Assembly: GCA_020444175.1 (NCBI GenBank) | Contig: JAHLLM010000003.1 | Coordinates: 74,087 to 138,086 of the forward strand | Source: Desulfobulbaceae bacterium | Lineage (GTDB): Bacteria > Desulfobacterota > Desulfobulbia > Desulfobulbales > SURF-16 | Direction of reading: 5' to 3' | DNA length: 64,000 bases | Shown here: in pieces, positions 1-64,000 of the stretch | Layout: the number at the start of each line of letters is the position of its first letter | How positions within the stretch are numbered: position 1 is the first letter of the stretch | Position numbers and translations under genes: made by a program | The notes under the pieces: model-generated | What the model saw: only the letters and a program-made list of their open reading frames with translations | What the model was told of the DNA's origin: nothing | Databases searched by the model: none

Positions 1-96
1 ATAGTGAGCTTATTTGTAGGATTTAAAATAAAAAAATCCGATACGTTCCGAAAATTTGCACGTAAAGGATTTAGCAAAAAAGCACAGGCCTGATCC

Positions 97-2595
97 TTGT
101 TCAATACGGTTAAACAATTTGCCCACCAGCTTATTTCCCCCCAGGGAGCAAGCCGGGCAAAATATGAAATTTTTAAAAATCTCCTTAAGCATGACAGGCG
201 ATGCCATGAACTGCTCGCCGAACTTGAAGAACTCTATTATCACCATGAAAAGGTGGACATCAATGTAATTTCCCGCCTTTTCTCTGACCTTTCATCCTCT
301 GTTTCGGCAATGGTGGCGAGCCTGACGCAACTTGCTCCGGGCTCCTACGTAAACTTGAGGGACTATTATAAAAAATTTGATTTTTATGCACGCTTTGCCC
401 TTTCCCCGCCTGAAATCGATATCTCGCCGCCGTTCACCCTCTCTCTGGACGGTTTTTACCACAACGATCTTCAGGTGGGGGGCAAGGGCTTTCATCTTTG
501 CCAGCTTAAACGGCAACTGGGTCTGCCGGTGCCTCACGGTTTCATTATCTCCACCTCGGCATACAACGCTCTCATTGAATCAAACAAGCTGAGACCACGT
601 ATTTACGATACCCTTGCAACTCTTGATGCAACCTCCTCTTCCTCTTTAAAACAAGCATCCGACAAACTGAGGCAATACGTGCTGTCAGCACACATTCCCG
701 CTGACTTGAAAATAGACATTTTCTCCTCTTTTAAGAACTTACAGGCTGTGGCCTCGTGTCCTTACTTTGCTTTACGCAGCAGCGCAGTCAGCGAAGACTC
801 TCACATTTCCTTTGCAGGTCAATACGAATCCGTTTTGCAGGTCACGGAGGACAAACTGCTGGAGGCTTACAAACAGGTGCTTGCCGGCAAATTTTCACAT
901 CAGGCTCTTTCCTATCGCATCAACAACGGCCTGATCGATGATGCTACTCCAATGGCTGTTCTTGTCCTTGAAATGGTTGATGCGCACAAAAGCGGGGTTA
1001 TGACCTCCCGCGACCCCATGCACAGTGATGATGATGCCATCCTCATCCATTCCGTGAAAGGACTGGGCGAGGCACTGGTGGGAGGCAGGACATCACCGCA
1101 CACAACCATAATCAGAAAGGGAAGTCTCGGAGTTACGGAGGAACATCACTCGTCATTCGAAGAACAAAACGATGATGATGCCCATAACAACCAGCCTTCT
1201 CCCCTTTCATCAGAACAGAACATGCTTCTTGCCGCCTGGGCCAGACAGATTGAAACATTTTATCAGGCACCCCAGGAAATAGAATGGTGTGTAAGCAGGG
1301 AAGGTCAGCTTTTTATCCTGCAAACGAGAGCCTTACTGGTTCAAAAAAAACAGATTCACCTGGAAAGACCGCCTGCTGATCAATTTCAAGTTTTACTTCA
1401 AGGCGGGGAAACAGCTTCCCGGGGCGCGGCCTGTGGTCCGGTATACCATATAAGGAACCAGGACCAGTTGGAGACCGTGCCGAGTGGAGCGATCCTTGTT
1501 ACATCCGTCACACCTCCTTCCTCTGTATCAGTTTTACGGACGATTTCCGGTGTGGTGGCGGAGATGGGAAGCGTAGCTGACCATTTTTCTTCCGTGGCAC
1601 GGGAGTACGGAGTCCCGGTGCTCGTCAAAACAGGAATGGCTTGCCGGAAACTGCCGCAGGAAAAGATCGTGACACTCTGGGCCGATGAAAAAATGATTTA
1701 TGACGGTCATGTCGATTCTCTTCTTGAGACAAGGGCATTGCATTTGGAAGACCAAGACCAGAGCCCCTTCACGCGCGCCCTTAACATGGTAGTGCAATTC
1801 GTTTCTCCGCTCAAGCTTGTCAACCCTGCCGATCCCCTGTTTGTTCCGGAGAGCTGCCGCTCCTTTCATGACATTATCCGCTTTGCCCATGAAAAGGCTG
1901 TACTTGCCATGTTTTCCCAGACCAAAGGAGGCCTGATTCGCAAAGGCGGAGCAAAACCCCTTACATCAAAAGTACCGCTGAGTCTTTTCGTTATAGACGT
2001 TGGAGGCGGTATTGCCCCCCAGGCAAAGGAAAAAAGCAATCTCCAAATAACAGATATTCATTCCAAGCCGCTGCTTGCCGTCTGGAAAGGGATCACAAAT
2101 CAGAGAGTTGACTGGAGCAGGCATGATCATTTTGACTGGAAAACATTTGACGAAATCAACCTGGCCGGAGGCATTGCCAGCAAAAAGGATTCATCATTTG
2201 CAAGTTATGCCATAATTTCAAACGATTACCTCAACTTAAACATCAGATTCGGCTATCATTTCGCCATTCTTGATTCCCTCTGCGGCAAAATTCCGGAAGG
2301 AAATTACATTCTGCTGCGATTTGCCGGGGGTGGCGGGGACTTTACGGGAAGGTCTCTGCGCCTGCGATTCATCCAGTCCATCCTGCAGAAACTTGATTTT
2401 ATCACATATCAAAAAGGAGATTTGCTCGACGCCAGGCTGATGCGCTATGATAAGAAAGTCACTGCTGAAAAACTTGACATGCTGGGCCGTCTGCTCGGGG
2501 CCACCAGACTTATGGATATGGTCCTCAAAGACGAACGGATGGTGGAACGACTTGTGGAAGAATTCATGCAGGGCAGGTATGACTTTTCAGGATAA
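97..2595 (+). CDS. PEP-utilising dikinase-like enzyme (ATP-grasp PPDK_N domain, swivelling phosphohistidine domain, non-canonical C-terminal domain)
   Basis: 832-aa ORF. GGKGFHLCQLKRQLGLPVPHGFIISTSAY resembles the nucleotide-binding motif of pyruvate phosphate/water dikinases. GSVADHFSSVAREYGVPVLV resembles the mobile His domain. The C-terminal ~330 aa is not recognisable to me as the PEP/pyruvate TIM barrel. Confidence 0.7.
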   Translation: MFNTVKQFAHQLISPQGASRAKYEIFKNLLKHDRRCHELLAELEELYYHHEKVDINVISRLFSDLSSSVSAMVASLTQLAPGSYVNLRDYYKKFDFYARFALSPPEIDISPPFTLSLDGFYHNDLQVGGKGFHLCQLKRQLGLPVPHGFIISTSAYNALIESNKLRPRIYDTLATLDATSSSSLKQASDKLRQYVLSAHIPADLKIDIFSSFKNLQAVASCPYFALRSSAVSEDSHISFAGQYESVLQVTEDKLLEAYKQVLAGKFSHQALSYRINNGLIDDATPMAVLVLEMVDAHKSGVMTSRDPMHSDDDAILIHSVKGLGEALVGGRTSPHTTIIRKGSLGVTEEHHSSFEEQNDDDAHNNQPSPLSSEQNMLLAAWARQIETFYQAPQEIEWCVSREGQLFILQTRALLVQKKQIHLERPPADQFQVLLQGGETASRGAACGPVYHIRNQDQLETVPSGAILVTSVTPPSSVSVLRTISGVVAEMGSVADHFSSVAREYGVPVLVKTGMACRKLPQEKIVTLWADEKMIYDGHVDSLLETRALHLEDQDQSPFTRALNMVVQFVSPLKLVNPADPLFVPESCRSFHDIIRFAHEKAVLAMFSQTKGGLIRKGGAKPLTSKVPLSLFVIDVGGGIAPQAKEKSNLQITDIHSKPLLAVWKGITNQRVDWSRHDHFDWKTFDEINLAGGIASKKDSSFASYAIISNDYLNLNIRFGYHFAILDSLCGKIPEGNYILLRFAGGGGDFTGRSLRLRFIQSILQKLDFITYQKGDLLDARLMRYDKKVTAEKLDMLGRLLGATRLMDMVLKDERMVERLVEEFMQGRYDFSG

Positions 2596-2633
2596 TTCCA
2601 TCATATTTTTTATAATTTACTTCAAACACTGCC

Positions 2634-3695
2634 ATGTCATACATACTCACCTGGATAACAGACAGCCTGGCGGTTGGCTATGCGCCCATGTCGTATGCCG
2701 AGCTTGACTCTATCAAAGAGCAGGGCATAGATGCCATCGTCAATCTCTGCGGTGAATTCTGCGACCTCCACGAGATAGAGGAAAAGTCCGGCTTTGAGGT
2801 ATTCTTCCTGCCCATACCGGATGAAAATGCCCCGGATATGGCGGAAATGGAGGAAGGACTGCAATGGCTTGACGAGGCGATTTATCTTGGCAAAAAAGTA
2901 CTGGTCCACTGCCGTCACGGCATAGGCAGAACGGGCACCTTTGTCACCGGCTATCTCCTTCGCCGCGGCATGGGCCTGAAGATGGCGGAAAAAAAACTGA
3001 AAAACACCAGGGCCAACCCCAGCAACTTCAGCCAGTGGTGGATGCTCAGGAAATACGGCAAGAAATCAGGCACCCTGACCATCAGGGAGCCGACACTCGA
3101 AAACCGCAACGTAGTTGACTTAAGTCACTTTTTTGCCGAATACGAAGGGCTGGCGGACACTGTTGAAAAAACAATCACCCAAAGGTTGGGCAATAAAAAA
3201 CACCCGCGTTGCGGCATTGATACCTCGCAAGGTTGTTATCGCTATTTTGAACTGCACCTTATCGAGGCCGTTTATCTGAGCAATAAAATGAACAAGATAT
3301 TATCACTCACGGATAGACAGGCGGCCATTGAACGTGCAGTTGCAGTGACCCGCGCCACCCGTGGAATCGTCGACAACTCATCGGCCGCAACCAAAGAGGA
3401 TCTGGTATCAGAGTACGGACAGCTGAACCAGCTTTGCCCCTTAAACGTCAACGGCTCCTGCATTCTGGCCGATTACCGGCCCATAAGCTGCCGCCTCCAT
3501 GGGTTGTCCGCCGATCTGTATGACATTGAACAAATAGAGCGCATTGTGACATCAATTTCCCGTTCGATTTTTCTGGCCCTGGCAGGTATCTTCCCAGGCG
3601 ACCAGCCCTTTCTGGTCTCAAATGCCGATACGGTTTCCGGCAGATTTGCCCAGGTTTATTTTCACTATCTTCTGTCTCTGAACCAGGAACAATGA
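2634..3695 (+). CDS. Dual-specificity (Cys-based) protein phosphatase domain fused to a YkgJ/UPF0153-like Cys-cluster domain
   Basis: 353-aa ORF. VHCRHGIGRTG is an HCx5R P-loop. The C-terminal CPLNVNGSCILADYRPISCRLHG resembles the second half of the CxxCxxCC zinc/iron-chelating family. It lies 38 nt after the dikinase gene, and its stop overlaps the next start (ATGA at 3692-3695). Confidence 0.65.
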   Translation: MSYILTWITDSLAVGYAPMSYAELDSIKEQGIDAIVNLCGEFCDLHEIEEKSGFEVFFLPIPDENAPDMAEMEEGLQWLDEAIYLGKKVLVHCRHGIGRTGTFVTGYLLRRGMGLKMAEKKLKNTRANPSNFSQWWMLRKYGKKSGTLTIREPTLENRNVVDLSHFFAEYEGLADTVEKTITQRLGNKKHPRCGIDTSQGCYRYFELHLIEAVYLSNKMNKILSLTDRQAAIERAVAVTRATRGIVDNSSAATKEDLVSEYGQLNQLCPLNVNGSCILADYRPISCRLHGLSADLYDIEQIERIVTSISRSIFLALAGIFPGDQPFLVSNADTVSGRFAQVYFHYLLSLNQEQ

Positions 3696-5119
3696 AACAG
3701 CATACCGACCAAAAGCGCCAGCTTGTCATGATAGTTGACGATGAACCAGATATGCTCAACATGCTTCGTCTTGTCGTTACCAAACAATGCGACTGTGATG
3801 TGGAACTGGCCTCATCCGGGCAGATTGCGCTCAACAGGCTTGAAAGCTGCCGTCCCGATGTTATTGTCACGGACATCAAGATGCCGGACCTTGACGGCCT
3901 GACCCTGCTGCAACAGATAAGAAAGTTTGACGGGACCATTTCCGTGATTATCATGACCGGTTACGGAACCATAGAAATGGCAGTGCAGGCTCTGAAAGAC
4001 GGAGCTTATGATTTCCTGCAGAAGCCCTTTGACAAGGAACATATCGTCCGTGTCATAAACAACTGTCTTGAACGCACCCGCCTTTTACGGGACAACCGCT
4101 CTCTCCAGGAGAAGCTGAATACCGTTTCTCCCCCTGGTCCTCTTGGCTTCATTGGCAATTCGCCTCCTCTTCGCCAGGCCCTTGAACTCATTTCCAAGGT
4201 TGCCGATACCGATGTCACTGTTCTTATCCGAGGGGAAAGCGGCACCGGCAAGGAAGGGGCTGCCAGAGCGCTCCACAATTTAAGCACCCGTCGCGATCAA
4301 AAAATGATCACCGTCAACTGCCCGGCCTTACCGGAACAGATCCTGGAAAGCGAACTTTTCGGTTACTGCAAGGGCGCTTTTACCGGGGCTAACAAAGACA
4401 AAAAAGGACTTTTTCTGGAAGCGGATCATTCCACTCTTCTCCTTGACGAGATTGCGGATATCCCTGTATCGATCCAGACAAAACTGCTTCGCGTCCTGCA
4501 GGAAAAAGAGATTCAGCCCCTGGGCCAGAACGAAAGCATCAAGGTTGATGTTCGCGTTGTTGCCTCCACCAACCAGAATCTAGAAGAAAAAATGCTGGCC
4601 GGCGAATTCCGGGAAGATCTCTTTTACCGATTGAACGTGGTCACCGTTACCATGCCTACCTTAAGTGAAATGCATGAAGACATTCCCCTTCTTGTCCACC
4701 ATTTCCTGCGCCGTTTCAGGAAAGAATTTGATCACCCCAAACTATCCATCAACCCTGAAGCAGTCAGCTATCTCCACAACAAGGTCTGGCCGGGAAACGT
4801 TCGCGAGCTGGAGAACAGCATCAAAAGAGCGGTTCTCCTTGAGCCGGGTGACTTAATAACGATGGAAAGCCTCTGTAATCTGAACAACGCCCCCTGCCCC
4901 AAACCAAAATGTCCTGATCCCAGAGATTTTTCCCAAATGCCATACAAAGAGGCAAAAGCAGAGGTTATGAAAATTTTCTCCACCGCCTACCTGAACGACC
5001 TCCTGGTAAGAAACCAAGGCAACGTCACTGCCGCAGCAAAAGAAAGCGGACTTGAAAGGCAGGCCTTCCAGCGCATCATGCGCCGCTACGGCATACGCTC
5101 AACAGACTTCAGAAGTTAA
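3692..5119 (+). CDS. Sigma-54-dependent response regulator (REC + AAA+ + Fis-type HTH, NtrC family)
   Basis: REC with DDEPD...D, Walker A GESGTGKE, GAFTGA loop (KGAFTGA) and a C-terminal HTH (NVTAAAKESGLERQAFQRIMRRYG). Confidence 0.9.
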   Translation: MKQHTDQKRQLVMIVDDEPDMLNMLRLVVTKQCDCDVELASSGQIALNRLESCRPDVIVTDIKMPDLDGLTLLQQIRKFDGTISVIIMTGYGTIEMAVQALKDGAYDFLQKPFDKEHIVRVINNCLERTRLLRDNRSLQEKLNTVSPPGPLGFIGNSPPLRQALELISKVADTDVTVLIRGESGTGKEGAARALHNLSTRRDQKMITVNCPALPEQILESELFGYCKGAFTGANKDKKGLFLEADHSTLLLDEIADIPVSIQTKLLRVLQEKEIQPLGQNESIKVDVRVVASTNQNLEEKMLAGEFREDLFYRLNVVTVTMPTLSEMHEDIPLLVHHFLRRFRKEFDHPKLSINPEAVSYLHNKVWPGNVRELENSIKRAVLLEPGDLITMESLCNLNNAPCPKPKCPDPRDFSQMPYKEAKAEVMKIFSTAYLNDLLVRNQGNVTAAAKESGLERQAFQRIMRRYGIRSTDFRS

Positions 5120-5149
5120 ATCAATCAGGGCATTCCACTTTTTCATCTG

Positions 5150-5182
5150 CAGACAGGCAGCAGGTCTGTTTTCGGTTTTTTA
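5150..5182 (+). terminator. Candidate rho-independent terminator after the sigma-54 regulator gene
   Basis: The short stem cagac...gtctg is followed by ttttcggtttttt, 31 nt after the stop codon. The stem is only ~5 bp. Confidence 0.4.
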
Positions 5183-5270
5183 TTCTTTCAGGGCCAGGAA
5201 AGAGAATAGTTACTTCTGTAATTAATTCAAAAATTTGCCTCTATACAATTCTCAGTAGCCAACCTCTAGA

Positions 5271-5333
5271 CTCCCGCCTCCGCGGGAGTGACGGCGGGCT
5301 TGGTTATGTCATTCCCGCGGAGGCGGGAATCCA
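5271..5333. repeat. Pair of inverted REP-like GC-rich hairpins (ATTCCC-N8-GGGAAT type)
   Basis: ctcccgcCTCCgcgggag (5271-5288) and attcccgcGGAGgcgggaat (5311-5330) are each self-complementary. Their cores (tcccgcctccgcggga and tcccgcggaggcggga) are reverse complements of each other. Confidence 0.6.
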
Positions 5334-5523
5334 GTATTGGAAACTTGACGACAGGAAAGTGGCAATTTTTAACTGCGAATTGTTTATAACCATATTTAAA
5401 AATTAATTTGATAAGACCCGGGAAAATACGATACGATAACAAGCGACACGGTGGTTAGGTTTTCCCTCCCCCCTTTCCTGACAACAAAATATAGCGACCT
5501 GTCGGTTCCAGAGCTTTTTTACC

Positions 5524-8163
5524 ATGAGGGGCATAAATCCGAATCCATCACGTTTCAGCAATTCATTCCTTTTTATGGACAAAAACGCCATGCATGCTCG
5601 CAGTTTTCCTGAAAAATTCCGTTATCATCCTATACCATATGTCATGGCCGCTCTGCTTATGGGATTTGTCCTCATTACCGCATACTACTCCTTTGCCGTC
5701 GGAGAACGCATGAGCAGGGAATATTCGCCCCAAATTACTGCCGCCATGAAAGCCAAACAGTATGCCACTACGGCCCATCTCTGGTTTGAAGAGGTTATCA
5801 GCGGAGACCGCACAGAAAGCATTAAAAATGTCCTGGAATTACTGTCTCAGTCAGACTGGTATGCCGGAGTCCTGCTTGAAGGGGGAGAAAACCAGACCGA
5901 AACCTATCTTCCATTGCGAAATCAAACACTAAGACAGAATGTAGAAGAGTTGCGGTCAAAAATTGCATCTTTCCGGGATATCACCACCCAGAGATGGGAA
6001 AACCAGACTATGTCGGGAATCGGTTCAGACATTGATCAGCGTTATGACCTGTTGTTTAAAAACTTTATTGCCCAGGCCGATCGTGTGGAAAACAATCTGC
6101 AGAAAATGATAAAAGAAGATCTGAAAAATTTTCGTTTAAACTCATTTATCCTGTTCATAACAAGTCTTGTCCTGGCAGCTCTCACCTTCTTGCTCTTTAT
6201 AAGACTAGAGAGGCAACGCAAATCCGACTTTATTGAAATCGCCACTGCCCGTGACAAACTTGACACAAACAGAAAACGACTGCACACGACCATGCAGTGC
6301 ATGGGTGACGCCCTCATTGCCACCGATACCCTTGGAAAAGTGACCTACATGAATCCGGTGGCTGTTTCACTCACAGGCTGGGGACAGGAGGAGGCAATCG
6401 GCCAGGATGTCCATAAAATTTTTAACATCATCAACCAACATACAAGAAAACCAGTAACAAACCCTGTTCAGGAAGTCATCCGCAAAAAAATTGTCGTCGG
6501 CCTTGCCAACCACACCGTGCTTATAGCAAAAGACGGCAGTGAATATCCTATTGCCGACAGCGGCGCCCCTATCATTGATCACAGGGGAGAATTTGTGGGA
6601 GTTGTTCTGGTATTCCATGATGTAACCGAGCAATATCAGGCCCAGGAAGCAACAGCACGGAGCGAGACGCGCTACCGGGCTCTTTTTAACGGCATGAACA
6701 GTGGAGTGTATATTCTGGAAACAAATGACAACGCCCACACCTTTACCTTTATCGATATCAACAAATCGGCGGAAAGAATTGAACAGGTAACACGAGAAAA
6801 CGTTATTGGCAAAGATATCCTGCAAATTTTCCCAGGGACAAAGGATTGCGAACTGTTTAATGCCCTAACCGGAGTATGGCAAAGTGGTCAGCCAAAACAT
6901 CTTCCTGCCGTGCACTACCAGGATGACAGAATTTCAGGATGGCGGGAAATACTGATCTACAAACTGCCCACCAATGAACTGGTGGTGCTGTCTGAAGACC
7001 TGACAGAACGAAAACGAATCGAACAGGATCTGCGTCAGGCCCAGAAAATGGAGGCAATAGGAACTCTTGCCGGCGGCATTGCCCATGATTTCAATAACAT
7101 GCTCAATGTCATCATCGGCAATGCAGAACTTGCAGATCTGGACATCCCGGACGACAGCCCTCTTCAGGAAAATATCGATGGTATTCTTCATGCCGGTATG
7201 CGGGCTGCCAACCTTGTTAAACAGATTCTTGCCTTCAGCAGACAGGAATCCAGAGATTTCAAACCCCTGCAGCTGCAGCCAGTGGTAAAAGAAGCGATGC
7301 GCCTGTTACGAGGTGTCCTGCCAACCACCATTGAAATAAAAAATGATATTGAACCTGGGGTGCAAAATATTCTCGCCAATGTTACCCAGATCCATCAGGT
7401 TATAATGAACATCTGCACCAATGCCTCCCACGCCATGCGGGAAAACGGCGGCATACTCACGGTTTCCCTGCGGGAGATTTCTCTTGATGCCACGCAAATG
7501 AAGCTCCACAAGCTTCCTCCTGGACGATATATGCAGCTCAAAATAGCCGACACGGGCTGCGGCATGAATAAGGCGACCCTTGAGCACATCTTTGAACCTT
7601 ATTTCACCACAAAGGGAATAGGCGAAGGGACAGGACTGGGGCTGGCAACCGCCCATGGCATTGTCAAAAAGCACCAGGGGAATATTGAAGTGGAAAGCGA
7701 GCCGGGCAAAGGATCAACTTTTACCATCTCCTTCCCGATCATTGCTGAAGAAAAAACACGTAAGCATGACAACAAACAAGACGGGTCCCTTGCCAGAATA
7801 GAAGGACATGTCATGCTTGTCGATGATGAAGAAACCCTTACCAGACTGGGAACAAAAATATTGGAAAGATTAGGATGTACGGTTACGGCATTTACCAGCA
7901 GCACTGAAGCTCTGAAGCACTTTACAGATCACACTTCAGACTATCAGGCCATTCTCACCGACCAGACCATGCCGAACCTGACCGGATTACAACTTGCAAA
8001 ATCCATTCATAAAATTAACCCTGGAATTCCCATCATTCTCTGTACCGGTTACAGTGATTTAGTTGACGAAAAACTCGCCAGGGACTCAGGGCTTCAGGAA
8101 TTTCTGATGAAACCCTTATCCATGAAAGAGCTTTCCGAAAAGCTGGGCAAACTGCTTTCATAA
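5524..8163 (+). CDS. Hybrid sensor histidine kinase (2 TM + periplasmic domain, PAS x2, HisKA, HATPase_c, C-terminal REC)
   Basis: H-box GGIAHDFNNML, G-boxes DTGCGM and GTGLGLA, C-terminal receiver (LVDDEE...TDQTMP). The start is uncertain, with in-frame Met at codons 18 and 23. Confidence 0.9.
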   Translation: MRGINPNPSRFSNSFLFMDKNAMHARSFPEKFRYHPIPYVMAALLMGFVLITAYYSFAVGERMSREYSPQITAAMKAKQYATTAHLWFEEVISGDRTESIKNVLELLSQSDWYAGVLLEGGENQTETYLPLRNQTLRQNVEELRSKIASFRDITTQRWENQTMSGIGSDIDQRYDLLFKNFIAQADRVENNLQKMIKEDLKNFRLNSFILFITSLVLAALTFLLFIRLERQRKSDFIEIATARDKLDTNRKRLHTTMQCMGDALIATDTLGKVTYMNPVAVSLTGWGQEEAIGQDVHKIFNIINQHTRKPVTNPVQEVIRKKIVVGLANHTVLIAKDGSEYPIADSGAPIIDHRGEFVGVVLVFHDVTEQYQAQEATARSETRYRALFNGMNSGVYILETNDNAHTFTFIDINKSAERIEQVTRENVIGKDILQIFPGTKDCELFNALTGVWQSGQPKHLPAVHYQDDRISGWREILIYKLPTNELVVLSEDLTERKRIEQDLRQAQKMEAIGTLAGGIAHDFNNMLNVIIGNAELADLDIPDDSPLQENIDGILHAGMRAANLVKQILAFSRQESRDFKPLQLQPVVKEAMRLLRGVLPTTIEIKNDIEPGVQNILANVTQIHQVIMNICTNASHAMRENGGILTVSLREISLDATQMKLHKLPPGRYMQLKIADTGCGMNKATLEHIFEPYFTTKGIGEGTGLGLATAHGIVKKHQGNIEVESEPGKGSTFTISFPIIAEEKTRKHDNKQDGSLARIEGHVMLVDDEETLTRLGTKILERLGCTVTAFTSSTEALKHFTDHTSDYQAILTDQTMPNLTGLQLAKSIHKINPGIPIILCTGYSDLVDEKLARDSGLQEFLMKPLSMKELSEKLGKLLS

Positions 8164-8247
8164 ATTTTTGATTGAGGCACATCCCGATATCAGCTAAGTC
8201 CTCAGTCCTTATCCGCTTTCCGCTTCACGCCTCACACCTCACAGTCA

Positions 8248-8934
8248 TTAATGCGTCATGCACTCGCCATCTTTGACGACAAGAGTGCGTCCGGCATACC
8301 CGCAATTTTCAGCATTATGCGTTACCATAATAATGGTTAAACCTTCCTCCTCATTAAGCTGCTGAAGGAGGCGCATAATTTCATCAGCTGTTTCGCTGTC
8401 AAGGTTGCCGGTGGGCTCATCGGCAAGTAAGATTGGAGGCCGATTGACAATTGCCCTGGCAATGGCGACTCTCTCCTGCTCTCCTCCGGAAAGCTGGTCA
8501 GGCAGTCTATCGGCTTTTGCCAGCAACCCGACCTTGGCAAGAACCTCCCTGGCCATCCTGTTCTGTTCTTTGGCGGCAATACCGGTTATAGCCATGGGCA
8601 TCTTGACGTTTTCCAGAACAGTGAGATAGGAAATAAGCTGAAAGGACTGAAAAATTATGCCTATATATTCACTGCGAAAATCCGCTCTCTGCTCACTGTT
8701 CAGGGCGTACACATCCAGGGTATCCACCAGAACCTCTCCCCTGCTTGGATGATTGAGTCCGCCAAGAATGGAAAGCAGTGTGCTTTTCCCTGAACCTGAT
8801 TGCCCCATGATGCCCACGAAATCACCGTCGTCCACATAAAAATCCATCTTGCGGATAGCATCCACTTTGCTGTCGGCTATCTGGTATTCTTTTCCTATAT
8901 CCCGAATTTCAATAAGGTGTTCCACTGTTTTCAT
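8248..8934 (-). CDS. ABC transporter ATP-binding protein (MacB/LolD-like)
   Basis: Walker [10 protein letters not shown], signature LSGGEQERV, Walker B ILLADEP. Start moved to MKTVEH because AGGAGA sits 5 nt upstream. Confidence 0.9.
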
Positions 8935-9007
8935 ACCATTCTCCTGCTGAGTCAGACATTCGTTGCTCAGTCCTGAGACCATAGACCTTAGTCCTCGGTC
9001 ATTGGAT

Positions 9008-10165
9008 CTACAATGCCCTTAAGGCAACACTTGGATCAAGATTACTTCCTTTCTGGGCAGGGTAGAGACTTGCCAGCAGGCTGAGGGAAATGGACAGCAA
9101 GACGGCAACCAATGCCAAGGAAAGGTTAATCCCTGCAAAACTTCCTCCGGGAGTCACAAGAGGAAGAACGGCCCAGGCAATTATGTTACCCCCTGCAACA
9201 CCCAAAATTCCGCCGAAAAATCCGACCACAATGGCTTCAAGGAGAATGATCTGCATGACATGCCCTTTTCGAAAGCCAATAGCCCGAAAAATGCCAATCT
9301 CCCGTGTCCGTTCATTGACCGCGCCCATCATGGTAACGAAAACAAGTAAAGAACCGATAAAAACGACAAGACTGGCAATGCCGAAACTGAACGCCTTGAA
9401 GAGCTCAATGGACTGCATCTTTGACATGACCGCCTGCTTTAATGCCGTCACCTTGGCGTCGGGAAATTTCTCGGCAATCTGCAGAACCATCTCGGTAATC
9501 GGGCAGTCACGGCAGAAAGCGGCGATTTCAACCATGGAAACTTTTCCTTCCTTGCCCAGCACCTTTTGCATGGCGTGAAGATCGCCAATCACAATACTGT
9601 CTTCAGTCGCCCCGGTGGGCTGCAGGATTGCGGCAACCAGAAAGGTTTCATTTGCAACCTTTAAAGAATCTCCGACGTTTAAATCCAGAGATCGCGCCGC
9701 CTCGGAACCGACAATAACATCCCCTGGACTTGCAGGAGAATTCCCCATGAGGTGCCACCATGTCTTTAACTGGAGTTCAACTTCAAAATTCACCCCCATG
9801 AACAGCACGTCACGCCCCTGGACCTGTGCGGCACCGAGCACCTTAGGTGCCACTGCCCCAAGATTGTTATTGTTCTCTATTTCACGGATACGCTCAAGAT
9901 CCTCCTCCAGAAACTCGTTCACCTCATAGCTGACACCGCCAACAGTAATGCCGCCGTAGCTCAAAGCAAGATTTTCACTTCTGGGCACCATGACGATATT
10001 AGCCCCAAAACGGTCTAACCTGTCTTCGATATCCCTGGTCATACTTTCCGTAATGGACAGCAGGGTGACAATGGTGGCAATGCCGATAAGCAGACCCATG
10101 ACGAGGAAGGTCATTTTGGCCTTTCGGCGCCTGAGATTATTAAAGGAAATATTATAGAGCTTCAA
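9008..10165 (-). CDS. ABC transporter permease, FtsX/MacB-type
   Basis: 385 aa. N-terminal TM, large periplasmic domain, then three C-terminal TM helices with the typical REIGIFRAIGF motif. Confidence 0.85.
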   Translation of the reverse strand: MKLYNISFNNLRRRKAKMTFLVMGLLIGIATIVTLLSITESMTRDIEDRLDRFGANIVMVPRSENLALSYGGITVGGVSYEVNEFLEEDLERIREIENNNNLGAVAPKVLGAAQVQGRDVLFMGVNFEVELQLKTWWHLMGNSPASPGDVIVGSEAARSLDLNVGDSLKVANETFLVAAILQPTGATEDSIVIGDLHAMQKVLGKEGKVSMVEIAAFCRDCPITEMVLQIAEKFPDAKVTALKQAVMSKMQSIELFKAFSFGIASLVVFIGSLLVFVTMMGAVNERTREIGIFRAIGFRKGHVMQIILLEAIVVGFFGGILGVAGGNIIAWAVLPLVTPGGSFAGINLSLALVAVLLSISLSLLASLYPAQKGSNLDPSVALRAL

Positions 10166-10589
10166 ATTCGGCCTCCTTTTTCAACGTCTGCATGCGCTCA
10201 CTATGACCAACCTGATTGAGCAGCACGGCCGAAACTCCCTGGCTATGGAAGAAAGTGGAGAATTTCTGCGGGTCAACTTCTGAATGATTAAAAGTAATGA
10301 TAATTCGTGATCCCTGCCCGTCAACGGCTACGTTACGGACACCCTCATACTGACGGAGCTGGGCAAGGCCGGCTTCAGACAATGAGGACTCCACCGGCAA
10401 TTTATAAATAACATCCTTAAGGTGACGCATTTGAAAAAAAGCAATGGACCTTGGAATGATAACCACGGATAGTCCAAAGACAATTGCAAGGGAGACAAAT
10501 GCCGCCAGGGCACCAAAACTAATGGAACGCTTTTTCACGCCCAGCACTTTTTCTCTTTTATCCCTGTATTTTTCAAAATCATAGGCCAT
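10152..10589 (-). CDS. Single-pass membrane protein of unknown function (operon partner of the FtsX/ABC pair)
   Basis: ORF trimmed to MAYDFEKY. One TM (FGALAAFVSLAIVFGLSVVII). Its stop overlaps the permease start by 14 nt. Confidence 0.5.
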   Translation of the reverse strand: MAYDFEKYRDKREKVLGVKKRSISFGALAAFVSLAIVFGLSVVIIPRSIAFFQMRHLKDVIYKLPVESSLSEAGLAQLRQYEGVRNVAVDGQGSRIIITFNHSEVDPQKFSTFFHSQGVSAVLLNQVGHSERMQTLKKEAEFEAL

Positions 10590-10680
10590 GTCTGCACCAT
10601 ATATTAAATTTGAGTGAGGGGTGAGGTGCGAAGAGAGAAGAATGAGCAACTTAGACTCTCACTCATCGTTTGACGACCTC

Positions 10681-11169
10681 CTACCTCTTATACTTGCAAT
10701 ACCAGCTGTTCTTGTTGATATCCGCCATGGCAATAACAAGTTTGTCTCCCTTGACAGTTCTTTCAAGGGGAGCGGGATTACAGCCACCGCGAATGACATT
10801 TATTTTGGTTGAATGAAATTTCTGACCACAGTTCAGGCAGACCATGAAATCTCCATCCTGCAGGTAGCCTTTACCTGCCTTGTAACAGACGTCACAGGCA
10901 TCAATGGCTGCTCTGATGACCCTGTCCCTGCTCATGAGGGTAAAAAATGTGACCAGGGTTCCATCACCTGCTTTCACATTAAAATGATGGGCTTTACCGT
11001 CAGTAATATTTGCCAGAGGTATTTCAAGCTGCCCGTTTACCGGGGTGATACTTTCGGTTTTCGGTCCCCAGAACATCAATTTATCCCCAAAAAAAGATGC
11101 CATGCCGCTTCCGGCAAATAATGCCAATCCCAAAACGACTGAAAGTATACCAAATCCTATTCGTTTCAC
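10681..11169 (-). CDS. DUF2318-like secreted/membrane Cys-rich protein (putative metal-binding)
   Basis: Signal/TM segment plus CDVCYKAGKGY...MVCLNCGQKF...GGCNP, the Cys pattern I associate with DUF2318 proteins. These are encoded next to FtsX-type ABC systems in iron-uptake loci. Confidence 0.6.
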   Translation of the reverse strand: MKRIGFGILSVVLGLALFAGSGMASFFGDKLMFWGPKTESITPVNGQLEIPLANITDGKAHHFNVKAGDGTLVTFFTLMSRDRVIRAAIDACDVCYKAGKGYLQDGDFMVCLNCGQKFHSTKINVIRGGCNPAPLERTVKGDKLVIAMADINKNSWYCKYKR

Positions 11170-11417
11170 TTTTGCCCTCCTTTGTTGAGGTTTTGTCCTT
11201 TTGTATTTTTGGTGCTGAAAATTTTTCTAAAAAGCTCCTTCCAGGAAGAGGCTGTCGCTCCGCATTGACTGGTCTCACAACCGATGCAGGCAAAATCCTT
11301 GTCACCTTCAGGATCTTTTTTCCCAGCATCGTCGGCAACAACGAGCTGAATATGCATAAAAAAAACAATAATTACACAACTGATCGGGATTAAAACTCTT
11401 CGTTGCTTGCGATTCAT
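11166..11417 (-). CDS. Small exported Cys-containing protein (83 aa)
   Basis: Start set at MNRKQRR, which has a GGAGG/GAGAGG SD. TM/signal segment, then ACIGCETSQCG. Its stop overlaps the DUF2318 start by 4 nt. Confidence 0.5.
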   Translation of the reverse strand: MNRKQRRVLIPISCVIIVFFMHIQLVVADDAGKKDPEGDKDFACIGCETSQCGATASSWKELFRKIFSTKNTKGQNLNKGGQK

Positions 11418-11473
11418 CCTCTCGCCTCCACACACATGAGAAAGCACCAACATTTTTATTTGATTACTTAACT

Positions 11474-11490
11474 TAGCAACCAGCGTGCCA
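11474..11490 (-). promoter_or_regulatory. Sigma-54 (-24/-12) promoter for the minus-strand small-Cys/DUF2318/FtsX-ABC operon
   Basis: The minus strand reads TGGCACGCTGGTTGCTA, a GG-N10-GC match to TGGCACG-N4-TTGCW. The -12 GC is ~59 nt upstream of the ATG at 11417. Confidence 0.7.
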
Positions 11491-12021
11491 TGAGCAGGGT
11501 AGCGCCCTCAACCTGCTGGAATGATATTCATTTTATAAAATTTTTCTTTTGGAAAATGCCTCAAAAGAGGTGTGGATTAGCGAATATTCTGCAAGCCATT
11601 AAAGATTATTCTTCAAATGTAATGATGAAGCTTTCCAGGATTTTTAGCAGCAGACAGCACTTGAAACACCTAAAAAGGCGAAAGGAGAGATGTAGATTTC
11701 ACAGAAGCATTCGGAGTGAACGCAACGCCCCAGTCGGCCAGGATAAGGAAAAACGGCAATACGAAGAGTTGTTCCCCCACAGATAGATTGCGGCGAAGTT
11801 CCATTCTGCCTCGGATGGGGAGGAGGGAGCTTCGCAGCTTGTGAATCGTTTAAGGAGAGACTTCCTGGTCAGCAAAGGCCCGTTTCATGTTAGCGACGAT
11901 CAACCAGAAGGAAATATTTCACAATCAGGCATGATATCAGGCCACTCCATCTCAACGCATTAACCCATGACCATGTCCTTATTTATCATAAACCAAGACT
12001 CTCACAATCCTGACAAACAGA

Positions 12022-12037
12022 TCAAATTGCAATTTGA
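12022..12037. promoter_or_regulatory. Perfect 16-bp palindrome, candidate operator
   Basis: TCAAATTGCAATTTGA equals its own reverse complement. It lies ~208 nt upstream of the 12245 start, in a ~790-bp divergent non-coding region. Confidence 0.35.
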
Positions 12038-12244
12038 CTTTTACTTACCCACAGCGCATAATCGATAAACAAGACATCCAGTACACGAAAAAAACAACCT
12101 CAGAAGAACAGAGTTGACAGCGGTCTCAGTGAAGAAGCTGGATTGAAGGCCTGTTTCGTGCTTTGACGGAATCATTTTACCAAATGACAAAGAAAAGGGA
12201 TTCTGCTTTTGGCACCTACGAGAGTCCCGCAAAGGAGGAATGAG

Positions 12245-13312
12245 ATGGACCCAGCTACCTTGATACCGGTTCCTGATGCTTTACCTGTCCACTGGTTTTG
12301 GTTCCAGTTACTGCTCACGGTGACGACGTTTCTCCACCTTGTCGCCATGAATATTGTGCTTGGTTCCAGCGGGCTGGCCTTTATTTCAACTTTCTCAACC
12401 GACTCAAACTCCTTGAATCTCGGCAAGGAAATCGGGCACAAACTGCCGTTCGTGCTGGCCTTTACCATTAACTTCGGTGTCGCCCCCCTTCTCTTTCTGC
12501 AAACCCTTTACGGTCAGTTCTTTTATACAAGCACCGTGCTCATGGCCTCCCTTTGGCTGTCAATTATAGGGATGCTTATTGTGACTTACTATGCTGCCTA
12601 TATTTTTCATCTCCGCTTTGACTCCCTTGCCCGTTTCCGCGCATTTTTTATCGGTCTTGCAGTTGTGCTCCTCCTTATTATCTCCTTTTTCTTTACAAAC
12701 AATATCAGCTTGATGCAGATGCCCTCGAGCTGGACGAGTTATTTTTCCAGTCCCAACGGCTGGCTTGTCAACTGGGGCGACATAACCCTTTTGCCTCGCT
12801 ACCTGCACTTTATCGTCTCCGGTTTTGCCGTGGGCAGTCTTGCCGTTGCCCTGTTATATGAGTTCAAAAAACGAAGGGGCGATGTGGCGGCCGATGCCTG
12901 GATCAAGCTCGGCTGCAAATGGTTCACTATCGGCACGGTTATAAATTTCGGCATTGGCTTCTGGTTTCTCGGCACCCTGCCCGGTTTTGCCCACGACGTA
13001 ACAACATCAGCGGGCAAACTCTTTACCATAGTGCTTTACGGTTCAGTGGCTGCCGGAGCCGTATCCGTTATCAAGGCCATGAGCAACAGGGTTGTCCCCG
13101 CGGCAATCTGGACCATGGCAACTGTATTTCTTATGGTCATAGCCCGCGACATGGTGCGGATATCCTATCTGCACCCATACCTCTCCCTGCCTGAACTTCC
13201 AGTAAAAACACAGTACTCGCCCTTTATTCTGTTTCTGATTTTCTTTGCAGGAATTGGCGCTCTTGTCTGGTGGATGCTGAAAACTGCCTGGTGTGCAAAG
13301 GAGGTGCAATAA
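12245..13312 (+). CDS. Polytopic membrane protein, likely partner subunit of the downstream CydA-like protein
   Basis: Start set at MDPATL, with AGGAGG 6 nt upstream. About 9-10 hydrophobic helices. Its stop overlaps the next start by 1 nt (TAATG). Confidence 0.55.
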   Translation: MDPATLIPVPDALPVHWFWFQLLLTVTTFLHLVAMNIVLGSSGLAFISTFSTDSNSLNLGKEIGHKLPFVLAFTINFGVAPLLFLQTLYGQFFYTSTVLMASLWLSIIGMLIVTYYAAYIFHLRFDSLARFRAFFIGLAVVLLLIISFFFTNNISLMQMPSSWTSYFSSPNGWLVNWGDITLLPRYLHFIVSGFAVGSLAVALLYEFKKRRGDVAADAWIKLGCKWFTIGTVINFGIGFWFLGTLPGFAHDVTTSAGKLFTIVLYGSVAAGAVSVIKAMSNRVVPAAIWTMATVFLMVIARDMVRISYLHPYLSLPELPVKTQYSPFILFLIFFAGIGALVWWMLKTAWCAKEVQ

Positions 13313-14604
13313 TGAATTATCCTGTCTGGCATCTTGATTTTGCAGGGGGAGGCCTGCCCATCGCCATCATGGCCATTATCCATGTTTACATCGCCCACTT
13401 TGCCGTGGGTGGCGGACTTTTTCTCGTACTCACCGAACACAAGGGACTCCGGGACAAGAGCCCAGCAATCCTTGATTATGTCAAAAAACACACCAAGTTT
13501 TTCCTCTTGCTGACCATGGTGCTTGGCAGCCTGACCGGAGTCGGCATCTGGTTCACCATCTCGGTCCTGAACCCGGCTGCAACTTCAGTCATGATCCACA
13601 CCTTTGTCTTTGCCTGGGGAGTTGAGTGGCTCTTTTTTGTGGCGGAAATTGTCTCGCTTTTTATCTACTATTACACCTTTGACAAACTCGATTCCCGCAC
13701 CCATCTCATGATTGGCTGGATTTATTTCGGAGCAGCCTGGATGTCGCTTTTTGTGATTAACGGCATTATCGACTTCATGCTGACTCCAGGGAACTGGACA
13801 GCAAACAGCAGTTTCTGGAGCGCTTTTTTTAATCCGACATTCTGGCCTGCCCTCTTTTTCCGCACCTTCCTGGCTATTATGATTGCCGGACTCTTCGGCT
13901 TTGTAACGGCCTCAGCCTTAAAAGATGAAAAACTGCGAATCTCCATGCAACGCTTTTCTGCCAGCTGGCTGCTTGTCCCCTTTATCCTCTTTATCGGCTC
14001 AGCCTGGTGGTACCGCGCCGCTCTGCCTCCACATGTTGAAGAACTCATTTTCCAGAGAATGCCGGCCATGAAGCCTTTTATTTCCTCTTTTGTTGTTTTT
14101 TCCCCGCTTCTCATCCTGGGTGGCCTCCTCATGGCCATCAAAATACCGTCAGGCGTCAGCCGGTCACTTGCCGGACTCATGCTTGTTATCGGATTGTTGT
14201 ATATGGGTACTTTCGAGTTCATCCGCGAAGGAGGCAGGAGGCCATACATTATTTATGATCATATGTATTCCACTGCCATGTTCAAGGATGATGTTGCCAA
14301 AGCCCGGACAAATGGCATTCTTGAGAGCGCAAAATGGGTTGATCGCAAAGCCCTTGCAACTGCAGACACCAGCCGCAGGGGCCAGGAGGTATTCCGCCTG
14401 CTCTGTGTGTCCTGCCACTCCATTGACGGTCCTTTAAATGATATAAAAAAGATTGCCGCCAATCTGACCCGCGCCGACCTGGAGCTGGCAACAACCTTAA
14501 TGGGCAAACAGCTTGCCTTTATGCCGCCTTTTGCCGGCAGCCAGGCGGAAAAAGATGATGTTCTTTATTATATCCACAGGACATTGCTGAACAAGCCGGA
14601 ATAA
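13312..14604 (+). CDS. Cytochrome bd superfamily (CydA-like) membrane protein fused to a C-terminal mono-haem cytochrome c domain
   Basis: By eye the N-terminal 170 aa aligns to E. coli CydA helices 1-4: HVYIAHFAVGGG vs YHFLFVPLTLG, KFFLLLTMVLGSLTGVG vs KLFGINFALGVATGL, EWLFFVAEIVSLF vs EGLMAFFLESTFV. The C-terminus carries CVSCH (CxxCH). AAGGAGG RBS upstream. Confidence 0.65.
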   Translation: MNYPVWHLDFAGGGLPIAIMAIIHVYIAHFAVGGGLFLVLTEHKGLRDKSPAILDYVKKHTKFFLLLTMVLGSLTGVGIWFTISVLNPAATSVMIHTFVFAWGVEWLFFVAEIVSLFIYYYTFDKLDSRTHLMIGWIYFGAAWMSLFVINGIIDFMLTPGNWTANSSFWSAFFNPTFWPALFFRTFLAIMIAGLFGFVTASALKDEKLRISMQRFSASWLLVPFILFIGSAWWYRAALPPHVEELIFQRMPAMKPFISSFVVFSPLLILGGLLMAIKIPSGVSRSLAGLMLVIGLLYMGTFEFIREGGRRPYIIYDHMYSTAMFKDDVAKARTNGILESAKWVDRKALATADTSRRGQEVFRLLCVSCHSIDGPLNDIKKIAANLTRADLELATTLMGKQLAFMPPFAGSQAEKDDVLYYIHRTLLNKPE

Positions 14605-14641
14605 TTCCTCTGCAGGCAGTAAAAGAGATAGTGGAAAATAT

Positions 14642-14690
14642 CGGATTGGTCGGTGCTCATGAATGTCCGACCAATCCGGATTTTGCATTT
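14642..14690 (+). terminator. Rho-independent terminator after the CydA-like operon
   Basis: Perfect 12-bp stem cggattggtcgg/ccgaccaatccg with a 13-nt loop, followed by gattttgcattt. Confidence 0.6.
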
Positions 14691-14882
14691 CCACAACAAG
14701 ACGGCTTTTTAAATCCATACTTGTCGCAATCTCCCTTTTTTTTATATATCTCCATTCCAAGGGACCTTGGATTTATTTGCTATTTGAGGCTATGAACATC
14801 ATGAAACCACTTTCTCTCCAGCTCCCTGTCCTCAGCTTTCAAAAAAACGCATTCCTTACTTTATTTTTGCTATACTAGCATC

Positions 14883-17306
14883 ATGCATGTGTATTTACGG
14901 CTCATAATTATCTTTTTCATTCCCCTGTTTGCCTTTCCTGTTTTTGCCGCTCCAAAAGGGATTCATCCCCTAATCAAAGTCGCTGTTTTCCCTCTGGAAC
15001 CTCTTAATTTTACTGATCAGAACGGGGAAGCAAAAGGACTCAATCCTGATATCATCCGCGAGATAGCGCGAGAAGAAGAATGGACTGTTGAATTTGTTCC
15101 CGGCAGCTGGGCAGAAGGACTCAGCCGTCTGCAGAGTGAAGAAATCGACCTCATGACCACCATTGCCTACTCCCCGGAACGGGCAGAGAAGATGGACTTC
15201 AGCCATGAACCAGTGACCGACATCTGGGGGCAGATTTTCACCCAGCCCGGTAAAAACATCAATACCATTCTTGATCTGAACGGGCGCCATGTCGCCATTA
15301 TGAGTCAAGATATCAATGGTCAAAACTTTATTAAAACAGCAGAAAAATTCGGCGTTGTCTGCAAAACCATCGAATTTCCCACCCATAATGCTATCTTTGA
15401 GGCCATTAAGGATGGAAAAGTCATCGCCGGTGTTGCCCCCCAGCATTTCGGACTGCGTCATGCAGCAGATTATAATCTGGTGGCAACTTCTATTCAGTTT
15501 TCTCCATTTTCAATCTACTTTGCCACCAAAAAGGGCAAAGGCCATGATATTCTCGAACACATCGACTCCCATCTTTCCAGATGGAAACAGGACAGGAATT
15601 CGTTTTATTATAAACGGCTTTCTTACTGGATGGGAGGCAAGGAATTTGAAAAACAGATTATCCCAACCTGGCTTTTAATTACATTTAGTCTCGCGCTCGC
15701 ACTCACGGCTCTGCTGTTTTTTATCAACAGAGCCCTCAATATCAAGGTACATAATCGAACAAAAGAAATTCTTTTACGGGAAAAGCAATACAGGGACCTG
15801 GTTGAGAGCGCCAACACTATTATCCTCCGATGGGACAGGGAGTGTCGTGTTCTTTTCATGAACAAATTCGGCCTGGATCTTTTTGGCTATTCGTTTGAAG
15901 AAGTCATCGGGCATCATGTCACCCACACGATCGTTCCTGCCCAAGAGTCCACTGGTAAAAGCCTCAAATTCATGATGGACGACATCTTGAAAAATCCAGA
16001 AAAATACATCCTGAACGAGAATGAGAATATCTGTAAAGACGGACGGCGTGTTTTTATCCAGTGGAGCAACAGGGTTATATATGATGATGATGGAAATTTT
16101 CAGGAAATGCTGAGTGTGGGCACGGACATAACTGACAGAAAAAGGCTTGAAACAGAACTTTTCCAGGCCCAGAAAATGGAGTCAATGGGAACACTTGCCG
16201 GGGGTGTTGCCCATGATTTTAACAATATTCTCTCGATTATCTTTGGTTATGTGGAACTCTCAAAAATCCAGAAAGAAGACCCGGACAAAGTTGCAGAAAA
16301 TCTGGAGGAAATCCTTCGGGCTGCGCAAAGAGCCCAGGCGCTGGTAAGGCAAATCCTTACTTTCAGTCGAAAAAGCGATTCAGCGAAACAGATCCTGCAG
16401 GTCTCTATTCTTGTCAAAGAAGTGCTCAAGATGCTCCACTCAACCCTGCCGGTAACCATAGAAATAAAACAAGATATTGCCTCTCACAGCACAGTCTTCG
16501 GTGATCCTACCCAGATTCACCAAGTGATCATGAATCTTTGCACCAACGCCTACCATGCCATGGAGGAAACAGGTGGCACGCTGACTGTTTCATTAAAGGA
16601 CGTTGTGATTCAGAAAGGCGATATTTCGTCCTCAGAAATAAGCATGCTTCAAGGGGAGTACATTAAGATTACAATACAGGATACAGGTTCTGGAATTAAT
16701 CCCAAAGACATACAAAAGATTTTTGAACCTTATTTCACCACCAAAGAACTCGGAAAGGGAACCGGAATGGGCCTTGCCGTGGTTCATGGTATCGTCCGCG
16801 CACATAACGGCCAAATCAAAATTGATTCTATCCCTGGAGAAGGCACAGCTTTCCATGTTTTTTTACCAATCGACAGAAATGAAGATCACTCACCCAATTC
16901 CCAAATAATAAAAAAAGAAGTCAGGGGCAACAATGAGAAGATACTTCTTGTCGATGACGAAGCCAAAATTGCCGAATCCCAGGCAAAGGTTCTGCAAGAA
17001 TACGGTTATAAAGTAGAGGTTTTTACTGATTCGACAGAAGCCCTCAAAAGGTTTAAAGAAAATCCTGACCAGTATGATATTCTTATCACCGACATGACAA
17101 TGCCCGGACTTACAGGCGTCCAGCTTTCCCAAGAAATTTTCTTACTCAAACCGGGATTTCCGATAATCATGTGGAGCGGCTTCAACAAACTCATGAACAA
17201 GGAAAAAGCAATGGAGCTCGGCATTTCGGAATATCTTCACAAACCTGTTTTAAAAGAGACACTCCTCGGCGCAGTGAGTAAGGTTCTTGTTCAAAAGACA
17301 CAATGA
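14883..17306 (+). CDS. Hybrid sensor histidine kinase with periplasmic solute-binding (SBP_bac_3-like) domain, PAS, HisKA, HATPase_c, REC
   Basis: Signal peptide plus ~230-aa periplasmic domain resembling amino-acid-binding proteins, TM, PAS, H-box [19 protein letters not shown]-terminal REC (LVDDE...TDMTMP). Confidence 0.9.
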
Positions 17307-17313
17307 TTTCTCA

Positions 17314-18663
17314 TCAAATTCCGAATTTCTCCAGCCTGTAGATGAGCACATGCCGGGGAATTTTCAGAAGCCTGGCTGCTTCCGAACGGTTGCCCTGGGA
17401 CATGGTCAATGCCTTCTGGATGAGTCCTTTTTCGACCTCTTCCAGAGAAAGCCCCTCCGGCGGGATGTCCGGTATGCCGTTTCCCGAGGCTGAAGGTCCC
17501 ACCGCCGTTCCACCTATCTGCAGTTCATCTGCCTCAATGACTTTTCCCTTGCGCAGAATAACGGAGCGCTCGACGATGTTCTGCAATTCCCGGATATTGC
17601 CCGGCCATGAATACGCTGACAGACGGGCCAGGGCGGCCTCGGAAAACCTGACGCCTGACGGAGCCTTCACTTTTTTCAAAAAATGCTCCACCAGACCGGG
17701 GATATCTTCCCGGCGTTCCCGAAGCGGCGGAAGATGGAGGGCTATGACACAGAGTCGATAATACAGGTCTTCACGGAACAGACTCTGGCTAATTAATTCC
17801 TGAAGATTTTTGTTGGTGGCGGCAATAAGCCGGACATCTATTTTTTCCGACCGGTCTGCGCCCACGGGTTCAACTTCCATCTCCTGGATCGTGCGAAGCA
17901 ATTTGGCCTGCATTTCCACTCGCAATTCCCCGATCTCATCCAGAAAAATGGTGCCGCCGGAGGCAACCTGGAATCGCCCCTTGCGGTTACTGACAGCTCC
18001 TGTAAAGGCTCCCTTGACATGCCCGAAAAGTTCACTTTCAATCAAATTTTCAGGAATTGCAGCGCAGTTAACGGCAACCATGGGGCCGGATTTTCGCGGA
18101 CTATGAAGATGAATAAGACGGGCCAGCACTTCCTTGCCTGTTCCCGATTCGCCGGTTATGAGAACCGTTGCCTCGCTGTTCGCTGCCCGCAATGCTGTAT
18201 CCAGCAGTTCAGCCATGGCAGAATTGGCCGTCTCCATACCCTCGGTGCCGGTAAGCCTGTTCACCTCGCTGGTTAACTGCTGGTGCTGTTCGCTGAGGGC
18301 TTTCACATCAAGGGCTTTCTGGCAGGCGATACGCAGAGATTCACGATCAAAGGGCTTGGGCAGGAAGGTAAAAGCCCCTTGCTGCATGGCCTTAACGGCA
18401 AGCTCTATTGAACCGAACGCCGTGATGATAATGACCGCGGTTTCCGGCGCCGCCTCCTTGATGGCAGCCAGAATTTCGAGCCCGTTCATATCCCCGAGCT
18501 GGACATCGGTAATGACAAGATCGGGATGTATTTTCTGAAACAATTCCAGCCCATCACGCCCGCAAGAGGCTGTTGTGACCTGAAAGCCCGCACTGGTCAG
18601 ATTATATTCCGTTACCCGCAGTAAACTTGCATCGTCATCTATCAATAAAAGTCGCGACTGCAT
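17314..18663 (-). CDS. Sigma-54-dependent response regulator (NtrC/AtoC-like)
   Basis: REC (LLIDDD...TDVQLGDM), GESGTGKE, GAFTGA, C-terminal HTH (NRSEAARLLKIPRHVLIYRL). Confidence 0.9.
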   Translation of the reverse strand: MQSRLLLIDDDASLLRVTEYNLTSAGFQVTTASCGRDGLELFQKIHPDLVITDVQLGDMNGLEILAAIKEAAPETAVIIITAFGSIELAVKAMQQGAFTFLPKPFDRESLRIACQKALDVKALSEQHQQLTSEVNRLTGTEGMETANSAMAELLDTALRAANSEATVLITGESGTGKEVLARLIHLHSPRKSGPMVAVNCAAIPENLIESELFGHVKGAFTGAVSNRKGRFQVASGGTIFLDEIGELRVEMQAKLLRTIQEMEVEPVGADRSEKIDVRLIAATNKNLQELISQSLFREDLYYRLCVIALHLPPLRERREDIPGLVEHFLKKVKAPSGVRFSEAALARLSAYSWPGNIRELQNIVERSVILRKGKVIEADELQIGGTAVGPSASGNGIPDIPPEGLSLEEVEKGLIQKALTMSQGNRSEAARLLKIPRHVLIYRLEKFGI

Positions 18664-18838
18664 TATTTTTTGCTCTCTCCCAGGTAGAAGGTGAAAAGTT
18701 GATGAACTCGCAAAAAGTCCGGAAGCTGATCATCCGCCAACCCAATATCAACAAGTTACACACGTTCCGGCGGTTGAGAGGATTTTCACGAAACCGTCAA
18801 AAGTTGATAAAGGGACATAAATGCGAGACCGGCAAGCG

Positions 18839-19942
18839 TTACGAATTTAAAATTGACTGATGCGGGAGAAAAACACGAAAACAGGCTCCTCCTCCCGGAT
18901 TGTCAAACACTGAGATTTCACCACCATAACTTTCTATTATTTTCCTGCTGATTAGGAGTCCCAGACCTGTTCCCTCCTCCTTGCCGGTGAAAAACGGTTC
19001 AAAAATCTTTTCCTTGTTCTCATCCGTCACACCCGGTCCATTATCACAGACATTGAGGCTGCACCCCTCATCAGAGGGCTCGATGAACACCTTTATTGTG
19101 CCATTTTCCGGAACAGAATCAAGCGCATTCAGCATAAGATTGAGAAGGACCTGGGACATGCCGCTTTGCACCTCGTGGTTACACACCGTATCAACATCAG
19201 GGAGGATTAATGTAACTTTTTTCTGCTGCACCTGCCTCTCAACAAGAGCACTGACGTGGGCGATTATTTCTGCAAAAGGCTCCCGTTCCTCTTTTTTTTC
19301 CGCAACGCCTTTTTGCCGGGAAAAACGAAGGACTTCTTCCACGGTGTTGTTTAAGCGATTCGTCTCCTTTAAGAGGATATCGGTAAATTCCCTTTTCGGA
19401 TGCCCTTCGGGAAATTCATCCAGAAGTATTTCCGCCGTTCCCCTAATCGAGCTGAGTGGATTCTTGATTTCATGGGCAAGGGAGGCGGAAAGTTTGCCAA
19501 GTGCGGAGAGCTTTTGGGCAACAGCCAGTTGTTTTTCCGCCTCAATGAGCTGTTCTGTCTCATCATGCAACCGGGCATATGACTTCTGCAATTTCTCAGA
19601 AAGCTGCCTGTATTTATCCCGTAGACGCGTCTCACGCCCGGCGATGACGCCAGTCACAAGACCTGCGGCAATATAGAGGACAATCTCCGTCATTTCACTG
19701 ATATATGCCCCAGGGCCATGACTGATAAAAAGGAGGACATGGGGAATAAAGGCAATTGACGACAGCAAAGCCAAGGTCAAGCCTCCCCGCACCCCGAACC
19801 AGATGGCGCCGAGTACGATGGGGAAATAACTGAGCCTGCGATAGGTATTATGAAAAAAAATGTATTCCCCTGGGGTGAAAAAATGCAACAGGCCAATAAC
19901 TATGACCACAACAATGAGTGACACAAAAAGCGTTTTGCGCAT
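18839..19942 (-). CDS. Membrane sensor histidine kinase (4-5 TM N-terminal sensor, HisKA, HATPase_c)
   Basis: H-box SASLAHEIKNPLSSI, N-box LLNLMLNALDS, G-boxes DNGPGV and GTGLGLL. Lies upstream of, and co-oriented with, the 17314-18663 regulator. Confidence 0.85.
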   Translation of the reverse strand: MRKTLFVSLIVVVIVIGLLHFFTPGEYIFFHNTYRRLSYFPIVLGAIWFGVRGGLTLALLSSIAFIPHVLLFISHGPGAYISEMTEIVLYIAAGLVTGVIAGRETRLRDKYRQLSEKLQKSYARLHDETEQLIEAEKQLAVAQKLSALGKLSASLAHEIKNPLSSIRGTAEILLDEFPEGHPKREFTDILLKETNRLNNTVEEVLRFSRQKGVAEKKEEREPFAEIIAHVSALVERQVQQKKVTLILPDVDTVCNHEVQSGMSQVLLNLMLNALDSVPENGTIKVFIEPSDEGCSLNVCDNGPGVTDENKEKIFEPFFTGKEEGTGLGLLISRKIIESYGGEISVFDNPGGGACFRVFLPHQSILNS

Positions 19943-20066
19943 ATCTCACCTTAGAAGAATTCCTTTGTTCATACCACATTCTCTCGTTATTCAAGCAAGA
20001 TTTATCCGTAATGGAATAAAGAGGTGATGAGCAAAGGGACGTACCTTCACTCCTCCCTCACCTATC

Positions 20067-21611
20067 TTAATCAAAAACAGGCACGGAAGGAAAGAGCGAT
20101 GTGTCGGTATGGGGAATAAAACGGGAGCCGGAAAACCGAATCATGAATTCCTGGTTCACATTGAGCTCCAGATAGGTAATTTTGGCAATCAGCTCCTGGC
20201 AGCGCTCCCTGTTGTGCCGATCGAGCAAAACCAGCTCCGCTCCAGCCAGTGAACTGTTGCCAATGGGCTGAAAGACTCCTATGTCAAGATCGGGAAGCAT
20301 GCCGAGAGTGATGGCCTGACGCGGATCAATATGCCTGCCAAAGGCTCCGGCTACAAAAATACGATGCAGATCGGCAAACTCCAGACCTACCTGATTGATA
20401 AGCGTTGTCAGTATCGAATACATGGCAGCCTTTGAACGCATCATGGCATCAAGATCCACCTGCGCCAAAACAACCGGCTCCCCCTGGTCTGCCTCATCGG
20501 CATCCGCCACCACAAAGCCAAGGCCGTCACCGGTGTCAATAAAACGGTCAGGACATGTCTCCTTTTTAAATTTCCCCCGTATATCAATGATGCGGGAGAG
20601 GTAAAAAGCCGCCACCAGATCAATAATACCGGAACCGCAAATCCCTCTGGGCTTGCCGCCGTCAATGGTCCTGTACTTGAGTTCCAGGGTACGGGGGTCA
20701 ATGGTGACATGCTCAATGGCGCCAGGTCCGGCGCGCATACCCATGCGGGCCACCCCTCCCTCAAGGGCGGGGCCTGCCGCTCCGGCACAGGCGATGAGCC
20801 ACTCACTGTTGCCCAGAACGACCTCTGCATTTGTCCCCACATCGATGAGCATGCATGTTTCCTGCTGCTCATCCAGACGGCTTGCCAGTATGCCGGATAT
20901 CAGATCGCCCCCGAAATAACTGCCGATACTGGGCATGATCCAGACCGGGGCCGCAGGATGAATGAGAAGACCGACAGCACCTGCCTGGCAAGGGTCGGGA
21001 CTGTTAACCAAAGGGATATATGGCTCTCGGCAGAGATAATAGGGATTCAAATTTAAGAAAAGATGCACCATGGTGGTGTTGCCGCTCACAGACAGAGCTC
21101 GAATTTTCTGTCGCGCAACACCGGCCTGCAAGGCAAGATCTTCAGCCAGATCATTAATAGTTGCGACAATGGAGTTGTGCAGCCGTGACAAACCATCATC
21201 TTTTACTGCAAAATGAATGCGGCTGAGAATATCTGCGCCATACTCAATCTGGCTGTTTTCACGATTTGCCCTGGTGAGAATCTTTCCATCCAGCAAGTTG
21301 ACAAGGCTTGCTTCAAGATGCGTTGTCCCCAGATCAAGAGCCATGGCGGGTAGGACCGAGCACGGCTCCTCCTGGAAATCAACAAGCAGAGGGCCGTTCG
21401 GCATGTCATTGACAAAGGCGGTTCCCTTAAACTGTGCTTTTCGGAAATTTTGCGCCACCTCGGCCATCCGCTCCAGAGGAATAGCGGGCATGATTCTGCT
21501 TTTCGCAAAAATTGCTTTTTTCAACCGGTCAAGATCACCGGTGTTATCCTGCAGGCTTGGCGGATTGGCTTCAACATCAATGGTGTAAACAAATGAAGGC
21601 ATAATAAACAA
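20067..21611 (-). CDS. ASKHA-fold ATPase, DUF4445/RACo-like (no ferredoxin domain)
   Basis: The phosphate-1-like ALDLGTTHLEASL and the DVGTNAE / GAAGPALEGG motifs are typical of the C-terminal ASKHA domain of corrinoid reductive activators. There is no N-terminal Cys cluster. Confidence 0.55.
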   Translation of the reverse strand: MFIMPSFVYTIDVEANPPSLQDNTGDLDRLKKAIFAKSRIMPAIPLERMAEVAQNFRKAQFKGTAFVNDMPNGPLLVDFQEEPCSVLPAMALDLGTTHLEASLVNLLDGKILTRANRENSQIEYGADILSRIHFAVKDDGLSRLHNSIVATINDLAEDLALQAGVARQKIRALSVSGNTTMVHLFLNLNPYYLCREPYIPLVNSPDPCQAGAVGLLIHPAAPVWIMPSIGSYFGGDLISGILASRLDEQQETCMLIDVGTNAEVVLGNSEWLIACAGAAGPALEGGVARMGMRAGPGAIEHVTIDPRTLELKYRTIDGGKPRGICGSGIIDLVAAFYLSRIIDIRGKFKKETCPDRFIDTGDGLGFVVADADEADQGEPVVLAQVDLDAMMRSKAAMYSILTTLINQVGLEFADLHRIFVAGAFGRHIDPRQAITLGMLPDLDIGVFQPIGNSSLAGAELVLLDRHNRERCQELIAKITYLELNVNQEFMIRFSGSRFIPHTDTSLFPSVPVFD

Positions 21612-21741
21612 AATTCGCTTTTTTGTTCCGGGTTCTGGGTTCTGAATGCCGGAACGTATTTATTTTGAGTATGAGATTCTTGGCAAATATGCTAAATTGG
21701 TTAGTTTTAACATCACAACCATTACTATCACAATACTAATC

Positions 21742-22107
21742 ATGAAAATTCTGGCCATAATGACAGGAGGAGGACTGGGTGCGGTATGCCGCTATCTCCT
21801 CTTTATCTTCGTCCAACGCACTACCTCCCAGGCCTTCCCCTACGGAACCCTGGCCGTCAATCTGGCTGGATCATTTCTCATTGGTTATCTCTGGGCCTTC
21901 TTTGAAGGGACAAGACTCACCGGGGAATGGAAGCTTTTTATTTTTACTGGTTTTCTCGGGGGATTTACAACCTTTTCAACCTTTGCCAGAGAGGCAACCC
22001 AGCTCATGAAGGTGGGGGAATATAAAACAGCCCTGACCTATATGCTTGTCAGCAATGTGATCGGTATTCTTCTCGTGTTTTCAGGCTTTATGCTTGCCAA
22101 ACGGTGA
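21742..22107 (+). CDS. crcB: Fluoride ion channel CrcB/FluC
   Basis: 121 aa from MKILAIMTGGGLGAVCRY. Contains GTLAVNLAGSFLIG and GFLGGFTTFSTF, the canonical CrcB motifs. Confidence 0.85.
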   Translation: MKILAIMTGGGLGAVCRYLLFIFVQRTTSQAFPYGTLAVNLAGSFLIGYLWAFFEGTRLTGEWKLFIFTGFLGGFTTFSTFAREATQLMKVGEYKTALTYMLVSNVIGILLVFSGFMLAKR

Positions 22108-23306
22108 TCTCTTTGCCCCTGCTCCTCTACACATATCTTATCACCGAGACACTGGCCCCCTTTTTTGCCAGCCTGCTCATTTTTACAGGAATTCTTTTTC
22201 TGGGCAGACTTGTACAGATCTTTGACCTCATCGTCAATTTTGGCATCAGTTTTCCCGATTTCATCAGGCTCTGTGCCTATATAGCCCCCAACCTCTTTCT
22301 CTTTGCCATTCCCATGGCAAGCATGCTGGGTGTAATTCTCTGCTTTACCAGGATGAGCAGCGCTAATGAGCTTATTGCCCTGAAAGCAGGCGGTACAGGC
22401 CTCTATCGCCTGCTGCCGCCAATTATTTTTATTGCCCTCTGCACTGCATTGCTGACCGGCTACACGGCAACAACACTTATTCCGAAAAGTACGGTTGCCA
22501 TGAAAAAACTTTTTTTCCAACTTGCCAAAGAAAAAATAGATAAAGGGCTTCAGGCCAAACAGTTCAGTGAAGAGCTGAGCAAAGGCGTGGTGCTCTATAT
22601 TGACCAGAAAGAACAGGAAAGCCGGAAATGGAAAGGCGTCTATGTTTCAGATGCCAGGGACCCGGAAAATCCTCTTACCATCATGGCCAGCTCCGGCAAA
22701 CTGGATGCGGACATAGACAAAATGCAGCTCACTGTTCAACTTGATAACGGGTCCATACACCTGGCTAAAAGAACCATGACCCAGACGATCTTCTTTGATT
22801 CTTATATTCTCAATGTCCCGGTTCGTCCCCCGGAATACATAGACGGAGAAAGAGCAACATATATCGGAAAGCGGGGCATGACCCAGCAGGAAATACGAGA
22901 CTACCTGGACAGCCATCCTCCTTCTTCATCCGGAAGTATTGCCAGACTCATTGAATACCATTCCCGTATTGCTTTACCGGGCGGCTGCTTCATTCTTACC
23001 ATACTGGCCCTGCCCCTGGCGCTCCGCAACCGCCCGGGCCAACCGGCCATCGGCGTCCCCATCGGTCTGCTCCTCTTTATCTGTTATTATGTACTGATGA
23101 CCATCGCCAGAAACATGAGCGAAGGAGGAACACTTCCCATAGGCCTTGTCCAGTGGGTACCAAACTTCGTTTTTGCCTTATTAACCCTCTATCTCCTGCG
23201 CATTGCCAACAGGGAGAGCGGCAACAAATTCCTGGAATTCATCATGGACTCCATTTTCAAGTTAAAAAAATACCTGCCGCTCAAAAGAGGAGGGAACAAA
23301 TCGTGA
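22104..23306 (+). CDS. lptF: LPS export ABC permease LptF (YjgP/YjgQ family)
   Basis: GTG start overlapping the crcB stop (GTGA). 400 aa with 3+3 TM helices and a central periplasmic domain. N-terminus YLITETLAPFFASLLIF is typical of the family. Confidence 0.8.
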   Translation: MISLPLLLYTYLITETLAPFFASLLIFTGILFLGRLVQIFDLIVNFGISFPDFIRLCAYIAPNLFLFAIPMASMLGVILCFTRMSSANELIALKAGGTGLYRLLPPIIFIALCTALLTGYTATTLIPKSTVAMKKLFFQLAKEKIDKGLQAKQFSEELSKGVVLYIDQKEQESRKWKGVYVSDARDPENPLTIMASSGKLDADIDKMQLTVQLDNGSIHLAKRTMTQTIFFDSYILNVPVRPPEYIDGERATYIGKRGMTQQEIRDYLDSHPPSSSGSIARLIEYHSRIALPGGCFILTILALPLALRNRPGQPAIGVPIGLLLFICYYVLMTIARNMSEGGTLPIGLVQWVPNFVFALLTLYLLRIANRESGNKFLEFIMDSIFKLKKYLPLKRGGNKS

Positions 23307-24385
23307 CCCTGCTTGACCGGTATATTTTCAGACAATTTTTCCAGAACCTGCTCCTGGTGCTCGGCTCACTTGTGGCAATTTACCTGTTGGTTGATTTTTT
23401 TGAACGAATTGACGACTTTACAGAAAAAGGCAAACCTCTCAGCCTGGCAGTCAAATACTTTATCCTGAAAATTCCTTTTATTTATGATCAGATGTCTCCG
23501 GTATGCATTCTCCTGGCAGGAATCATAACACTGGGCCTGCTGAATCGAAACCACGAGCTCATGTCGTTTAATGCCGGCGGCCTCAGTGTCAACAGGATCA
23601 TTCTTCCACTGCTGGCAGCATCATTTCTTTTCACCCTCTTTACCATTGCCAGCGCCCAGTGGATCCTGCCGCCAACGGTCAGTAAAACAAATACAATATG
23701 GCATGAAGAAGTCCACAACCGTATTGCCAACGGCATTGTACGTGACGGGCAGGTTTTTTATAAAGGGGAAAACGGCATTTATTCCTTTCACCGGCCGGAT
23801 CCGACCCGCCACTCTTTTACTGAGTTTGCCTACACGGCCTTTAACGAAAACTATGACGTCATTCTCTATCTCACGGCAAACTCGGCAACATGGTCAAAAA
23901 AAGGCTGGATATTTGAAAACGGCCAGCAGAAAACCCTGAATGGTGACGGGCAATACGATCTAAAACTCTATTCCACTTTGCAATTACAGCTTCCCGACTC
24001 ACCGGAGAACTTTTTCATCCCTGCTTACAGGGTTGACGAATTATCTCTTTTCCAACTCCTGCAGAACGCCCTGACGGATTATCGTAATGGAGACAGACAG
24101 GGACTGGTTGATGTCAACAAAAGGTTTTCTTTCATTTTTCTGGGTATTCCGCTCCTTATTCTGTCAATTCCGATCATCCTTTTTATGCATAAAAAATGGA
24201 ACCGCGACCTGGCGATGGCTATCCCCATGAGCTGCAGCCTGGCCTTTATAGCCTGGGCATTATGGAGTGCGACCCAGTCGCTCAGCCAGGCGGCATATAT
24301 GAATCCCATAGCTGCATCCTGGACAATCCACCTCCTGCTGACACTGGTGGGGGGGGGCATGCTCTGGGGGGTGAACCGATCGTAA
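23303..24385 (+). CDS. lptG: LPS export ABC permease LptG (YjgP/YjgQ family)
   Basis: GTG start (VTLLDRYIFRQFF) overlapping the lptF stop. Same topology as LptF. Confidence 0.8.
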   Translation: MTLLDRYIFRQFFQNLLLVLGSLVAIYLLVDFFERIDDFTEKGKPLSLAVKYFILKIPFIYDQMSPVCILLAGIITLGLLNRNHELMSFNAGGLSVNRIILPLLAASFLFTLFTIASAQWILPPTVSKTNTIWHEEVHNRIANGIVRDGQVFYKGENGIYSFHRPDPTRHSFTEFAYTAFNENYDVILYLTANSATWSKKGWIFENGQQKTLNGDGQYDLKLYSTLQLQLPDSPENFFIPAYRVDELSLFQLLQNALTDYRNGDRQGLVDVNKRFSFIFLGIPLLILSIPIILFMHKKWNRDLAMAIPMSCSLAFIAWALWSATQSLSQAAYMNPIAASWTIHLLLTLVGGGMLWGVNRS

Positions 24386-25200
24386 TGAAAAAAACGCAGC
24401 AAAGCCAGAATAGATCACCGGATTTTCTCTCATCAGCCAGCATCCCCCACGGCGCCCATGTGGGCATAGTGGGTGTGCCGCCCCTGGCTGTTATTGAGAA
24501 ACTTCATGAAGCCAGAGCCATTATCTTTGACCTGGACGAACCCCAGGTCAAAGCGGATATGGAACTGACCGCAGCCCATCTGCCCCGGGTCTACTGCGCT
24601 ATTCTGCGTACGGTTGTCCTGAATGCACTGCACCTCAAACTTGACATGATTTTTATTGACGTCGGCCCTGGAAAATGTGACTGCGCTTTCCATGTCTCCA
24701 CAGTGCTGCTGGACATACTTGATATTCCGATAATCCGCACCCGCAATGAGGATAGCGTCTCTTTTGGCAATCCCATCTGCCAGACACAAATGAACCTGCT
24801 GGAAAAACTGAAAAAAATCACCAAAGGAGTCCAGAGCTCCGTGGCCTTTGAAGTGAACGAATACCCACCGTGCAAACCGACTGCAGGATTCTGGGGAGTG
24901 CCGCCCAGGGATTTCTCTCTACTGACACTCTTTCCCGATACAACCCATATATATGGCTGGACGCGCTGCATGGAAAATAAAACCCCGGCAGACACCACCC
25001 TTGAGGAGCAGTTTAACGCCGATATCCCTACAATCTTCTTTGCCCAGTCGTTCTGCGCAAAAACAGCCCTGGCAAAATTTCTGGCTACACGCCACCCAAA
25101 AGCGCTCTATCTGGATGTGGATGTTACCTGCAGCAGCAGCACCCGGGCAAAAATCCAGGCCTTTCTTGAACTGTCAGGTGTTCCCCATGTTGCTCGCTGA
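24385..25200 (+). CDS. Hypothetical protein, possibly a 2-hydroxyacyl-CoA dehydratase-like / activase-partner family member
   Basis: The ATG shares 1 nt with the lptG stop (TAATG). 271 aa with scattered conserved-looking Cys (GKCDCAF, NPICQ). The assignment rests mainly on adjacency to a BadF-type ATPase. Confidence 0.35.
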   Translation: MKKTQQSQNRSPDFLSSASIPHGAHVGIVGVPPLAVIEKLHEARAIIFDLDEPQVKADMELTAAHLPRVYCAILRTVVLNALHLKLDMIFIDVGPGKCDCAFHVSTVLLDILDIPIIRTRNEDSVSFGNPICQTQMNLLEKLKKITKGVQSSVAFEVNEYPPCKPTAGFWGVPPRDFSLLTLFPDTTHIYGWTRCMENKTPADTTLEEQFNADIPTIFFAQSFCAKTALAKFLATRHPKALYLDVDVTCSSSTRAKIQAFLELSGVPHVAR

Positions 25201-25852
25201 TTTCGGCACCTCATATTGCAAATTTCTCGACCTGGCAGGACAGGATCGGGAACCGTATATGCTGCCCACCAAGAAGCTGCCTAAAGGCTTACATGTGGAT
25301 CTCGCCACCGGGCATAACGGCAAACGGTTCAGCGAGCATTATGTCAACGAGCTGACTGCCCTGGCCAGGGGGGGGGAAGAGCTTATTCGCTCCAGGGATT
25401 ATGTTCTGCTTGACTGCGGCAGCCGGGACATAAAATATGTCACCTATAAAAACGGCGAACTGGCGGACATGGGCTGGAACAGCGAGTGCGGGGCCTCCAT
25501 GGGTTTTACTATCGAACTGCTGGAACGCTATTATGATCTCGATTATGCCCATCTTGCCGTTCCCAAAACAACATTTTCCGTGACCTGCGGCGTGCTCGGC
25601 ATGAGCCATATCTTTGACGCGGTGACATCGGGCATATCAGAAGCCGAGGCCGTTGCCCGGTTCGTCAAAGGTATTGCCATTAATGCCTACCGCTTCTGTG
25701 GATCGCCGGAAACCCTTTATCTTTCCGGCGGACTATGCGACAACCCTCTTTTTGTCGGCAGCTTTCCCTGCAAAGTTGTTGCCCTTGGCAGATACGTACT
25801 CATAAAAGGCCTGGAAGCAACCGCCGGAAACCATTTGTCCCTTGCCCCATGA
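25187..25852 (+). CDS. BadF/BadG/BcrA/BcrD-type ATPase (acyl-CoA dehydratase activase-like)
   Basis: N-terminal LLADFGTSYCKF (phosphate-1), LLDCGSRDIKY, and LYLSGGLCDNPLF near the C-terminus. The start overlaps the upstream gene by 14 nt. Confidence 0.6.
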   Translation: MLLADFGTSYCKFLDLAGQDREPYMLPTKKLPKGLHVDLATGHNGKRFSEHYVNELTALARGGEELIRSRDYVLLDCGSRDIKYVTYKNGELADMGWNSECGASMGFTIELLERYYDLDYAHLAVPKTTFSVTCGVLGMSHIFDAVTSGISEAEAVARFVKGIAINAYRFCGSPETLYLSGGLCDNPLFVGSFPCKVVALGRYVLIKGLEATAGNHLSLAP

Positions 25853-26031
25853 CAGAACCGAAGAAAACCCAGTCAAGGCCGAACTGTTTTAAGTGTCGCC
25901 ACTTTTTCATCACCTATGAACCCTCCCACCCTTATGGCTGTCGGGTCATGGGATTTAAGTCCAAAAAACTGCCCTCCATCACAGTCTACGAAAGCTCAGG
26001 CCTGGAATGTCAGGTCTTTGAAATAAAGTAA
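25849..26031 (+). CDS. Small 60-aa Cys-containing protein, translationally coupled to the activase-like gene
   Basis: ATGA overlap with the upstream stop. Sequence MTEPKKTQSRPNCFKCRHFF...YGCRVMGF...LECQVF has four Cys. Confidence 0.4.
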   Translation: MTEPKKTQSRPNCFKCRHFFITYEPSHPYGCRVMGFKSKKLPSITVYESSGLECQVFEIK

Positions 26032-26213
26032 CTTTTCCCGGCTATCTCCTTTCATGTTGGCTTTTTAAGCAAATTTATGACATGATTTGGATATCTTTTT
26101 TTCAAAATCCTAACATAGCAAAAACGGATGGATTATATTTTTTTACTTCTCCCGCGTTGAGAGCCTTTTAATCTTCCGCAAACAGGTGCAGCAACTACCT
26201 TTAATCTAACCCG

Positions 26214-28775
26214 ATGAGCGACAAAAATAAATCCATCATAACCGTTGGCATCTCAATCGTTATCCTTGCTGCAATTTTTCTCTATCAGGGAATAAGTCAT
26301 TATAATGAACTTCTTGAGCAGTCGATTACCATCCAGGAAAAGAGCCTGCGTGATCATTTGAATATTCTTGAGAAATACTCCTTCACCCCCTACAACCGGC
26401 GTATTTCAAACATGCTGCAAAACAACCCGGAGATTGTTGCCGCTTTTGCCGAGCGGGACCGGGAAAAACTTTTCCGACTCACCTCCCCCAAATATGAAGG
26501 GCTGAAAAAAGAAAATCCCTCCTTCGAAATTCTGCATTTCCACCTGCCGGACGGCATAACCCTGCTCCGCATGCATAACCCCAATTTTTATGGTGACGAT
26601 TTGAGTCAAGTCAGACCGCTGATTCATGACGTCAATGAGACAAAAAAACAACTTTACGGTTTTGAAATCGGTCGACATGGTCCGTTCTACAGAGTGGCTC
26701 AGCCTGTTTTTTTTCAAGGAAAATATATTGGCATCGTGGAATACGGCATCAGAGTTCATCAGATTCTCCTTGCCGCACAAACCCATCTGGTCTCTAACGC
26801 AGCATCATATTTTCTGGCATCTGAATGGCAGAAAATTGAATTTTCCGTCCACGAATACACAATGAAGCCTTATGGACGCTTTCTGTTAAACACCCACAAC
26901 CATCCCCTTTATCAGCAATTACCCGGGCAAACAAACTTTGAACAATCTCTCCAGGTGGTCAAGATTAACAACAACCAATATATCCTGCACAGCCAACCGA
27001 TTTTTAAGGATAGCAAGAACCGCATCATTGGCGGCATTACCGTGTTGCAGGACATAACCTCGCTGGTTACTCAAAAAAATAAATTTATTATTCAATCGGT
27101 TCTTCTTTTCAGCGTTCTCACCTTTATCTGTCTTGCCACTCTCATCATAAGTTTCAACAGGCTTGTCAAAAATCTTGAAAAATCAAAAATAAATCTCCAG
27201 AAGACGGTGCAAACTCTCATAGGCGAGGTTGGTGAACGTGAGGCAGCTGAAAAAAACGCACTCCTTGCCCAGGAAGAATGGGAAAAAACATTCAATGCCA
27301 TGAGTGATATCATTACCATTCAGGACAAAAACATGAATATTGTCAGGGCCAACACCGCTGCTTATACCTTTTTCGAGGCAAACCCGGAGGAACTGGACGG
27401 AAAAAAATGCTACTCAATATTCCGCGATTCCTCCTTACCCTGCCCTGGATGTCCGGCCAAAGATTCCATGACAGATGCTGTCCGGCATTCGGAAATCATT
27501 GAACACGAAAGACTTGGCAAAACCTTTGAGGTCTCAACCGCCCCGATCCTGAACAAAAAAAATGAAATAGAACATCTTGTCCATGTAGCCAAAGATATTT
27601 CCGATAAAAAAAGGCTTGAGCAAGAACTCCTGCAGGCCCAAAAGATGGAAGCAATAGGCACTCTTGCCGGTGGCATTGCCCACGATTTCAACAATCTTCT
27701 TTCCGCCATCCTGGGATTTTCAGAGCTGGCAAAGATTGATATCAAACAAGGGGGACATCCCCTGTCTGACGTTGACGAGATTATTTCCGCAGCCAAAAGG
27801 GCCTCTGAACTCGTTAAGCAGATACTGACCTTCAGCCGGAAGAAAGCCCACAAACTTTACCCTCTGCAACCTCAGTTTATTATTAAAGAGGCCTTGAAGC
27901 TGCTGCGTTCCTCTTTGCCGTCCACCATCAGCATTGAAGATGAAATTGATACTGAGTGCGAATATATTCTGGCTGACCCCACCCAGATTCATCAAATCAT
28001 GATGAATCTGTGCACGAATGCCGTGCATTCCATGGAAAATGAAAAAGGCACATTACGTGTCGCCCTGTCCATGAAAAATATTGAGGCCGAAGAGATTCCG
28101 GAAAAAGATGTGGACCCCGGCCAGTTTGTTATCCTGTCCATTAGCGATACCGGGCAGGGTATGGACAAAGCAACCATGGAACGAATTTTTGACCCCTACT
28201 TCACAACCAAGGACGTGGGTAAGGGAACCGGCCTTGGCCTGGCGGTCACCCATGGAATTATCAAAGACTACAAGGGATTTATTGAGGTACAGAGCACTCC
28301 GGGAGAAGGAACTGCTTTCTCCTTATACTTCCCTACTACCGACAGGAAGCTTTTGATCACTGAATCGAAGGCAGAAGATGAAGCTCTTATTAAGGGGGGA
28401 AATGAACACATCCTTGTTGTTGACGATGAGAATATCATTGTTTCTATGGTGACCTCAATGCTTATTCAATTGGGTTACAGTGTTACTGGAGTAACCGACA
28501 GCCGGGAGGCACTGGAAAAAATTCGCCTTGATCCGGCTGTATTTAATCTGGTCATTACGGACCAGACCATGCCTCATTTGCCAGGCTCGGAGCTGGCGCA
28601 GGAAATACTCAAAATTAACCCGGACATGCCTATTATCCTTTGCAGCGGCTACAGCTCAGTCATTTCTGAACAGGAGGCTTTAGAAATCGGCATCAAAAAA
28701 TTCCTGGCTAAACCTCTGGACAGAAATAAGCTTGCCAGTGAAATCAGAAATGCTCTTGACAGCAAACAATCTTAG
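26214..28775 (+). CDS. Hybrid sensor histidine kinase (Cache-like extracytoplasmic domain, PAS, HisKA, HATPase_c, REC)
   Basis: TM, ~270-aa periplasmic domain, TM, PAS with a Cys cluster (LPCPGCP), H-box GGIAHDFNNLL, GTGLGLA, REC (VVDDEN...TDQTMP). Confidence 0.9.
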   Translation: MSDKNKSIITVGISIVILAAIFLYQGISHYNELLEQSITIQEKSLRDHLNILEKYSFTPYNRRISNMLQNNPEIVAAFAERDREKLFRLTSPKYEGLKKENPSFEILHFHLPDGITLLRMHNPNFYGDDLSQVRPLIHDVNETKKQLYGFEIGRHGPFYRVAQPVFFQGKYIGIVEYGIRVHQILLAAQTHLVSNAASYFLASEWQKIEFSVHEYTMKPYGRFLLNTHNHPLYQQLPGQTNFEQSLQVVKINNNQYILHSQPIFKDSKNRIIGGITVLQDITSLVTQKNKFIIQSVLLFSVLTFICLATLIISFNRLVKNLEKSKINLQKTVQTLIGEVGEREAAEKNALLAQEEWEKTFNAMSDIITIQDKNMNIVRANTAAYTFFEANPEELDGKKCYSIFRDSSLPCPGCPAKDSMTDAVRHSEIIEHERLGKTFEVSTAPILNKKNEIEHLVHVAKDISDKKRLEQELLQAQKMEAIGTLAGGIAHDFNNLLSAILGFSELAKIDIKQGGHPLSDVDEIISAAKRASELVKQILTFSRKKAHKLYPLQPQFIIKEALKLLRSSLPSTISIEDEIDTECEYILADPTQIHQIMMNLCTNAVHSMENEKGTLRVALSMKNIEAEEIPEKDVDPGQFVILSISDTGQGMDKATMERIFDPYFTTKDVGKGTGLGLAVTHGIIKDYKGFIEVQSTPGEGTAFSLYFPTTDRKLLITESKAEDEALIKGGNEHILVVDDENIIVSMVTSMLIQLGYSVTGVTDSREALEKIRLDPAVFNLVITDQTMPHLPGSELAQEILKINPDMPIILCSGYSSVISEQEALEIGIKKFLAKPLDRNKLASEIRNALDSKQS

Positions 28776-29213
28776 GTCAGGATTGACTTCCTTTGATCTC
28801 AAAAACGAAAATACGCCACTTGTTTCCCATTCGAAGTTCTTCTTTAAGGGCAACACCTCTCCCTAAACTCCTGGAACCTCTATCAGTCTGTTGAAAAACA
28901 GACAAAAAGATGACATCCCTTGTGATTTTTTCTCCAATAACGCATAATTTTATTAACTCAGTGCAGTTTCAAATCGATATCATTCTCGGACTTTACGTTA
29001 AAGCTTTCGCCTTTAACCTCTCCAAGACAGGTTAAACAGACAGGCTTTATAAGAGTACAAAGCATGCAAAACGAACAAAGCAAAGGCCAGCCTCTAAAGA
29101 CTATATCCCTATGGTCCGACTGAACTACGAAAAATACGGAGATGAAGTCGGACTTCTCCTCCATGGGGAGAGTGATGAGAAAAGCCCATTTGGTCAATAA
29201 CGGAGTGATCTGA

Positions 29214-32135
29214 ATGAAGCAACAGAGTCTGCGGGGCAAAATAACGCTGGTTCTGGCCATTGTCGCCATTGTCAGTTTTAGCGTGTCCGCCCTGTATACC
29301 GGCATTGGCAGATATCGGGAAATAACCGAGGAATATGCGACAACCATGCAGGCCCGCATCAATGTTGCCCGCTCACTGCTTACAGCCAGTCTTTTGCTTC
29401 ATGATGAAGCCATACAGTCCATTCTCCAGAAATCAGCGTCATTGACTCCTGAACAGCAATTACAGGCAATAAAAGATTCGCTCCACTTTGATCCCCCTGG
29501 AGATACGTACTATATCCTTGATTCCCGGAACAGGGTTGTTCTCTGCGAAGATCACTTCTCCGACTATCGTGGTCTTGATTTCAGCGGTATCATTCCGCAT
29601 GGCAGCAACACCGACCAAAAATTAGTGTTTCATCACCAGTCTTTGCTCAATAAACTTTCCGTTGTTTCAATAGTCTACCCATTGAAAAATAACTGCAAGC
29701 TGGTGGTTGAAAGAAGTCTTGCCAACATTATTCCCAGCATGAGTCATTTTGAGCAGGGGGAACTCTACGGAGAAGAACTTTTTTTCGTTCTCGCTACTAC
29801 AGGTAAAACCATCTATCACCCCGACAGGTCACTGGTAAAAAGCAGGCATAATCTTTATTTTGATCTCAAAAATATGACAACTGCTGATGAGACAGGTCTC
29901 TTTTCATTTCAATACCATGGTAAACCATTTGTTGCCTTTCGGGAAAATTTCCGCAATCCACTTGACTGGATCATCTATTATTGTATCCCGCGCAACCTGA
30001 TGATCGACAAAATAAAAAAAACCATTTTAGGCCAACTCACCTTTTTATTCCTCCTGTTCTGCGCACTCTTTTTTATTCTCAACTATTTTCTGGCCCGTTT
30101 TTTCTCCCAACCTGTAAGTGATTTTGTCGCAACTCTTAAACACTCAAAGGATGAAGACAGTTTGATTTTCCATCCCGGCATTTCAGCAGACATCATTGAG
30201 TTTGAGAAGATCTTTGAGGCAATTACCAGCCGTGACGAAGCCGTTACCCAGTCAACGGAGAGGCTGAAAACTGTGCTCGACAGCCTTGACGCCATGGTAT
30301 ACGTGGCTGACATGGACACCTTTGAACTCCTCTTTGTCAACCGTTATGGACGCGATATATGGGGAGATATCAGCGGCCAAAAATGCTATCTCTCCCTGCA
30401 GCACAATCAGAATGAGCCATGCCCCTTCTGTACAAACAAATTGCTGCTTGATAAAGAAGGACAGCCCACGGGAATTCATGTCTGGGAATTTCAAAATACC
30501 GTGGACGGAGAATGGTACGAGTGCAGAGACCAGGCAATACCATGGATTGACGGTCGTATTGTGCGCATGGAAATCGCCACCAACATATCCAGACGTAAAC
30601 AGGCGGAAGCAGGGCTTCTTGCCGAGAAGGAAAGACTTTCCGTCACCCTGCGCTCCATTGGCGATGGCGTCATTACCACTGATACTGAGGGCAGGATTGT
30701 TCTTGTTAACAGAGTCGCGGAGTCTTTGATCGGGCGAACGCAAAGGGAGGCTTTCGGCAGACCGTTGCAGGATGTTTTTCATATCATCAATGAAAAAAAC
30801 GGCCAGACCTGCCCAAATCCTCTTGATAAAATTTTTGAAAGCGGCGAGATAGTCGATCTGTCCAGCGACACCACTCTTATTTCCAGGGATGGAACCAGAA
30901 GGACCATAGCTGACAGCGGTTCGCCAATTCGTGATCAGGATAGCAAGATTATTGGTGCTGTACTTGTTTTCCGGGATGTAACGGATGAGCTGAAAAAAGA
31001 AGAGGAACTGATGAAGGCGAGAAAATTAGAATCAGTGGGTGTGCTGGCAGGAGGAATTGCCCATGATTTTAATAACATTCTGGTAGCAATCCTCGGCAAT
31101 CTGAGTCTTGCCGAACAATACATCAGCCCGGACAACGCGGACCTCTGCTCCCTTATCCAGGAAGCGGAAAAAGCCTCTCTGCGTGCCAAAAATCTGACCC
31201 AGCAGCTCCTCACCTTTTCCAAGGGCGGGGATCCTATAAAACAGACAGCCTCCCTTGAAAATCTCATCAAAGAGCCCAGTGATTTCGTGTTAAGCGGCAG
31301 CAACGTGGCCTGCAACTACGTCATACCCGACACCATCCGGATGGTTGACGTCGATCCGGGACAGATCAGCCAGGTTATACAAAACCTGATTATCAATGCC
31401 AAGCAGGCCATGCCAGGCGGCGGCACCATTGAAATAACATGCTCGAACATAAGCGATGAAGAAAAGAACTTCCCGCACACACTGAACAAAGGTAAATATG
31501 TTCTCATTAATATCAAGGACACCGGAACAGGTATTGCCGCCAGTATCCTTGATAATATTTTTGACCCATATTTCACCACCAAGCAGGACGGAAGCGGTCT
31601 CGGGCTTGCCGTCTGCCACTCTATTATCAGCAAACACGGGGGACTCATCTCAGTTCAATCTGCAGAAGGTCAAGGAACAACGTTCAGTATCTATCTTCCT
31701 GCTTCCGATGCCGGAAAATCAGGTACAGCTCATAAAAAAGAGAATTTAACCAAAGGAAGCGGAACGGTCCTGCTCATGGATGATGAGGCAACCATTCGCA
31801 CCGTGGCCCAACGAATGCTCACGCATCTCGGTTATGATGTTGTCCTTGCCTCGAATGGCGAGGAGGCCATTAAACTTTACAAGGAACGACTGGGCAGCGA
31901 AAATGCCATAGATGTCTCCATCATGGATCTGACAATTCCAGGCGGAATGGGCGGCCAAGATGCCGTCCGAGAGATACTTGACGTTGATCCGGATGCCAAA
32001 GTTATTGTATCAAGCGGCTACTCCAATGATCCGGTCATGGCTTCTTTTGCAGAATACGGCTTCAAGGCCGCGGTGGCAAAGCCTTTTAACCTGACAGAAC
32101 TTGGCAAAACAATAAAATCAGTTCTTTCAGAGTAG
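29214..32135 (+). CDS. Hybrid sensor histidine kinase (dCache-like domain, PAS x2, HisKA, HATPase_c, REC)
   Basis: 973 aa. Two TM helices flank a ~240-aa domain. PAS with CPFC, second PAS, H-box [21 protein letters not shown] (LMDDEA...MDLTIPG). Confidence 0.9.
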   Translation: MKQQSLRGKITLVLAIVAIVSFSVSALYTGIGRYREITEEYATTMQARINVARSLLTASLLLHDEAIQSILQKSASLTPEQQLQAIKDSLHFDPPGDTYYILDSRNRVVLCEDHFSDYRGLDFSGIIPHGSNTDQKLVFHHQSLLNKLSVVSIVYPLKNNCKLVVERSLANIIPSMSHFEQGELYGEELFFVLATTGKTIYHPDRSLVKSRHNLYFDLKNMTTADETGLFSFQYHGKPFVAFRENFRNPLDWIIYYCIPRNLMIDKIKKTILGQLTFLFLLFCALFFILNYFLARFFSQPVSDFVATLKHSKDEDSLIFHPGISADIIEFEKIFEAITSRDEAVTQSTERLKTVLDSLDAMVYVADMDTFELLFVNRYGRDIWGDISGQKCYLSLQHNQNEPCPFCTNKLLLDKEGQPTGIHVWEFQNTVDGEWYECRDQAIPWIDGRIVRMEIATNISRRKQAEAGLLAEKERLSVTLRSIGDGVITTDTEGRIVLVNRVAESLIGRTQREAFGRPLQDVFHIINEKNGQTCPNPLDKIFESGEIVDLSSDTTLISRDGTRRTIADSGSPIRDQDSKIIGAVLVFRDVTDELKKEEELMKARKLESVGVLAGGIAHDFNNILVAILGNLSLAEQYISPDNADLCSLIQEAEKASLRAKNLTQQLLTFSKGGDPIKQTASLENLIKEPSDFVLSGSNVACNYVIPDTIRMVDVDPGQISQVIQNLIINAKQAMPGGGTIEITCSNISDEEKNFPHTLNKGKYVLINIKDTGTGIAASILDNIFDPYFTTKQDGSGLGLAVCHSIISKHGGLISVQSAEGQGTTFSIYLPASDAGKSGTAHKKENLTKGSGTVLLMDDEATIRTVAQRMLTHLGYDVVLASNGEEAIKLYKERLGSENAIDVSIMDLTIPGGMGGQDAVREILDVDPDAKVIVSSGYSNDPVMASFAEYGFKAAVAKPFNLTELGKTIKSVLSE

Positions 32136-32159
32136 TCTGTTAATCTTAACCGTTCTTCT

Positions 32160-32363
32160 TTAAAGGCAGCCGCACATCTGCTCGAAATTCTCACACTCAT
32201 TTCGATTTTCAAAGGGACACACTTCTTTTTGGAACCATTGGAGTTTTGGGCACCAGAAGCGCCTTTTAAAGGGTTCGTTACACCCCTTTTTGGAGAGCTT
32301 CTGTCTTTTTCTATTACCATGATGCACCATATTTTCCTGAATCGTAAATCTCCATAATGCCAT
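32160..32363 (-). CDS. Small 67-aa Cys-rich protein
   Basis: Strong SD (AAGGAGG, 7 nt before the ATG at 32363). MALWRFTIQENMVHHGNRKRQKLSKKGCNEPFKRRFWCPKLQWFQKEVCPFENRNECENFEQMCGCL has six Cys. No family recognised. Confidence 0.45.
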   Translation of the reverse strand: MALWRFTIQENMVHHGNRKRQKLSKKGCNEPFKRRFWCPKLQWFQKEVCPFENRNECENFEQMCGCL

Positions 32364-32958
32364 TTCAGTTCCTCCTTTTTCGTCAGTCCAACTTACAAAA
32401 AGAATTTTGACGGAGAAAAAATGAGCTCGCTGGCCCATATGGTTACTGGTAAATACTCCTCTTTTAAACGATTACGCCCGCAACTCCTGACTTACACTTA
32501 TGCCGGAACCCCTCCCAGCGAGTTCAAATCATCTTTATGTGGTAATTTTGCAAATTTCAGACCACACACAACCTCCAGACAGAGAACACTTTTCATATCA
32601 GCAGGTTACCCACCAAAAAAGAAAACTGGAAACATTTTAACAGTCGACAATAAGGGTTATTTGCCCCTTCCCCCTCTCTTTTGTCAAACACCATAATGCC
32701 GCCGTTATATGAAAAGAAAGGTCGACTTTGTTGCTGCCAGACGCACTCCTCCTCAAAATTTTTTTTCCATAAAACCCGGATGTTAATGTTGACATCCTAA
32801 AGCCTATCAATTAAAAGTTTATAATATTGTGCCACAAAATAGTATCTCTTCGGCAAAATTGAAGAATAGTAAAAAAGGAATATTTTTTTCATGTATTACG
32901 CATCAACGCTTTAGAATCCCTACTAATTTTCATACAAACAAAAGAGGTATTCTTTACT

Positions 32959-34713
32959 TTGAAAAGACACATCGCCCTTCAAAAAGCCCTTCCTCTTGTA
33001 GCAGAAAAAGCTCATCACTTTGAGAAAAGTAACAAATCCATCCATAGGGCTCTTGGAATATTGGGGGAGTCAGCAGATCTCTCCCGTGTATATGTCATCA
33101 TGCATCATGCTAATCTCCCAGGGCATGTGCTGAGCGAATGGACAGCCTCCAAAATTGCACCATTGAGTAATATTTCCAAACGTAATGGTTTTCCATATAA
33201 AGGAAAGAGATATGTCTATTGGAAAAAAGCACTCGAAGATGGCCGTCCCGTTTACATCCTTTCAAGCATTTTATCCATTTCTCCCAGACAAGTCCCTTCT
33301 CTAGAGGAAATCGAATCAATCGTCTTATTTCCCATCAAAATAGGAAATACTCCCTGGGGAGTAATCGGATTTGAAGGTATCTGGAATAAATCCAATTGTT
33401 CAGAAAAAATAATTGAAGACCTCAAAATAGCGACTAATATCCTTGCAGGCGCAATCCGCAGCAAAAATATTGAAAAAATATTACGCCAAAGCAGATCACG
33501 TTATCGCAATGTGATCGACAAACAGGTCGACGTAGTTTGCCGTTACAACGCTGATTGGACACTCACTTTCGCCAATAATGCATTCTGCACATGTTTGGGT
33601 CTCAAACGCCAAGACATACTTGGTCAGGATATACGGAATTTTGTTCCTGTTACATTCCAAGAGAGAATAAAAGAATGTACCTCATTGATTAATCAAGAAT
33701 GTCCTGCTTTGACTAAGGAACACAACCTTGAGCTTCCGAACGAAGAAAAACATTGGTTTCAATGGATTGACAATGGAATTTTTTCACACAGCGGAACCAT
33801 ACTTGAGTATCAGTCCACCGGCCGGGATATTAACCAACAGAAAATTAAAGAACTTGAACTGGAAAAAAAACGGAAAATAATTAATCAAAAACTGGAAGAT
33901 TGCACAGAAAAACTAGCCCAAACATGTGATCAATTGGTGCGGAGCGAAAAAATGGCTTTGCTTGGTCTGCTTGTGGCCAGCATTGCCCATGAAATCAATA
34001 ACCCAAACAACTTTATAAGCTTTAATGTCCCGATTTTACGAGATTATGTCCAAAAGATAACAACGATTCTCACCAACGAATCGGTAAAATTCCACGATTA
34101 TGATTTATTCGGCATGTCTTTTCCTGAATTCCTTAAAGACCTTTCTGAAATAATTAACAATATTGATCATGGCTCAAGCAGGATCAATTCAATAGTATCA
34201 AGGTTAAAAGAATTTGCGAGGCCTAAAAGTAACGAAGATATACTCCCTGTGAACATACGACCTGTCATTGAACAGGCTACGGAAATTTGTCGTCGTCAAG
34301 TCATGGAAAAAGTGAAATCATTGGAAGTAAATATACCGTCAAACCTGCCAATGATTGTCACCAGTCCGCAAATTCTTGAAGAAATAATCATCAATCTTAT
34401 CAACAATGCAGCTCAAGCGGCAGACAAAGAAAATTCATGGATCAAAATTAACGTCGAACTGGGAAAGACAGACAGGGATTATTTTATTCTGGAAATTAAA
34501 GATAACGGTTCTGGTTTCAGCAGCAAGGTCAGAAGAGAAATTTTCAAACCATTTTATACGACAAAAGAAAAAGAGTTGGGCACCGGATTGGGGTTGTATA
34601 TCAGCAAAAACTTGATCGAAAGTATAGGCGGACGTCTCGAAGTAAAGAGTAAATTGTATGAGGGAAGCACATTCCGTGTGGTTGTTCCCAGACTTTTACA
34701 AAATCTCCAGTAA
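32959..34713 (+). CDS. Cytoplasmic sensor histidine kinase (GAF-like, PAS, HisKA, HATPase_c)
   Basis: TTG start. No TM helices. H-box ASIAHEINNPNNF, N-box LINNAAQA, G-boxes DNGSGF and GTGLGLY. Sits immediately upstream of a sigma-54 regulator. Confidence 0.85.
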   Translation: MKRHIALQKALPLVAEKAHHFEKSNKSIHRALGILGESADLSRVYVIMHHANLPGHVLSEWTASKIAPLSNISKRNGFPYKGKRYVYWKKALEDGRPVYILSSILSISPRQVPSLEEIESIVLFPIKIGNTPWGVIGFEGIWNKSNCSEKIIEDLKIATNILAGAIRSKNIEKILRQSRSRYRNVIDKQVDVVCRYNADWTLTFANNAFCTCLGLKRQDILGQDIRNFVPVTFQERIKECTSLINQECPALTKEHNLELPNEEKHWFQWIDNGIFSHSGTILEYQSTGRDINQQKIKELELEKKRKIINQKLEDCTEKLAQTCDQLVRSEKMALLGLLVASIAHEINNPNNFISFNVPILRDYVQKITTILTNESVKFHDYDLFGMSFPEFLKDLSEIINNIDHGSSRINSIVSRLKEFARPKSNEDILPVNIRPVIEQATEICRRQVMEKVKSLEVNIPSNLPMIVTSPQILEEIIINLINNAAQAADKENSWIKINVELGKTDRDYFILEIKDNGSGFSSKVRREIFKPFYTTKEKELGTGLGLYISKNLIESIGGRLEVKSKLYEGSTFRVVVPRLLQNLQ

Positions 34714-34772
34714 CTGTTACCCAAAACATCAACCTAAATTGAAATGATAGTTTCTTATTTAGGAGAAAAAAA

Positions 34773-36152
34773 ATGAAAAATTACAATATTATCGCAATTG
34801 ATGATGAACTCAATTTTTTAAAATCCATCAAGCGGGGATTGTCCATATCCGGTTTTCGCAATGTATTGACAGAGGAAGATTCTTACAAGGCGCTCTCTCT
34901 TATCAATCGAAAAGAATCTCCCATAGACGTAGCTTTAATCGATATCTCCATGCCCGGGATGAATGGAGTTGAATTACTTGAACAGATAAAAAAGATAAGT
35001 CCTGACACGAAATGCCTAATGATAACTGGGATCAATGATGCCGAACTGGCCGTCACATGCATTAAAAAAGGAGCCAGCGATTATATCTTAAAACCAATTA
35101 CAGCCAAGGATTTGGTGGGAGCGGTTAAAAAAACTTTAAAAAAGAAAAAACTTCTCGACAGCATGAAAGAAAATCGCAGGTCTTCAACTGGAAATTTAAA
35201 AAGACCTGAGGCATTTCGAGATATAATCACATCTTCTTCTCGCATGTTTGATATTTTGCAGAAAGCCGAACTTCATGCAGCCAGTGACATTCCCATCATA
35301 ATCACAGGTGAAAGCGGAACAGGAAAGGATCTTCTCGCCCAGGCAATCCATAAAACAAGTCCTCGGGTAAAATTTCCATATACCCCTGTTAACATGACGT
35401 CACTTACTGAAAATATCTTTGATGCGGAATTTTTCGGGCACACAAAGGGAGCATTTACAGGAGCTATTCGTGAGCGTAAGGGTTATTTGGAGCAAACAAA
35501 CCACGGTACAATTTTCATGGATGAAATCGGACATGCGCCTCTTGCTTTCCAGGCAAAATTGCTGCGGGTTCTGCAAGACGGGGAATATATCAAATTAGGG
35601 ACAAGTCAACCGCGACAAGTAGATATTCGTTTTATAACAGCAACAAATGAAAATCTCGATCAACTGCTCGACAAGGGACTGTTTCGTAAGGATTTCTACT
35701 ATAGGCTTAATGGGGCCAAGCTGCACCTTCCGCCCTTAAGAAAAAGGAAAAAGGATATTCCCTTGCTTATCAAAAACTTTCTTGTACAATTTTCAGGCAC
35801 CGGCACCCTGCTAGAAATTGACGAACAGGTTCTCTCTATTCTCCTTGAATATGACTATCCAGGCAACATAAGGGAGCTAAAGTCTATTGTCCAATCATCG
35901 ATAAATTTAGCCCAGGGACAGGTTATAACAGTTCCATGCCTGCCGCACAGTCTGCAAAAATTCAAACCGCAGAAAAATAAGCACAACAAAAAACAAACGA
36001 AAGTCAATGTTTCCTCGCTCTCAGGAGTTGAAAAAAACCACATCATTGCAACCTACAACGCGACGGGCAGAAACAAAACTCAAACTGCCAGACTGTTGAG
36101 AATTGGCCTCAACACCCTCCGAAGGAAATTGATGGCATACGGTGTCGAATAA
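34773..36152 (+). CDS. Sigma-54-dependent response regulator (REC + AAA+ + HTH)
   Basis: REC (IAIDDE...IDISMPGM), GESGTGKD, GAFTGA, C-terminal HTH (NKTQTARLLRIGLNTLRRKL). Confidence 0.9.
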   Translation: MKNYNIIAIDDELNFLKSIKRGLSISGFRNVLTEEDSYKALSLINRKESPIDVALIDISMPGMNGVELLEQIKKISPDTKCLMITGINDAELAVTCIKKGASDYILKPITAKDLVGAVKKTLKKKKLLDSMKENRRSSTGNLKRPEAFRDIITSSSRMFDILQKAELHAASDIPIIITGESGTGKDLLAQAIHKTSPRVKFPYTPVNMTSLTENIFDAEFFGHTKGAFTGAIRERKGYLEQTNHGTIFMDEIGHAPLAFQAKLLRVLQDGEYIKLGTSQPRQVDIRFITATNENLDQLLDKGLFRKDFYYRLNGAKLHLPPLRKRKKDIPLLIKNFLVQFSGTGTLLEIDEQVLSILLEYDYPGNIRELKSIVQSSINLAQGQVITVPCLPHSLQKFKPQKNKHNKKQTKVNVSSLSGVEKNHIIATYNATGRNKTQTARLLRIGLNTLRRKLMAYGVE

Positions 36153-36366
36153 CAAGGCGAAAATTTGACGGTCTCGCCAAAAGTCTCAAAACGAGCTGGA
36201 GCAACACACAGAATCAGCAAGTTAAGTGGACTGAAACCGGTGAAACGTCTTTTTATGATTTCATCAAAATTTCAGTATCTCCGGAATAAGAGTGAATGCA
36301 CCCTGCCAATATGGCACCTGAAAAAACTCATCATTCCAAAAGGATATACTCGTGTATATGCCAAAT

Positions 36367-36382
36367 TGGCACTCCAGAAGCA
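36367..36382 (+). promoter_or_regulatory. Candidate sigma-54 promoter
   Basis: TGGCACTCCAGAAGCA has correct GG-N10-GC spacing and a perfect -24 box. It is 278 nt upstream of the PilZ gene. Confidence 0.4.
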
Positions 36383-36479
36383 AAAAAAAGCTTTTTTCTT
36401 TTCCGAACAACATCTTCCCAAACTCCCAACTTATTGATTTTTAGAAATAAAATAATCAAATCCTTTTTTTGAGTATTGC

Positions 36480-36495
36480 TGGTATGATAAATGCG
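36480..36495 (+). promoter_or_regulatory. Candidate sigma-54 promoter (weaker -24 box)
   Basis: TGGTATGATAAATGCG has correct GG-N10-GC spacing. It is ~165 nt upstream of the PilZ gene. Confidence 0.3.
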
Positions 36496-36659
36496 ACCTC
36501 AAACACTTGTTAGCGACGCTTACCCAAAACTCAAACGCCGTAACAAAACATATCCTAATATGTACAACCACTTCGCGTTGTAAATGCTTTTTTACCGTCT
36601 CACCTGCGACAGGGATGCAGATGTCCTGAAAAGGAATAAATGATTAGAGGAGATGTACT

Positions 36660-37037
36660 ATGTCCGAGAGGTGTTGCTTGAGAGAGCGAAGAAAATTTTC
36701 ACGATACGCAGTCAAAAGCGGGTTATTAGCAATTACCGATAAAAGAATTGGCGAAATTATAGACATAAGCATAAATGGGCTTGCATTCCGCTATATCTTC
36801 TGGGGAGATCAATCTATCAAATCCCCCAATTGCGACCTGAAAATATTAGTTACCGATGAGTCTTATTTATTGGAAGAAATTCCAATAAAATTTGTTTCAG
36901 ACAACTTTCTGCAAAATAGTTTCACCTTCAGTTCGTTAGTCATGAAACGGAGCGGGGTCGAATTTTATGACATGCCCCCTCTCCAAGTAACCCAGTTAGA
37001 GAATTTCATTTCAAAATATTCTTTGTGGGAATTGTAA
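36660..37037 (+). CDS. Stand-alone PilZ-domain protein (putative c-di-GMP receptor)
   Basis: RRKFSR (RxxxR) followed 22 residues later by DISINGLAF (D/NxSxxG). 125 aa. SD AGAGGAG upstream. Confidence 0.7.
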   Translation: MSERCCLRERRKFSRYAVKSGLLAITDKRIGEIIDISINGLAFRYIFWGDQSIKSPNCDLKILVTDESYLLEEIPIKFVSDNFLQNSFTFSSLVMKRSGVEFYDMPPLQVTQLENFISKYSLWEL

Positions 37038-37284
37038 TTCTTTTTTGGGGCATTAGGAAAATAACGAGAAAACCTTACTGTATCAAAAAAGAGACAGGTT
37101 CCAAATTGGATTGGTCACATCACTAACCAACCGTGTTTATTAAATTTATTTCTTGAAACTTATCCAAAATGGCGTAGAAGTCCCACAAAAAATTACTCTC
37201 CCCAGCTTACTCTCTCCATCGTGTGCCCACTTTAACTATCTGTATTCACAGTCATTCCCATCTAATACAAAAGAAAATTCCGAC

Positions 37285-37300
37285 TGGCACAACAAGTGCT
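37285..37300 (+). promoter_or_regulatory. Sigma-54 promoter upstream of the subtilase gene
   Basis: TGGCACAACAAGTGCT has a perfect -24 box, TGC at -12 and GG-N10-GC spacing. It is 87 nt upstream of the ATG at 37386. Confidence 0.55.
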
Positions 37301-37385
37301 CTATTTGAGGTGCAGGCATTTTTAGATTTTTAATAGAAGGAAATCAGGAATATTTTTTACACATAACAACTTTATGGCCCTATAA

Positions 37386-39938
37386 ATGAGCAAAAAAACC
37401 TTACTAATAATAATTACAACTATTCAAATTATTATTTTTCCATGTAAAACAAATGCTTCACCTGGAGAAGCGGAAGACATGGAATTTCTCAAGAAAAGCA
37501 AAATATCACCATCACTCTATCAACAACTTGAACAAGGAGAGAATCAAAATAGTTTTTTCAGGGTTATAGTCAGAATCCATCGAAAACATTCAGAATCTCT
37601 GCAATCTGCTAATTTCATGAAGTCACTCGGACAAGTGATAAATAAACTAAGAAAAGATGCTTCCCCTAAGCAGGATGCTATCAGTGAATTCATCTGGAAG
37701 CTCAAAAACCAAAGGGCAGAAGAGTCACAGAAAAAATATAGCAATTTTTCCGTTAAAACCAACGAAACAGGAAATATACACAAATTCTGGATTACCAACA
37801 GCATAGCGGCAACGCTGTCTTCCGCAGAAATTGAAGAGCTGGCGGCTAACCAAGACGTCATGGAAATTGTCGAAAACAAGGTGCTTAATGTACCCCCTAT
37901 CACAGCAAGCAGTCTAGACATCATTGACCCAGGAGATGAAAATATTTGGAATTTATCTGCTGTCGGGATGAATGACCTAGACCTTGACCTTAACGGAAAG
38001 GGTTTGCGTATAGGTCATTTGGACACAGGAATTGATGTTCTTCATCCTGATTTCACAAACAAATTGATTGACTGGGCCGAGTTTGACAATCAAGGAAATA
38101 AAATTGAAAGCGAGCCCCATGACAGCCATTATCTCGGGCATGGAACGCATACAGCCAGCATCATGATTGGAAATAAAACTGGAATTGCTCCCGGCGCATC
38201 TCTCCTTTCAGCCCTGGTTTTACCCGGAGGTTCCGGAACTATCGAGCAGGTTATGGCCGGGATGGAATGGATACTCGACCCAGACGATAATCCAGACACA
38301 GATGACGGCGCACAGATCGTCAATATGTCGTGGGGAATGTCAGCTAATTCATCCGTTCTCAAAGAAGCTATTCAGAACATGACAAATGCCGGAGTTCTTC
38401 CAGTGTGCGCTATTGGCAATGAAGGCAGCTATATTACCTATTCGCCAGGTAATTTTCCTAATGCAGTCGGGGTAGGAGCGGTAAATGAAAACAATGATGT
38501 TCCCTTTTTCAGCGGCGGGGGAATAATTTGGTGGGACAATTCCGTCAACATGAAACCGGACATCACTGCTCCCGGAGTGGATATTGTTGGGATCGGAGGC
38601 CAGGGAGAATACCAGGCGCTCTCAGGAACATCTTTCGCTGCTCCGCATGTAACGGGCGCTGCGGCTATTCTGCTGCAGAGGAACACACAACTTTCCCCTT
38701 TCCTGCTTGCAGAATTTCTTTTCAACACCTCTTTGGATCTGGGCGAAACCGGACAGGATATAGAGTATGGACGGGGAGTCTTGAATGTTGCCTCAGCAGT
38801 AAAATTCCTTGAACGCTATTCCGACCGGTTTGAAAGCGCTGACCTTGTGGTGAAGCAGTCAAACGAAAATCACGATCTCCCGTTCTCGCTTTACAAGACC
38901 TACTTTTCTGATGGACAAAGTAATTTTACTAAAGACGAAATCAGCAATTTATACATTTACTCAGACTCTGATGACTCCAGGAGAAAGACATTAGGATTCG
39001 CTGACGTCAACGGTGACGGCTACTCAGATTTAATAATCAAGCAAAACATATCTTTGAACTCAAAAGAGTATCAGGTGAGTTTTATTGTTCACCTCTCCTC
39101 CGACGCGCGGGGGCTCTCAACTTCTTCAACCACCTGGTATTCATACACTTCTACGACAGCAGATCAATATGATTTTGTCGGGTTCGGTGACGTCAACGGT
39201 GACCATAATGCTGACATCGTTCTTTCGTCCTTGGAGCAAACACATTCAGGGCAAAAAATACATATCACCCCGCTGCTTTCAAATGGCATAAGCGCATTTG
39301 AAAGCGCAAGCTCGGAATGGCAGACAATATTTTCCGATCACTACCACTCTGTCACAATGCATCTGGGAGATGCCAATGGAGACAACAAAACCGACCTTGT
39401 TTTTGCCAAGTTTTTCAATGATGCATTTGCCACTTATCCGGTTGATTATTTCGTCAGCCTATCAAACGGCAGCATATTCAAGATGGCTTGTCCATGGATT
39501 ACCATTTATTCCAATTACATTAACGGCAGGCCGGAATTTCTTTCTATCTCCGATGTGACAGGTGACGGATCGGCTGATCTCATTTTATCGGGCTACAGCT
39601 CCTATTGGCAAACTGACAAAAAAGAAATTTATGTATGTCCATCAAACAGTTCATCGCGATTCTCAGAGAAAGAACATTGGGCAACAATACCGTGGAATCC
39701 AACAAAAACTCTGAATTCCATCGAAGATGTTAACGGCGATGGCCTGAAGGATTTAATTATAAACGGCACGAATGAAGCAACAAACAACTGGGCGGTTACC
39801 GTATGGCTGTCCAATGGTCGCAACGAACTCATTGAGGCAGAAGAACCTTGGCTGGTTTTAGATCAAACTTCATTAGCTTCGGAACCGCAAATTGTCGGGG
39901 TGGCCAATGTCGGCCTGGGTGACTGGTCTGATAGATGA
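37386..39938 (+). CDS. Secreted subtilisin-like serine protease (S8) with N-terminal propeptide and C-terminal FG-GAP/VCBS-type repeats
   Basis: Signal peptide. Catalytic triad contexts HLDTGID, HGTHTAS and SGTSFAAPHVTGAAA. The C-terminal half has five DxNGDG-type repeats: DVNGDGYSDL, DVNGDHNADI, DANGDNKTDL, DVTGDGSADL, DVNGDGLKDL. Confidence 0.9.
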   Translation: MSKKTLLIIITTIQIIIFPCKTNASPGEAEDMEFLKKSKISPSLYQQLEQGENQNSFFRVIVRIHRKHSESLQSANFMKSLGQVINKLRKDASPKQDAISEFIWKLKNQRAEESQKKYSNFSVKTNETGNIHKFWITNSIAATLSSAEIEELAANQDVMEIVENKVLNVPPITASSLDIIDPGDENIWNLSAVGMNDLDLDLNGKGLRIGHLDTGIDVLHPDFTNKLIDWAEFDNQGNKIESEPHDSHYLGHGTHTASIMIGNKTGIAPGASLLSALVLPGGSGTIEQVMAGMEWILDPDDNPDTDDGAQIVNMSWGMSANSSVLKEAIQNMTNAGVLPVCAIGNEGSYITYSPGNFPNAVGVGAVNENNDVPFFSGGGIIWWDNSVNMKPDITAPGVDIVGIGGQGEYQALSGTSFAAPHVTGAAAILLQRNTQLSPFLLAEFLFNTSLDLGETGQDIEYGRGVLNVASAVKFLERYSDRFESADLVVKQSNENHDLPFSLYKTYFSDGQSNFTKDEISNLYIYSDSDDSRRKTLGFADVNGDGYSDLIIKQNISLNSKEYQVSFIVHLSSDARGLSTSSTTWYSYTSTTADQYDFVGFGDVNGDHNADIVLSSLEQTHSGQKIHITPLLSNGISAFESASSEWQTIFSDHYHSVTMHLGDANGDNKTDLVFAKFFNDAFATYPVDYFVSLSNGSIFKMACPWITIYSNYINGRPEFLSISDVTGDGSADLILSGYSSYWQTDKKEIYVCPSNSSSRFSEKEHWATIPWNPTKTLNSIEDVNGDGLKDLIINGTNEATNNWAVTVWLSNGRNELIEAEEPWLVLDQTSLASEPQIVGVANVGLGDWSDR

Positions 39939-40052
39939 GTTTTGCCGTTGAATGGATAAATGATCACCAAAAAATAATAAAAATACTTTGCAGCAGCCGT
40001 ATGTAATTTCCACCCAACCTCTCTCTACAATTTTTGAAAGGAGAAAATAAAA

Positions 40053-40988
40053 ATGAAAAAAAGCACCTCAATAATGGCCGTTACCTTTGTTCTCATGACA
40101 TACTCGCAAGCTCATGCAAGCATTGTCTGGCATAACGATTTTCAGCAGTTCAATTACAGTGTGAATCAAAATGGTGGAGTATTGTACGAAGCACCTACTT
40201 CTTTTAACCCGGCAGCAAGCCATACTGGCTCCATCACGGATAGCACCGGTTCCTATTCGGCTCAGCTCAATTGTCAGCACAGTTCTTATCCGTTGGCAGG
40301 GATATTGGAAATGAAGGCTGGAGCACAAGGCAACGGGACAATGACAAGCCCGGAAAATGGCTTGCAGGTTAGAGCATATGCCCAAATGAATCTGAACAAC
40401 TTCAACCCGGCTTCGCAGGGTGTTGACGTATCTCAATGGGTCTTTTCAAATGTTACAAGAAACCTTTCTGTATCCTCTGCCGGCAATTATCAATTTAGTA
40501 CCAACCTGAGCGGTGATGCCGACTTTAATACGTTTTGGGGCAATGATTTTTTCAAGTCTTCATATTCTGTTGAAGGGCAGGCAAGAATCAACAAGTACTC
40601 AATAGACAGCAGCGGCAACATAAAGGCTCTAGGTGACGGTGATGCCACTGTTGAATTCACATTAAGTGATACGAATAAAACTGGTAGCACCGCAGTGTCC
40701 CTTGAATCCCAGACCTCTGAAGGAGATGACATTTTCTATCAAGTGGTCCTTGCCTTAACCCTGAAAACCTCCTTGCAAAACTTCAGCATGCAATATGGTT
40801 TAATAGATCCTACTGGTAATCCGAATTTTAAAGGCCCATTTTTTCTCGGAGACGAATCAAATCCCATGCAACTGGATGCTGCTTTGGCTCCTGCCGTTAC
40901 AGCAACGCCTTTACCTGGCTCACTGCTTTTATTGCTTTCCGGCATAAGCGGACTCAGTGTATTTCGCCGCTTTTTTAAAAAGGATTAG
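40053..40988 (+). CDS. Secreted protein with PEP-CTERM / VPLPA-CTERM-like C-terminal sorting signal
   Basis: Signal peptide (MKKSTSIMAVTFVLMTYSQAHA). The C-terminus ATPLPGSLLLLLSGISGLSVFRRFFKKD has a Pro motif, a TM helix and a basic cluster. AAAGGAG RBS upstream. Confidence 0.6.
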   Translation: MKKSTSIMAVTFVLMTYSQAHASIVWHNDFQQFNYSVNQNGGVLYEAPTSFNPAASHTGSITDSTGSYSAQLNCQHSSYPLAGILEMKAGAQGNGTMTSPENGLQVRAYAQMNLNNFNPASQGVDVSQWVFSNVTRNLSVSSAGNYQFSTNLSGDADFNTFWGNDFFKSSYSVEGQARINKYSIDSSGNIKALGDGDATVEFTLSDTNKTGSTAVSLESQTSEGDDIFYQVVLALTLKTSLQNFSMQYGLIDPTGNPNFKGPFFLGDESNPMQLDAALAPAVTATPLPGSLLLLLSGISGLSVFRRFFKKD

Positions 40989-41159
40989 AGACATCACCAG
41001 CTCATTTTTTTTCGTATACATACCAAACTTGAACTACTGGTGACTGTAACCAATCAAACAATAATGCATACAATGAAGAGGGGGTGATAACGGGAATTAA
41101 GGTGTTTGAGTAAGAAAGCCATTTATTGATGAACAAACAAAAACTTAATGAGGGAAAAA

Positions 41160-42023
41160 ATGAAAAAAATTAAAATGCTCGGTTTAACGTGTGCAGGTGT
41201 CTTATTACTGTCCTCAACTGCCATGGCAGGCAACATCCCGGAATTTGATGCAGTTGGCGACGATTCTATCAATTACTTTGCAGTGGGAAACCCGGTTCAA
41301 TACGGCCAGGTAATTAACAATAATATCGGGCCATTAGGACCACTGGAACTCTTCAGCGACTTTACCGAAGAATACTTCTCCAACACAGCGGGCATGCTGT
41401 TCCCTGACCCCTGTTTTCCTGGATATACTTCAGCATTGATAGACGTCTGGAACGAGGCTGTCTATGAATGGAACATTGTTTTGCAAATGAAACCTGAAAG
41501 TGACATTAATCTCAACATTTATGACTGTGTATTGAAGCACAATGAATTTAATGTCTGGGGAGGAGCAGAACAGACTGGACGTTACAGGGCACCATGGGGC
41601 CAGCTGTTTTTTACCCCTTCAGCCAACCCAACCGTTACGGTCATGGCTTCTCCTGGCCCCAATGCAACTCCTGGCTTTGTAAATCCATTTTATTTGGATG
41701 CCCGCACTCTCCCTGGTCTGTTTACGGTTGCAATGGTTGATACCCCATATACATCCAAGGCACTTTGGGAAGAAGGCATAGTTATGGTGCTTCCTGAGAC
41801 AGGCCTGGTCAATGCAATGGGCCAATCAGTCTATAACCTGAAACAGGGTGATCAAATTAAATGTACAATTACCGTTCCCGGTAACAACACCGCCGACATC
41901 CGCTACGGACAAGACAATGTCATTCTGAAGTACATCGGCATAGTCGGTACTTGGTGGTATGCATTTGATAGTACCATCGCTGATTCTGGCTTTGATGAAA
42001 TGGTTGCTGCTGACGCAATCTAA
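41160..42023 (+). CDS. Secreted hypothetical protein
   Basis: Start set at MKKIKMLGL. Signal peptide ends in AMA. No recognisable domain and no C-terminal sorting tail. Confidence 0.55.
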   Translation: MKKIKMLGLTCAGVLLLSSTAMAGNIPEFDAVGDDSINYFAVGNPVQYGQVINNNIGPLGPLELFSDFTEEYFSNTAGMLFPDPCFPGYTSALIDVWNEAVYEWNIVLQMKPESDINLNIYDCVLKHNEFNVWGGAEQTGRYRAPWGQLFFTPSANPTVTVMASPGPNATPGFVNPFYLDARTLPGLFTVAMVDTPYTSKALWEEGIVMVLPETGLVNAMGQSVYNLKQGDQIKCTITVPGNNTADIRYGQDNVILKYIGIVGTWWYAFDSTIADSGFDEMVAADAI

Positions 42024-42048
42024 ATAGCAAGAGCCGGCACATTATGAA

Positions 42049-42082
42049 AGTTGCACCTGTGGATTAATCACAGGTTGCAACT
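42049..42082 (+). other. Strong stem-loop (13-bp stem with one bulge) after the 41160-42023 gene
   Basis: agttgcacctgtg-gattaat-cacaggttgcaact. No U-tract follows, so it may be a processing or stability hairpin rather than a terminator. Confidence 0.35.
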
Positions 42083-42182
42083 GTCCAAAACCAGGGAAGG
42101 GTATGTATCATACATATCCTCTCCTGGCACCCACATTCATTTTTTCCATGGAAAGGATGCATTTTCTGGATAAGGAAGTGTC

Positions 42183-43505
42183 ATGATAAAAAAATCTGAC
42201 TCAAATTTCATTTTATTCATCATCGTCGCCATTTTCCTGCTTTGGAGCTTAAGTTACATCTCCTTGACCAATATTCAAGCTAACCGCAAAGTAAAGCTCC
42301 CTGCTGTCGAAAACAAGATATCTGCCAAATCTCCCAATAATAGCACTGAACACTCCAAACCATCCGGCACGAAGGAGAGTTCGATAATGAAAGCGAGCAG
42401 GAGCAACACAGAGCAGCAACTGCTTGAACCTTCTGATATCTCATCAAAAATACAAACTATTCTCGCCCTGAGAAAACAGGCATCTCAAGAGGGAATTCAG
42501 CGTCTTGCAGAGTTTGTTGAAGATAGCAGTACGGTGGTACAGACAGAAGCTATTGACGCATTGGGAAATATCGCCCTTAACAGCAACCAGACAAATTCTG
42601 TTTTTAGAATTTTGAAAGCAAAAGCAACTGATACAAATTTTGCGTCCCGGGGCCAGGCATTGATAACTGCTTCAATGCTCGAAAGGGATAGTCTTATTTT
42701 ACCGGTGATTGAAAATTATATTTCTGAAAGCCAAGAAGAACAAATAGGCTATGCTGTTAAGGCAATGTCTTTTATCGAAACGCCCAACTGCATTCCTCTC
42801 CTACAAAAGGTTCTTGAAGTAAATGATGACAACAATATTGAACGCAATGCTTTTATAATTTTAGGAAAAATTAATACTCCGGAAGCAAAAACAATTATAC
42901 GGGATGCTGTTTTCTCCATAGATGCAGACACACAGTTGAACAGCACCTGGGCCATCTCCCGGCTTAATAATGATGAATATATACCAATTTTAATTGATGC
43001 TATTGAACAAGATGAACTTTACAAGGATGCTCTTGGAAGCATAGCAACAAGCCTTGCTGCCCCAAAGGTTTTTGGTACGCTTTTCCAACGGGAAGATATC
43101 CACCGGGAACGCAAAGTCGGCTGGCAGAAAATATTTGCCCAAAACCTGGCAGGGACCCCCAGAAACTTACAAGAGCAGATCAGCGAGGCTACGGAACGTT
43201 TTGTGCCCCCCCTGCCTACATCAAATACTGAAACGCCACAAGAAATTGAATCAGACACAAAAGAGCAGATGGACAGCGACAATCCGGAGGAGAACGAAAG
43301 TCAGAAAAATTATACCTATAAAAATCTTGCCAGCGTGTTTAATGATCCCGATCCATATGAACGGAGATCGGCCTGGCTGGTTTATAAGCGATATGCTGAT
43401 TTTTCCGATCCTGCTGACCTTGAGAAAATTAGGCAAGCAACTGAAAATGCGGACCCTGTTATCCGGGAAGATGCAAAAAAAATTCTTGCCAAAATAGCGA
43501 ATTAA
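42183..43505 (+). CDS. Membrane-anchored HEAT/PBS-lyase-like repeat protein
   Basis: N-terminal TM (FILFIIVAIFLLWSLSYISL). Repeated ~30-aa units of the V..EAIDALGNI / R..A.IILGKI / ...AISRL type. Acidic C-terminal region. Confidence 0.55.
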   Translation: MIKKSDSNFILFIIVAIFLLWSLSYISLTNIQANRKVKLPAVENKISAKSPNNSTEHSKPSGTKESSIMKASRSNTEQQLLEPSDISSKIQTILALRKQASQEGIQRLAEFVEDSSTVVQTEAIDALGNIALNSNQTNSVFRILKAKATDTNFASRGQALITASMLERDSLILPVIENYISESQEEQIGYAVKAMSFIETPNCIPLLQKVLEVNDDNNIERNAFIILGKINTPEAKTIIRDAVFSIDADTQLNSTWAISRLNNDEYIPILIDAIEQDELYKDALGSIATSLAAPKVFGTLFQREDIHRERKVGWQKIFAQNLAGTPRNLQEQISEATERFVPPLPTSNTETPQEIESDTKEQMDSDNPEENESQKNYTYKNLASVFNDPDPYERRSAWLVYKRYADFSDPADLEKIRQATENADPVIREDAKKILAKIAN

Positions 43506-43674
43506 CAAACGGACCACAGTAACCTGTGTGACAATATACAGCGAAAACGACTGAATACAGAGACAAAGTATCCCGGTGCCTCAAGGATTTTCTTTCTGAA
43601 AAATGTTTTTTGTTGCATGCCCATACATCCAAAAACCATTCTTGAACGCCCACAACGCAAATGAGGATTACCAA

Positions 43675-44547
43675 ATGAAACAAGAAACTTACCCACTTTT
43701 TATTTTATTTTTTGCTTCGATTCTGACCCTTATGCAAACCTCCGTTGTCCCCTCTTGCTTTGCCGATTCAAATGACCTGATAATTGCCAGCGTAAATAAC
43801 GTCAACATTACAAGTAGCCAGTTGGACAATGTTGTTGCTGCCTATAAGGAGAAAGCAAAAAAAGCTGATGTTTCCGAAAAAGAAAAGAAAGCGTTGATGC
43901 AAAGCTTGATACAACGTCAGGTTTTTTTGCAGCAGGATGACGTTGAGGCTCTGCGAAACAATGAGGAAGTAGTCAAAAAGACCAAAGAATATGAAAATAA
44001 TCTTATTATTCGCCATTTTCTTCAAAACCAGATAGGAAAGCAAATACATGTCACCGAAGGCGAAATAAAAGCATACTATAAAGAAAATTTAGAAAACTTC
44101 ATAATACCCGCCAGAGTCGTAGCGCGACATATTTTACTCAAGACGCATGAAGATGCGGAAAAAGTAATGGTAAAACTCAAAGCAGGAGAAGATTTTGGCC
44201 AAATGGCCCGGCAATTTTCCATTGATCTCCCCATGGCGCTCGAAGGGGGGCAGATGGGAATTATTGAGAAAGGAAAATCATTACCGGAGCTTGAAAAAGT
44301 TCTCTTTAGTCTGAAAGAAAATGAAATCAGCGAAATTGTAAAAACAAAATTCGGATATCATATTATTACCGTTGACAAGATAACTCCTGAAACAACAAGG
44401 TCCCTTGACCAAGTCAACAGTCAGATCAGGCAAGCGCTTTTGCGAGAAAAACAAGGCGCTCTTTTTATTGATATCGTGGTAAAGCTAGAAAAAAATGCAG
44501 ATATCAAAATATATAATGAGCGTATTGCAGGAAAATCAGTGGACTAA
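43675..44547 (+). CDS. Parvulin-type peptidyl-prolyl cis-trans isomerase (PpiC/SurA/EpsD-like), exported
   Basis: Signal peptide. Rotamase domain ARHILLKT...FGQMARQFS...GGQMG...FGYHIITV. Confidence 0.8.
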   Translation: MKQETYPLFILFFASILTLMQTSVVPSCFADSNDLIIASVNNVNITSSQLDNVVAAYKEKAKKADVSEKEKKALMQSLIQRQVFLQQDDVEALRNNEEVVKKTKEYENNLIIRHFLQNQIGKQIHVTEGEIKAYYKENLENFIIPARVVARHILLKTHEDAEKVMVKLKAGEDFGQMARQFSIDLPMALEGGQMGIIEKGKSLPELEKVLFSLKENEISEIVKTKFGYHIITVDKITPETTRSLDQVNSQIRQALLREKQGALFIDIVVKLEKNADIKIYNERIAGKSVD

Positions 44548-44641
44548 AATATTATTGGGCTGTTGTAGCAATTTACAGATTTGAAGCGTAATTTTTCGTG
44601 TATGTCTTCTTTTAACAGTAAAATTGTTGGTGAGGTAATAT

Positions 44642-45340
44642 ATGTCCACTTTCATGTGTAAATCTTTTTTGCTACTTCTGCTTTTCTCAATGTTTGCCGC
44701 GTCAAAAGCAGAAAAAGCAATTGCCGCCACATATAAATTGAAACCAACCGATGACTCTTATGCGGATCAACTGTCTCCAGGGAACAACTATTCTGATTTA
44801 AATTATTTGATCAGCAGAAACTCAATTGCTGCAGCCTATACTTATTTGAAATTTTCACTAAGTGACATTCCATCTGACGAACAGATTACAGGTGCCGTTT
44901 TAGGTCTTTATTCTCAATACGGATATCGTTCATGGGTAACCCTGAGCCATATATCCGACGATTCCTGGATAGAAAGCGAGGTTACATGGAACAATCGACC
45001 AGAAAATAACACTCAAACATTTGAGTTGGACAGACAGTATCTCGATTTACCTTATAACTGGATACTCTGGGACTTATTTGCCGAAGAAATGTGGAATCCA
45101 GACATTGATAAGGATGATGGATATATTTCCCTGATGACCCAAACAACAGGTTCTGATCTCATTTTTGCAAGCAGTATTTTTTTTGTCAGTGAGCAACAGC
45201 CTTATTTACTACTCATAACAGAACCAGAACAAGATCAGACGACCAACGCGACGCCCACCCCCATACCTTCATCATTTGTGCTGCTTGGAATTAGCTTGCT
45301 TACCCTGATGAAGAAAAATAGAAAAAGTTCAAACTTGTAA
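44642..45340 (+). CDS. Secreted DNRLRE/CBM96-like domain protein with a PEP-CTERM-like C-terminal tail
   Basis: Signal peptide. TDDSYADQ...YTYLKFSLSDIP...WIESEVTWNNRP matches my recollection of the DNRLRE domain. The C-terminus PTPIPSSFVLLGISLLTLMKKNRK has a Pro motif, TM helix and basic cluster. Confidence 0.55.
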   Translation: MSTFMCKSFLLLLLFSMFAASKAEKAIAATYKLKPTDDSYADQLSPGNNYSDLNYLISRNSIAAAYTYLKFSLSDIPSDEQITGAVLGLYSQYGYRSWVTLSHISDDSWIESEVTWNNRPENNTQTFELDRQYLDLPYNWILWDLFAEEMWNPDIDKDDGYISLMTQTTGSDLIFASSIFFVSEQQPYLLLITEPEQDQTTNATPTPIPSSFVLLGISLLTLMKKNRKSSNL

Positions 45341-45408
45341 TTTGGGGCAACGACAATAATACCTGGAGAAAAAAAAGAAGAGTCAGCACAGCATTCATAA
45401 CTGAATCA

Positions 45409-45435
45409 GGCAGGGTCTCAGTGCTCTGCCTTTTT
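45409..45435 (+). terminator. Weak candidate terminator at the right edge of the A+T-rich island
   Basis: ggcag...ctgcc followed by tttttcttt. The stem is only 5 bp with a 12-nt loop. Confidence 0.3.
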
Positions 45436-45784
45436 CTTTGGGCCTCTTGGAGACAACAACCGGGGAGTTGCGTTGAACAAGCATCTCCCCCTTATCAAAA
45501 TAATTCCCCAGATAAAACCTCAGTATTATCGGTACCGACACCGGGTACGCAGTTGCATAATCAACCATTTCTTTTCACTTCGGCCAATTAATTAAGAGCC
45601 ATCGAGATCACCAGCAACTTCACTCTCTTTTTGCTAAAACCGCAATAATCAGTTACAAAAGAGGGGAAGTGACAAACTCTCATCTCGTTAAGCCGGATGG
45701 CAGCATATTGCAAATTGCATAATACTCCTTGCGAGCTATATTTTGTACACCAGATGCACTCAAACAGCCTCCCCAGACACCACC

Positions 45785-48169
45785 ATGCCCACACTTACAG
45801 AAAAAAAACAGGAACTCCTTGCCCCGGCAGGATCGCTCGAATCATTTTTCGCTGCCCTTGAATCAGGGGCCGATGCCATTTTTTGCGGCTTAAAGGAATT
45901 TTCCGCCAGAGCCAAGGCAATTAACTTCACTCTGGAAGAGATGGAGCGGCTCAGTGCTTATGCCCACAAGGAAGGGCGCAGCCTGTATGTCACCCTGAAT
46001 ACCCTGATAAAAGAAAACGAACTCCAGAGAGTAGTTGAAGTGCTTGCGGCCTTGGCTTCCTGCCGCGTTGACGGAATTATCATTCAGGACCTTGGCGTCT
46101 GGAGACTTGCCAGGAAACATTTTCCAGAGCTTCCGCTCCATGCCTCCACCCAGATGACCATTCATAATGCCGCTGGCGTAAAAAAACTGGAAGAAATGGG
46201 TTTTTCCCGGGCCGTACTGGCCAGGGAACTTTCACTGGAAGAGATACAGGCCATAAGACGCCAAACCAAAATCGAACTGGAACACTTTATTCACGGCGCC
46301 CTCTGTTACTCGATTTCAGGCAAGTGTTTTTTTTCGTCTTATCTGGCAGGAAAAAGCGGCAACCGCGGGCGCTGCGTACAGCCGTGCCGCCGACAATACC
46401 GGGAGAAAGGCAAAAAAGGCTTTTATTTTTCCACAAGTGATTTCAGCAGTATTGAACTGTTCCCAGAGTTGATACAAGCTGGAATAATGAGCTTTAAAAT
46501 TGAAGGACGGATGAAAAACGCCGAATACGTTTCAACTGTTGTCAAAGCGTACCGCATGGTGCTGGATGCACGACCTTCAGAAAGGCATCTTGCAGTCAGA
46601 GAGGCGGCAAACATTCTCAAGCACTCCTATGGCCGAAAAACAACCAGAGGTTTCCTGCAAGGCCCCCCTCCTGACGATATTGTCCTTCCTTTCCAGAAAG
46701 GTGGGATAGGGCAACAACTGGGCAGGGTTGAAAAAATTGAAAAAAATGCCCTTTTTTTCCAAAACGACACGGTGGTGCATGTCGGAGACAGACTGCGCGT
46801 CCAGCCCAGAAAAGATCTGCCAGGGATCTCGTTTACCGTGAAAGAACTTGGGATTGGCAAAAGCCAGGTCAAACGCGCCCCTGCAGGAAGTTTTGTACGT
46901 ATCCCCACCCCATTCAACAAAAATCTAGGCAAAGGAGACCTTATTTACAAACTTTCAACAGGGAAGAGTTTTACTCTGAGCGAGGAAGCCTGCCGGCGAC
47001 GCCTTGCTGCCGTCTCGAGTCCGGCAGAGGAAATTGATCTCATGGTAGTATGCCGTGACTCTTTTCTGCAGCTTGAGGCCCGGGTCGCAGGCAGCATCTT
47101 TACAGAAAAATATGCCGTGGAAATGCAGACCGCATTGCATACTCCTTTAACAAAAGAAACGCTTCAGAAAATATTTCAGCAGACTGCCCACAAGAGCCTG
47201 ACTCTCTCCTCCTTGACAGCAGGACCTCTGCCACCGGTTGCCATAAAGCCCAGTAAGCTTAAAGAGATACGCCGGGACTTCTACAATATACTGGCGGAAT
47301 CAGTATCTGCCCTGCAGAAGGAAAATTTGACCAGACGAATCAAAAAAGCAGGCAAAAGCCTCCTGCACGCCTCACCCCCTCGAGCTGTCCACAAAGCGGA
47401 ATTAACCGCCTCGACCAGCATTGCTCCCAAACAGAACTGGTTAACCCAATACGAGACAATAAAAAGATTGCTTCTTCCCCTCAGTGAGGAGATTGTCCAA
47501 AAAGCGAAGGCAGAGAAGCGGCGGGATGAACTCCATGGAAAACAGATTATCTGGGACATTCCGGCTCTTGTTTTTGAATCACAATGGCCAGCCATCTTTT
47601 TACTGATAGACGAACTGATTGACTTGGGTTTTTCCTGCTTTCGGTTGAACAACCTTGCCCATTTCAGCCTGTTTAACGACAGGAAAAAAATATCGCTCAT
47701 CGGCGGCCCCTGGCTCTATGCCTTAAACAGTCAGGCAGCACTCGCCCTCGAAGAATTGGGGGCAAAGGAGTTCTCACTCAGCCTCGAGGACGACAGGGAA
47801 AACATGGCAGCCATCCTGAAAAAAGATATCACCATTGCGGCTTCGGCAACCATTCTCAGCCCCATCAATCTTGTCACCTCACGTATTCCAATGCAGGACA
47901 GGCAAAGCGGTACGGTTTTCGCAACAGATAGAGGAAAACATCTTTGGATGGATTTCTCTTCAGGTCTCACTGTTGGCACCGCAGGCAACACGTTTTCTCT
48001 GACCGGCCATCTTCAGGAGCTTCTCTCTATGGGCTGCGGCAAATTTTTCATCGATCTCGACTGGTTACAATTTTCAAAGGACAAAAGACAAGAAATCATG
48101 GCGGCAGTTGAAGAGGACTGTGCTTTACCGGGCACATCCCTTTTCAACTTTGAACGAGGACTGGAATAG
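45785..48169 (+). CDS. Peptidase U32 family protein (collagenase-like / YhbU-YhbV type)
   Basis: ELEHFIHGALCYSISGKCFFSSY matches the U32 signature E-x-F-x2-G-[SA]-[LIVM]-C-x4-G-x-C. Start set at MPTLTEKK. Confidence 0.8.
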   Translation: MPTLTEKKQELLAPAGSLESFFAALESGADAIFCGLKEFSARAKAINFTLEEMERLSAYAHKEGRSLYVTLNTLIKENELQRVVEVLAALASCRVDGIIIQDLGVWRLARKHFPELPLHASTQMTIHNAAGVKKLEEMGFSRAVLARELSLEEIQAIRRQTKIELEHFIHGALCYSISGKCFFSSYLAGKSGNRGRCVQPCRRQYREKGKKGFYFSTSDFSSIELFPELIQAGIMSFKIEGRMKNAEYVSTVVKAYRMVLDARPSERHLAVREAANILKHSYGRKTTRGFLQGPPPDDIVLPFQKGGIGQQLGRVEKIEKNALFFQNDTVVHVGDRLRVQPRKDLPGISFTVKELGIGKSQVKRAPAGSFVRIPTPFNKNLGKGDLIYKLSTGKSFTLSEEACRRRLAAVSSPAEEIDLMVVCRDSFLQLEARVAGSIFTEKYAVEMQTALHTPLTKETLQKIFQQTAHKSLTLSSLTAGPLPPVAIKPSKLKEIRRDFYNILAESVSALQKENLTRRIKKAGKSLLHASPPRAVHKAELTASTSIAPKQNWLTQYETIKRLLLPLSEEIVQKAKAEKRRDELHGKQIIWDIPALVFESQWPAIFLLIDELIDLGFSCFRLNNLAHFSLFNDRKKISLIGGPWLYALNSQAALALEELGAKEFSLSLEDDRENMAAILKKDITIAASATILSPINLVTSRIPMQDRQSGTVFATDRGKHLWMDFSSGLTVGTAGNTFSLTGHLQELLSMGCGKFFIDLDWLQFSKDKRQEIMAAVEEDCALPGTSLFNFERGLE

Positions 48170-48289
48170 ATGGCAATGCGCACTCTTCTGGAAAATACGC
48201 AGGACTGCAGATCTGAATGTCATGACGCTGCACTCCCGTTGACTTCTGCCTCCTGCCATAACCCACCGGAAGAGAATCGTCTCTAGCCA

Positions 48290-48430
48290 GTGTCTGTCCA
48301 TAAATAGGGCATTTTGTTCGAGATCAAGGATTGCGCAAAAAATTACCGGAGGCATATATGCGATATTCCGAGGATAATTTTTTAAGCATGACGCAGATAT
48401 CGGGCAAAAGGGCCATTTATGGACGGACAC
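48290..48430. mobile_element. 141-bp MITE-like element (16-bp terminal inverted repeats, 6-bp flanking direct repeat)
   Basis: Left end gtgtctgtccataaat and right end atttatggacggacac pair at 15/16 positions. TAGCCA lies immediately outside both ends (48284-48289 and 48431-48436). The 10-bp palindrome gcatatatgc sits near the centre. Confidence 0.5.
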
Positions 48431-48562
48431 TAGCCAAGGAATATTTCTGTTTCTGAGTTGTTTTGATTATATAATCTGACGTAGAACTCTTTTTTATGTG
48501 ATCACTCCCTGAAACCAAGAGACCCCAAGCCCGCGAGACGACAAAAAAGGACACAATACGTC

Positions 48563-49153
48563 ATGCTTACTCTTCGAAGCCTTAACAAAACTTTTTTTAC
48601 CGGCCTGGCCGCCCTTTTGCCGATTACGGCGACCCTCTACTTTCTTTTCTGGGTCATGGGCGCGGCAGAAACCTTTCTGGCAAGCATACTGCAACTTGTT
48701 TTACCCGACAAATGGTACCTTCCCGGCATGGGAGTAGTGGCCTGCCTGGTTCTCATCTTTCTGGTCGGACTTCTGATGGAATTTTTCCTGATCAAGTCTC
48801 TTGCCTTAAAATTTGAAAAAATTATTTACCGCGTACCTCTGGTAAAAAGCATTTACGGAGCAATGCGGGAGTTACTCAGCTTTCTGCTGCAGGGCGACAG
48901 CAAAGGGCCGCGCCAGGTTGTGGCCGTCAATTTTGCAGGCGACATAACCCTGATCGGCTTTGTCACCAAGCGGGACCTCACTTTCCTCAGAAGTGACGCT
49001 GTAAACGGAAAAATTGCCGTCTACTTTCCCCTGAGTTATCAGATAGGGGGTTACACGATAATGCTACCGGCGGACCAGCTTATTCCCTTGGATATCCCCA
49101 TGGAAAAGGCCATGCGCTTTGTGATGACCGCAGGAATTATAGAAAAAGAATAA
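48563..49153 (+). CDS. DUF502 family membrane protein
   Basis: N-terminus FFTGLAALLPITATLYFLFWV and overall 2-TM layout typical of DUF502. Confidence 0.7.
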   Translation: MLTLRSLNKTFFTGLAALLPITATLYFLFWVMGAAETFLASILQLVLPDKWYLPGMGVVACLVLIFLVGLLMEFFLIKSLALKFEKIIYRVPLVKSIYGAMRELLSFLLQGDSKGPRQVVAVNFAGDITLIGFVTKRDLTFLRSDAVNGKIAVYFPLSYQIGGYTIMLPADQLIPLDIPMEKAMRFVMTAGIIEKE

Positions 49154-49242
49154 ACTCATTCCAAAACAGGGTGAACTCCTGACAGCAACAAAGCTGACCG
49201 ACCAGAACAACCCTTTGAAACATTTAAAAGGGAGGAAAAGAC

Positions 49243-50106
49243 ATGGAAAAGCAGATATTAGTTACAGTGAGCAACGACACAACGCTTTACGGGATAGGAT
49301 TTGTCTGCTCTTTTTTCAAAAACCTCGATGAAACAAAAATAACCTTATTATGTGTGACATCCGAATCTCAATTAAACACGAGGAGTGATATTGAAAAGGC
49401 CTGGTATTCCCCGGATGAATTAAAAAAATCGACTCTCTCTTCAAAACAGAAGCGAGCGCTTGATGCCGCCGAAAAAATGTTTTGCAAGCATGGATTCTCA
49501 GACCAAAACATGGAGATAAAAATCACCTCAAAAAAACAGAGCATTGTTAAGGACATTGTTCGTGAAGGGCATGCAGGCCACTATGATGCAGTAGTTCTCG
49601 GCAGAGTCGGCACCTCTGCATTCGAAAGGATTCTTTCCGAAAAAGTGACCGATTCCATCCTCTCTGAATCAATAGATTTCCCGGTCTGGATCTGCAGGGA
49701 ACCTGAATGGGGAAGAAAAAACGTCCTTCTTTGCGTAGACGGATCAGACAGTTCCTTACGCATAGCGGATCACGTAGGTTTTATTCTAGCTGGTGAACCG
49801 GAACATGGAGTCACTATTTTTCACGTAAACCGAGGACAGGATCTGGATAGAGAAAAAATGTTTAACGACACCCAGCACATACTTGAAAAAAACGGTGTTG
49901 AACCTGGGCAAATCTGCCGTAAAACAGTTTCATCTCTGCGAATCGTCCATACTGTTGAGGCTGAAGCCCTCAGTAACGGCTACGCAGCTGTGGCGACTGG
50001 TCTGACAGGCCGTCACAAAGGCAAAATACAACAATGGCTGGCAGGGACCATAACCATGGAACTGCTAAAAAGGCTGGATAAGGTTGCACTCTGGACCTGT
50101 CGTTGA
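49243..50106 (+). CDS. Universal stress protein family (tandem Usp domains)
   Basis: Two ~140-aa halves, each starting with ILV..S/VLLCVDGS and containing a G..G-type ATP-binding-like stretch (VVLGRVGTSAFERIL). Confidence 0.55.
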   Translation: MEKQILVTVSNDTTLYGIGFVCSFFKNLDETKITLLCVTSESQLNTRSDIEKAWYSPDELKKSTLSSKQKRALDAAEKMFCKHGFSDQNMEIKITSKKQSIVKDIVREGHAGHYDAVVLGRVGTSAFERILSEKVTDSILSESIDFPVWICREPEWGRKNVLLCVDGSDSSLRIADHVGFILAGEPEHGVTIFHVNRGQDLDREKMFNDTQHILEKNGVEPGQICRKTVSSLRIVHTVEAEALSNGYAAVATGLTGRHKGKIQQWLAGTITMELLKRLDKVALWTCR

Positions 50107-50261
50107 GCTGAAAAAAGAGTACCATTCACCTCATCCATAACGAAATTTTGTAACAACAATAAAGCAAAAATTGTTATCAAAAAATCACGCTGAAAGCGAG
50201 GTACACGCCTGTTACCCAATCATCCATACAAATTAATTTTTCAGAACAGGAACTTCTTATT

Positions 50262-51344
50262 ATGATCAGTCTTGTTAAACCTTCCGCTTTAAAAGCAGGT
50301 CTCCCTCCCGGCACTCCAATTTACACAGGGCAACAAACCGGTACCGAAGTAAAAATAAACCTTATTGATTATGACCCCGAGCATTCACTCTTCCTGACCA
50401 CTGACCAGGTTGAGGAGTGCGCTGTGCATAAAGACAAGCCCACTGTAAGCTGGACCAACATTGACGGACTTCACCAGGCAGATAAGGTGGAAAAACTCTG
50501 CCAATGCTTTAATCTGCATCCCTTGACAGTGGAAGATATTCTTAATACCAGTCAGCGACCTAAAATTGATGTATTCGATGACTATGTTTATCTTGCGGTG
50601 AGAATGCATCATCATAATGAAAAGACAGGGAAAATTCTCAGTGAACAGGTCAGTTTTGTTCTGGGCAAAACTTTTCTGCTGACATTTCAGGAAACGGTAG
50701 GGGATACATTTGATTCAGCAAGAATCAGAATCAAAGAGAATAAGGGACGTATCCGCAAAATGGGCACTGACTATCTTCTCTATGCCCTTATTGACTCTAT
50801 TGTGGATAATTACTTTACCGTTCTTGAAAAAGTAGGTGAAGACATTGAAATGCTGGAGGATGAACTGGTTGAAAGACCGTCCAACGCAACAATGCAGAAT
50901 ATCCATTTCATGAAGCGGGAGATGCTTCTTCTTCGCAAAAGCATCTGGCCTCTGCGCGAAGTAATCAGCAGCCTGCGCCGGGATGAAATCCCCCTGATAA
51001 GCCAGGACATATCAATATTTCTCAACGACCTTTATGATCATATTATTCAGGTCATTGACACAATTGAAACATATCGCGATATGATCTCGGGCATGCTTGA
51101 CATCTATCTTTCATCCGTCAGCAACAGAATGAATGAAATCATGAAGGTGTTAACCATCTTTGCCGCCATTTTTATTCCCCTCACTTTTATTGCCGGTGTT
51201 TACGGCATGAACTTCAATACGGAAAAAAGTCCTTTTAATATGCCGGAACTCAACTGGTATTTTGGCTACCCTTTTGCCTTAACTCTGATGGTCGTTGTCG
51301 GCCTGGGTATGTTCATTTTTTTCAAAACGCGAAAGTGGTTCTGA
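50262..51344 (+). CDS. corA: CorA family magnesium/cobalt transporter
   Basis: YGMNF (GMN motif) between the two C-terminal TM helices. Typical length and cytoplasmic funnel domain. Confidence 0.9.
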   Translation: MISLVKPSALKAGLPPGTPIYTGQQTGTEVKINLIDYDPEHSLFLTTDQVEECAVHKDKPTVSWTNIDGLHQADKVEKLCQCFNLHPLTVEDILNTSQRPKIDVFDDYVYLAVRMHHHNEKTGKILSEQVSFVLGKTFLLTFQETVGDTFDSARIRIKENKGRIRKMGTDYLLYALIDSIVDNYFTVLEKVGEDIEMLEDELVERPSNATMQNIHFMKREMLLLRKSIWPLREVISSLRRDEIPLISQDISIFLNDLYDHIIQVIDTIETYRDMISGMLDIYLSSVSNRMNEIMKVLTIFAAIFIPLTFIAGVYGMNFNTEKSPFNMPELNWYFGYPFALTLMVVVGLGMFIFFKTRKWF

Positions 51345-51538
51345 TTTGACGGAATTCTTTACGGAGAGCTCTTTGATATGCTAGATTTTTAGAGGGATCA
51401 CAGAACGAGGAGAACCGATTGAAACTATCTGTAAACAATATATGCGCTCCAGTCTTTCCACTAAAAAAAGAATAAATGCAAGCAAGGTATACTGGATGGC
51501 GCTATTCACTATGAAATAAATAAACGAACGGAATTAAA

Positions 51539-52300
51539 ATGCCCAAAAGCCCCACGCTGGACGAGATGATGTCCTCGGAAATAAAACGAGATATTGCTGA
51601 ACGTTATTTCGGTTTTCGCAAGCTGATAGAAGAAGATGAGCTCGCCCTTTCAGAAAAAACCAGGCTCTACTCTTACATTCTGGAAAAACGCATCAGTTTC
51701 GACCTCATTCGCATCTATATCCTTTTGAGGAAAGAAAGTATAATACGGGAGTTTCTCGATCTTATCGGTCTCCACGAGACACTCTTCTATGATCCTTATC
51801 TCACTCAGTCTTCCACTATCATGAAGCGTGTTCTTTCCTGTCAACGGTTCCACGGGCTGTTCCGATCCAGCCGTTTCAAAAATTTTATTCTTGCTTGCTA
51901 CGAGAACCTGATCTTCCACACGGAACTCTACCACCGCAAGGTGAGCGAACTTCAAAATGAGCAGATCATGATTACCGAGGAAATTAAACAGTTCTACCGC
52001 GACAATGATCTCAGCGTCATTCTGCATTTTCTGCAATCCATTGGTGATCCGCAGGTAAGCGGATCAATGCAGGGTGGTCTGGAGATAGGGCTTGCCGAGG
52101 GACTGGACAAGAAGCTTACCATTACCCCTCCCCTGCCCATTGAACAGATATTGACCATCATGCCCGCCCTCAAACCGCTGGCTGAAATAAAATCATCTCT
52201 CAAACGCTTAATCAAAAAAGCCTATCTGATACAGCCACCTGAAATCCTTGCTCTCTTTGATCGGAAAGATACTGAGTGTGATCGTGCTGATACAAAATAA
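51539..52300 (+). CDS. Hypothetical protein
   Basis: 253-aa ORF with coding-like composition. No recognisable motif. Confidence 0.45.
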   Translation: MPKSPTLDEMMSSEIKRDIAERYFGFRKLIEEDELALSEKTRLYSYILEKRISFDLIRIYILLRKESIIREFLDLIGLHETLFYDPYLTQSSTIMKRVLSCQRFHGLFRSSRFKNFILACYENLIFHTELYHRKVSELQNEQIMITEEIKQFYRDNDLSVILHFLQSIGDPQVSGSMQGGLEIGLAEGLDKKLTITPPLPIEQILTIMPALKPLAEIKSSLKRLIKKAYLIQPPEILALFDRKDTECDRADTK

Positions 52301-52539
52301 CTCCCTTAAAAGCCCTCTTCCAAGTTCTTTTTCAGGAGTATCATTTCAGGAAAACCGTGCTTTCTTTAATTCGTGGAACAGCTCAGACAAGCCGACAGGG
52401 CCATGTATCACTCTAAACGTTCGGGGAAAAATATGTTACACTCTTTTCTTCTGAACTGCCTGCTGAACACGACGAAATGCCTTGATGAAGGGACAAGAGA
52501 CAGCCCATTTTTCGAAATTTAATCGTAACGATCTTCTTT

Positions 52540-54669
52540 TTATTCTGCCTGGAGAGCCGGCCCATAAAACTTACTGATGTACTCCTTGACCATGCGTCGA
52601 GTCGAAAATCCGGCCCCGGCCTGTTTGATTGCTTGTTTCATTATTGCTGTCCAGCTGTGCGGCACGCCATTTTCCTCGGTTTCATAATATAATGGCAGAA
52701 TTTGGTCTTCAAGAATGCGGTAAATCGCCTCGGCATCAGCAGCAGTTCTGTCACCGTGGATCGATTCTCCTCCAAAAATCCAACCGTTATTGCCGCCAAA
52801 ACCCTCCAGCCACCAGCCGTCCGCAATACTTAAGCCAGGAACGCCGTTTAAGGCCGCCTTCATGCCGCTTGTCCCACAGGCCTCCAGAGGCGGAAGAGGG
52901 TTATTGAGCCAGATATCAACCCCATGTACCAGATATTGGGCAAACTGCTCGCCGTAATCCTCTACAAAAGCGATTCGGCCACAGAACTCGGGATTTCTGG
53001 CAGCATTAAAAATCCGCTGCAGAATCATTTTGCCGGGATCATCGTTGGGATGTGCCTTGCCGGCAAAAATGATCTGAATCGGCTGCCAGCGATCAGACAG
53101 GAGTTTCATCAGTCTTTTTTCATCATAAAAAATAAGATCAGCTCGCTTGTAGGTTGCAAAACGACGTGCAAAACCGATGGTCAGCACAGACGGATCAAGC
53201 AGGGTTCCTCCTGTGACGGCTTGAGAGGGACTTATTCTATCCTCCGCCCAACGCTGTCTCGCCTTCTCCCGGATGGCATCCAGAAGTTTTATTTTAAGCC
53301 ACATATGAGTCTGCCACAATTCCTTATCCGGAATCTCATCTATCATTTCCCAGAGATAGGGGTCATCGTGATTTTCAAGCCAATCGGAACCAAGGTACTT
53401 GTTAAAAAGAAGTTCCAGTTTCGGTTCAATCCAGGTGGGAACATGAACACCGTTGGTAACAAATTCTATTGGCCCTTCTTCCGCAGACCGGTCGGGCCAC
53501 AAACTCTGCCACATCCGATTTGCCACCTCGCCATGTTTCCTGCTTACCCCATTTTTATAGCCGGACAGCCTTAAGGCGAAAGCAGTCATATTAAATCCTT
53601 TGTCCGGCTCATCAGGGTGCATGCCCAGCTGAAAAAATGTCTCCCGATCAATCCCCAGCGAATTCCAGAACGGGTGAAAATATTTTTCCATAAGTGTATA
53701 CGGGAAGATATCATGCCCTGCCGGCACAGGAGTATGAGTGGTAAAAACCGTCGTCTTCCTGACCTTTTCCAAGGACTCATCCAGGGAAAGTCCATCCTCC
53801 AGACGATCCCTGATTCTTTCAAGAAGTGAAAAAGAGGCATGTCCTTCGTTGAGATGAACAACGGCCTGGTCAATACCCAGTCTTTGCAATACCTCTGCTC
53901 CACCGATACCGAGAACGATTTCCTGCCGGAGTCTTTGTTCCAGATCGCCGGCATAGAGCCGGGAACTGATGCCTCGGTTCCAGGGGTCGTTTTCTTGAAT
54001 ATCGGTATCCAGGAGATAGAGAGGTATTCTGCCGACCATAACCCGCCAAACCGAAACATGGATTGTCGGCTCAATGAGCGGCACCTGTACCATCAGGTGC
54101 CGGCCATCTGGATCCGGCACCCTAGAGATGGAAGCTGCCTCACGATCGAGCTGGAACTGTACACTCTCCTGCCAGCCGTCTCCACTGATCCTTTGACTGA
54201 GATATCCTCCCGGATACATGAATCCCATGGCCACCAGGGGCACATTGAGATCACTGCATTCCTTGAGATGATCCCCGGCCAGAAAGCCAAGGCCACCTGC
54301 ATAAAAGGGGAGAGAGTGATGCAGGCCATATTCCGCTGAAAAATAGGCAATTCTTGGTGAGTCGTTGAGATTGCATTCCTGCAGCTCGGAACACCCTTTC
54401 TCTGCCATGTATTTGCTGAACTGCGATAAGACAAGATCATAATGCCTTAAAAAACCCTGTTCACCACAGGCAGATTCAAGAAAATGTGCGGGCAGTTCCC
54501 GTAGCATTCTGTCCGGGTTATGGATACTCTCTTTCCATACCCTCCTGTTTATTCGTTTAAAGAGATTCCGGGCTGCCGGATGCCAGCTCCACCACAGGTT
54601 TTCAGCCAGACCTTCCAGCCCGGCCAGTCGTTCGGGGAGATTAAAATGATTCTGAAGATTGTTTGCCAT
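52540..54669 (-). CDS. glgP: Alpha-glucan phosphorylase (GT35, GlgP/maltodextrin phosphorylase type with DUF3417-like N-terminus)
   Basis: PLP-lysine context EACGTSGMKAALNG, LAGDHLK, FFTTHTPV-like VFTTHTPVPAGHD. Confidence 0.9.
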   Translation of the reverse strand: MANNLQNHFNLPERLAGLEGLAENLWWSWHPAARNLFKRINRRVWKESIHNPDRMLRELPAHFLESACGEQGFLRHYDLVLSQFSKYMAEKGCSELQECNLNDSPRIAYFSAEYGLHHSLPFYAGGLGFLAGDHLKECSDLNVPLVAMGFMYPGGYLSQRISGDGWQESVQFQLDREAASISRVPDPDGRHLMVQVPLIEPTIHVSVWRVMVGRIPLYLLDTDIQENDPWNRGISSRLYAGDLEQRLRQEIVLGIGGAEVLQRLGIDQAVVHLNEGHASFSLLERIRDRLEDGLSLDESLEKVRKTTVFTTHTPVPAGHDIFPYTLMEKYFHPFWNSLGIDRETFFQLGMHPDEPDKGFNMTAFALRLSGYKNGVSRKHGEVANRMWQSLWPDRSAEEGPIEFVTNGVHVPTWIEPKLELLFNKYLGSDWLENHDDPYLWEMIDEIPDKELWQTHMWLKIKLLDAIREKARQRWAEDRISPSQAVTGGTLLDPSVLTIGFARRFATYKRADLIFYDEKRLMKLLSDRWQPIQIIFAGKAHPNDDPGKMILQRIFNAARNPEFCGRIAFVEDYGEQFAQYLVHGVDIWLNNPLPPLEACGTSGMKAALNGVPGLSIADGWWLEGFGGNNGWIFGGESIHGDRTAADAEAIYRILEDQILPLYYETEENGVPHSWTAIMKQAIKQAGAGFSTRRMVKEYISKFYGPALQAE

Positions 54670-55081
54670 GGCATCACCTGTTCATATGTCATTTTTTTTC
54701 ACATCGTCTGTTTTGTCAATTTCTGCCCTGTTTGGTCAAATACACTGGATATGAAGTTAATGGTTAAATCGTAGCAGATTCTGCGCGAGGTACATAGAAA
54801 GAAATGCCGGGATGGTGAACATCTGCAAGGTCATCCCGTTCTTCAGTGCCAATGCTTCAGGACAAAACTTTTTTCCCCTGTTGCCGCTATCAGCTGATAT
54901 CGTCAGGAATTAGTGTACAATAGGAAAGGTTAATAGTAGAGATAAGAGCAGGGAGAAAAATTGAGCGTTATGGAACATAAAAAACAACGCTTCTGCATTT
55001 TGTCTCATTTCTTTGCCCGCATTTCTGAAGTAAGATTTAAGAGCCTCTCTCAAAAGCATTAACAACTACGACATAAGACAT

Positions 55082-55912
55082 ATGCAAAAAATGACTGAGC
55101 AAAATTCATTCCAACAATGGCGGCTCAAACTGCACGAAATTATTTTTGAAGCAGACACTCCGGCAGGAAAACTTTTTGACATTGTTCTCATTCTTTCCAT
55201 TCTTTTGAGCATACTGGCCGTCATGCTTGACAGTGTAGCCGATATACGCAAGGAATACGGCAGTATTCTGATAACTGTTGAATGGTTTTTCACTCTCCTT
55301 TTCACCCTGGAATATATCCTCCGGTTTGCAAGCGTTGGACGCCCTCTCAAATATGCCACCAGTTTCTATGGCTTGGTCGATCTGCTTTCCATAATTCCTA
55401 CCTATTTCAGCCTGATTTTCCCGTCAAGCAAGTATCTGCTTGTTATTCGGGTTTTGCGTATTCTCAGGGTGTTCCGTGTCCTGAAACTTGTTCAGTACCT
55501 GAAGGAAGCGAACCTCCTTATCCAGGCCCTGCGGTCCAGTCAGCGCAAAATTACAGTTTTCCTGTTCACTGTCCTGACAATGGTAGTAATTTTCGGGTCC
55601 CTCATGTACGTTATTGAAGGGGAATCCAATGGCTTTACCAGCATTCCGCGCAGCATTTATTGGGCCATTGTCACCATGACCACCGTGGGCTATGGAGACA
55701 TTTCCCCGGCAACGAGCCTTGGGCAGGGCCTTGCATCACTTATCATGATTATTGGCTACGGGATCATTGCCGTCCCTACCGGAATTGTTACAGCGGAAAT
55801 GTCCAAATCCTGGAAAAAGGAACCGGTGTCAACCCAAGCCTGCCCTGAATGCAGTGCTGAAGGGCACGACCATGATGCCAGTCATTGCAAATATTGCGGA
55901 AGCAGTCTTTAA
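55082..55912 (+). CDS. Voltage-gated-type potassium channel with a C-terminal zinc-ribbon-like tail
   Basis: S4-like RVLRILRVFRVLKLV, selectivity filter TTVGYGD, C-terminal CPECSAEGHDHDASHCKYCG. Confidence 0.85.
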   Translation: MQKMTEQNSFQQWRLKLHEIIFEADTPAGKLFDIVLILSILLSILAVMLDSVADIRKEYGSILITVEWFFTLLFTLEYILRFASVGRPLKYATSFYGLVDLLSIIPTYFSLIFPSSKYLLVIRVLRILRVFRVLKLVQYLKEANLLIQALRSSQRKITVFLFTVLTMVVIFGSLMYVIEGESNGFTSIPRSIYWAIVTMTTVGYGDISPATSLGQGLASLIMIIGYGIIAVPTGIVTAEMSKSWKKEPVSTQACPECSAEGHDHDASHCKYCGSSL

Positions 55913-55957
55913 CCCCCAAAAAAACCAAAATCAACCAGCATACTGTTAAACAGAGTA

Positions 55958-56662
55958 ATGGAGGAACATTTCATGATATCAATTCGCTCATCCTGCAAAT
56001 ACTGTTGCATTCTTTTCATAGTGACCCTTTCTTTGTTCTTCCAGCATGAAGCCCGTGCCGTTGAATTGACATCCAACGCCCAAAATACAATAGACAGTAT
56101 TGCCGTTATGCCCTTCCTGCCCGGAGGCAAAGATGCGCAGCAGGCGAAAAAACTTGAAAAGACCCTGGATTGTCAGCTTCTCGGACTCTGTTACCTGGAA
56201 GAGGAACTTCAGACCGGTGCTGAAGAGACAATGACCTCCGTCTTTCAGAGGGAACTCAAGAAAATTCTCCCGCATAAAGTCGTTCCCAGCGGCCAGGTAA
56301 TGTCCGTATTTTCCAAAATGCCTAAAAATGAAAAAAATACCCCCCGTGACCTTGCAATCGCTCTGGGCAAAGAACTTCGGGCAAGCCATGTCATGGTTGG
56401 CCTGCTCTGGCGTTATAAGGAGAGGGCAGGAAGCCCTCTTACCGCCGAATCTCCAGCATCCGTTGCCTTTTCCGTTTTCTTAGTCAATGTAGAAAACGGC
56501 AGGCTTATCTGGAAATCTTCTTTTGACAAAACCCAGACTTCCCTTTCAGAAAACATCCTGGATGCCCCGGCTTTCATGAAACACGGAATGAAGTGGCTCT
56601 CTGCCGAAGAACTGGCAACCTTTGGCGCGAATAAGACGCTGAAAGATTTCCCTGTAAATTAA
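55958..56662 (+). CDS. Exported protein / putative lipoprotein of unknown function
   Basis: Hydrophobic N-terminus, then IAVMPF, a motif common in LpoB/DUF799/TolB-N-like periplasmic proteins. Start uncertain (alternative Met at 55973). Confidence 0.45.
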   Translation: MEEHFMISIRSSCKYCCILFIVTLSLFFQHEARAVELTSNAQNTIDSIAVMPFLPGGKDAQQAKKLEKTLDCQLLGLCYLEEELQTGAEETMTSVFQRELKKILPHKVVPSGQVMSVFSKMPKNEKNTPRDLAIALGKELRASHVMVGLLWRYKERAGSPLTAESPASVAFSVFLVNVENGRLIWKSSFDKTQTSLSENILDAPAFMKHGMKWLSAEELATFGANKTLKDFPVN

Positions 56663-56724
56663 ACACAATCTAAAAGTCATAAATAGCGGAGCAGCTATCA
56701 ATGTAAAGCTGTTGTTCCGTTTCC

Positions 56725-58041
56725 TTGATCCTGGACATCCTTTGGCCTATGGGAAAGAACCTGAAAAACATATCCTCGGAATTATCCCTTTTTCTTACCT
56801 TTTTCCTGTTGATTTCAGTCGGCTTTGTTGTACTGCAACTGCCCTTTATCAGTCACAGCCAAGGTCTTTCAACGGTAGATGCTCTTTTCACCGCCACCTC
56901 GGCTGTCTGCGTCACCGGCCTGGTTAGCGTTCCGACATCCGGTTTCAACCTTTCGGGGCAAATTGTCATCCTGATCCTGATCCAGCTCGGGGCAATCGGC
57001 ATTATGACCCTTACCTCGAGCCTGATTCTTTTTTTCAGAGGCGATCTGAATCTGCAGATGCGCCTTAATGCCTCTCACCTGACGGACTCCTACTCCTTCA
57101 AGGAGGTGGAAGGTATCCTGGCTACCATCATCAAATATACCTTTGCTGCCGAACTGACAGGCCTTGTCCTGCTCAGCATCGGCTTTATGCTGGACGGCCA
57201 CTCTTTCTCACAAAGCATGTATCTTGGCCTTTTCCATTCGATATCCGCCTTCTGCAATGCGGGCTTTTCCCCCATTGACTCAAGCCTCATCGACACCAAT
57301 CTCCTGGTCAAGAGCACGGTCATGCTTCTTATCATCACAGGAGGACTTGGCTATTACGTCATCTTCGACATTCTGGAATTTATAAAAAAACGAGACCGGG
57401 TTACCACCCACACCAAAATGGTGATGCTGCTCACCCCTCTGCTCATTTTCGGCGGCGCCTTCTTGTTTCTTCTTGCTGAGAACTTCTCCATACCGGTGGT
57501 GGATGCCTTTTTCCAATCGATCACCGCCCGGACTGCAGGATTTAACAGCGTGGACCTCACCGGCCTGCATCCGGTCAGCCACGTCATACTCATGTCTTTG
57601 ATGATAATCGGCGCAGCTCCAGGCTCAACCGGCGGCGGCGTGAAAATCACCGCATTTTTTGCCGTTATTTTGACAGTATTTGCCACGCTCCGTGGCCATG
57701 ACAAGGTTGTTCTTTTTAGACGAAAAATCCCCTTGAATAATATTTTTCGGGCTTTTGCCCTGCTTTCACTTTATCTCGGATTTCTTGCCGTGGCCTTCTC
57801 CGTGCTGCTTTTTGTTGAAAACAAACCATTTGTCGCTACTCTTTTTGAAACTACCTCGGCTTTGGGCACGGTTGGCTTATCCCTTGGAGTGACCGGCATG
57901 CTCGGCACGGCAGGTAAAATTATTCTCATTTTCTGCATGTTTATCGGCCGTATCGGCCCGGCTGTCCTTATGGTTATCCTGCTCAGGGACGCGACAAGAA
58001 GTCATGTGGATTATCCGGAAGAAAAAATCATACTGGGGTGA
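56725..58041 (+). CDS. trkH: TrkH/KtrB family potassium transporter membrane subunit
   Basis: Multiple MPM repeats with filter-like glycines (TGLVSV, CNAGFS, RTAGFN, LGTVGLSLG). Start is TTG at 56725 or ATG at 56749. Confidence 0.85.
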   Translation: MILDILWPMGKNLKNISSELSLFLTFFLLISVGFVVLQLPFISHSQGLSTVDALFTATSAVCVTGLVSVPTSGFNLSGQIVILILIQLGAIGIMTLTSSLILFFRGDLNLQMRLNASHLTDSYSFKEVEGILATIIKYTFAAELTGLVLLSIGFMLDGHSFSQSMYLGLFHSISAFCNAGFSPIDSSLIDTNLLVKSTVMLLIITGGLGYYVIFDILEFIKKRDRVTTHTKMVMLLTPLLIFGGAFLFLLAENFSIPVVDAFFQSITARTAGFNSVDLTGLHPVSHVILMSLMIIGAAPGSTGGGVKITAFFAVILTVFATLRGHDKVVLFRRKIPLNNIFRAFALLSLYLGFLAVAFSVLLFVENKPFVATLFETTSALGTVGLSLGVTGMLGTAGKIILIFCMFIGRIGPAVLMVILLRDATRSHVDYPEEKIILG

Positions 58042-58044
58042 AAT

Positions 58045-58695
58045 ATGAAACAGGATATTGCGGTTATCGGGCTTGGCATATTCGGCCATGAAGTGGCAGT
58101 CATGCTCGAAAAAAAAGGAAACCATGTGCTGGCTGTTGATATTGATAAAACTGAGATAAAGAAAATCCAGGATCACGTTACTGCAGCGATGATGGCCAAC
58201 GTGACGGAACTTGATTCACTCAAAGAACTTGATATAGGCAAATTTGATGTTGTTATTCTCGGACTTGGTGACAACTTTGAGCAGCTGGTGCTGGGAATAA
58301 CATACCTTAAAAAACTTGACGTCAAACGTATTATTGCCAGGGCTACCACTGAAATACAGCAGGAAATACTTCTGCGCATCGGAGCGGACGAGGTCATCCT
58401 TCCTGAAAAACAGAGTGCCCGGCATCTCGCTGAACGATTATCGACACCAAATCTGCTGGAGTATCTGGAGGTGGCCGAAGATCTCAATGTTGCTGAAATA
58501 CACATAGGCGAAAAATTTGCAGGCAAGACGCTTCTCGAACTTGATCTCCGCAAAAAATTCAACATCACCGCCCTTATCCTGAAAAGAAACAGTCAGAAGC
58601 CCAAGATCATTACAAGCCCGGAACTGAGATTACTTGAAGACGACACGCTGGTTGTCATTGGCTCGCAGGAGGATATCGGCAAGGCCTTTTCCTGA
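58045..58695 (+). CDS. trkA: TrkA/KtrA potassium uptake regulatory subunit (RCK: TrkA-N + TrkA-C)
   Basis: Rossmann motif IAVIGLGIFGHEVA. C-terminal TrkA-C-like segment. Starts 3 nt after trkH ends. Confidence 0.85.
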   Translation: MKQDIAVIGLGIFGHEVAVMLEKKGNHVLAVDIDKTEIKKIQDHVTAAMMANVTELDSLKELDIGKFDVVILGLGDNFEQLVLGITYLKKLDVKRIIARATTEIQQEILLRIGADEVILPEKQSARHLAERLSTPNLLEYLEVAEDLNVAEIHIGEKFAGKTLLELDLRKKFNITALILKRNSQKPKIITSPELRLLEDDTLVVIGSQEDIGKAFS

Positions 58696-58701
58696 TTCAG
58701 C

Positions 58702-58733
58702 CGGGGTAAATAATCGCTCCCCGTCTGTTTTTT
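58702..58733. terminator. Candidate terminator between convergent trkA and GNAT genes
   Basis: cgggg-N12-ccccg followed by tctgtttttt. Confidence 0.45.
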
Positions 58734-58740
58734 GAATATA

Positions 58741-59214
58741 TCAGATGTCCTTATAGTAAACCACTTTGCCATCTCCTTTCCGGTAAAAATCAGGCAGGAT
58801 GCAAGCCACTTCATAGCCCTGTTTTTCATAAAAAGAACGGGCTGTTGCGTAGCTCGTGGTAGCGGAGGTATCTATATAGACGCGGGTGCCTTTACCAAGA
58901 ATCTCTTCCATTGCCCCAACAAGCATGCTGCCCACCCCCCGGCGTGACAGCTCGGGTGCAACGGCAATCCAGTAAAGATCCCAGCGCCTTATGGTCATTG
59001 GAATCGCACCGTAGCAAATAAAGCCACAAAGGGAACAGGAATGCTCGCTGTCTTCAGCCACCAGGATATGGTAACCGTTTTCCTCCGAAGCCAGCCCGTC
59101 ATAAATAACTTCACGTGCCATCTCTTTTTCATCCGGAGTAAAATTTTCAATGGTTTCTATCAGAGTGAAAAGCGGGTGCCGGTCGGCAGCGTCAGCAGGG
59201 CGGATGATGGTCAT
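58741..59214 (-). CDS. GNAT family N-acetyltransferase
   Basis: The acetyl-CoA motif RRGVGSMLVGAME (R/Q-x-x-G-x-G/A) and the length are typical of the family. Confidence 0.8.
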   Translation of the reverse strand: MTIIRPADAADRHPLFTLIETIENFTPDEKEMAREVIYDGLASEENGYHILVAEDSEHSCSLCGFICYGAIPMTIRRWDLYWIAVAPELSRRGVGSMLVGAMEEILGKGTRVYIDTSATTSYATARSFYEKQGYEVACILPDFYRKGDGKVVYYKDI

Positions 59215-59574
59215 TTTTCTAGTCGTACCTTGGAAAATTTGACAGAATCAGAAACAAGCACTTCCCGTGGCTTCTCTCATTCTTCACTGGCAATGAAAAG
59301 GCATGGCCCAATTATAGGATGCCCTGCCCAAAGCCACCACAAAAATTACAGCGCAATGCTCCATTTTTTCTCTTCGCATACGCGAAAAAGCAGAAAGTAT
59401 CTTTTCTGGAACGTATAAAGAGTATTTTTTTGAAAAATCAATATACTGACGTTTTACGTACCCACAGGGTGCTTTTCAGTGGTTATATGTTGACAAACAT
59501 TATGGAATTTTACAGGATTGATGTGCCGGTTACCAATTTGCGGCAAAAACAAACACGATTAAGCGAGTTCCGTC

Positions 59575-60213
59575 ATGGATATTGGATCAATGTCTGAGTA
59601 CCTGAAATTTTTCGCTGCCCTGAGCGCCATTGTCAACCCCATCGGGGCAATACCGATCTTTATCAACCTGACGGCAGACAACACGGAAAAGCAGCGTCGG
59701 ACAAATGCCATCCGGGCATCCTATGCAACAGTTGGCATCCTGTTGACTGCCCTTTTTACCGGCGAGGCGCTGCTGGGCTTCTTCGGCATTTCTATTGCCT
59801 CATTCCGGGTAGGCGGCGGCATTCTGATCCTGCTCATGGCTATTTCCATGCTGCACGCGAAGATGAGTCCGGCCAAACATACAGTTGAAGAGGCAGAGGA
59901 TTCTGCTGACCGGGAAACGGTTGCTGTGGTCCCTTTAGGTACCCCGCTGCTTGCCGGGCCGGGAGCAATCAGCACGGTTATTCTCTATGGCCAGCGATAC
60001 AATTCACCGGTGCATTACGGCATTCTGGCCGTCACCATTATGATTCTCGGCATATCCGTTCTTGTTTCATTCAGGGCAGCCCCGGTCATCGCTTCCTATC
60101 TTGGAAAAACAGGAATCAATGTTGTTACCAGAATCATGGGCCTTATAATGGCAGCTGTCGGCGTTGAATTTATTGCCAACGGACTTAAACAGCTTTTTCC
60201 GATCCTCGGCTGA
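59575..60213 (+). CDS. MarC family (UPF0056) integral membrane protein
   Basis: 212 aa with six TM helices. N-terminal FFAALSAIVNPIGAIPIFI is typical of MarC/YhgN. Confidence 0.85.
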   Translation: MDIGSMSEYLKFFAALSAIVNPIGAIPIFINLTADNTEKQRRTNAIRASYATVGILLTALFTGEALLGFFGISIASFRVGGGILILLMAISMLHAKMSPAKHTVEEAEDSADRETVAVVPLGTPLLAGPGAISTVILYGQRYNSPVHYGILAVTIMILGISVLVSFRAAPVIASYLGKTGINVVTRIMGLIMAAVGVEFIANGLKQLFPILG

Positions 60214-60275
60214 AGTTTTTTTTTAAGTCTGCTTTTCTTACAGGAAAGTTTAAAAGTGCAGACTGGATAAAATGT

Positions 60276-61593
60276 CAGTAATGTCCGGTTAAGGACTTGC
60301 ATGTAGATTTTTAAAATTTTGAGAATTCAGGTCGCCAGGGTCAGGTGGCACATTATCTAATTCTCTCGTTTCATTTTGAATTTTTATTCGTAACTCCCTG
60401 ACCCGTTTTATCGAAACAGGTTCACCATGTTGCTCATGGCAGTAAATGGCGAGTAGAAGATAAGTAATCAGCCCAGACAAAATTTGCACCATTAAACCAT
60501 GTTTGCTGCGTGCAATAAGATGATAAACACGGAGGTGACGTTTCCACCAGCCAAAAAACTTTTCAATTTCCCAGCGAAGTTTGTAAATGAGGGCAATATC
60601 ATCGGCTGAGAGATCAAATCTGTCAGTGGCAACCCAGTATTTTGTGCCCTCAACAGTGTAACCGACAAGTCGAAGAGGGTTTTTTGTCTGCTTTTGGCCT
60701 TCTTTCCCGAGGAGTACTTTTGCATCATAAAAAACAATACTATCAGGATCTATGTCATATTTTTTCAGGCAGGTTTTGTGGGTATTTCCCTTGATGCGGC
60801 AGACAAAGTGTTTAATTTCTTCCTGGAGTTGATCAAAGTTTTGATGATGCTGGTACCCCCGATCCATGATACCTGTTTGACCGGGTTCAAGAATGTTGTG
60901 CACAAAGGGGCGTTCGTCAGCTTTACCATCTGTCAGGAATAGCTTTTGAGGGATGCCCTGATTTATATTGAAACCAAGATGGAGTCTGGCCTTTTTAGAA
61001 TTTTTGCGATAATCGGCCCAAGCCATTGACAGAACAGAGTCAATTAATGATCCGTCTATGGAAACAAGTTCACCAAGTTGGGAATATTTTTTAGGCAAAA
61101 GTGAGCATGCTTGTTTCTGAAGTTGCTGGAATACAGCCAGAAACTGCTCAAGACCACGCTCATTAATGGCTTCAGAAAACGAGCTTCTGCTAATACCGCC
61201 CTCAGGGGCAATATTATTGCGAGCAAAGTCATCTTCCTGCAAAATCTGAACAAGATGACGAGCAGAAGTGTGTTCTTCCAAGTGGAAGAAAATTAGAGCA
61301 TTGAGTTGGTCTTCAAAAGTCATTTGCAACGGCCTATTTCCACGCGAATTCAAATGGGGAATATTGGGCAAAATGCCAGATAATAATTTGGTTAACTGTT
61401 TGAACGAGGGGGCAAAGTAATTTTTCTTCGGTGATAGCTGGCGAGGCATCTTCATAACTCCTTGAAATTATTAGCGTTATGAAAATTTGCCCGCCTATTT
61501 TTAGCTGTTTGTCAAGAAAAAAACACACCTCGCTATATTTTTTTTACATATAATTTCAGTTAGTTACTGCAAGTTTCTAACCGGACACTACTG
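60276..61593 (-). mobile_element. Intact IS4-family insertion sequence (1318 bp) with 26-bp imperfect terminal inverted repeats and a 9-bp target-site duplication
   Basis: Left end CAGTAATGTCCGGTTAAGGACTTGCA. The reverse complement of the right end is CAGTAGTGTCCGGTTAGAAACTTGCA. ATAAAATGT flanks both ends (60267-60275 and 61594-61602). Confidence 0.85.
60289..61455 (-). CDS. IS4-family DDE transposase
   Basis: 388 aa. YKLRWEIEKFFGWWK fits the IS4 Y-(2)-R-(3)-E-(6)-K signature. Candidate catalytic D residues lie in SIDGSLID and GIMDRGY. Confidence 0.9.
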   Translation of the reverse strand: MKMPRQLSPKKNYFAPSFKQLTKLLSGILPNIPHLNSRGNRPLQMTFEDQLNALIFFHLEEHTSARHLVQILQEDDFARNNIAPEGGISRSSFSEAINERGLEQFLAVFQQLQKQACSLLPKKYSQLGELVSIDGSLIDSVLSMAWADYRKNSKKARLHLGFNINQGIPQKLFLTDGKADERPFVHNILEPGQTGIMDRGYQHHQNFDQLQEEIKHFVCRIKGNTHKTCLKKYDIDPDSIVFYDAKVLLGKEGQKQTKNPLRLVGYTVEGTKYWVATDRFDLSADDIALIYKLRWEIEKFFGWWKRHLRVYHLIARSKHGLMVQILSGLITYLLLAIYCHEQHGEPVSIKRVRELRIKIQNETRELDNVPPDPGDLNSQNFKNLHASP

Positions 61594-61610
61594 ATAAAAT
61601 GTAACAGAAA

Positions 61611-62045
61611 TTAAATAAATTCAGAAAAAATCTGCTCAAAACATTGCCTGGCTTGTTCTTCATCACCATAATTGAAAACTTTGAGGTGCGGGTTCCCGGC
61701 GATCATGGCTGACAGTTCTTTTCCTTCAGCCTTGCGGTAGAGGCAGAATATATCTTTTCCCATGGTGCGGGCCATGGCAATTTCATAGCCCACCCCAAGA
61801 GAAGGGGTTGTCACTTCGGCAATAAGAAGATCGGCGTCTTCCATCCACTGCATGTCACGCCCATAAATCTCCTGCTCGGTCATGGATTTTTCCTGCCGCA
61901 GAAGATCCGGATCACCCACATGGGTTGTCAAAACCTCTCCATATTTCTGCAGGTGGCTGATCATCTGTGTATACAGCGTCGCATCGTCGCGACCGCCCCT
62001 TATTGCCCCTGCGAAATAAATTTTCAGCATCTCCATATCTCTCAA
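61611..62045 (-). CDS. 2'-deoxynucleoside 5'-phosphate N-hydrolase (DNPH1/Rcl-like, nucleoside 2-deoxyribosyltransferase fold)
   Basis: IYFAGAIRGGRDD...VLTTHV...AEVTTPSLGVGYEI...LSAMI aligns along its whole length with my recollection of DNPH1. The likely true start is MLKIYF (62030). Confidence 0.75.
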   Translation of the reverse strand: MRDMEMLKIYFAGAIRGGRDDATLYTQMISHLQKYGEVLTTHVGDPDLLRQEKSMTEQEIYGRDMQWMEDADLLIAEVTTPSLGVGYEIAMARTMGKDIFCLYRKAEGKELSAMIAGNPHLKVFNYGDEEQARQCFEQIFSEFI

Positions 62046-62090
62046 GACTCAAAAAAAGGCGACCAAAAGAATGCCCCGGGCAATCCTTGC

Positions 62091-62492
62091 CTACGGCGTA
62101 ATAGTAATTTGCGTCATTTCGCCGGTCTTCTGGTCACGGCAACGTACTTCCGCACGTATTGCGCCTGCGGGAATCGACTTCGACAATTCCATGGAGATAC
62201 TCATTTTTCCAGGCTGCACCTTTTTTATCAGCCACTTGGCTTTACCGCTTTTTTTATCGAACTTCATAACCCGGGGATGCGATTTTATTATATCTATCCC
62301 AGGAGGCAAAAATTGATGGATGATGAGGTTGCCCGGAGAAGGATCTGCTACTTTCAGATCAAGGACAATGCTTTTACCGGCAGAGGAACTATACTTGCCG
62401 CTTACCATATCTCGGGCCTGCGATGTTGCCCCCAGAAGCAACCAGATACACAATACCAAAAACAGAATTTTGCCTTTCCTTGGATACAGCAT
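62091..62492 (-). CDS. Small secreted protein with a DUF11-like (conserved repeat) domain
   Basis: Signal peptide. NLIIHQFLPPGIDIIKSHPRVMKFDKKSGKAKWLIKK is paralogous to the extracytoplasmic domain of the upstream HTH protein. Confidence 0.5.
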   Translation of the reverse strand: MLYPRKGKILFLVLCIWLLLGATSQARDMVSGKYSSSAGKSIVLDLKVADPSPGNLIIHQFLPPGIDIIKSHPRVMKFDKKSGKAKWLIKKVQPGKMSISMELSKSIPAGAIRAEVRCRDQKTGEMTQITITP

Positions 62493-62603
62493 TATTTTTC
62501 CCCTTTCACTCCAAAAATTCCCAAGTTGAGTGCTTATAATGTAAACGTAATCGTCCTGAGGCTTCTACTACCGGGAGAACGCCTTTAACAAAAACAGATT
62601 AGC

Positions 62604-63560
62604 TTACGGCACCACCTCAAATTTCTTTTCTTCCTCATTCCACTCGTAACCGGATCCGAGCCATATCTCCTCCACCTGATCCACATCAATGCCCAGTCCT
62701 TCTATTTCGCTGAATACATCATACACCACGAGTATTTCCTCATCACAGATACAGCCGTCACCATCTGCATCGGCCCAATGCACCTTGGCATTTTTCACCC
62801 GACTATCGCCTTTGACGGTAATTTGCGACCCGCTCGCTTTGCGCACAGCGACTGTCCCGGAAAAAACAGCAGGCCCTCCGGAATTGTTTATCTTTATTCG
62901 ATAGGCAAAAACCTGTTCTCCATCAATTTTTCGTAACCATTTTATTTCACCTGTTTCAGGGTTGAAAGCTGAGTAAGGAGGAACAGCGGACAGTAATTCC
63001 GCGCCCTTTGGCAGAATTTCCTTTAATATAAGAGAAAGCGGAGATGCACTGTCAGTAGACACAGTTATGGCCACAGGAAAGGGCTGACCCGCAACGGCGG
63101 CATGGGGCAAAAGACGACTTGAGGTTATGGTGGGATGCTCCATGGAAGAGGGATAAAGCCACCAGCCTAGAAAAAGAGCGGCAACAAAGAAAAAAAATGC
63201 TGCAAGTCCTTTTCGAGAAAGGTTTGGCCGTTGCGCCTCAGGTTCATCAGCGACAACCTCGTCCTGCTCAATGGGGAGCGCAACGTCTACTTCGGGGAGG
63301 GCTTCTTCCGGGAGCTTTTCAAGAATTTCGTCAAGATCCACTTCAAGAGCTTCGGCAAGCTTAATGCCGTTCTCTCGTTTAATTGTTGGATAGCGCTTAT
63401 TTTCCCAGCGGGAAATAGTATCAGTCGTCACATTTACCGACGTTGCCAAGAAAAGCTGAGTAAGTCCTTTAGACTCCCGCAGACTTCTGACTTTTGCGCC
63501 ATCTATTTTGACCATGGGCACCCCACCGGTCAACTTGATTTCATCCATCACCTTTCCCAT
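62604..63560 (-). CDS. Membrane-anchored XRE-family HTH protein with an extracytoplasmic DUF11-like domain and a dockerin/EF-hand-like C-terminus
   Basis: The HTH is IDGAKVRSLRESKGLTQLFLATSVNVTTDTISRWE. An acidic linker is followed by the TM helix LAAFFFFVAALFLGWWLY. The extracytoplasmic part contains LILKEILPKGAELLSAVPPYSAFNPETGEIKWLRK and then DADGDGCICDEE. The start is uncertain; MVKIDG at codon 16 is plausible. Confidence 0.7.
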   Translation of the reverse strand: MGKVMDEIKLTGGVPMVKIDGAKVRSLRESKGLTQLFLATSVNVTTDTISRWENKRYPTIKRENGIKLAEALEVDLDEILEKLPEEALPEVDVALPIEQDEVVADEPEAQRPNLSRKGLAAFFFFVAALFLGWWLYPSSMEHPTITSSRLLPHAAVAGQPFPVAITVSTDSASPLSLILKEILPKGAELLSAVPPYSAFNPETGEIKWLRKIDGEQVFAYRIKINNSGGPAVFSGTVAVRKASGSQITVKGDSRVKNAKVHWADADGDGCICDEEILVVYDVFSEIEGLGIDVDQVEEIWLGSGYEWNEEEKKFEVVP

Positions 63561-63911
63561 ATTTTAACGGATTCGCAGTTATATCCTGAAAGGTATGGAT
63601 GCGAATCCGCTATGTTTTCGTTCTGGCGTAACTCGTTTTTATCATAAACAATTCTACATCAAGTGCCATAGGATTATTGATTTTTTTACGAGATCCCTCA
63701 ACAATCCCAAATAAAAGTGTTGCAGACGAGTTTGGTGAACAGGGGGGAAAATTTCACATTAAAGAAATGAAAAGGACAAAAAATTCCACTCCCGTCACTC
63801 CAGACTGAAGTCTTCATGGGCCTACATTATGGGTTTCAATTCGTGATTTTCCCTTCCTTCACCAACAAGCCTTCAATGCGTAATCAACTGATATTACAGC
63901 CATGTCGACCC

Positions 63912-63962
63912 GACATCGGGTTAAATACAGCCTGATTTGCCCCGATGTCCTCTATTTTTTTT
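63912..63962 (+). terminator. Orphan terminator-like hairpin with a T-tract
   Basis: gacatcggg-N20-cccgatgtc followed by ctctattttttttcc. There is no convincing plus-strand ORF upstream. Confidence 0.3.
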
Positions 63963-64000
63963 CCCAGGAAAACCGTAATTTCTTATCAACACCAAAAATT

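Follow-up and report, generated by a model that had tools for sequence, protein, structure and literature searches.

Near the 5′ end of the window, by which we mean the whole 64,000-nucleotide stretch of DNA analysed here, a dikinase gene is followed by a phosphatase gene, and the pair is probably an uncharacterised write/erase system and not a metabolic PEP synthase. With moderate confidence, we read it as a module for ATP-driven, reversible phosphorylation of an acceptor other than pyruvate, with links into two-component signalling. This reading builds on the domain content of both proteins, their intact motifs, the absence of a PEP/pyruvate barrel, the conserved pairing and fusion of the two genes, and their conserved neighbourhood.

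The window comes from a Desulfobulbaceae genome recovered from a metagenome, a sulfate-reducer-type bacterium. An ORF check of the window returned three tightly packed genes on the + strand: the dikinase (97–2595, 832 aa, TTG start), the phosphatase (2634–3695, 353 aa) and a sigma-54 regulator (3692–5119, 475 aa). The TAA stop of the dikinase (2593–2595) and the phosphatase ATG at 2634 are separated by a 38-nt gap, and phosphatase and regulator share an ATGA overlap at 3692–3695 (‘aacaATGAaac’); the packing and coordinates given in the original prediction were exact. Positions 1–93 of the + strand hold the 3′ end of a further gene, encoding a 208-aa membrane protein with three TM segments that weakly resembles EMC3/TMCO1 (YidC-like; Pfam EMC3_TMCO1, E 4e-4, under the cut-off). 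The full ORF was found on Logan contig L087, which carries identical genes; its tail matches window positions 1–93 and it stops 3 nt before the dikinase start. Two families homologous to this protein (fam9 and fam14) lie directly 5′ of the dikinase in 17 loci. Since the window starts inside the membrane-protein gene, the operon comprises at least four genes, and the region is its distal part, with the first gene cut by the window edge. A terminator-like hairpin with a T-run (5151–5181, + strand; the hairpin itself 5151–5171) lies 32 nt past the regulator stop and is the probable operon end, a suggestion that comes from its position, since sites of this kind are no more numerous in the region than chance would give. 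Beyond it, 404 nt downstream of the regulator, begins a hybrid histidine kinase (5524–8163, + strand; PAS-HisKA-HATPase_c-receiver by Pfam), which is probably a separate transcript.

The dikinase contains the two domains of PEP synthase/PPDK that had been claimed for it. Pfam detected an ATP-grasp domain at residues 126–419 (PPDK_N, PF01326, E 2.2e-70; 472–1353, + strand) and a swivelling phospho-histidine domain at residues 462–528 (PEP-utilizers mobile domain, PF00391, E 1.1e-12; 1480–1680, + strand). The catalytic His496 (codon 1582–1584), located within G-S-x-A-D-H-F-S-S-V-A-R-E, is invariant among 22 aligned dikinase homologs, and in the same set the GGK, RSSAxxED, SFAGQ, (E/D)IEW and LQxR motifs show little or no variation. 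Judged by these motifs, the ATP-grasp domain and His496 are intact. The best relatives in the PDB are the PEP synthases 8a8e and 9dae, and the His domain aligns with the PpsA His domain of 8a8e.

The likeness to PEP synthase ends at the C-terminal domain. Residues 548–832 (1738–2592, + strand), which stand in for the PEP/pyruvate TIM barrel, matched no Pfam or NCBIfam model, PEP-utilizers_C (PF02896) included, and a profile of the domain searched against PDB sequences gave a best E of only 0.35. The AlphaFold (AF2) model of the domain is confident (pLDDT 88.1, pTM 0.82) and shows an antiparallel beta-meander plus helices. A Foldseek search of this model against the PDB returned a best E of 0.086 and TM of at most 0.23, with no PpsA, PPDK or EI barrel. 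By profile and model, this is a family-specific alpha/beta domain of no known fold, presumed to be the acceptor-binding or catalytic domain. The original prediction that the C-terminal ~330 aa do not look like a barrel therefore stands as to the barrel, but the unmatched part is smaller, about 285 aa. The domain is carried by 1406 cluster representatives and follows PPDK_N and the His domain in every full-length member scanned; entries with the C-domain alone are fragments at contig edges. The dikinase family as a whole was found in 376 species genomes. Six C-domain residues (D592, R595, H598, H721, R755 and D807) are invariant across 149 diverse members, a set compatible with a phosphoryl-transfer site and a possible catalytic pocket.

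Many database records name members of this family ‘pyruvate, water dikinase’. That label, and the fact that the N-terminal two-thirds of the dikinase are closest to genuine PpsA, would speak for an ordinary gluconeogenic PEP synthase with a divergent C-terminal barrel. However, the NCBIfam PpsA models cover only model positions 17–473 of 798 and score less than half of the family cut-off (276 bits versus 598 bits), PF02896 is not matched, and the confident model of residues 548–832 is an antiparallel-sheet alpha/beta structure and not a (beta/alpha)8 barrel. As far as sequence and predicted structure go, with no barrel in the model or in Foldseek, an ordinary PpsA is thus refuted, and we give it a negligible probability. 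The absence of the TIM barrel in Pfam, NCBIfam, the PDB profile search and the AlphaFold model implies a different phosphoryl acceptor, as had been proposed.

The phosphatase gene encodes a Cys-based dual-specificity phosphatase (DSP) catalytic domain (residues 1–155; 2634–3098, + strand), with Pfam matches across residues 22–143 to DSPc (54.6 bits, cut-off 33.5) and Tc-R-P (61.2 bits). Its active-site sequence, VHCRHGIGRTGT, corresponds to the HCx5R(T) loop, with Cys93 (codon 2910–2912), Arg99 and the general acid Asp63 as catalytic residues. D63, H92, C93, R99 and T100 are invariant among 21 phosphatase homologs, as is an extra C39/C43 pair, and the motifs indicate a catalytically intact enzyme. 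Among solved structures, archaeal-type PTPs (ShufPTP 9e9l and 5z59) come closest. The remaining residues, 156–353 (3099–3692, + strand), form a Cys-cluster domain that is weakly YkgJ/CxxCxxCC-like. Five cysteines of this metal-binding-type domain (C193, C201, C268, C276 and C286) are invariant in the 21-homolog alignment, and several homologs carry the JGI label ‘protein-tyrosine phosphatase/Fe-S-cluster containing protein’. The predicted fusion of an HCx5R phosphatase to a Cys cluster is therefore present, but its description as UPF0153-like fares less well: PF03692 has no match in the window phosphatase and matches 6 of 21 homologs, all with E of 0.018 or higher.

The dikinase-phosphatase pairing is real and strongly conserved, as the original prediction would have it. 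In 71 of 80 species the dikinase is directly followed, on its own strand, by a phosphatase gene; this makes 71 of 76 informative loci, as four of the nine loci lacking it offer under 250 nt of flank. The Cys-cluster domain is present in 59 of these 71 partner phosphatases. Two lineages have both proteins fused into a single polypeptide. In Syntrophobacteraceae this is P0174, of 1252 aa, which stands for 12 near-identical members and was itself seen on 21 contigs; the second lineage has P0200, of 1205 aa. In a sister clade, one locus has an unrelated LMW-PTP (LMWPc) directly upstream, in the place of the phosphatase, another has a DSP directly downstream of the dikinase, and in two loci a phosphatase neighbour is absent. 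In a Desulfobulbus-like clade (L052, L054, L058, L061 and L062) no phosphatase adjoins the dikinase either, and at L052, L058 and L061 at least, its place after the dikinase is taken by a PilZ protein.

Signalling genes recur around the pair. The third gene of the window encodes an NtrC-type sigma-54-dependent response regulator (3692–5119, + strand; Pfam, and AtoC/NtrC-like in NCBIfam) with a receiver (residues 12–122), an AAA+ domain (Sigma54_activat, 154–319) containing GAFTGA, an AAA lid and HTH_8 (433–466). In 23 loci the phosphatase gene is directly followed by an ortholog of this regulator, and a sigma-54 regulator is co-located in about 23–31 of 80; all of these are Desulfobulbales-type, and the association is not universal. 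More widespread are a 119-aa stand-alone receiver family (48 of 80 loci) and a cognate kinase family (43 of 80). Of the 41 loci flanked by 3 kb or more on both sides, 35 have receiver-domain genes. In 22 loci a convergent receiver gene follows the phosphatase gene at a distance of no more than a few genes. At L082, a binding protein (PBP), a histidine kinase, a 121-aa receiver and a dikinase::phosphatase fusion form one same-strand gene string. Two-component genes are abundant in Desulfobacterota genomes, so some chance adjacency is expected; here, however, the same families of receiver and kinase recur, which speaks against chance. Besides these genes, the recurrent neighbours include TauE-like transporters. 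Another is a PhsA-like Mo enzyme, which scores 536 bits against thiosulfate reductase PhsA and is accompanied by ferredoxin. YeeE-TusA and a TtrS/PhnD-like binding protein, which in some loci accompanies the receiver and histidine kinase, are further sulfur-oxyanion neighbours. Sulfur genes occur in only about one third of the loci, and Desulfobacterales-type loci have the dikinase-phosphatase pair with a two-component system and nothing more. The carriers we saw belong to sulfate- or sulfur-metabolising lineages; cultured ones include Desulfosediminicola flagellatus IMCC35005 and Desulfopila sp. IMCC35006.

From the known chemistry of the family, we infer a route in which the ATP-grasp domain would bind ATP, His496 would be (pyro)phosphorylated, and the His domain would then swivel toward the C-terminal domain and hand the phosphoryl group to an acceptor other than pyruvate. 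The partner phosphatase would strip that phosphate, opposing the dikinase as the eraser of a write/erase pair. The near-constant receiver and kinase flanks, the Desulfobulbales sigma-54 regulator and the TauE and PhsA-like neighbours suggest an oxyanion-responsive signalling role. The gene neighbourhood would thereby place the pair as a signal-processing or effector module in a regulatory circuit, probably responding to sulfur oxyanions, and outside central carbon and glycogen metabolism. An earlier version of this idea, a phospho-switch feeding the sigma-54 regulator and the downstream kinase, agrees with the receiver genes flanking 35 of 41 loci but less with the restricted distribution of the regulator. 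It is a candidate reading that fits better than a role in glucan turnover.

Such a glucan role, by analogy with plant glucan-water-dikinase (GWD) and SEX4/laforin, would have the dikinase put phosphate on a polysaccharide such as glycogen and the DSP take it off again to allow turnover. Dikinase and DSP are indeed the enzyme classes paired in GWD and SEX4/LSF2, and a sister subfamily (1050–1085 aa; Desulfonatronum, Thermodesulfovibrionales) has an extra C-terminal region with sub-threshold matches to ConA-like lectins (GH59_C lectin, 26.3 bits versus a cut-off of 27, and Laminin_G_3), one of its loci adjoining phosphoglucomutase and a GH46-like gene. The alpha-glucan phosphorylase noted earlier in the window is also real (52540–54669; DUF3417 + Phosphorylase), but it lies about 47 kb away, not 50 kb, and on the opposite strand. 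Neither window protein has a CBM by Pfam, and the order ATP-grasp, His, C-domain is PpsA-like, whereas GWD has CBM, His, ATP-grasp. The phosphatase P-loop, CRHGIGR, differs from the CzAGYGR signature of glucan phosphatases. Homologs of glycogen phosphorylase are absent from all 80 related neighbourhoods, and the neighbour families that recur in these loci include none for glycogen genes. The GWD/SEX4 logic of the original prediction is thus not supported, and we regard it as very improbable.

The dikinase might instead activate a small acceptor, for instance an oxyanion (of sulfur or another element), an aryl-OH compound or a metabolite derived from a nucleotide, and the regulators would then only set expression. 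The CX5R enzyme would hydrolyse or proofread the phosphorylated product, or attack it through Cys with reduction, as in ArsC-/APS-reductase-type logic. To our knowledge, the acceptors of PpsA, PPDK, rifampicin phosphotransferase, PigC, phenylphosphate synthase and GWD are all non-protein; those PpsA-type dikinases that have been characterised use small molecules or glucans and never proteins, so a metabolic role is quite possible. The invariant Asp/Arg/His set resembles an active site, the sulfur-oxyanion neighbours and sulfur-metabolising carriers fit, and the partner is either DSP or LMWPc, both oxyanion-binding P-loop folds, the latter family including arsenate reductases. The C39/C43 pair and the five-Cys domain point the same way. 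However, about two thirds of the loci, including the Desulfobacterales-type ones, are without sulfur genes, 12 of 71 partner phosphatases miss the Cys domain, and a kinase and phosphatase in one operon make a futile cycle unless the phosphatase does other chemistry. We consider this activation scheme rather unlikely. It is improbable, too, that the phosphatase acts on the dikinase itself and not on its product, taking an inhibitory or activating phosphate off phospho-His or an autophosphorylated residue. PpsA and PPDK are controlled by a dedicated phospho-regulator acting beside the catalytic His, and the tight pairing and fusions put both active sites in one complex. The Thr that precedes this His in PpsA/PPDK is Ala in the window dikinase, and control would therefore have to work in another way. 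Yet we know of no Cys-based DSP that hydrolyses phospho-His, a conserved Ser, Thr or Tyr site for such regulation did not turn up, some clades do without the phosphatase, and the elaborate, conserved C-domain would be left unexplained.

The dikinase also has a family-specific N-terminal domain (residues 1–125; 97–471, + strand) that the original prediction had missed. It matched nothing in Pfam, NCBIfam or a profile search of PDB sequences, and is conserved across the dikinase family, with P15, Y23, F26, D33, H37, E44 and D54 invariant.

The gene for the PEP-dikinase-like enzyme (the dikinase, 832 aa, TTG start) lies at 97–2595 on the plus strand and is followed on the same strand by the phosphatase gene (gene 2, 353 aa, 2634–3695) and the gene of a sigma-54 regulator (gene 3, 475 aa, 3692–5119). 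The dikinase reading frame ends with TAA at 2593–2595, the phosphatase ATG follows after 38 nt at 2634, and genes 2 and 3 overlap by the ATGA at 3692–3695. The original prediction had described exactly these three reading frames, gap and overlap, and all its positions proved exact. Identical protein sequences in public data are products of a Desulfobulbaceae MAG, in which the dikinase is recorded as ‘hypothetical protein KQH63_02335’. Positions 1–93 (plus strand) hold the last codons of a gene for a 208-aa membrane protein with three TM segments, which is located at 96–722 on a contig with identical genes (L087). This gene ends 3 nt ahead of the dikinase start and is translationally close-coupled to it. 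Its product gave a weak EMC3/TMCO1/YidC-like match (E 4e-4), and in 17 related loci a homolog immediately precedes the dikinase gene. With this gene, which is cut by the window edge, the operon comprises four genes or more. At 5151–5171, 32 nt past the gene 3 stop, lies a hairpin with a T-run that resembles a terminator, and the downstream hybrid kinase gene (5524–8163) starts only at 5524; therefore, the hybrid kinase is probably encoded on a separate transcript.

Pfam assigned residues 126–419 of the dikinase to PPDK_N (PF01326, E 2.2e-70) and residues 462–528 to the PEP-utilizers mobile domain (PF00391, E 1.1e-12), with no match beyond these two. In an alignment of 22 full-length homologs (42–63% identity), the motifs GGK, RSSAxxED, SFAGQ, (E/D)IEW and LQxR were invariant or almost so. 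The catalytic His496 was invariant, and the domain that carries it aligns with the PpsA His domain in 8a8e. Given these conserved nucleotide-binding motifs and His496, the dikinase should bind ATP and autophosphorylate. Among solved structures, the PEP synthases 8a8e and 9dae are closest, and the match stops at query residue ~546. PpsA (EC 2.7.9.2) and PPDK are the closest sequence relatives in both NCBIfam and the PDB. As in the dikinase, the ATP-grasp PPDK_N comes first in both and the swivelling phospho-His domain second, and their nucleotide-binding motifs and catalytic His are all kept in the dikinase. Judged from its sequence, the dikinase works like PpsA/PPDK and descends from them.

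The remainder of the protein differs. The TIM barrel PF02896 of PpsA and PPDK is absent, and in its place the dikinase has a 285-aa domain without known fold (residues 548–832, the C-domain). Also foreign to PpsA and PPDK are an extra 125-aa N-terminal domain, the genomic pairing with a Cys phosphatase and an Ala at the position of the Thr that precedes their catalytic His; this Thr is the target of their regulatory protein. Residues 548–832 are conserved as strongly as the catalytic domains among the 22 homologs, with motifs that include CRSxHDIIRFxHE, HFDW, RFGYHF, RFAGGGG and GRLLGATRLMDM. A search of PDB sequences with a C-domain profile gave no match (best E 0.35). The first AlphaFold (AF2) model of the C-domain, built from 19 sequences, was mediocre (pLDDT 72) and its Foldseek matches were insignificant. 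The second model, built from 149 diverse members, was confident (pLDDT 88.1, pTM 0.82) and displays two long helices followed by an antiparallel meander of six to eight strands, against which helices pack. The predicted fold is plainly not a (beta/alpha)8 barrel, and Foldseek found neither a significant match nor a barrel match for it in the PDB. Six polar residues, D592, R595, H598, H721, R755 and D807, are invariant across the 149 members, and from this composition we infer a pocket for phosphoryl transfer and not a docking surface.

The 125-residue N-domain is family-specific, with no match in Pfam, NCBIfam or the PDB, also when its profile was searched against PDB sequences. Thus, neither of the two dikinase-specific domains has a Pfam or NCBIfam model. 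Searched exhaustively with an HMM, 1.84 billion cluster representatives yielded 1406 proteins with the C-domain, counted as clusters at 50% identity, and every full-length member scanned had PPDK_N and the His domain in front of it. Entries of 260–280 aa with the C-domain only were genes cut by contig ends, and stand-alone C-domain proteins were therefore rejected.

NCBIfam PEP-synthase models match the dikinase only at model positions 17–473 of ~798, with 276 bits for NF005057 (cut-off 598) and 263 bits for TIGR01418 (cut-off 739.75). The dikinase lacks the barrel that defines PpsA and scores below the cut-offs of the family, so it is not a PpsA. We thus rejected an ordinary PpsA on the missing PF02896 match, the partial model coverage, the low scores, the non-barrel model and the lack of a Foldseek barrel. 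A phosphoryl acceptor other than pyruvate had been proposed from the appearance of the C-terminal sequence, and the non-barrel nature of this domain is now borne out by Pfam, NCBIfam, the PDB profile search and AF2/Foldseek.

A precedent for acceptor switching is provided by rifampicin phosphotransferase (RPH) and the prodigiosin ligases PigC/RedH, which are PpsA-derived enzymes with the barrel exchanged for a new acceptor-binding domain and with ATP-grasp domains similar to that of the dikinase. However, their substrate domain follows the ATP-grasp and precedes the His domain, which is C-terminal, whereas the dikinase has its His domain in the middle and the novel domain at the C terminus. 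The dikinase reached 191 bits against the RPH model (cut-off 999) and 181 bits against PigC (cut-off 1300), with only the ATP-grasp covered, and no RPH chain was among the 50 listed Foldseek matches of the C-domain model. The acceptor domain of the dikinase is unrelated to that of RPH/PigC. PTS Enzyme I and EI-Ntr (PtsP) use the same mobile phospho-His family (PF00391) for onward regulatory phosphate transfer, and EI-Ntr cross-talks with two-component systems. Enzyme I is charged by PEP via a TIM barrel, whereas the dikinase has an ATP-grasp domain for ATP. The Enzyme I acceptor is HPr/NPr, and no HPr-like gene was found among the recurrent neighbour families of the dikinase loci.

Residues 1–155 of gene 2 form a Cys-based dual-specificity phosphatase (DSP), with 54.6 bits for DSPc (gathering cut-off 33.5) and 61.2 bits for Tc-R-P (cut-off 27). 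The general acid Asp63, the H92-C93-x5-R99-T100 motif, the P-loop C-R-H-G-I-G-R and an extra C39/C43 pair are all invariant in 21 homologs. The closest solved relatives of residues 8–138 are the archaeal-type PTPs Tk-PTP (5z59), SsoPTP (2i6j) and ShufPTP (9e9l). Prokaryotic DSP-type PTPs (Thermococcus Tk-PTP, SsoPTP, ShufPTP; Tc-R-P/PTP-SAK) have the fold family, the HCx5R(S/T) loop and the general-acid Asp in common with gene 2; unlike them, gene 2 has a fused 200-aa five-Cys domain, the invariant C39/C43 pair and linkage to a dikinase gene.

The five invariant Cys of residues 156–353 are C193, C201, C268, C276 and C286. This region resembles YkgJ/UPF0153 (PF03692, CxxCxxCC) in its second half-motif, CP-L-x4-5-C...RP-x2-CR, and some homologs keep a CGx5-6CC. 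It differs in a degenerate first motif with two Cys and in a long helical insert between the halves. PF03692 did not match the window protein, and 6 of the 21 homologs matched at E 0.018 or weaker. Several homologs carry the JGI label ‘protein-tyrosine phosphatase/Fe-S-cluster containing protein’. We take ‘YkgJ-like’ as a lead and not as demonstrated membership. A search with the Cys domain alone was uninformative because of its word index; it returned 8 matches, all of which, except a 140-aa fragment, are the same DSP fusion. The Pfam name ‘polymorphic toxin DSP’ prompted a defence or toxin reading, which was rejected, as PADLOC matched neither dikinase nor phosphatase and synteny is stable over 80 species.

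A survey of 185,579 species, with one genome per species, detected relatives of the dikinase in 376 genomes. The best 80 of the 376 were analyzed as loci; by record title they are almost all Desulfobacterota (Desulfobulbales, Desulfobacterales, Desulfatiglandales and others). A phosphatase gene lies directly downstream of the dikinase on the same strand in 71 of the 80 loci. Four of the nine others have less than 250 nt of downstream flank, so the phosphatase is present in 71 of 76 informative loci. The Cys domain occurs in 59 of these partners, and 12 are bare 150-aa DSPs. In two lineages the two enzymes are fused. P0174, a 1252-aa dikinase::phosphatase polypeptide, stands for 12 near-identical sequences; one of them is an NCBI Syntrophobacteraceae protein seen on 21 contigs, and the fusion is therefore not an assembly artefact. 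The second fused lineage, P0200 (1205 aa), stands for four sequences. A sister clade of 1050–1085 aa from Desulfonatronum and Thermodesulfovibrionales (P0203, P0206, P0263; L081, L083–L086) carries an extra C-terminal region of ~200 aa with sub-threshold ConA-like lectin matches (GH59_C lectin, Laminin_G_3). Within this clade, an unrelated Cys phosphatase, LMWPc, lies directly upstream in L081, where the dikinase starts 1 nt after its end; L086 has an overlapping downstream DSP, and L083 and L084 have no phosphatase neighbour. Because adjacency is conserved and is joined by fusion and by replacement with a non-homologous partner, the best-supported statement is that dikinase and phosphatase form a functional kinase-phosphatase couple. 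The pairing read from a single operon thus holds across genomes, and the system is clearly real and widespread.

A Desulfobulbus-like clade (L052, L054, L058, L061, L062) is without an adjacent phosphatase. In at least three of its loci the gene next after the dikinase encodes a PilZ (c-di-GMP-binding) protein (L052 10730–11134, L061 4125–4763, L058 2782–3210), and an MlaE/ABC pair follows the PilZ gene in this clade. Chromate-transporter/ChrB genes are found nearby in two of four sister-clade loci.

The neighbouring ORFs of the 80 loci were clustered and their representatives annotated, resulting in three recurring layouts. The Desulfobulbales type, which includes the window, has all genes on one strand: a histidine kinase (HK), a 119-aa stand-alone receiver, a PhsA-like molybdo-enzyme, a DmsB/TtrB-like ferredoxin, a GAF-GAF-PAS-HisKA protein, a 560–590-aa TauE/SafE-like membrane protein, the EMC3-like protein, the dikinase, the phosphatase and the sigma-54 regulator. 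Examples of such neighbours, encoded ahead of the dikinase on its strand, are L012 3744–5492, L037 1221–3395, L062 4486–4950 and L052 5449–7221. The PhsA-like enzyme scores 536 bits with the thiosulfate reductase PhsA model, below the model cut-off, and looks cytoplasmic; the GAF-GAF-PAS-HisKA protein has an H-box and no HATPase_c domain, and the TauE/SafE-like protein carries a large N-terminal extension. In the Desulfobacterales type, a two-gene dikinase-phosphatase unit faces convergent receiver and kinase genes on the opposite strand, with a TtrS/PhnD-like binding protein in some loci; often, the receiver and phosphatase genes share a few bases at the 3′ end of the latter. The Syntrophobacteraceae locus L082 (1–5998) encodes a PhnD/TtrS-like binding protein, an sCache-HAMP-PAS HK, a 121-aa receiver and the dikinase::phosphatase fusion. 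Further upstream are YeeE/YedE (Sulf_transp), TusA, a Se/S-carrier protein and a Carb_kinase-like gene, and this context is thiosulfate-uptake-like. The receiver family is the same in 48 of the 80 loci, and 43 share the kinase family. Where at least 3 kb of flank was available on both sides, 35 of 41 loci had a receiver-domain gene in the immediate neighbourhood.

By the chemistry of the superfamily, ATP would bind to the ATP-grasp domain and its beta-phosphoryl group would be taken by His496. The His domain would then swivel to the C-domain and phosphorylate the bound acceptor, which could not be pyruvate, and the partner CX5R phosphatase would take the phosphate off. Gene context suggests that the couple may serve a two-component circuit as effector or modulator. 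As a receiver without output domain needs a protein target, the dikinase with its unique N-domain is the obvious candidate target of the stand-alone receiver. The signal for this circuit is probably an oxyanion in the periplasm, most likely one of sulfur.

What the couple phosphorylates can be read in several ways. The dikinase might be a new bacterial protein phospho-donor or kinase that passes its His phosphate to a signalling protein, with the Cys phosphatase (DSP or LMW-PTP) as eraser; we regard this as quite unlikely. Its possible acceptors are the adjacent stand-alone receiver, the HisKA-only GAF-PAS protein without ATPase domain, and a Tyr or Ser on a regulator. If true, sulfate-reducing bacteria would have a branch of two-component or PTS-like signalling that is driven by an ATP-grasp enzyme. 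The main rival, to which we give a small but real chance, is activation of a small molecule or oxyanion, with the Cys-rich phosphatase performing ArsC-like or APS-reductase-like chemistry. The original prediction favored the logic of plant glucan-water dikinase with SEX4/laforin-type phosphatases and pointed to an alpha-glucan phosphorylase in the window (52540–54669). This phosphorylase gene is on the minus strand, and its product is of the DUF3417 + Phosphorylase (GlgP/maltodextrin-phosphorylase-like) type. In the plant dikinases GWD/PWD and the glucan phosphatases SEX4/LSF2 and laforin, a His-swivel dikinase is likewise paired functionally with a mark-reversing dual-specificity phosphatase.

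Only this pairing of enzyme classes is common to the two systems. GWD has its His domain first and a C-terminal ATP-grasp, opposite to the dikinase with its ATP-grasp (126–419) ahead of the His domain (462–528), and the GWD acceptor domain is unrelated to the C-domain. GWD/PWD have N-terminal CBM45 or CBM20 modules that bind starch or glucan, and the window pair lacks CBM45, CBM20 and CBM48: Pfam found no CBM45 or CBM20 in residues 1–125 or elsewhere in the dikinase, and the N-domain profile search of the PDB was empty. Glucan phosphatases combine a DSP with a carbohydrate-binding module or surface sites and have the P-loop signature CzAGYGR, whereas Pfam detected no CBM in gene 2 and its P-loop is CRHGIGR. 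Unlike GWD/SEX4, the window-type pair occurs as an operon or fusion amid two-component genes. GWD/PWD phosphorylate C6/C3 hydroxyls of alpha-glucan, and genomic context offers nothing in favour of such a reaction here: a homolog of the window phosphorylase was linked to the dikinase locus in 0 of the 80 related genomes, and no glycogen or starch enzyme was found among the recurrent neighbour families. A glucan acceptor is kept alive only by the lectin-like extension of the sister clade and one phosphoglucomutase neighbour there, and we consider it very improbable. From the original interpretation the dikinase-phosphatase pair and the non-pyruvate acceptor therefore stand and the signalling link is plausible, while the glucan logic falls.

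PpsA-type dikinases are a small superfamily in which each known exchange of the acceptor domain gave a distinct biochemical function. Its known functions are PEP synthesis, starch phosphorylation, rifampicin resistance, prodiginine ligation and phenol activation. A literature search found no paper on the dikinase family described here. The family is large, its acceptor domain is structurally unassigned, it nearly always has a Cys-phosphatase partner, and its members are routinely mis-annotated as ‘pyruvate, water dikinase’ or ‘PEP synthase’. Since the pyruvate site is absent, metabolic reconstructions of Desulfobacterota that count the dikinase as PpsA are wrong. The organisms that carry it dominate marine sulfur cycling, and cultured carriers include Desulfosediminicola flagellatus IMCC35005 (L015) and Desulfopila sp. 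IMCC35006 (L005). Its pairing and occasional fusion with a Cys phosphatase near receiver, kinase and sigma-54 genes make a testable putative write/erase phosphorylation module. The acceptor, once identified, would give a new phosphorylated metabolite or a new bacterial signalling mode, together with a function for the C-domain.

Gene 3 matched the receiver PF00072, the AAA+ sigma-54 interaction domain PF00158, PF25601 and PF02954 (HTH_8) in Pfam, and GAFTGA was read in its translation; by these features it is an NtrC-type sigma-54-dependent response regulator. It scores below the NCBIfam equivalog cut-offs of named regulators, e.g. AtoC and NtrC. A sigma-54 regulator lies directly downstream of the phosphatase in only 23 of the 80 loci. 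Upstream of the dikinase operon or the TauE genes of related loci we found no consistent sigma-54 promoter site, only two isolated perfect ones (L049, L053). Within the window, a perfect –24/–12 consensus (TGGCACGCTGGTTGCT) is located at 11475–11490 on the minus strand, intergenic and upstream of a minus-strand operon. This operon encodes a 95-aa ORF (11166–11453), an FtrD-like membrane Fe-S protein (PF10080, 10681–11169), a 165-aa ORF (10152–10649), a MacB/FtsX-type permease (9008–10165) and an ABC ATPase (8248–8982), and together with its site it is a candidate target of the gene 3 regulator. On the plus strand, a 444-aa ORF at 13270–14604 resembles subunit I of cytochrome bd in its N-terminal part and ends in a cytochrome c (cbb3-type) domain. 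After it, at 14883–17306, comes a second hybrid histidine kinase, whose periplasmic sensor domain is SBP_bac_3.

Follow-up and report, generated by a model that had tools for sequence, protein, structure and literature searches.

The two genes of interest, ORF A and ORF B, lie on the forward strand of a 64-kb window (the whole stretch of Desulfobulbaceae DNA that was analysed), where an earlier note on this sequence had placed them (12245–13312 and 13312–14604). The genes and their candidate expression signals are laid out as follows.

12034..12062, + strand: sigma-70-like promoter candidate, TTGACT-17 bases-CATAAT (10/12 consensus matches)
12232..12238, + strand: Shine-Dalgarno sequence AAGGAGG of ORF A (read directly)
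12245..13312, + strand: ORF A, 355 aa with nine predicted helices; predicted CydA paralogue of the OR-C1b type
13300..13314, + strand: GGAGG, then the TAATG stop/start overlap of ORF A and ORF B (read directly)
13312..14235, + strand: CydA-like core of ORF B, residues 1–308; eight helices (from Pfam, model and alignment)
14344..14604, + strand: class I cytochrome c domain of ORF B, residues ~345–430, plus the stop codon
14640..14690, + strand: imperfect hairpin ATCGGATTGGTCGG ... CCGACCAATCCGGAT, then TTTTGCATTT (read directly)

The Shine-Dalgarno sequence of ORF A ends six bases before the ATG at 12245. That of ORF B (GGAGG, 13300–13304) precedes the ATG at 13312, the A of which is the final base of the ORF A TAA stop codon; this overlap, together with GGAGG, makes the translational coupling proposed in the earlier note plausible. 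Both start codons are supported by the MDP.. and MNYP.. starts seen among homologues. The promoter candidate sits ~180 bases 5' of ORF A, and is weak evidence because promoter and terminator consensus counts around the operon are no higher than in shuffled sequence. The hairpin downstream of ORF B, the inner part of which (14665–14681) was also flagged in the consensus scan, is probably the terminator that closes a two-gene operon. An Rfam scan of positions 11100–15000 gave no match, and no small ORF resembling CydX or CydS was seen near the operon. Its neighbourhood in the window includes kinases and an ABC transporter, with nothing that ties the operon to O2.

The CydA-like core and cytochrome c domain of ORF B

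A profile search, of the kind suggested in the earlier note, places ORF B in the CydA family: residues 17–207 match positions 6–202 of the 418 in Pfam Cyt_bd_oxida_I (PF01654; E = 1.6e-13; score 50.5 bits, cut-off 26.2). The match is confined to the N-terminal half of the profile. It bears out the resemblance to CydA helices 1–4 that had been seen by eye, including the helix-1 His and the helix-3 Glu pair, which are kept in 81–82 of the 82 relatives. A profile built from the ORF B family matches Geobacillus CydA (5doq_A) with E = 5.4e-9 and aligns a second stretch, FEFIREGGRRPY, to GWYLAEVGRQPW (conditional E = 2.8e-4). E306 of ORF B aligns at the Glu445 position, and comparison with E445 of the E. 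coli protein gives the same register. Judging from these alignments, ORF B appears to keep the Glu445 motif (E306, in E-x-G-R-x-P-Y), and E306 is a probable second haem ligand. In the predicted structure (pLDDT 79) eight helices are followed by a soluble domain, and the top ten PDB matches returned by Foldseek are all CydA chains (E 1.7e-6 to 1e-4).

The equivalents of functional CydA residues in ORF B are H24 (His19), E105 (Glu99), E112 (Glu107), H131 (His126) and S145 (Ser140). H24 is kept in 81 of 82 relatives, while E105, E112, H131 and S145 are each invariant (82/82); six residues separate E105 and E112, which is the shorter, Geobacillus-type spacing. Among the haem ligands singled out in the earlier note, the His19 and Glu99 equivalents are thus present, while the b558 ligands His186 and Met393 have no equivalent in ORF B: F183 replaces the former (Phe in 79 of 82 sequences), and helix 7 does not open with a conserved Met. 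Only ~13 residues join helices 6 and 7 in the predicted structure, so that ORF B lacks a Q-loop, as had been noted from the letters. Neither of the results that would have counted against the earlier note was obtained.

The description of a soluble, C-terminal CxxCH domain also proved accurate. The single motif, C365-V-S-C368-H369, is encoded by bases 14404–14418; matches of the domain fall on Cytochrome_CBB3 (PF13442; E = 4e-5, slightly short of the cut-off) and, in QcrC of actinobacteria, on the second haem domain. Both C365xxCH369 and M404 are invariant among relatives, and M404, within an MPPF motif, is the probable distal haem ligand. Since CydA has an N-out topology and the helix count is even, the cytochrome c domain would be periplasmic.

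ORF A, the partner subunit

Taken as a single sequence, ORF A matches nothing in Pfam, NCBIfam or the PDB, and a profile of 139 partner sequences returns only spurious low-complexity matches from the PDB. Specifically, ORF A has no match to the CydB family (PF02322); genuine CydB genes at relatives' loci score 7e-67. The relationship that does emerge is with the neighbouring gene: in hhalign, the 139 partner representatives align with the ORF B family over 271 columns, or about eight helices (probability 93%, E = 3e-7), pairing H31 with H24, L103 with E105, M110 with E112, and H188 with F183. A deep alignment is required for this result, as a shallow one of 27 partner sequences reaches only E = 0.005.

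The AlphaFold model of ORF A (pLDDT 81, pTM 0.81) contains nine long helices, the ninth of which (residues 324–350) is strongly hydrophobic (pLDDT 64–81), and a helix 6–7 loop that is also short. In Foldseek it matches CydB and CydA chains with about equal scores (E 1.6e-4 to 1e-3, with 1.6e-4 and 4e-4 among the values). Sequence comparison does not separate the two: hhalign of ORF A against canonical CydA and CydB from E. coli or from related loci, the latter represented by small alignments, is not significant (E 0.02–0.4). For CydB the values are E = 0.099 over 29 columns (E. coli) and, in a second comparison, E = 0.37; nor does ORF A align significantly when compared directly with CydA of E. 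coli or Desulfocapsa. Since neither comparison is significant, hhalign cannot place ORF A nearer to CydA or to CydB, and its tie to the canonical subunits runs by transitivity through ORF B and through the predicted fold. By profile alignment and model, then, ORF A is a diverged CydA paralogue with a cytochrome bd subunit fold, and not an unrelated membrane protein. The earlier impression that it does not resemble CydB holds for the sequence.

Two features of the partner family are of interest. Firstly, ORF A lacks the channel glutamates (it has L103 and M110); in the columns paired with E105 and E112 the family has aromatic residues or Pro and aliphatic residues, and Glu is never among the five commonest at either. 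Secondly, three potential haem ligands are almost invariant: H31, at the His19 position (139/139), H188, at the His186 position (138/139), and M297 (136/139). At the His186 position it is thus ORF A, and not ORF B, that has a conserved His. These near-invariant residues suggest that ORF A may bind haem. A more specific proposal, which we consider unlikely, is that the partner, in contrast to a haem-free scaffold such as CydB, binds one or two b haems, with H31 serving one site and H188 plus M297 another, the latter a b558-like His/Met site that has shifted to the paralogue. The complex would then have two entry points for electrons, or would work as a menaquinol:cytochrome c oxidoreductase of the bd fold or as an oxidase with two donors. 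If true, a haem-binding partner would represent a haem arrangement undescribed for any member of the superfamily.

Relatives, gene neighbourhoods and the OR-C family

The two genes form a conserved pair. In 77 of 78 loci with upstream sequence, the partner gene lies directly upstream of the ORF B homologue, and the flanking genes vary among related loci while the pair stays. Canonical rrf2-cydA-cydB genes, divergently oriented, adjoin the pair in 9–11 loci, and in seven loci an Rrf2-family regulator lies between cydAB and the pair. At one locus (L084), rubrerythrin-like ORFs are found upstream. The 64-kb window itself holds no canonical cydAB, no rrf2 and no 200-residue downstream protein.

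Relatives mostly have eight c haems (65 of 84 close relatives), together with MtrC/MtrF-like and c7-like domains, whereas ORF B is a short, one-haem form. Within Desulfobulbales, the one-haem sequences group as a clade inside the octahaem forms. That ORF B is a truncated gene was considered and rejected: forms of 425–433 residues with a conserved C-terminus constitute an entire clade, and are the prevailing type among metagenomic hits.

Gene pairs of this kind are already known. Murali, Gennis and Hemp (2021; bioRxiv 10.1101/2021.01.16.426971) named the OR-C family, consisting of OR-C1a plus OR-C1b, a classification still cited in 2026; by sequence, ORF B and ORF A match an OR-C1a/OR-C1b pair. 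The numbering of H24, W80, E105, E112, Y119, Y121, H131, S145 and F183 in ORF B is the same as in the OR-C1a reference row of Supplementary Table 6 of that preprint. ORF B is 58% identical to an octahaem gene (L038) of Desulfogranum mediterraneum DSM 13871 on scaffold G494DRAFT_scaffold00007.7, an identity that serves as a proxy for placement in the OR-C clade, distinct from the tree and HMM classifier of Murali et al.; in their Supplementary Table 7, the OR-C1a protein of D. mediterraneum is on the same scaffold and has eight haems. OR-C1b proteins appear in that table as many adjacent 'hypothetical proteins' without haem c, including those of Desulforhopalus and D. vulgaris DP4. The earlier note had regarded such c-haem-linked CydA relatives as biochemically uncharacterised. 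In this respect it stands, in that we found no biochemical study of any OR-C enzyme in a literature search of incomplete coverage, which is hence no proof; the class itself, however, was named as early as the 2021 preprint.

Proposed function and comparison with known systems

Family membership, architecture, residue conservation and the recurring gene pair are directly observed, and lead us to favour, with moderate confidence, the reading that ORF A and ORF B are an OR-C1-type pair that acts as a cytochrome c-dependent O2 reductase. ORF B (subunit a) would retain the four-helix oxygen-reduction core of CydA (H24 and E306, with E105, E112, H131 and S145 as the channel), and would have lost haem b558 and the Q-loop while gaining a periplasmic class I cytochrome c after helix 8. 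ORF A (subunit b) would be an ancient duplicate of subunit a that fills the place of CydB and has lost the channel glutamates. In operation, (i) a periplasmic c-type cytochrome would reduce the fused haem c of ORF B, (ii) electrons would move on from haem c to the paired haems of the membrane core, and (iii) O2 would be reduced to water at the core haems, with protons taken from the cytoplasm. The complex would thereby consume O2 and aid the membrane potential of a Desulfobulbaceae bacterium that is otherwise anaerobic.

These haems, this type of donor and O2 as substrate are inferred as the most likely assignments. The fusion and the missing quinol site support what the earlier note had proposed, that is, electron exchange with periplasmic cytochromes rather than quinol oxidation. 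A role with O2 is supported by the invariant proton-channel residues, the adjacency of cydAB and the rubrerythrin-like ORFs at L084. On the opposite side, the case for O2 reduction is an extrapolation from qOR relatives that are distant (~15% identity), and multihaem c subunits also occur in many deltaproteobacterial membrane complexes that are no oxidases.

The complex could, alternatively, be an electron-transfer module, comparable to Qrc or alternative complex III, that links the periplasmic cytochrome c and menaquinone pools and may run either way, with a b558-like haem of the partner (H188 with M297) on the quinone side. The conservation of H31, H188 and M297 speaks for this, the eight c haems and the MtrC/MtrF-like and c7-like domains of most relatives are typical of periplasmic electron conduits of Desulfobacterota, and Murali et al. 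describe many c haems as typical of deltaproteobacterial membrane complexes. However, neither subunit contains a Q-loop or known quinol-site residues, the helix 6–7 loop being short in both; the invariant E105, E112, H131, S145, H24 and E306 would be difficult to account for if no protons were consumed at a buried haem, and the adjacency of cydAB in some genomes fits an O2 role. On balance, we consider a quinone-linked module unlikely.

More unlikely still is a detoxifying reductase, fed from the periplasm, in which NO, H2O2 or peroxynitrite rather than respiratory O2 is the substrate of the bd-type haem site. In its favour are the Rrf2-family gene between cydAB and the pair, and the rubrerythrin-like genes at L084; peroxidase activity and the handling of NO are known for canonical cytochrome bd, and the NO sensor NsrR belongs to the Rrf2 regulators. 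Yet this stress-related context is limited to a minority of loci and absent from the window, and the residues conserved in ORF B are those of the O2-reducing site and proton channel. Finally, that the pair is an ordinary quinol-oxidising cytochrome bd with a divergent CydB, as the NCBI/JGI name 'cytochrome ubiquinol oxidase subunit I' for ORF B and its relatives and the match of the ORF A model to CydB chains might suggest, is very improbable, being already contradicted by the missing Q-loop, b558 ligands and PF02322 match, by the restriction of the CydA match to the N-terminal half, and by the significant alignment of ORF A with ORF B and not with CydB.

If OR-C enzymes are oxidases, they would provide a third, structurally unrelated route, besides the haem-copper oxidases, for cytochrome c-driven O2 reduction; the family is widespread in sulfate reducers and other 'anaerobes' at oxic-anoxic boundaries. 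With a one-haem ORF B of 430 residues and an ORF A of 355, the present pair is the smallest version of the OR-C system, and hence a practical target for expression, spectroscopy and cryo-EM; the His and Met residues of the partner and the Glu445 motif of ORF B are concrete targets for mutagenesis. For annotation, it follows that 'cytochrome ubiquinol oxidase subunit I' is misleading for ORF B, while ORF A is left 'hypothetical'.

The OR-N proteins (the 'bd-like' oxidases of Nitrospirota and Nitrospinota) are similar in lacking a quinol site, in having cytochrome c or other donors proposed for them, in occurring as paralogue pairs and in being uncharacterised. They differ in having 10–14 helices, a mostly retained His186, no fused haem c, and operons that include PetABD-like or other donor modules. 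CydAA' of Caldivirga maquilingensis (qOR4a/qOR4b) likewise pairs two CydA paralogues as a heterodimer; its second copy, like ORF A, keeps His19 and has lost the proton channel, and a possible extra haem has been suggested for that copy. Unlike the present pair, it is archaeal, and its CydA (qOR4a) oxidises quinol, keeps His186 and Met393 and has no cytochrome c domain; qOR4b has Ala at the His186 position, where the second subunit here keeps His.

Canonical CydAB (qOR1 to qOR3; E. coli 6RKO, Geobacillus 5DOQ) shares with the pair the predicted fold of both subunits, the pseudo-symmetric two-subunit arrangement, helices 1–4 bearing the axial His and the two proton-channel Glu, and two motifs, M-x-x-P behind helix 4 and E-x-G-R-x-P-(W/Y) behind helix 8. 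It differs in that ORF B has neither Q-loop nor haem b558 ligands, a cytochrome c replacing the quinol entry site, and in that subunit II here would be a CydA paralogue with conserved His and Met rather than CydB (PF02322).

The closest agreement is with OR-C1, as described in the preprint by Murali et al. and its Supplementary Tables 6 and 7: (i) a CydA-like subunit of eight helices that ends in a periplasmic CxxCH domain, (ii) His19, Glu99 and Glu107 equivalents with six-residue Glu spacing, no quinol site and Phe at the His186 position, (iii) an adjacent CydA paralogue with His19 and without the channel glutamates, and (iv) common occurrence in Desulfobacterota. Four differences are seen: ORF B is the one-haem short form, whereas eight haems prevail among close relatives, ORF A has nine predicted helices against eight in the paper (a descriptive rather than diagnostic count), E306 occupies the Glu445 position for which Supplementary Table 6 gives '-' in OR-C1a, and the conserved His at the His186 position of the OR-C1b partner goes without mention in the parts of the preprint consulted. 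What is newly added here to the known kind is the apparent Glu445 motif (E306), the partner residues H31, H188 and M297, the nested one-haem clade and the rrf2-cydAB neighbours.

Layout and surroundings of the two-gene operon

Positions 12245–14604 of the window are occupied by two ORFs on the same strand, referred to here by the cytochrome bd superfamily names OR-C1a and OR-C1b (Murali, Gennis and Hemp 2021; bioRxiv 10.1101/2021.01.16.426971):

12245–13312, +: ORF A (the partner, OR-C1b-type), 355 aa; AAGGAGG, then six bases, then the ATG at 12245
13312–14604, +: ORF B (OR-C1a-type), 430 aa; ATG at 13312, with GGAGG upstream
8248–11453, −: divergent operon holding a small Cys-containing ORF (11166–11453), an FtrD-like membrane iron-sulfur protein (PF10080), a 165-aa protein of unknown family, a MacB/FtsX permease and an ABC ATPase
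from 14883: hybrid PAS histidine kinase, the 3' neighbour

The ORFs overlap in the sequence TAATG, the TAA stop codon of ORF A providing the first base of ORF B, and 36 bases 3' of the ORF B stop codon comes an imperfect hairpin with a T-rich run after it. Given this order, overlap and hairpin, together with the divergent 5' neighbours (the FtrD-like protein and MacB/FtsX ABC transporter) and the 3' kinase, ORF A and ORF B therefore form a two-gene operon. Proteins identical to each have been deposited, as 'hypothetical protein KQH63_02380 [Desulfobulbaceae bacterium]' (ORF A) and 'MAG: cytochrome ubiquinol oxidase subunit I [Desulfobulbaceae bacterium]' (ORF B).

Several other features of the window were recorded. 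The pairing of FtrD-like and MacB genes in one operon is unusual. Hybrid PAS histidine kinases are dense (at least five, with two sigma-54 activators; 5524–8163, 14883–17306, 17314–19942 and 26214–36152), and G+C content falls to 0.38–0.40 at ~32–38 kb, a stretch where a kinase/activator pair lies and a subtilase-FG-GAP protein (37386–39938) begins. A RACo-type reductive activator of corrinoid proteins (20067–21611, −) and an 808-aa U32 peptidase-family protein (45743–48169) were linked to neither ORF.

ORF B: a CydA core with a cytochrome c tail

The likeness to CydA that the earlier note had seen by eye is borne out by three comparisons: (i) Pfam Cyt_bd_oxida_I matches ORF B residues 17–207 with its first half (E=1.6e-13), (ii) a profile of 25 ORF B relatives matches Geobacillus CydA (E=5.4e-9), and (iii) the best PDB matches of the AlphaFold model (pLDDT 79) are ten CydA chains. 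By both the model and the hydropathy profile, ORF B has eight helices and then ~120 residues of soluble domain. The CydA N-terminus lies on the periplasmic side and the helix count is even; the tail is thus predicted to be periplasmic. It contains, as anticipated, a single CxxCH (365–369), along with an MPPF motif whose M404 is invariant. The tail is similar to class I cytochromes c and, within these, to the second haem domain of QcrC. No long Q-loop (part of the quinol site of canonical CydA) had been visible; the loop at that position is ~13 residues. One relative, P0090 (478 aa), carries a ~50-residue insertion between membrane core and cytochrome c domain (columns ~350–400 of the family alignment), a repeat of the 'YDYxYSN' segment found after helix 8.

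Conservation was counted over the window sequence and 81 sequences from species-level genomes.

Ligand and proton-channel positions (E. coli CydA; ORF B; conservation, n=82)
His19; H24; 81/82
Glu99; E105; 82/82
Glu107; E112; 82/82
His126; H131; 82/82
Ser140; S145; 82/82
His186; F183; 79/82
Met393; no equivalent in ORF B

The helix-1 His and two helix-3 Glu singled out by the earlier note are present. Among the haem ligands that it proposed checking, His19 and Glu99 have counterparts, but the haem b558 ligands His186 and Met393 do not. The segment FEFIR-E306-GGRRPY after helix 8 is invariant and aligns with the Glu445 motif, E-x-G-R-Q-P-W; this register appears against Geobacillus CydA in a second matched stretch (conditional E=2.8e-4), and also against E. 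coli CydA in an alignment that is not significant alone. We conclude that ORF B keeps the two-haem active-site scaffold, and that a fused haem c takes the place of haem b558 and the quinol site; that these haems are actually bound, we infer.

ORF A: the partner subunit

ORF A had been described as not resembling CydB. This holds at the sequence level, with no match in Pfam, NCBIfam or PDB sequences. The nine-helix model (pLDDT 81, pTM 0.81) matches both kinds of cytochrome bd subunit (9r2g_D, 1.6e-4; 9r2g_A, 4e-4; 5doq_B, 1.1e-3). With 1773 cluster representatives at E<=0.001, the family is large, and a 139-sequence partner alignment matches the ORF B family along helices 1 to 8 (271 columns, probability 93%, E=3e-7). 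In this alignment, partner H31 falls opposite H24 (the His19 position), H188 opposite F183 (the His186 position), and R301 and R305 opposite E302 and E306. L103 and M110 take the places of E105 and E112, so the proton channel is lost in the partner. Both histidine pairings recur in independent E. coli CydA alignments, each non-significant. Taken together, the alignment, residue register and model matches identify the partner as a CydA paralogue in the CydB position.

Conserved partner residues (139 representatives)
H31; 139/139
H188; 138/139
M297; 136/139
R301; 138/139
R305; 135/139

Conservation of these five residues suggests that the partner, unlike CydB, may bind haem.

Relatives, proposed function and comparison with OR-C1

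Relatives occur in at least 545 species-level genomes, of which 80 were kept, nearly all Desulfobulbales and Desulfobacterales. The partner gene lies directly upstream of the OR-C1a gene in 77 of the 78 loci with upstream sequence; in the lone exception (L084, 3551–5186) two rubrerythrin/ferritin-like ORFs precede an octahaem OR-C1a. The remaining flanking genes are not conserved. In 65/84 loci the OR-C1a gene encodes 845–891 aa with eight CxxCH (e.g., L045:6001–8559, L011, L033, L038), the extra C-terminal half matching MtrC/MtrF domain II/IV and cytochrome c7. The one-haem forms of 425–433 residues, the window's included, make up one clade among the octahaem forms (neighbour-joining, membrane part, no bootstrap), a nesting that suggests secondary loss of the extension. 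A conserved ~200-aa membrane protein without Pfam match, absent from the window, lies directly 3' of the octahaem gene in L022 (8692–9306) and 18 other loci.

In 9–11 loci, a canonical rrf2-cydA-cydB operon adjoins the pair divergently (L047, L051, L053, L056, L062, L063, L065, L068, L069, L070, L082; ~0.8–4.8 kb, −). It matches PF01654 over the full length and also shows PF02322, and in seven loci an Rrf2 regulator precedes it. This proximity lends modest support to a role tied to O2 or oxidative stress.

We consider the pair to be, rather probably, a cytochrome c-dependent bd-type O2 reductase. A periplasmic cytochrome would feed electrons in via the fused haem c, which would hand them on to the pair of haems that H24 and E306 hold; protons would be supplied via E105, E112, H131 and S145, and the paralogous ORF A would complete a pseudo-symmetric dimer. 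Partner H188, at the His186 position, is what a cytochrome c/menaquinone electron-transfer module using a b558-like haem in the partner would call for; beside the conserved active-site residues of ORF B, we regard such a module as unlikely. We hold a reductase of oxidants other than O2 to be somewhat less probable again. A quinol oxidase, as annotated, is contradicted by the features tested and is highly improbable.

The cytochrome c-dependent reading agrees with the donor proposed for OR-C by Murali et al., who split the superfamily into qOR (the quinol-oxidising CydAB-type branch), OR-C and OR-N, a classification still quoted in papers of 2024–2026. Our literature search found no paper characterising OR-C, in keeping with the earlier note, whose finding is real and whose interpretation was correct. 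The pair offers a compact, testable representative, with residue-level predictions for both subunits.

We are confident that the pair is of the OR-C1 type. As described by Murali et al., OR-C1a is a CydA of eight helices that lacks the quinol site and carries haem c in a periplasmic portion at its C-terminus, and OR-C1b is the adjoining paralogue; 'b'-type subunits are without Glu99 and Glu107, while His19 is kept in all paralogues. Their Supplementary Table 7 gives OR-C1a haem counts of one to eight and many haem-free 'hypothetical protein' OR-C1b adjoining OR-C1a (e.g., D. vulgaris DP4, Desulforhopalus); L038, from Desulfogranum mediterraneum, with eight CxxCH and 58% identity to ORF B, is on the scaffold listed there for that species' OR-C1a. 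The OR-C1a row of their Supplementary Table 6 (F183, H24, E105, E112, S145, H131, Y119, Y121, W80) is identical to ORF B in residues and numbers. From this agreement of definition, table and scaffold, it follows that the kind is already known and named, its function being a hypothesis, and that the pair is an additional member of a family already described.

Follow-up and report, generated by a model that had tools for sequence, protein, structure and literature searches.

In Vibrio cholerae, the biofilm matrix proteins RbmA, RbmC and Bap1 stand under the control of VpsR and VpsT with c-di-GMP. In PEP-CTERM/exosortase systems, most PEP-CTERM genes are reported to be dispersed and to have their own sigma-54 sites (Haft et al. 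2006, PMC1569441), and the kinase PrsK is a transmembrane protein (PMC1569441). In the 64-kb stretch of DNA from a Desulfobulbaceae MAG analysed here (the window), we find a nine-gene cassette that is probably self-regulated, with products that are probably exported to the cell surface or the matrix. On balance, the evidence tips modestly towards reading this island as a c-di-GMP-linked surface or matrix module, a self-contained regulon of its host. The module brings new protein families, while the kind of system is itself not new.

A low-GC island with its own regulators and promoters

A sequence-only reading had described positions 32136-45784 as an A+T-rich island, and composition bears this out. 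GC content is 0.410, against 0.477 in the left and 0.462 in the right flank, and the lowest-GC 13.6-kb segment of the whole 64 kb begins at 32001. Codon usage agrees, with a mean GC3 of 0.41 for the 9 island genes versus 0.52 for 33 flank genes (Mann-Whitney p = 2e-5) and no difference in GC2 (p = 0.54). The functional 3' boundary is set by the terminator stretch 45408-45431 rather than by 45784, and the resulting 32.1-45.4 kb interval likewise has a GC of 0.41 against 0.46-0.48. Each gene listed in that reading was recovered through profile matches and sequence, and its statement that exosortase, glycosyltransferase and polysaccharide-export genes are absent holds for the roughly 50 main ORFs scanned in the 64 kb, which gave zero matches to these families. 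Two entries elsewhere in the window, LptF/G (lipopolysaccharide export) at 22-24 kb and the glycogen phosphorylase at 52.5-54.7 kb, are housekeeping genes with no bearing on this absence.

Table 1. Genes and candidate regulatory elements of the island (window coordinates).
Feature	Position	Strand	Description
Soluble sensor histidine kinase	32959..34713	+	PAS, HisKA and HATPase Pfam domains
NtrC-type sigma-54 enhancer-binding response regulator	34773..36152	+	REC, AAA+, Fis-type HTH
pilZ candidate enhancer dyads	36304-36316; 36359-36371	+	TGCCAATATGGCA; TGCCAAATTGGCA; perfect TGCCA-N3-TGGCA
pilZ sigma-54 -24/-12 element	36480..36495	+	TGGTATGATAAATGCG; conserved in L013 and L017
Stand-alone PilZ-domain protein, 125 aa	36660..37037	+	Pfam PilZ and motifs
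Operon candidate enhancer dyads	37099-37111; 37163-37174	+	TTCCAAATTGGAT; TCCAAAATGGCG; degenerate
S8 protease operon sigma-54 -24/-12 element	37285..37300	+	TGGCACAACAAGTGCT; 1 mismatch to consensus
Secreted subtilase	37386..39938	+	Signal peptide, I9 propeptide, S8 catalytic domain, C-terminal FG-GAP repeats
P6, exported, unnamed family	40053..40988	+	~270-aa domain; VPLPA-/PEP-CTERM-type tail
P7, exported, unnamed family	41148..42023	+	Signal peptide; conserved beta-sandwich
Strong stem-loop just after P7	42050..42081	+	Stem of ~13 bp
HEAT-repeat protein	42183..43505	+	One N-terminal membrane helix; HEAT_2 63.9 bits
Parvulin PPIase, PrsA/PpiD-like	43603..44547	+	Membrane-anchored or exported; Rotamase 76.2 bits
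DNRLRE/CBM96-domain protein	44642..45340	+	DNRLRE_dom 63.8 (cut-off 34), CBM96 62.2 (cut-off 26)
Intrinsic terminator ending the operon	45408..45441	+	9-bp GC-rich stem, then TTTTTCTTT

The kinase shows no hydrophobic or membrane segment in its sequence, and its N-terminus is GAF-like, with a weak GAF match (E = 0.009). Its orthologues in the related loci L013 and L017 occupy the same position at 49-50% identity. The regulator (MCB2180869.1, named sigma-54 dependent regulator in the database; Sigma54_activat 199.8 bits, Response_reg 87.6, HTH_8 33.7) is 64-66% identical to its orthologues in these two loci, and its gene lies directly upstream of the pilZ and operon promoters. The PilZ protein, also with orthologues in L013 and L017, scores 18.4 bits against the Pfam model, under the cut-off of 22.5, and retains both c-di-GMP-binding motifs, RxxxR (RKFSR) and DxSxxG (DISING). 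The earlier proposal of a PilZ link thus stands, and the motifs point to a protein that is probably a c-di-GMP receptor. Unrelated PilZ genes adjoin the module in L002 and L013, and in Desulfobacterium the module is flanked by a PilZ gene and a VpsT-like regulator; together with the intact motifs, the latter arrangement argues for a c-di-GMP link.

The sigma-54 wiring that had been suggested is upheld by conservation in related loci. The pilZ -24/-12 element, 165 nt from the PilZ ATG, appears as TGGTACAATAAATGCT in both L013 and L017, and the operon element, 86 nt from the S8 protease ATG, reads TGGCACGACAAGTGCT in L013 and TGGCACGACACGTGCT in L017. Upstream of each lies a pair of dyads. Those of pilZ, 177 and 122 bp from the -24 GG, are the sole zero-mismatch TGCCA-N3-TGGCA matches within the 64 kb and are kept in L013 and L017; a TGGCAC at 36367 was rejected as a promoter since it belongs to the upstream dyad. 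Those of the operon, 186 and 122 bp from the -24 GG, form conserved blocks when the window is aligned with L013 and L017 and have equal geometry there. Measured from the -24 element, the nearer dyad of a pair is about 113-124 bp upstream in the three loci and the farther one about 176-186 bp. Promoters and dyads thus keep both their sequence and their spacing in loci whose coding regions are only about 50-65% identical.

A conserved core and its exported products

Downstream of the second promoter, six same-strand genes with short intergenic gaps and one terminator form an operon in the order S8/FG-GAP protease, P6, P7, HEAT-repeat protein, parvulin PPIase and CBM96/DNRLRE protein. All six products carry a signal peptide or an N-terminal anchor, including the HEAT protein (hydrophobic segment at residues 5-31) and the PPIase, with its hydrophobic N-terminus. 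The complete nine-gene block recurs in L013 and L017 with differing flanks, which agrees with the expectation that related genomes would keep it together as one block. More widely, P7 is followed by HEAT in 20/26 loci with enough sequence, the PPIase gene comes next after HEAT in 16/17, and P6 is found in 14/17. A conserved core of P7, HEAT and PPIase, usually with a P6-domain protein, recurs across Desulfobacterota under different regulators, which are VpsT-like in one locus and of MalT/BTAD type in another, unrelated to those of the island. This core mostly lacks PEP-CTERM-type tails, and its presence in many genomes without them indicates that the module is not defined by exosortase sorting. 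The S8 protease is missing from most core-carrying loci (found in 4/17), and we regard the protease, the CBM96 protein and the tails as accessory because most core loci lack them.

No other gene of the block is as well conserved as P7, at about 78-79% identity compared with 40-66% for the rest, and P7 matches no Pfam or NCBIfam family. Of 516 homologues found, the best 120 listed are 55-88% identical; none of these 120 has a Pfam match to the P7 domain, and those that are named all come from Desulfobacterota. Clustering at 50% identity leaves just 172 P7 clusters among 1.84 billion representatives. We read P7 as a disulfide-stapled beta-sandwich; its AF2 model has a pLDDT of 91.6, and Cys89 and Cys127 co-vary perfectly (both in 37 sequences, neither in 5, discordant in 0), a pairing that also speaks for export. 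Structural matches are weak (best TM <= 0.32), to CBM-like or tail-fibre-like jelly-rolls. Hairpins of 12-14 bp with differing sequences follow P7 in 5/5 loci checked. For the window, L013 and L017, folding z-scores of the whole region run from -1.4 to -2.0 and do not reach significance. The stem-loop is a candidate intra-operon attenuator or mRNA-stabilising hairpin, and its position suggests that P7 is probably made in excess. Given this hairpin and the conservation of the gene, we propose P7 as the main product of the operon.

P6 ends in TPLPGSLLLLLSGISGLSVFRRFFKKD and the CBM96 protein in PTPIPSSFVLLGISLLTLMKKNRK, and both tails belong to the PEP-CTERM/VPLPA-CTERM class. The isolated P6 tail scores 25.8 for VPLPA-CTERM (cut-off 25.35) and 16.0 for PEP_CTERM (cut-off 16), the full-length protein 20.6 for VPLPA-CTERM, under the cut-off, and the tail is kept in 7/7 subtype-A orthologues. 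The CBM96 tail of the window scores 13.5 for PEP_CTERM, under the cut-off of 16, and those of L016 and L004 score 19.5 and 17.3; the L013 orthologue tail has no PEP_CTERM-domain match, and all six CBM96 orthologues have a tail of PEP-CTERM-like form. The AF2 model of P6 is unusable (pLDDT 37.6). The subtilase (Peptidase_S8 176 bits, FG-GAP_3 51.8, Inhibitor_I9 21.0) has an intact catalytic triad in HLDTGID, HGTHTAS and GTSFAAPH, and orthologues in L004, L013, L016, L017 and L029.

Proposed mechanism and alternative readings

We propose that the soluble PAS kinase phosphorylates the NtrC-type activator, which would bind the paired TGCCA-N3-TGGCA dyads and drive the two sigma-54 promoters, one yielding the small PilZ protein and the other the six-gene operon. 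The six operon products would leave the cytoplasm via Sec. With P7 as the main product, likely in excess, the HEAT protein and the PrsA/PpiD-like parvulin may serve as its dedicated folding or assembly helpers at the periplasmic face. P6 would act as an adaptor whose conserved N-domain works with P7 and whose variable C-terminus fixes the assembly to cell or matrix, the VPLPA-/PEP-CTERM tail depending on an exosortase whose gene lies outside the module. The CBM96/DNRLRE protein, with a P6-type tail, may contribute glycan binding, and the S8/FG-GAP subtilase may mature or remodel the assembly. The net result would be a conditionally expressed surface or matrix structure for adhesion or aggregation. 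A surface or matrix role is suggested by the joining elsewhere of P6 N-domains to TSP3, PKD, InlB-B or dockerin-like modules, by P7 domains that in a few relatives are fused with DUF11 or Ig-like repeats, and by the CBM-like or tail-fibre-like P7 fold alongside CBM96 and FG-GAP domains. The module encodes no outer-membrane export component, and the surface location of P7 is therefore only predicted; P7 could stay in the periplasm.

That last possibility extends to a periplasmic module in which P7 is a binding protein or jelly-roll enzyme, acting for example on glycan, folded by the HEAT/PPIase pair, with the tails as plain inner-membrane anchors that need no sorting enzyme. The lack of an outer-membrane secretion gene in any locus, the inner-membrane anchoring of both HEAT protein and PPIase, and the enzyme-like conservation of P7 (many invariant D, E, Q, R, Y and K residues) in a jelly-roll or CBM-like fold are consistent with it. 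We nevertheless find it unlikely, as the P6 and P7 domains are joined to extracellular adhesin modules (TSP3, PKD, DUF11, dockerin-like), the post-P7 hairpin suggests the stoichiometric excess typical of structural subunits, and the tails match sorting-signal profiles, not generic anchors. Far less probable is a nutrient-acquisition cassette, with the secreted protease as effector degrading extracellular protein and the other products binding substrate or tethering. Its intact triad and I9 propeptide and its first place in the sigma-54 operon would suit such a role, yet most core loci lack the protease, and the best-linked and most conserved genes are P7, HEAT and PPIase. The sequence-only reading had itself suggested horizontal acquisition; a recently acquired mobile island whose low GC betrays a foreign donor is an origin that we consider possible, though less likely than not. 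Beyond the shift in GC (0.41 against 0.47) and GC3, the genomic contexts differ among the window, L013, L017, L004 and L016, and module GC3 is below the flanks in L004 and L016 too. However, GC-poverty in several genomes fits an accessory or surface gene class equally as well as repeated transfer, the GC-normalised dinucleotide signature (delta* 23.6) falls inside the flank-control range of 15-26, no tRNA gene, integrase, boundary repeat or plasmid match was found, and every named homologue is from Desulfobacterota.

The PEP-CTERM interpretation survives in part. Its tails are conserved and score near the cut-offs, but the genes likened to PrsK, PrsR and EpsD fail those models: the kinase scores 91.8 (cut-off 300) and is soluble, in contrast to transmembrane PrsK (PMC1569441), the regulator 292.5 (cut-off 502.6) and the PPIase 46.7 (cut-off 108.9). 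Nor is the missing exosortase the anomaly it had seemed, because cargo genes far from the exosortase are the published norm (PMC1569441); for anchoring tails of a known type, it is nothing unusual to have no sorting enzyme close by. An ordinary XrtA/PEP-CTERM exopolysaccharide branch, in which the kinase, regulator and PPIase would be PrsK, PrsR and EpsD and an exosortase in an EPS locus elsewhere would sort the cargo, would account for the tails and for sigma-54 promoters with upstream activator sites, as at PEP-CTERM genes (PMC1569441; PMC9850573). Besides the failed models, this very improbable reading faces a core that is mostly tail-free and under unrelated VpsT-like or MalT/BTAD-type regulators, the absence of a PrsT-like TPR gene, and zero EPS genes in the 64 kb or within +/-10 kb of related loci.

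Comparison with described systems

Read as a surface or matrix module, the island resembles the V. cholerae matrix in that its secreted matrix proteins include beta-sandwich, beta-propeller (FG-GAP) and lectin-like types, that an NtrC-family activator or VpsT-type regulator is in control, that there is a link to c-di-GMP, and that secreted proteases take part. P6 and P7 showed no homology in sequence to Rbm or Bap1 proteins and, unlike that locus, the island lacks an adjacent polysaccharide synthesis cluster and has a true sigma-54 promoter. Its PPIase resembles the PrsA (Firmicutes) and PpiD (Proteobacteria) foldases in being a parvulin anchored at its N-terminus, in having a SurA-N-like region and in its genetic link to one specific exported client; PRK00059, PpiD and PrsA are its best NCBIfam matches, at scores far under the equivalog cut-offs. 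Unlike these foldases, it is paired with a HEAT-repeat membrane protein, and we know of no described system with this pairing.

With PEP-CTERM/exosortase systems (PMC1569441), including PepA of Aquincola and Zoogloea (PMC9850573), the island shares a tail layout of short Pro-rich motif, hydrophobic helix and basic cluster, cargo genes at a distance from the sorting enzyme, an activator site ahead of the sigma-54 promoters (PMC1569441; PMC9850573), and a likely role in aggregation or matrix formation. The differences are that its motif, TP(L/V/I)P(G/A/S), is of VPLPA type rather than PEP, that its regulators are neither PrsK nor PrsR and come without PrsT, that no EPS locus is near, that its cargo genes belong to a six-gene operon instead of standing singly, and that the core of the module exists tail-free in most genomes.

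Gene content and conservation of the module

The nine-gene, low-GC block at 32136-45784 is a real and well-delimited finding. Its gene content was established from Pfam and NCBIfam scans together with translations (window proteins deposited as MCB2180869-MCB2180876 from a Desulfobulbaceae MAG), and every item of the gene list in the sequence-only reading was recovered. All six proteins of the operon that runs from the S8 protease to the CBM96 protein carry N-terminal signal or anchor sequences. The S8 protein belongs to the subtilases, with its Asp/His/Ser triad motifs visible and intact in the sequence, and the CBM96 protein belongs to the DNRLRE/CBM96 family. In the PilZ-like protein both characteristic motifs are present, RxxxR as RKFSR and (D/N)xSxxG as DISING; for its orthologue in L013, one of the related loci in other genomes (L-numbers), the PilZ match is listed unmarked. 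A defence system was rejected as an identity for the block, PADLOC giving generic domain matches alone.

Features of the module and signalling genes of the window, in window coordinates
Feature	Coordinates	Strand	Description
Kinase		+	PAS/HisKA/HATPase; weak GAF match
Activator		+	NtrC-type
Sigma-54 element of pilZ (predicted)	36480-36495	+	TGGTATGATAAATGCG; TGGTACAATAAATGCT in both relatives
PilZ-like protein		+	125 aa; PF07238 18.4 bits, below gathering cut-off 22.5; motifs intact
Sigma-54 element of S8 protease gene (predicted)	37285-37300	+	TGGCACAACAAGTGCT; relatives TGGCACGACAAGTGCT, TGGCACGACACGTGCT
S8 subtilase		+	I9 propeptide, FG-GAP repeats; Peptidase_S8 176.2 bits
P6	40053-40988	+	Exported; without family match
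P7	41148-42023	+	Exported; without family match
HEAT-repeat protein		+	Single N-terminal helix
Parvulin PPIase		+	Downstream of HEAT gene
DNRLRE/CBM96 protein		+	NF033679 63.8 (cut-off 34); PF24517 62.2 (cut-off 26)
Terminator	45408-45431	+	Ends operon
Sigma-54 enhancer-binding response regulators	3692-5119, 17314-18663, 34773-36152		
Further kinases of window	5524-8163, 14883-17306, 18839-19942, 26214-28775, 29214-32135		

Gene contexts of P7 relatives were mapped with tblastn. The whole block, kinase through CBM96, is found again in L013 and L017 with different flanks, which bears out the co-conservation that the sequence-only reading had made a test of its proposal. Identity to the window in these two loci is about 78-79% for P7 and 40-66% for the other proteins. 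The S8 protease-to-CBM96 part recurs in L004 (Desulfobulbaceae GCA_009773475.1) and in L016, where a MalT/BTAD-type regulator replaces the two-component system; L024 and L029 each hold part of the block on contigs that stop inside it. The HEAT gene directly follows P7 in 20 of the 26 loci with enough sequence, and in one further locus (L002, Desulfobacterium sp. TRIP AH-1, LT984855.1) an IS-transposase-like ORF at 11335-12399 separates the two and breaks the conserved adjacency. The PPIase gene comes after HEAT in 16/17 loci, and a P6-domain protein is present in 14/17, the CBM96 protein in 5/17 and the S8 protease in 4/17.

Modules with PEP-CTERM/VPLPA-CTERM-type tails, as in the window, form subtype A. 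A second subtype with tail-less P6 (subtype B) occurs, among others, in Desulfobacterium TRIP AH-1, Desulfosarcina alkanivorans PL12 and Desulfoluna; its P6 N-domain is joined to TSP3, PKD, InlB-B or dockerin-like modules, and another P7 domain forms the end of a protein of about 550-650 aa. In Desulfobacterium, genes for a PilZ protein and a VpsT-like regulator precede the module. Tail-less-subtype P6-domain proteins of L041 (2319-3461, 7800-8960) and L050 (6765-8252) end in dockerin-like repeats (DVSGDGKLGFQEAIYALQ...), which hints at possible cohesin-dockerin tethering in those genomes. The locus of D. alkanivorans PL12 (L008, NZ_AP021874.1, 5290128-5310967) holds three P7 copies, HEAT, PPIase and two P6-domain genes; this strain is cultured, has a complete genome and would be usable as an experimental host for the tail-less subtype.

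What is new is a module, conserved in Desulfobacterota, whose core consists of two unnamed protein families plus a helper pair of HEAT-repeat protein and parvulin; both its P6 anchoring modules and its regulators are interchangeable. No description of the P7-HEAT-PPIase-P6 module was found in the literature. The analysis defines this module, two families without a Pfam or NCBIfam model, and a complete candidate cis-regulatory scheme of dyad enhancer sites and sigma-54 promoters, all directly testable in cultured carriers such as D. alkanivorans PL12.

The P7 and P6 families and what the module may build

P7 has 516 homologues. Among the best 120 of these, which are 55-88% identical, none has a Pfam match to the P7 domain and all named sources are Desulfobacterota; an exhaustive profile search returned 172 clusters at 50% identity among 1.84 billion representatives. 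By these counts the family is narrow. Its AlphaFold2 model is a confidently predicted beta-sandwich (pLDDT 91.6), for which Foldseek against PDB and BFVD gave weak and generic matches only (TM <= 0.32), to jelly-rolls, carbohydrate-binding modules, TNF-like folds and receptor-binding domains of phage tail fibres. Searching PDB sequences with profiles of P7 and P6 returned nothing significant.

The near-invariant GNIPEFDAVG forms the mature N-terminus of P7, behind an AxA cleavage site. Cys89 and Cys127 co-vary, both being present in 37 sequences and absent in 5, with no discordant case; for the N-terminal and C-tail cysteines, both are present in 26 sequences and neither in 11, and in 5 a Cys is shifted by one position. 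These co-varying pairs indicate that P7 is disulfide-bonded and hence extracytoplasmic. A few P7 relatives carry DUF11 or Ig-like repeats, and no P7 relative has a fused enzyme domain.

P6 evolves fast, at 50-56% identity where P7 retains about 78-79%. Profile searching for further P6 homologues recovered the same four sequences again and no others, and the AlphaFold2 model from these four has a pLDDT of 37.6. Homology between P6 and P7 was not detectable with hhalign (probability 19%).

Desulfobacterota sulfate reducers inhabit aggregates, biofilms and syntrophic consortia, and little is known of the proteins holding such communities together. We infer that the module functions in surface or matrix assembly. 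A more specific reading, which we regard as unlikely, is that P7 would be the subunit of an unrecognised, Desulfobacterota-specific extracellular fibre or lattice, assembled by the HEAT-repeat protein and the parvulin as a dedicated inner-membrane pair and tethered by interchangeable P6 adaptors, which would carry TSP3 repeats, a dockerin or a PEP-CTERM tail. If true, such a polymer would represent a new route by which a surface structure for aggregation or syntrophic cell-cell contact is assembled.

Promoter layout and base composition of the island

Upstream regions of the window, L013 and L017 were aligned. The sigma-54 promoter candidates of the sequence-only reading held up: two predicted elements, before pilZ and before the S8 protease gene, are conserved in both relatives, as are the dyads upstream. 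The predicted promoters combine GG-N10-GC, a TGGCAC/TTGCW-like context, retention in orthologous loci, an enhancer-binding protein and upstream sites. Upstream of each promoter are two dyads that fit (T)(G/T)CCA-N3-TGG(C)(A), and the perfect dyads at 36304 and 36359 are the sole zero-mismatch matches in 64 kb. Counted upstream from the -24 GG, the distance is 113-124 bp to the proximal dyad and 176-186 bp to the distal one in 6/6 promoters of the three loci. The TGGCAC at 36367 was rejected as a sigma-54 site, as it belongs to an upstream dyad. Together, dyads and predicted sigma-54 elements match the standard layout of enhancer-dependent promoters, which would link the two transcription units to the neighbouring activator. 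Subtype A offers a fully traceable candidate sigma-54/activator circuit that would also drive the PilZ protein.

In 5/5 loci examined, P7 is followed by a hairpin (12-14 bp stem) whose sequence differs from locus to locus; for the window, L013 and L017, whole-region folding z-scores range from -1.4 to -2.0 and do not reach significance. The hairpins suggest that P7 is produced in larger amounts than the proteins encoded downstream.

Several other features of the window were observed. A perfect sigma-54 consensus, TGGCACGCTGGTTGCT, lies at 11475-11490 (-), upstream of a minus-strand cluster (10681-8248) with small ORFs, an FtrD-like protein and a MacB/FtsX-ABC transporter. Signalling genes are unusually dense: the 64 kb encode at least six histidine kinases of PAS or hybrid type, and response regulators of the sigma-54 enhancer-binding class number three. 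The ORF at 12209-13312 (+; 367 aa, about eight hydrophobic segments, no Pfam/NCBIfam match) overlaps the start of 13270-14604, a cytochrome bd-subunit-I-like protein with a C-terminal cytochrome c domain. Downstream of lptG, the long ORFs at 24196-25200 (+) and 24953-25852 (+) overlap and their gene calls are uncertain; the second has a weak acyl-CoA dehydratase activase match (31.5 bits vs cut-off 125).

The block had been read by eye as an A+T-rich island, and measurement agrees. A 1-kb composition profile of the window shows a GC trough at 32-46 kb, the lowest-GC 13.6-kb window of the entire 64 kb starts at 32001, and GC is 0.410 in the island against 0.477 and 0.462 in the left and right flanks. 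Mean GC3 is 0.41 for the nine island genes and 0.52 for 33 flank genes (Mann-Whitney p = 2e-5), while GC2 does not change. The AT-richness is therefore real and lies at synonymous and first codon positions.

Horizontal acquisition, also proposed by the sequence-only reading, fares less evenly. The deviant base composition speaks for it, and the island may represent a transfer within Desulfobacterota; however, with a delta* of 23.6 its dinucleotide signature after GC normalisation falls within the 15-26 of same-sized control windows, and a check of the island for mobility signs gave no tRNA gene, integrase or boundary repeat, nor did P7 match plasmids by tblastn. Alternatively, low GC may be a general tendency of such accessory surface genes. 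GC3 of the module is below the flanks also in L004 and L016, and not clearly so in L013 and L015. The sole mobility gene of the window encodes a DDE transposase (60289-61455, -; GC3 0.386), 15 kb from the island.

Comparison with PEP-CTERM systems

The P6 and CBM96 tails were scored against VPLPA-CTERM (TIGR03370, cut-off 25.35 bits) and PEP-CTERM (TIGR02595, cut-off 16 bits). On VPLPA-CTERM, the window P6 reaches 25.8 as an isolated tail and 20.6, below the cut-off, as the full-length protein; the isolated tails of its orthologues reach 26.6 (L013), 31.6 (L016) and 17.8 (L004). Isolated peptides gave these PEP-CTERM scores: 16.0 (window) and 21.0 (L016) for the P6 tail, and 13.5 (window, below the cut-off), 19.5 (L016) and 17.3 (L004) for the CBM96 tail. 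The layout, TP(L/V/I)P(G/A/S/Q/H), then an LLLLSGL-like helix, then RR/KK at the extreme C-terminus of a protein with a signal peptide, is kept in 7/7 P6 and 6/6 CBM96 orthologues of subtype A. On this shared layout, both tails are best placed in the PEP-CTERM/VPLPA-CTERM class, with borderline scores.

The earlier proposal of PEP-CTERM logic without an exosortase stands in its observations but is mostly ordinary: the tails probably are of that class, and neither an exosortase nor an EPS-pathway glycosyltransferase or polysaccharide exporter matched among the roughly 50 main ORFs of the 64-kb window. Screening polytopic membrane ORFs near all loci as exosortase candidates, with related loci covered to +/-10 kb, likewise gave 0 matches. 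What does not stand is the significance given to this arrangement. Most PEP-CTERM genes are dispersed single genes, each with a sigma-54 motif (Haft et al. 2006, PMC1569441), so that the lack of an exosortase next door is expected. PEP-CTERM-type tails far from an exosortase are normal and provide no evidence for a new sorting mechanism, which corrects an over-reading.

The likeness of regulators and chaperone to PrsK, PrsR and the EpsD family was not borne out, and the three proteins were rejected as members, each failing its equivalog cut-off. The PPIase scores 46.7 on the EpsD-family model (TIGR02925; cut-off 108.9), with its N-terminal part alone matched, and the activator 292.5 on PrsR (TIGR02915; cut-off 502.6), outscored there by the AtoC and NtrC models. 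The kinase scores 91.8 on PrsK (TIGR02916; cut-off 300), with the C-terminal catalytic part alone covered. In contrast to PrsK, a transmembrane kinase (PMC1569441), the island kinase has no hydrophobic segment and is soluble.
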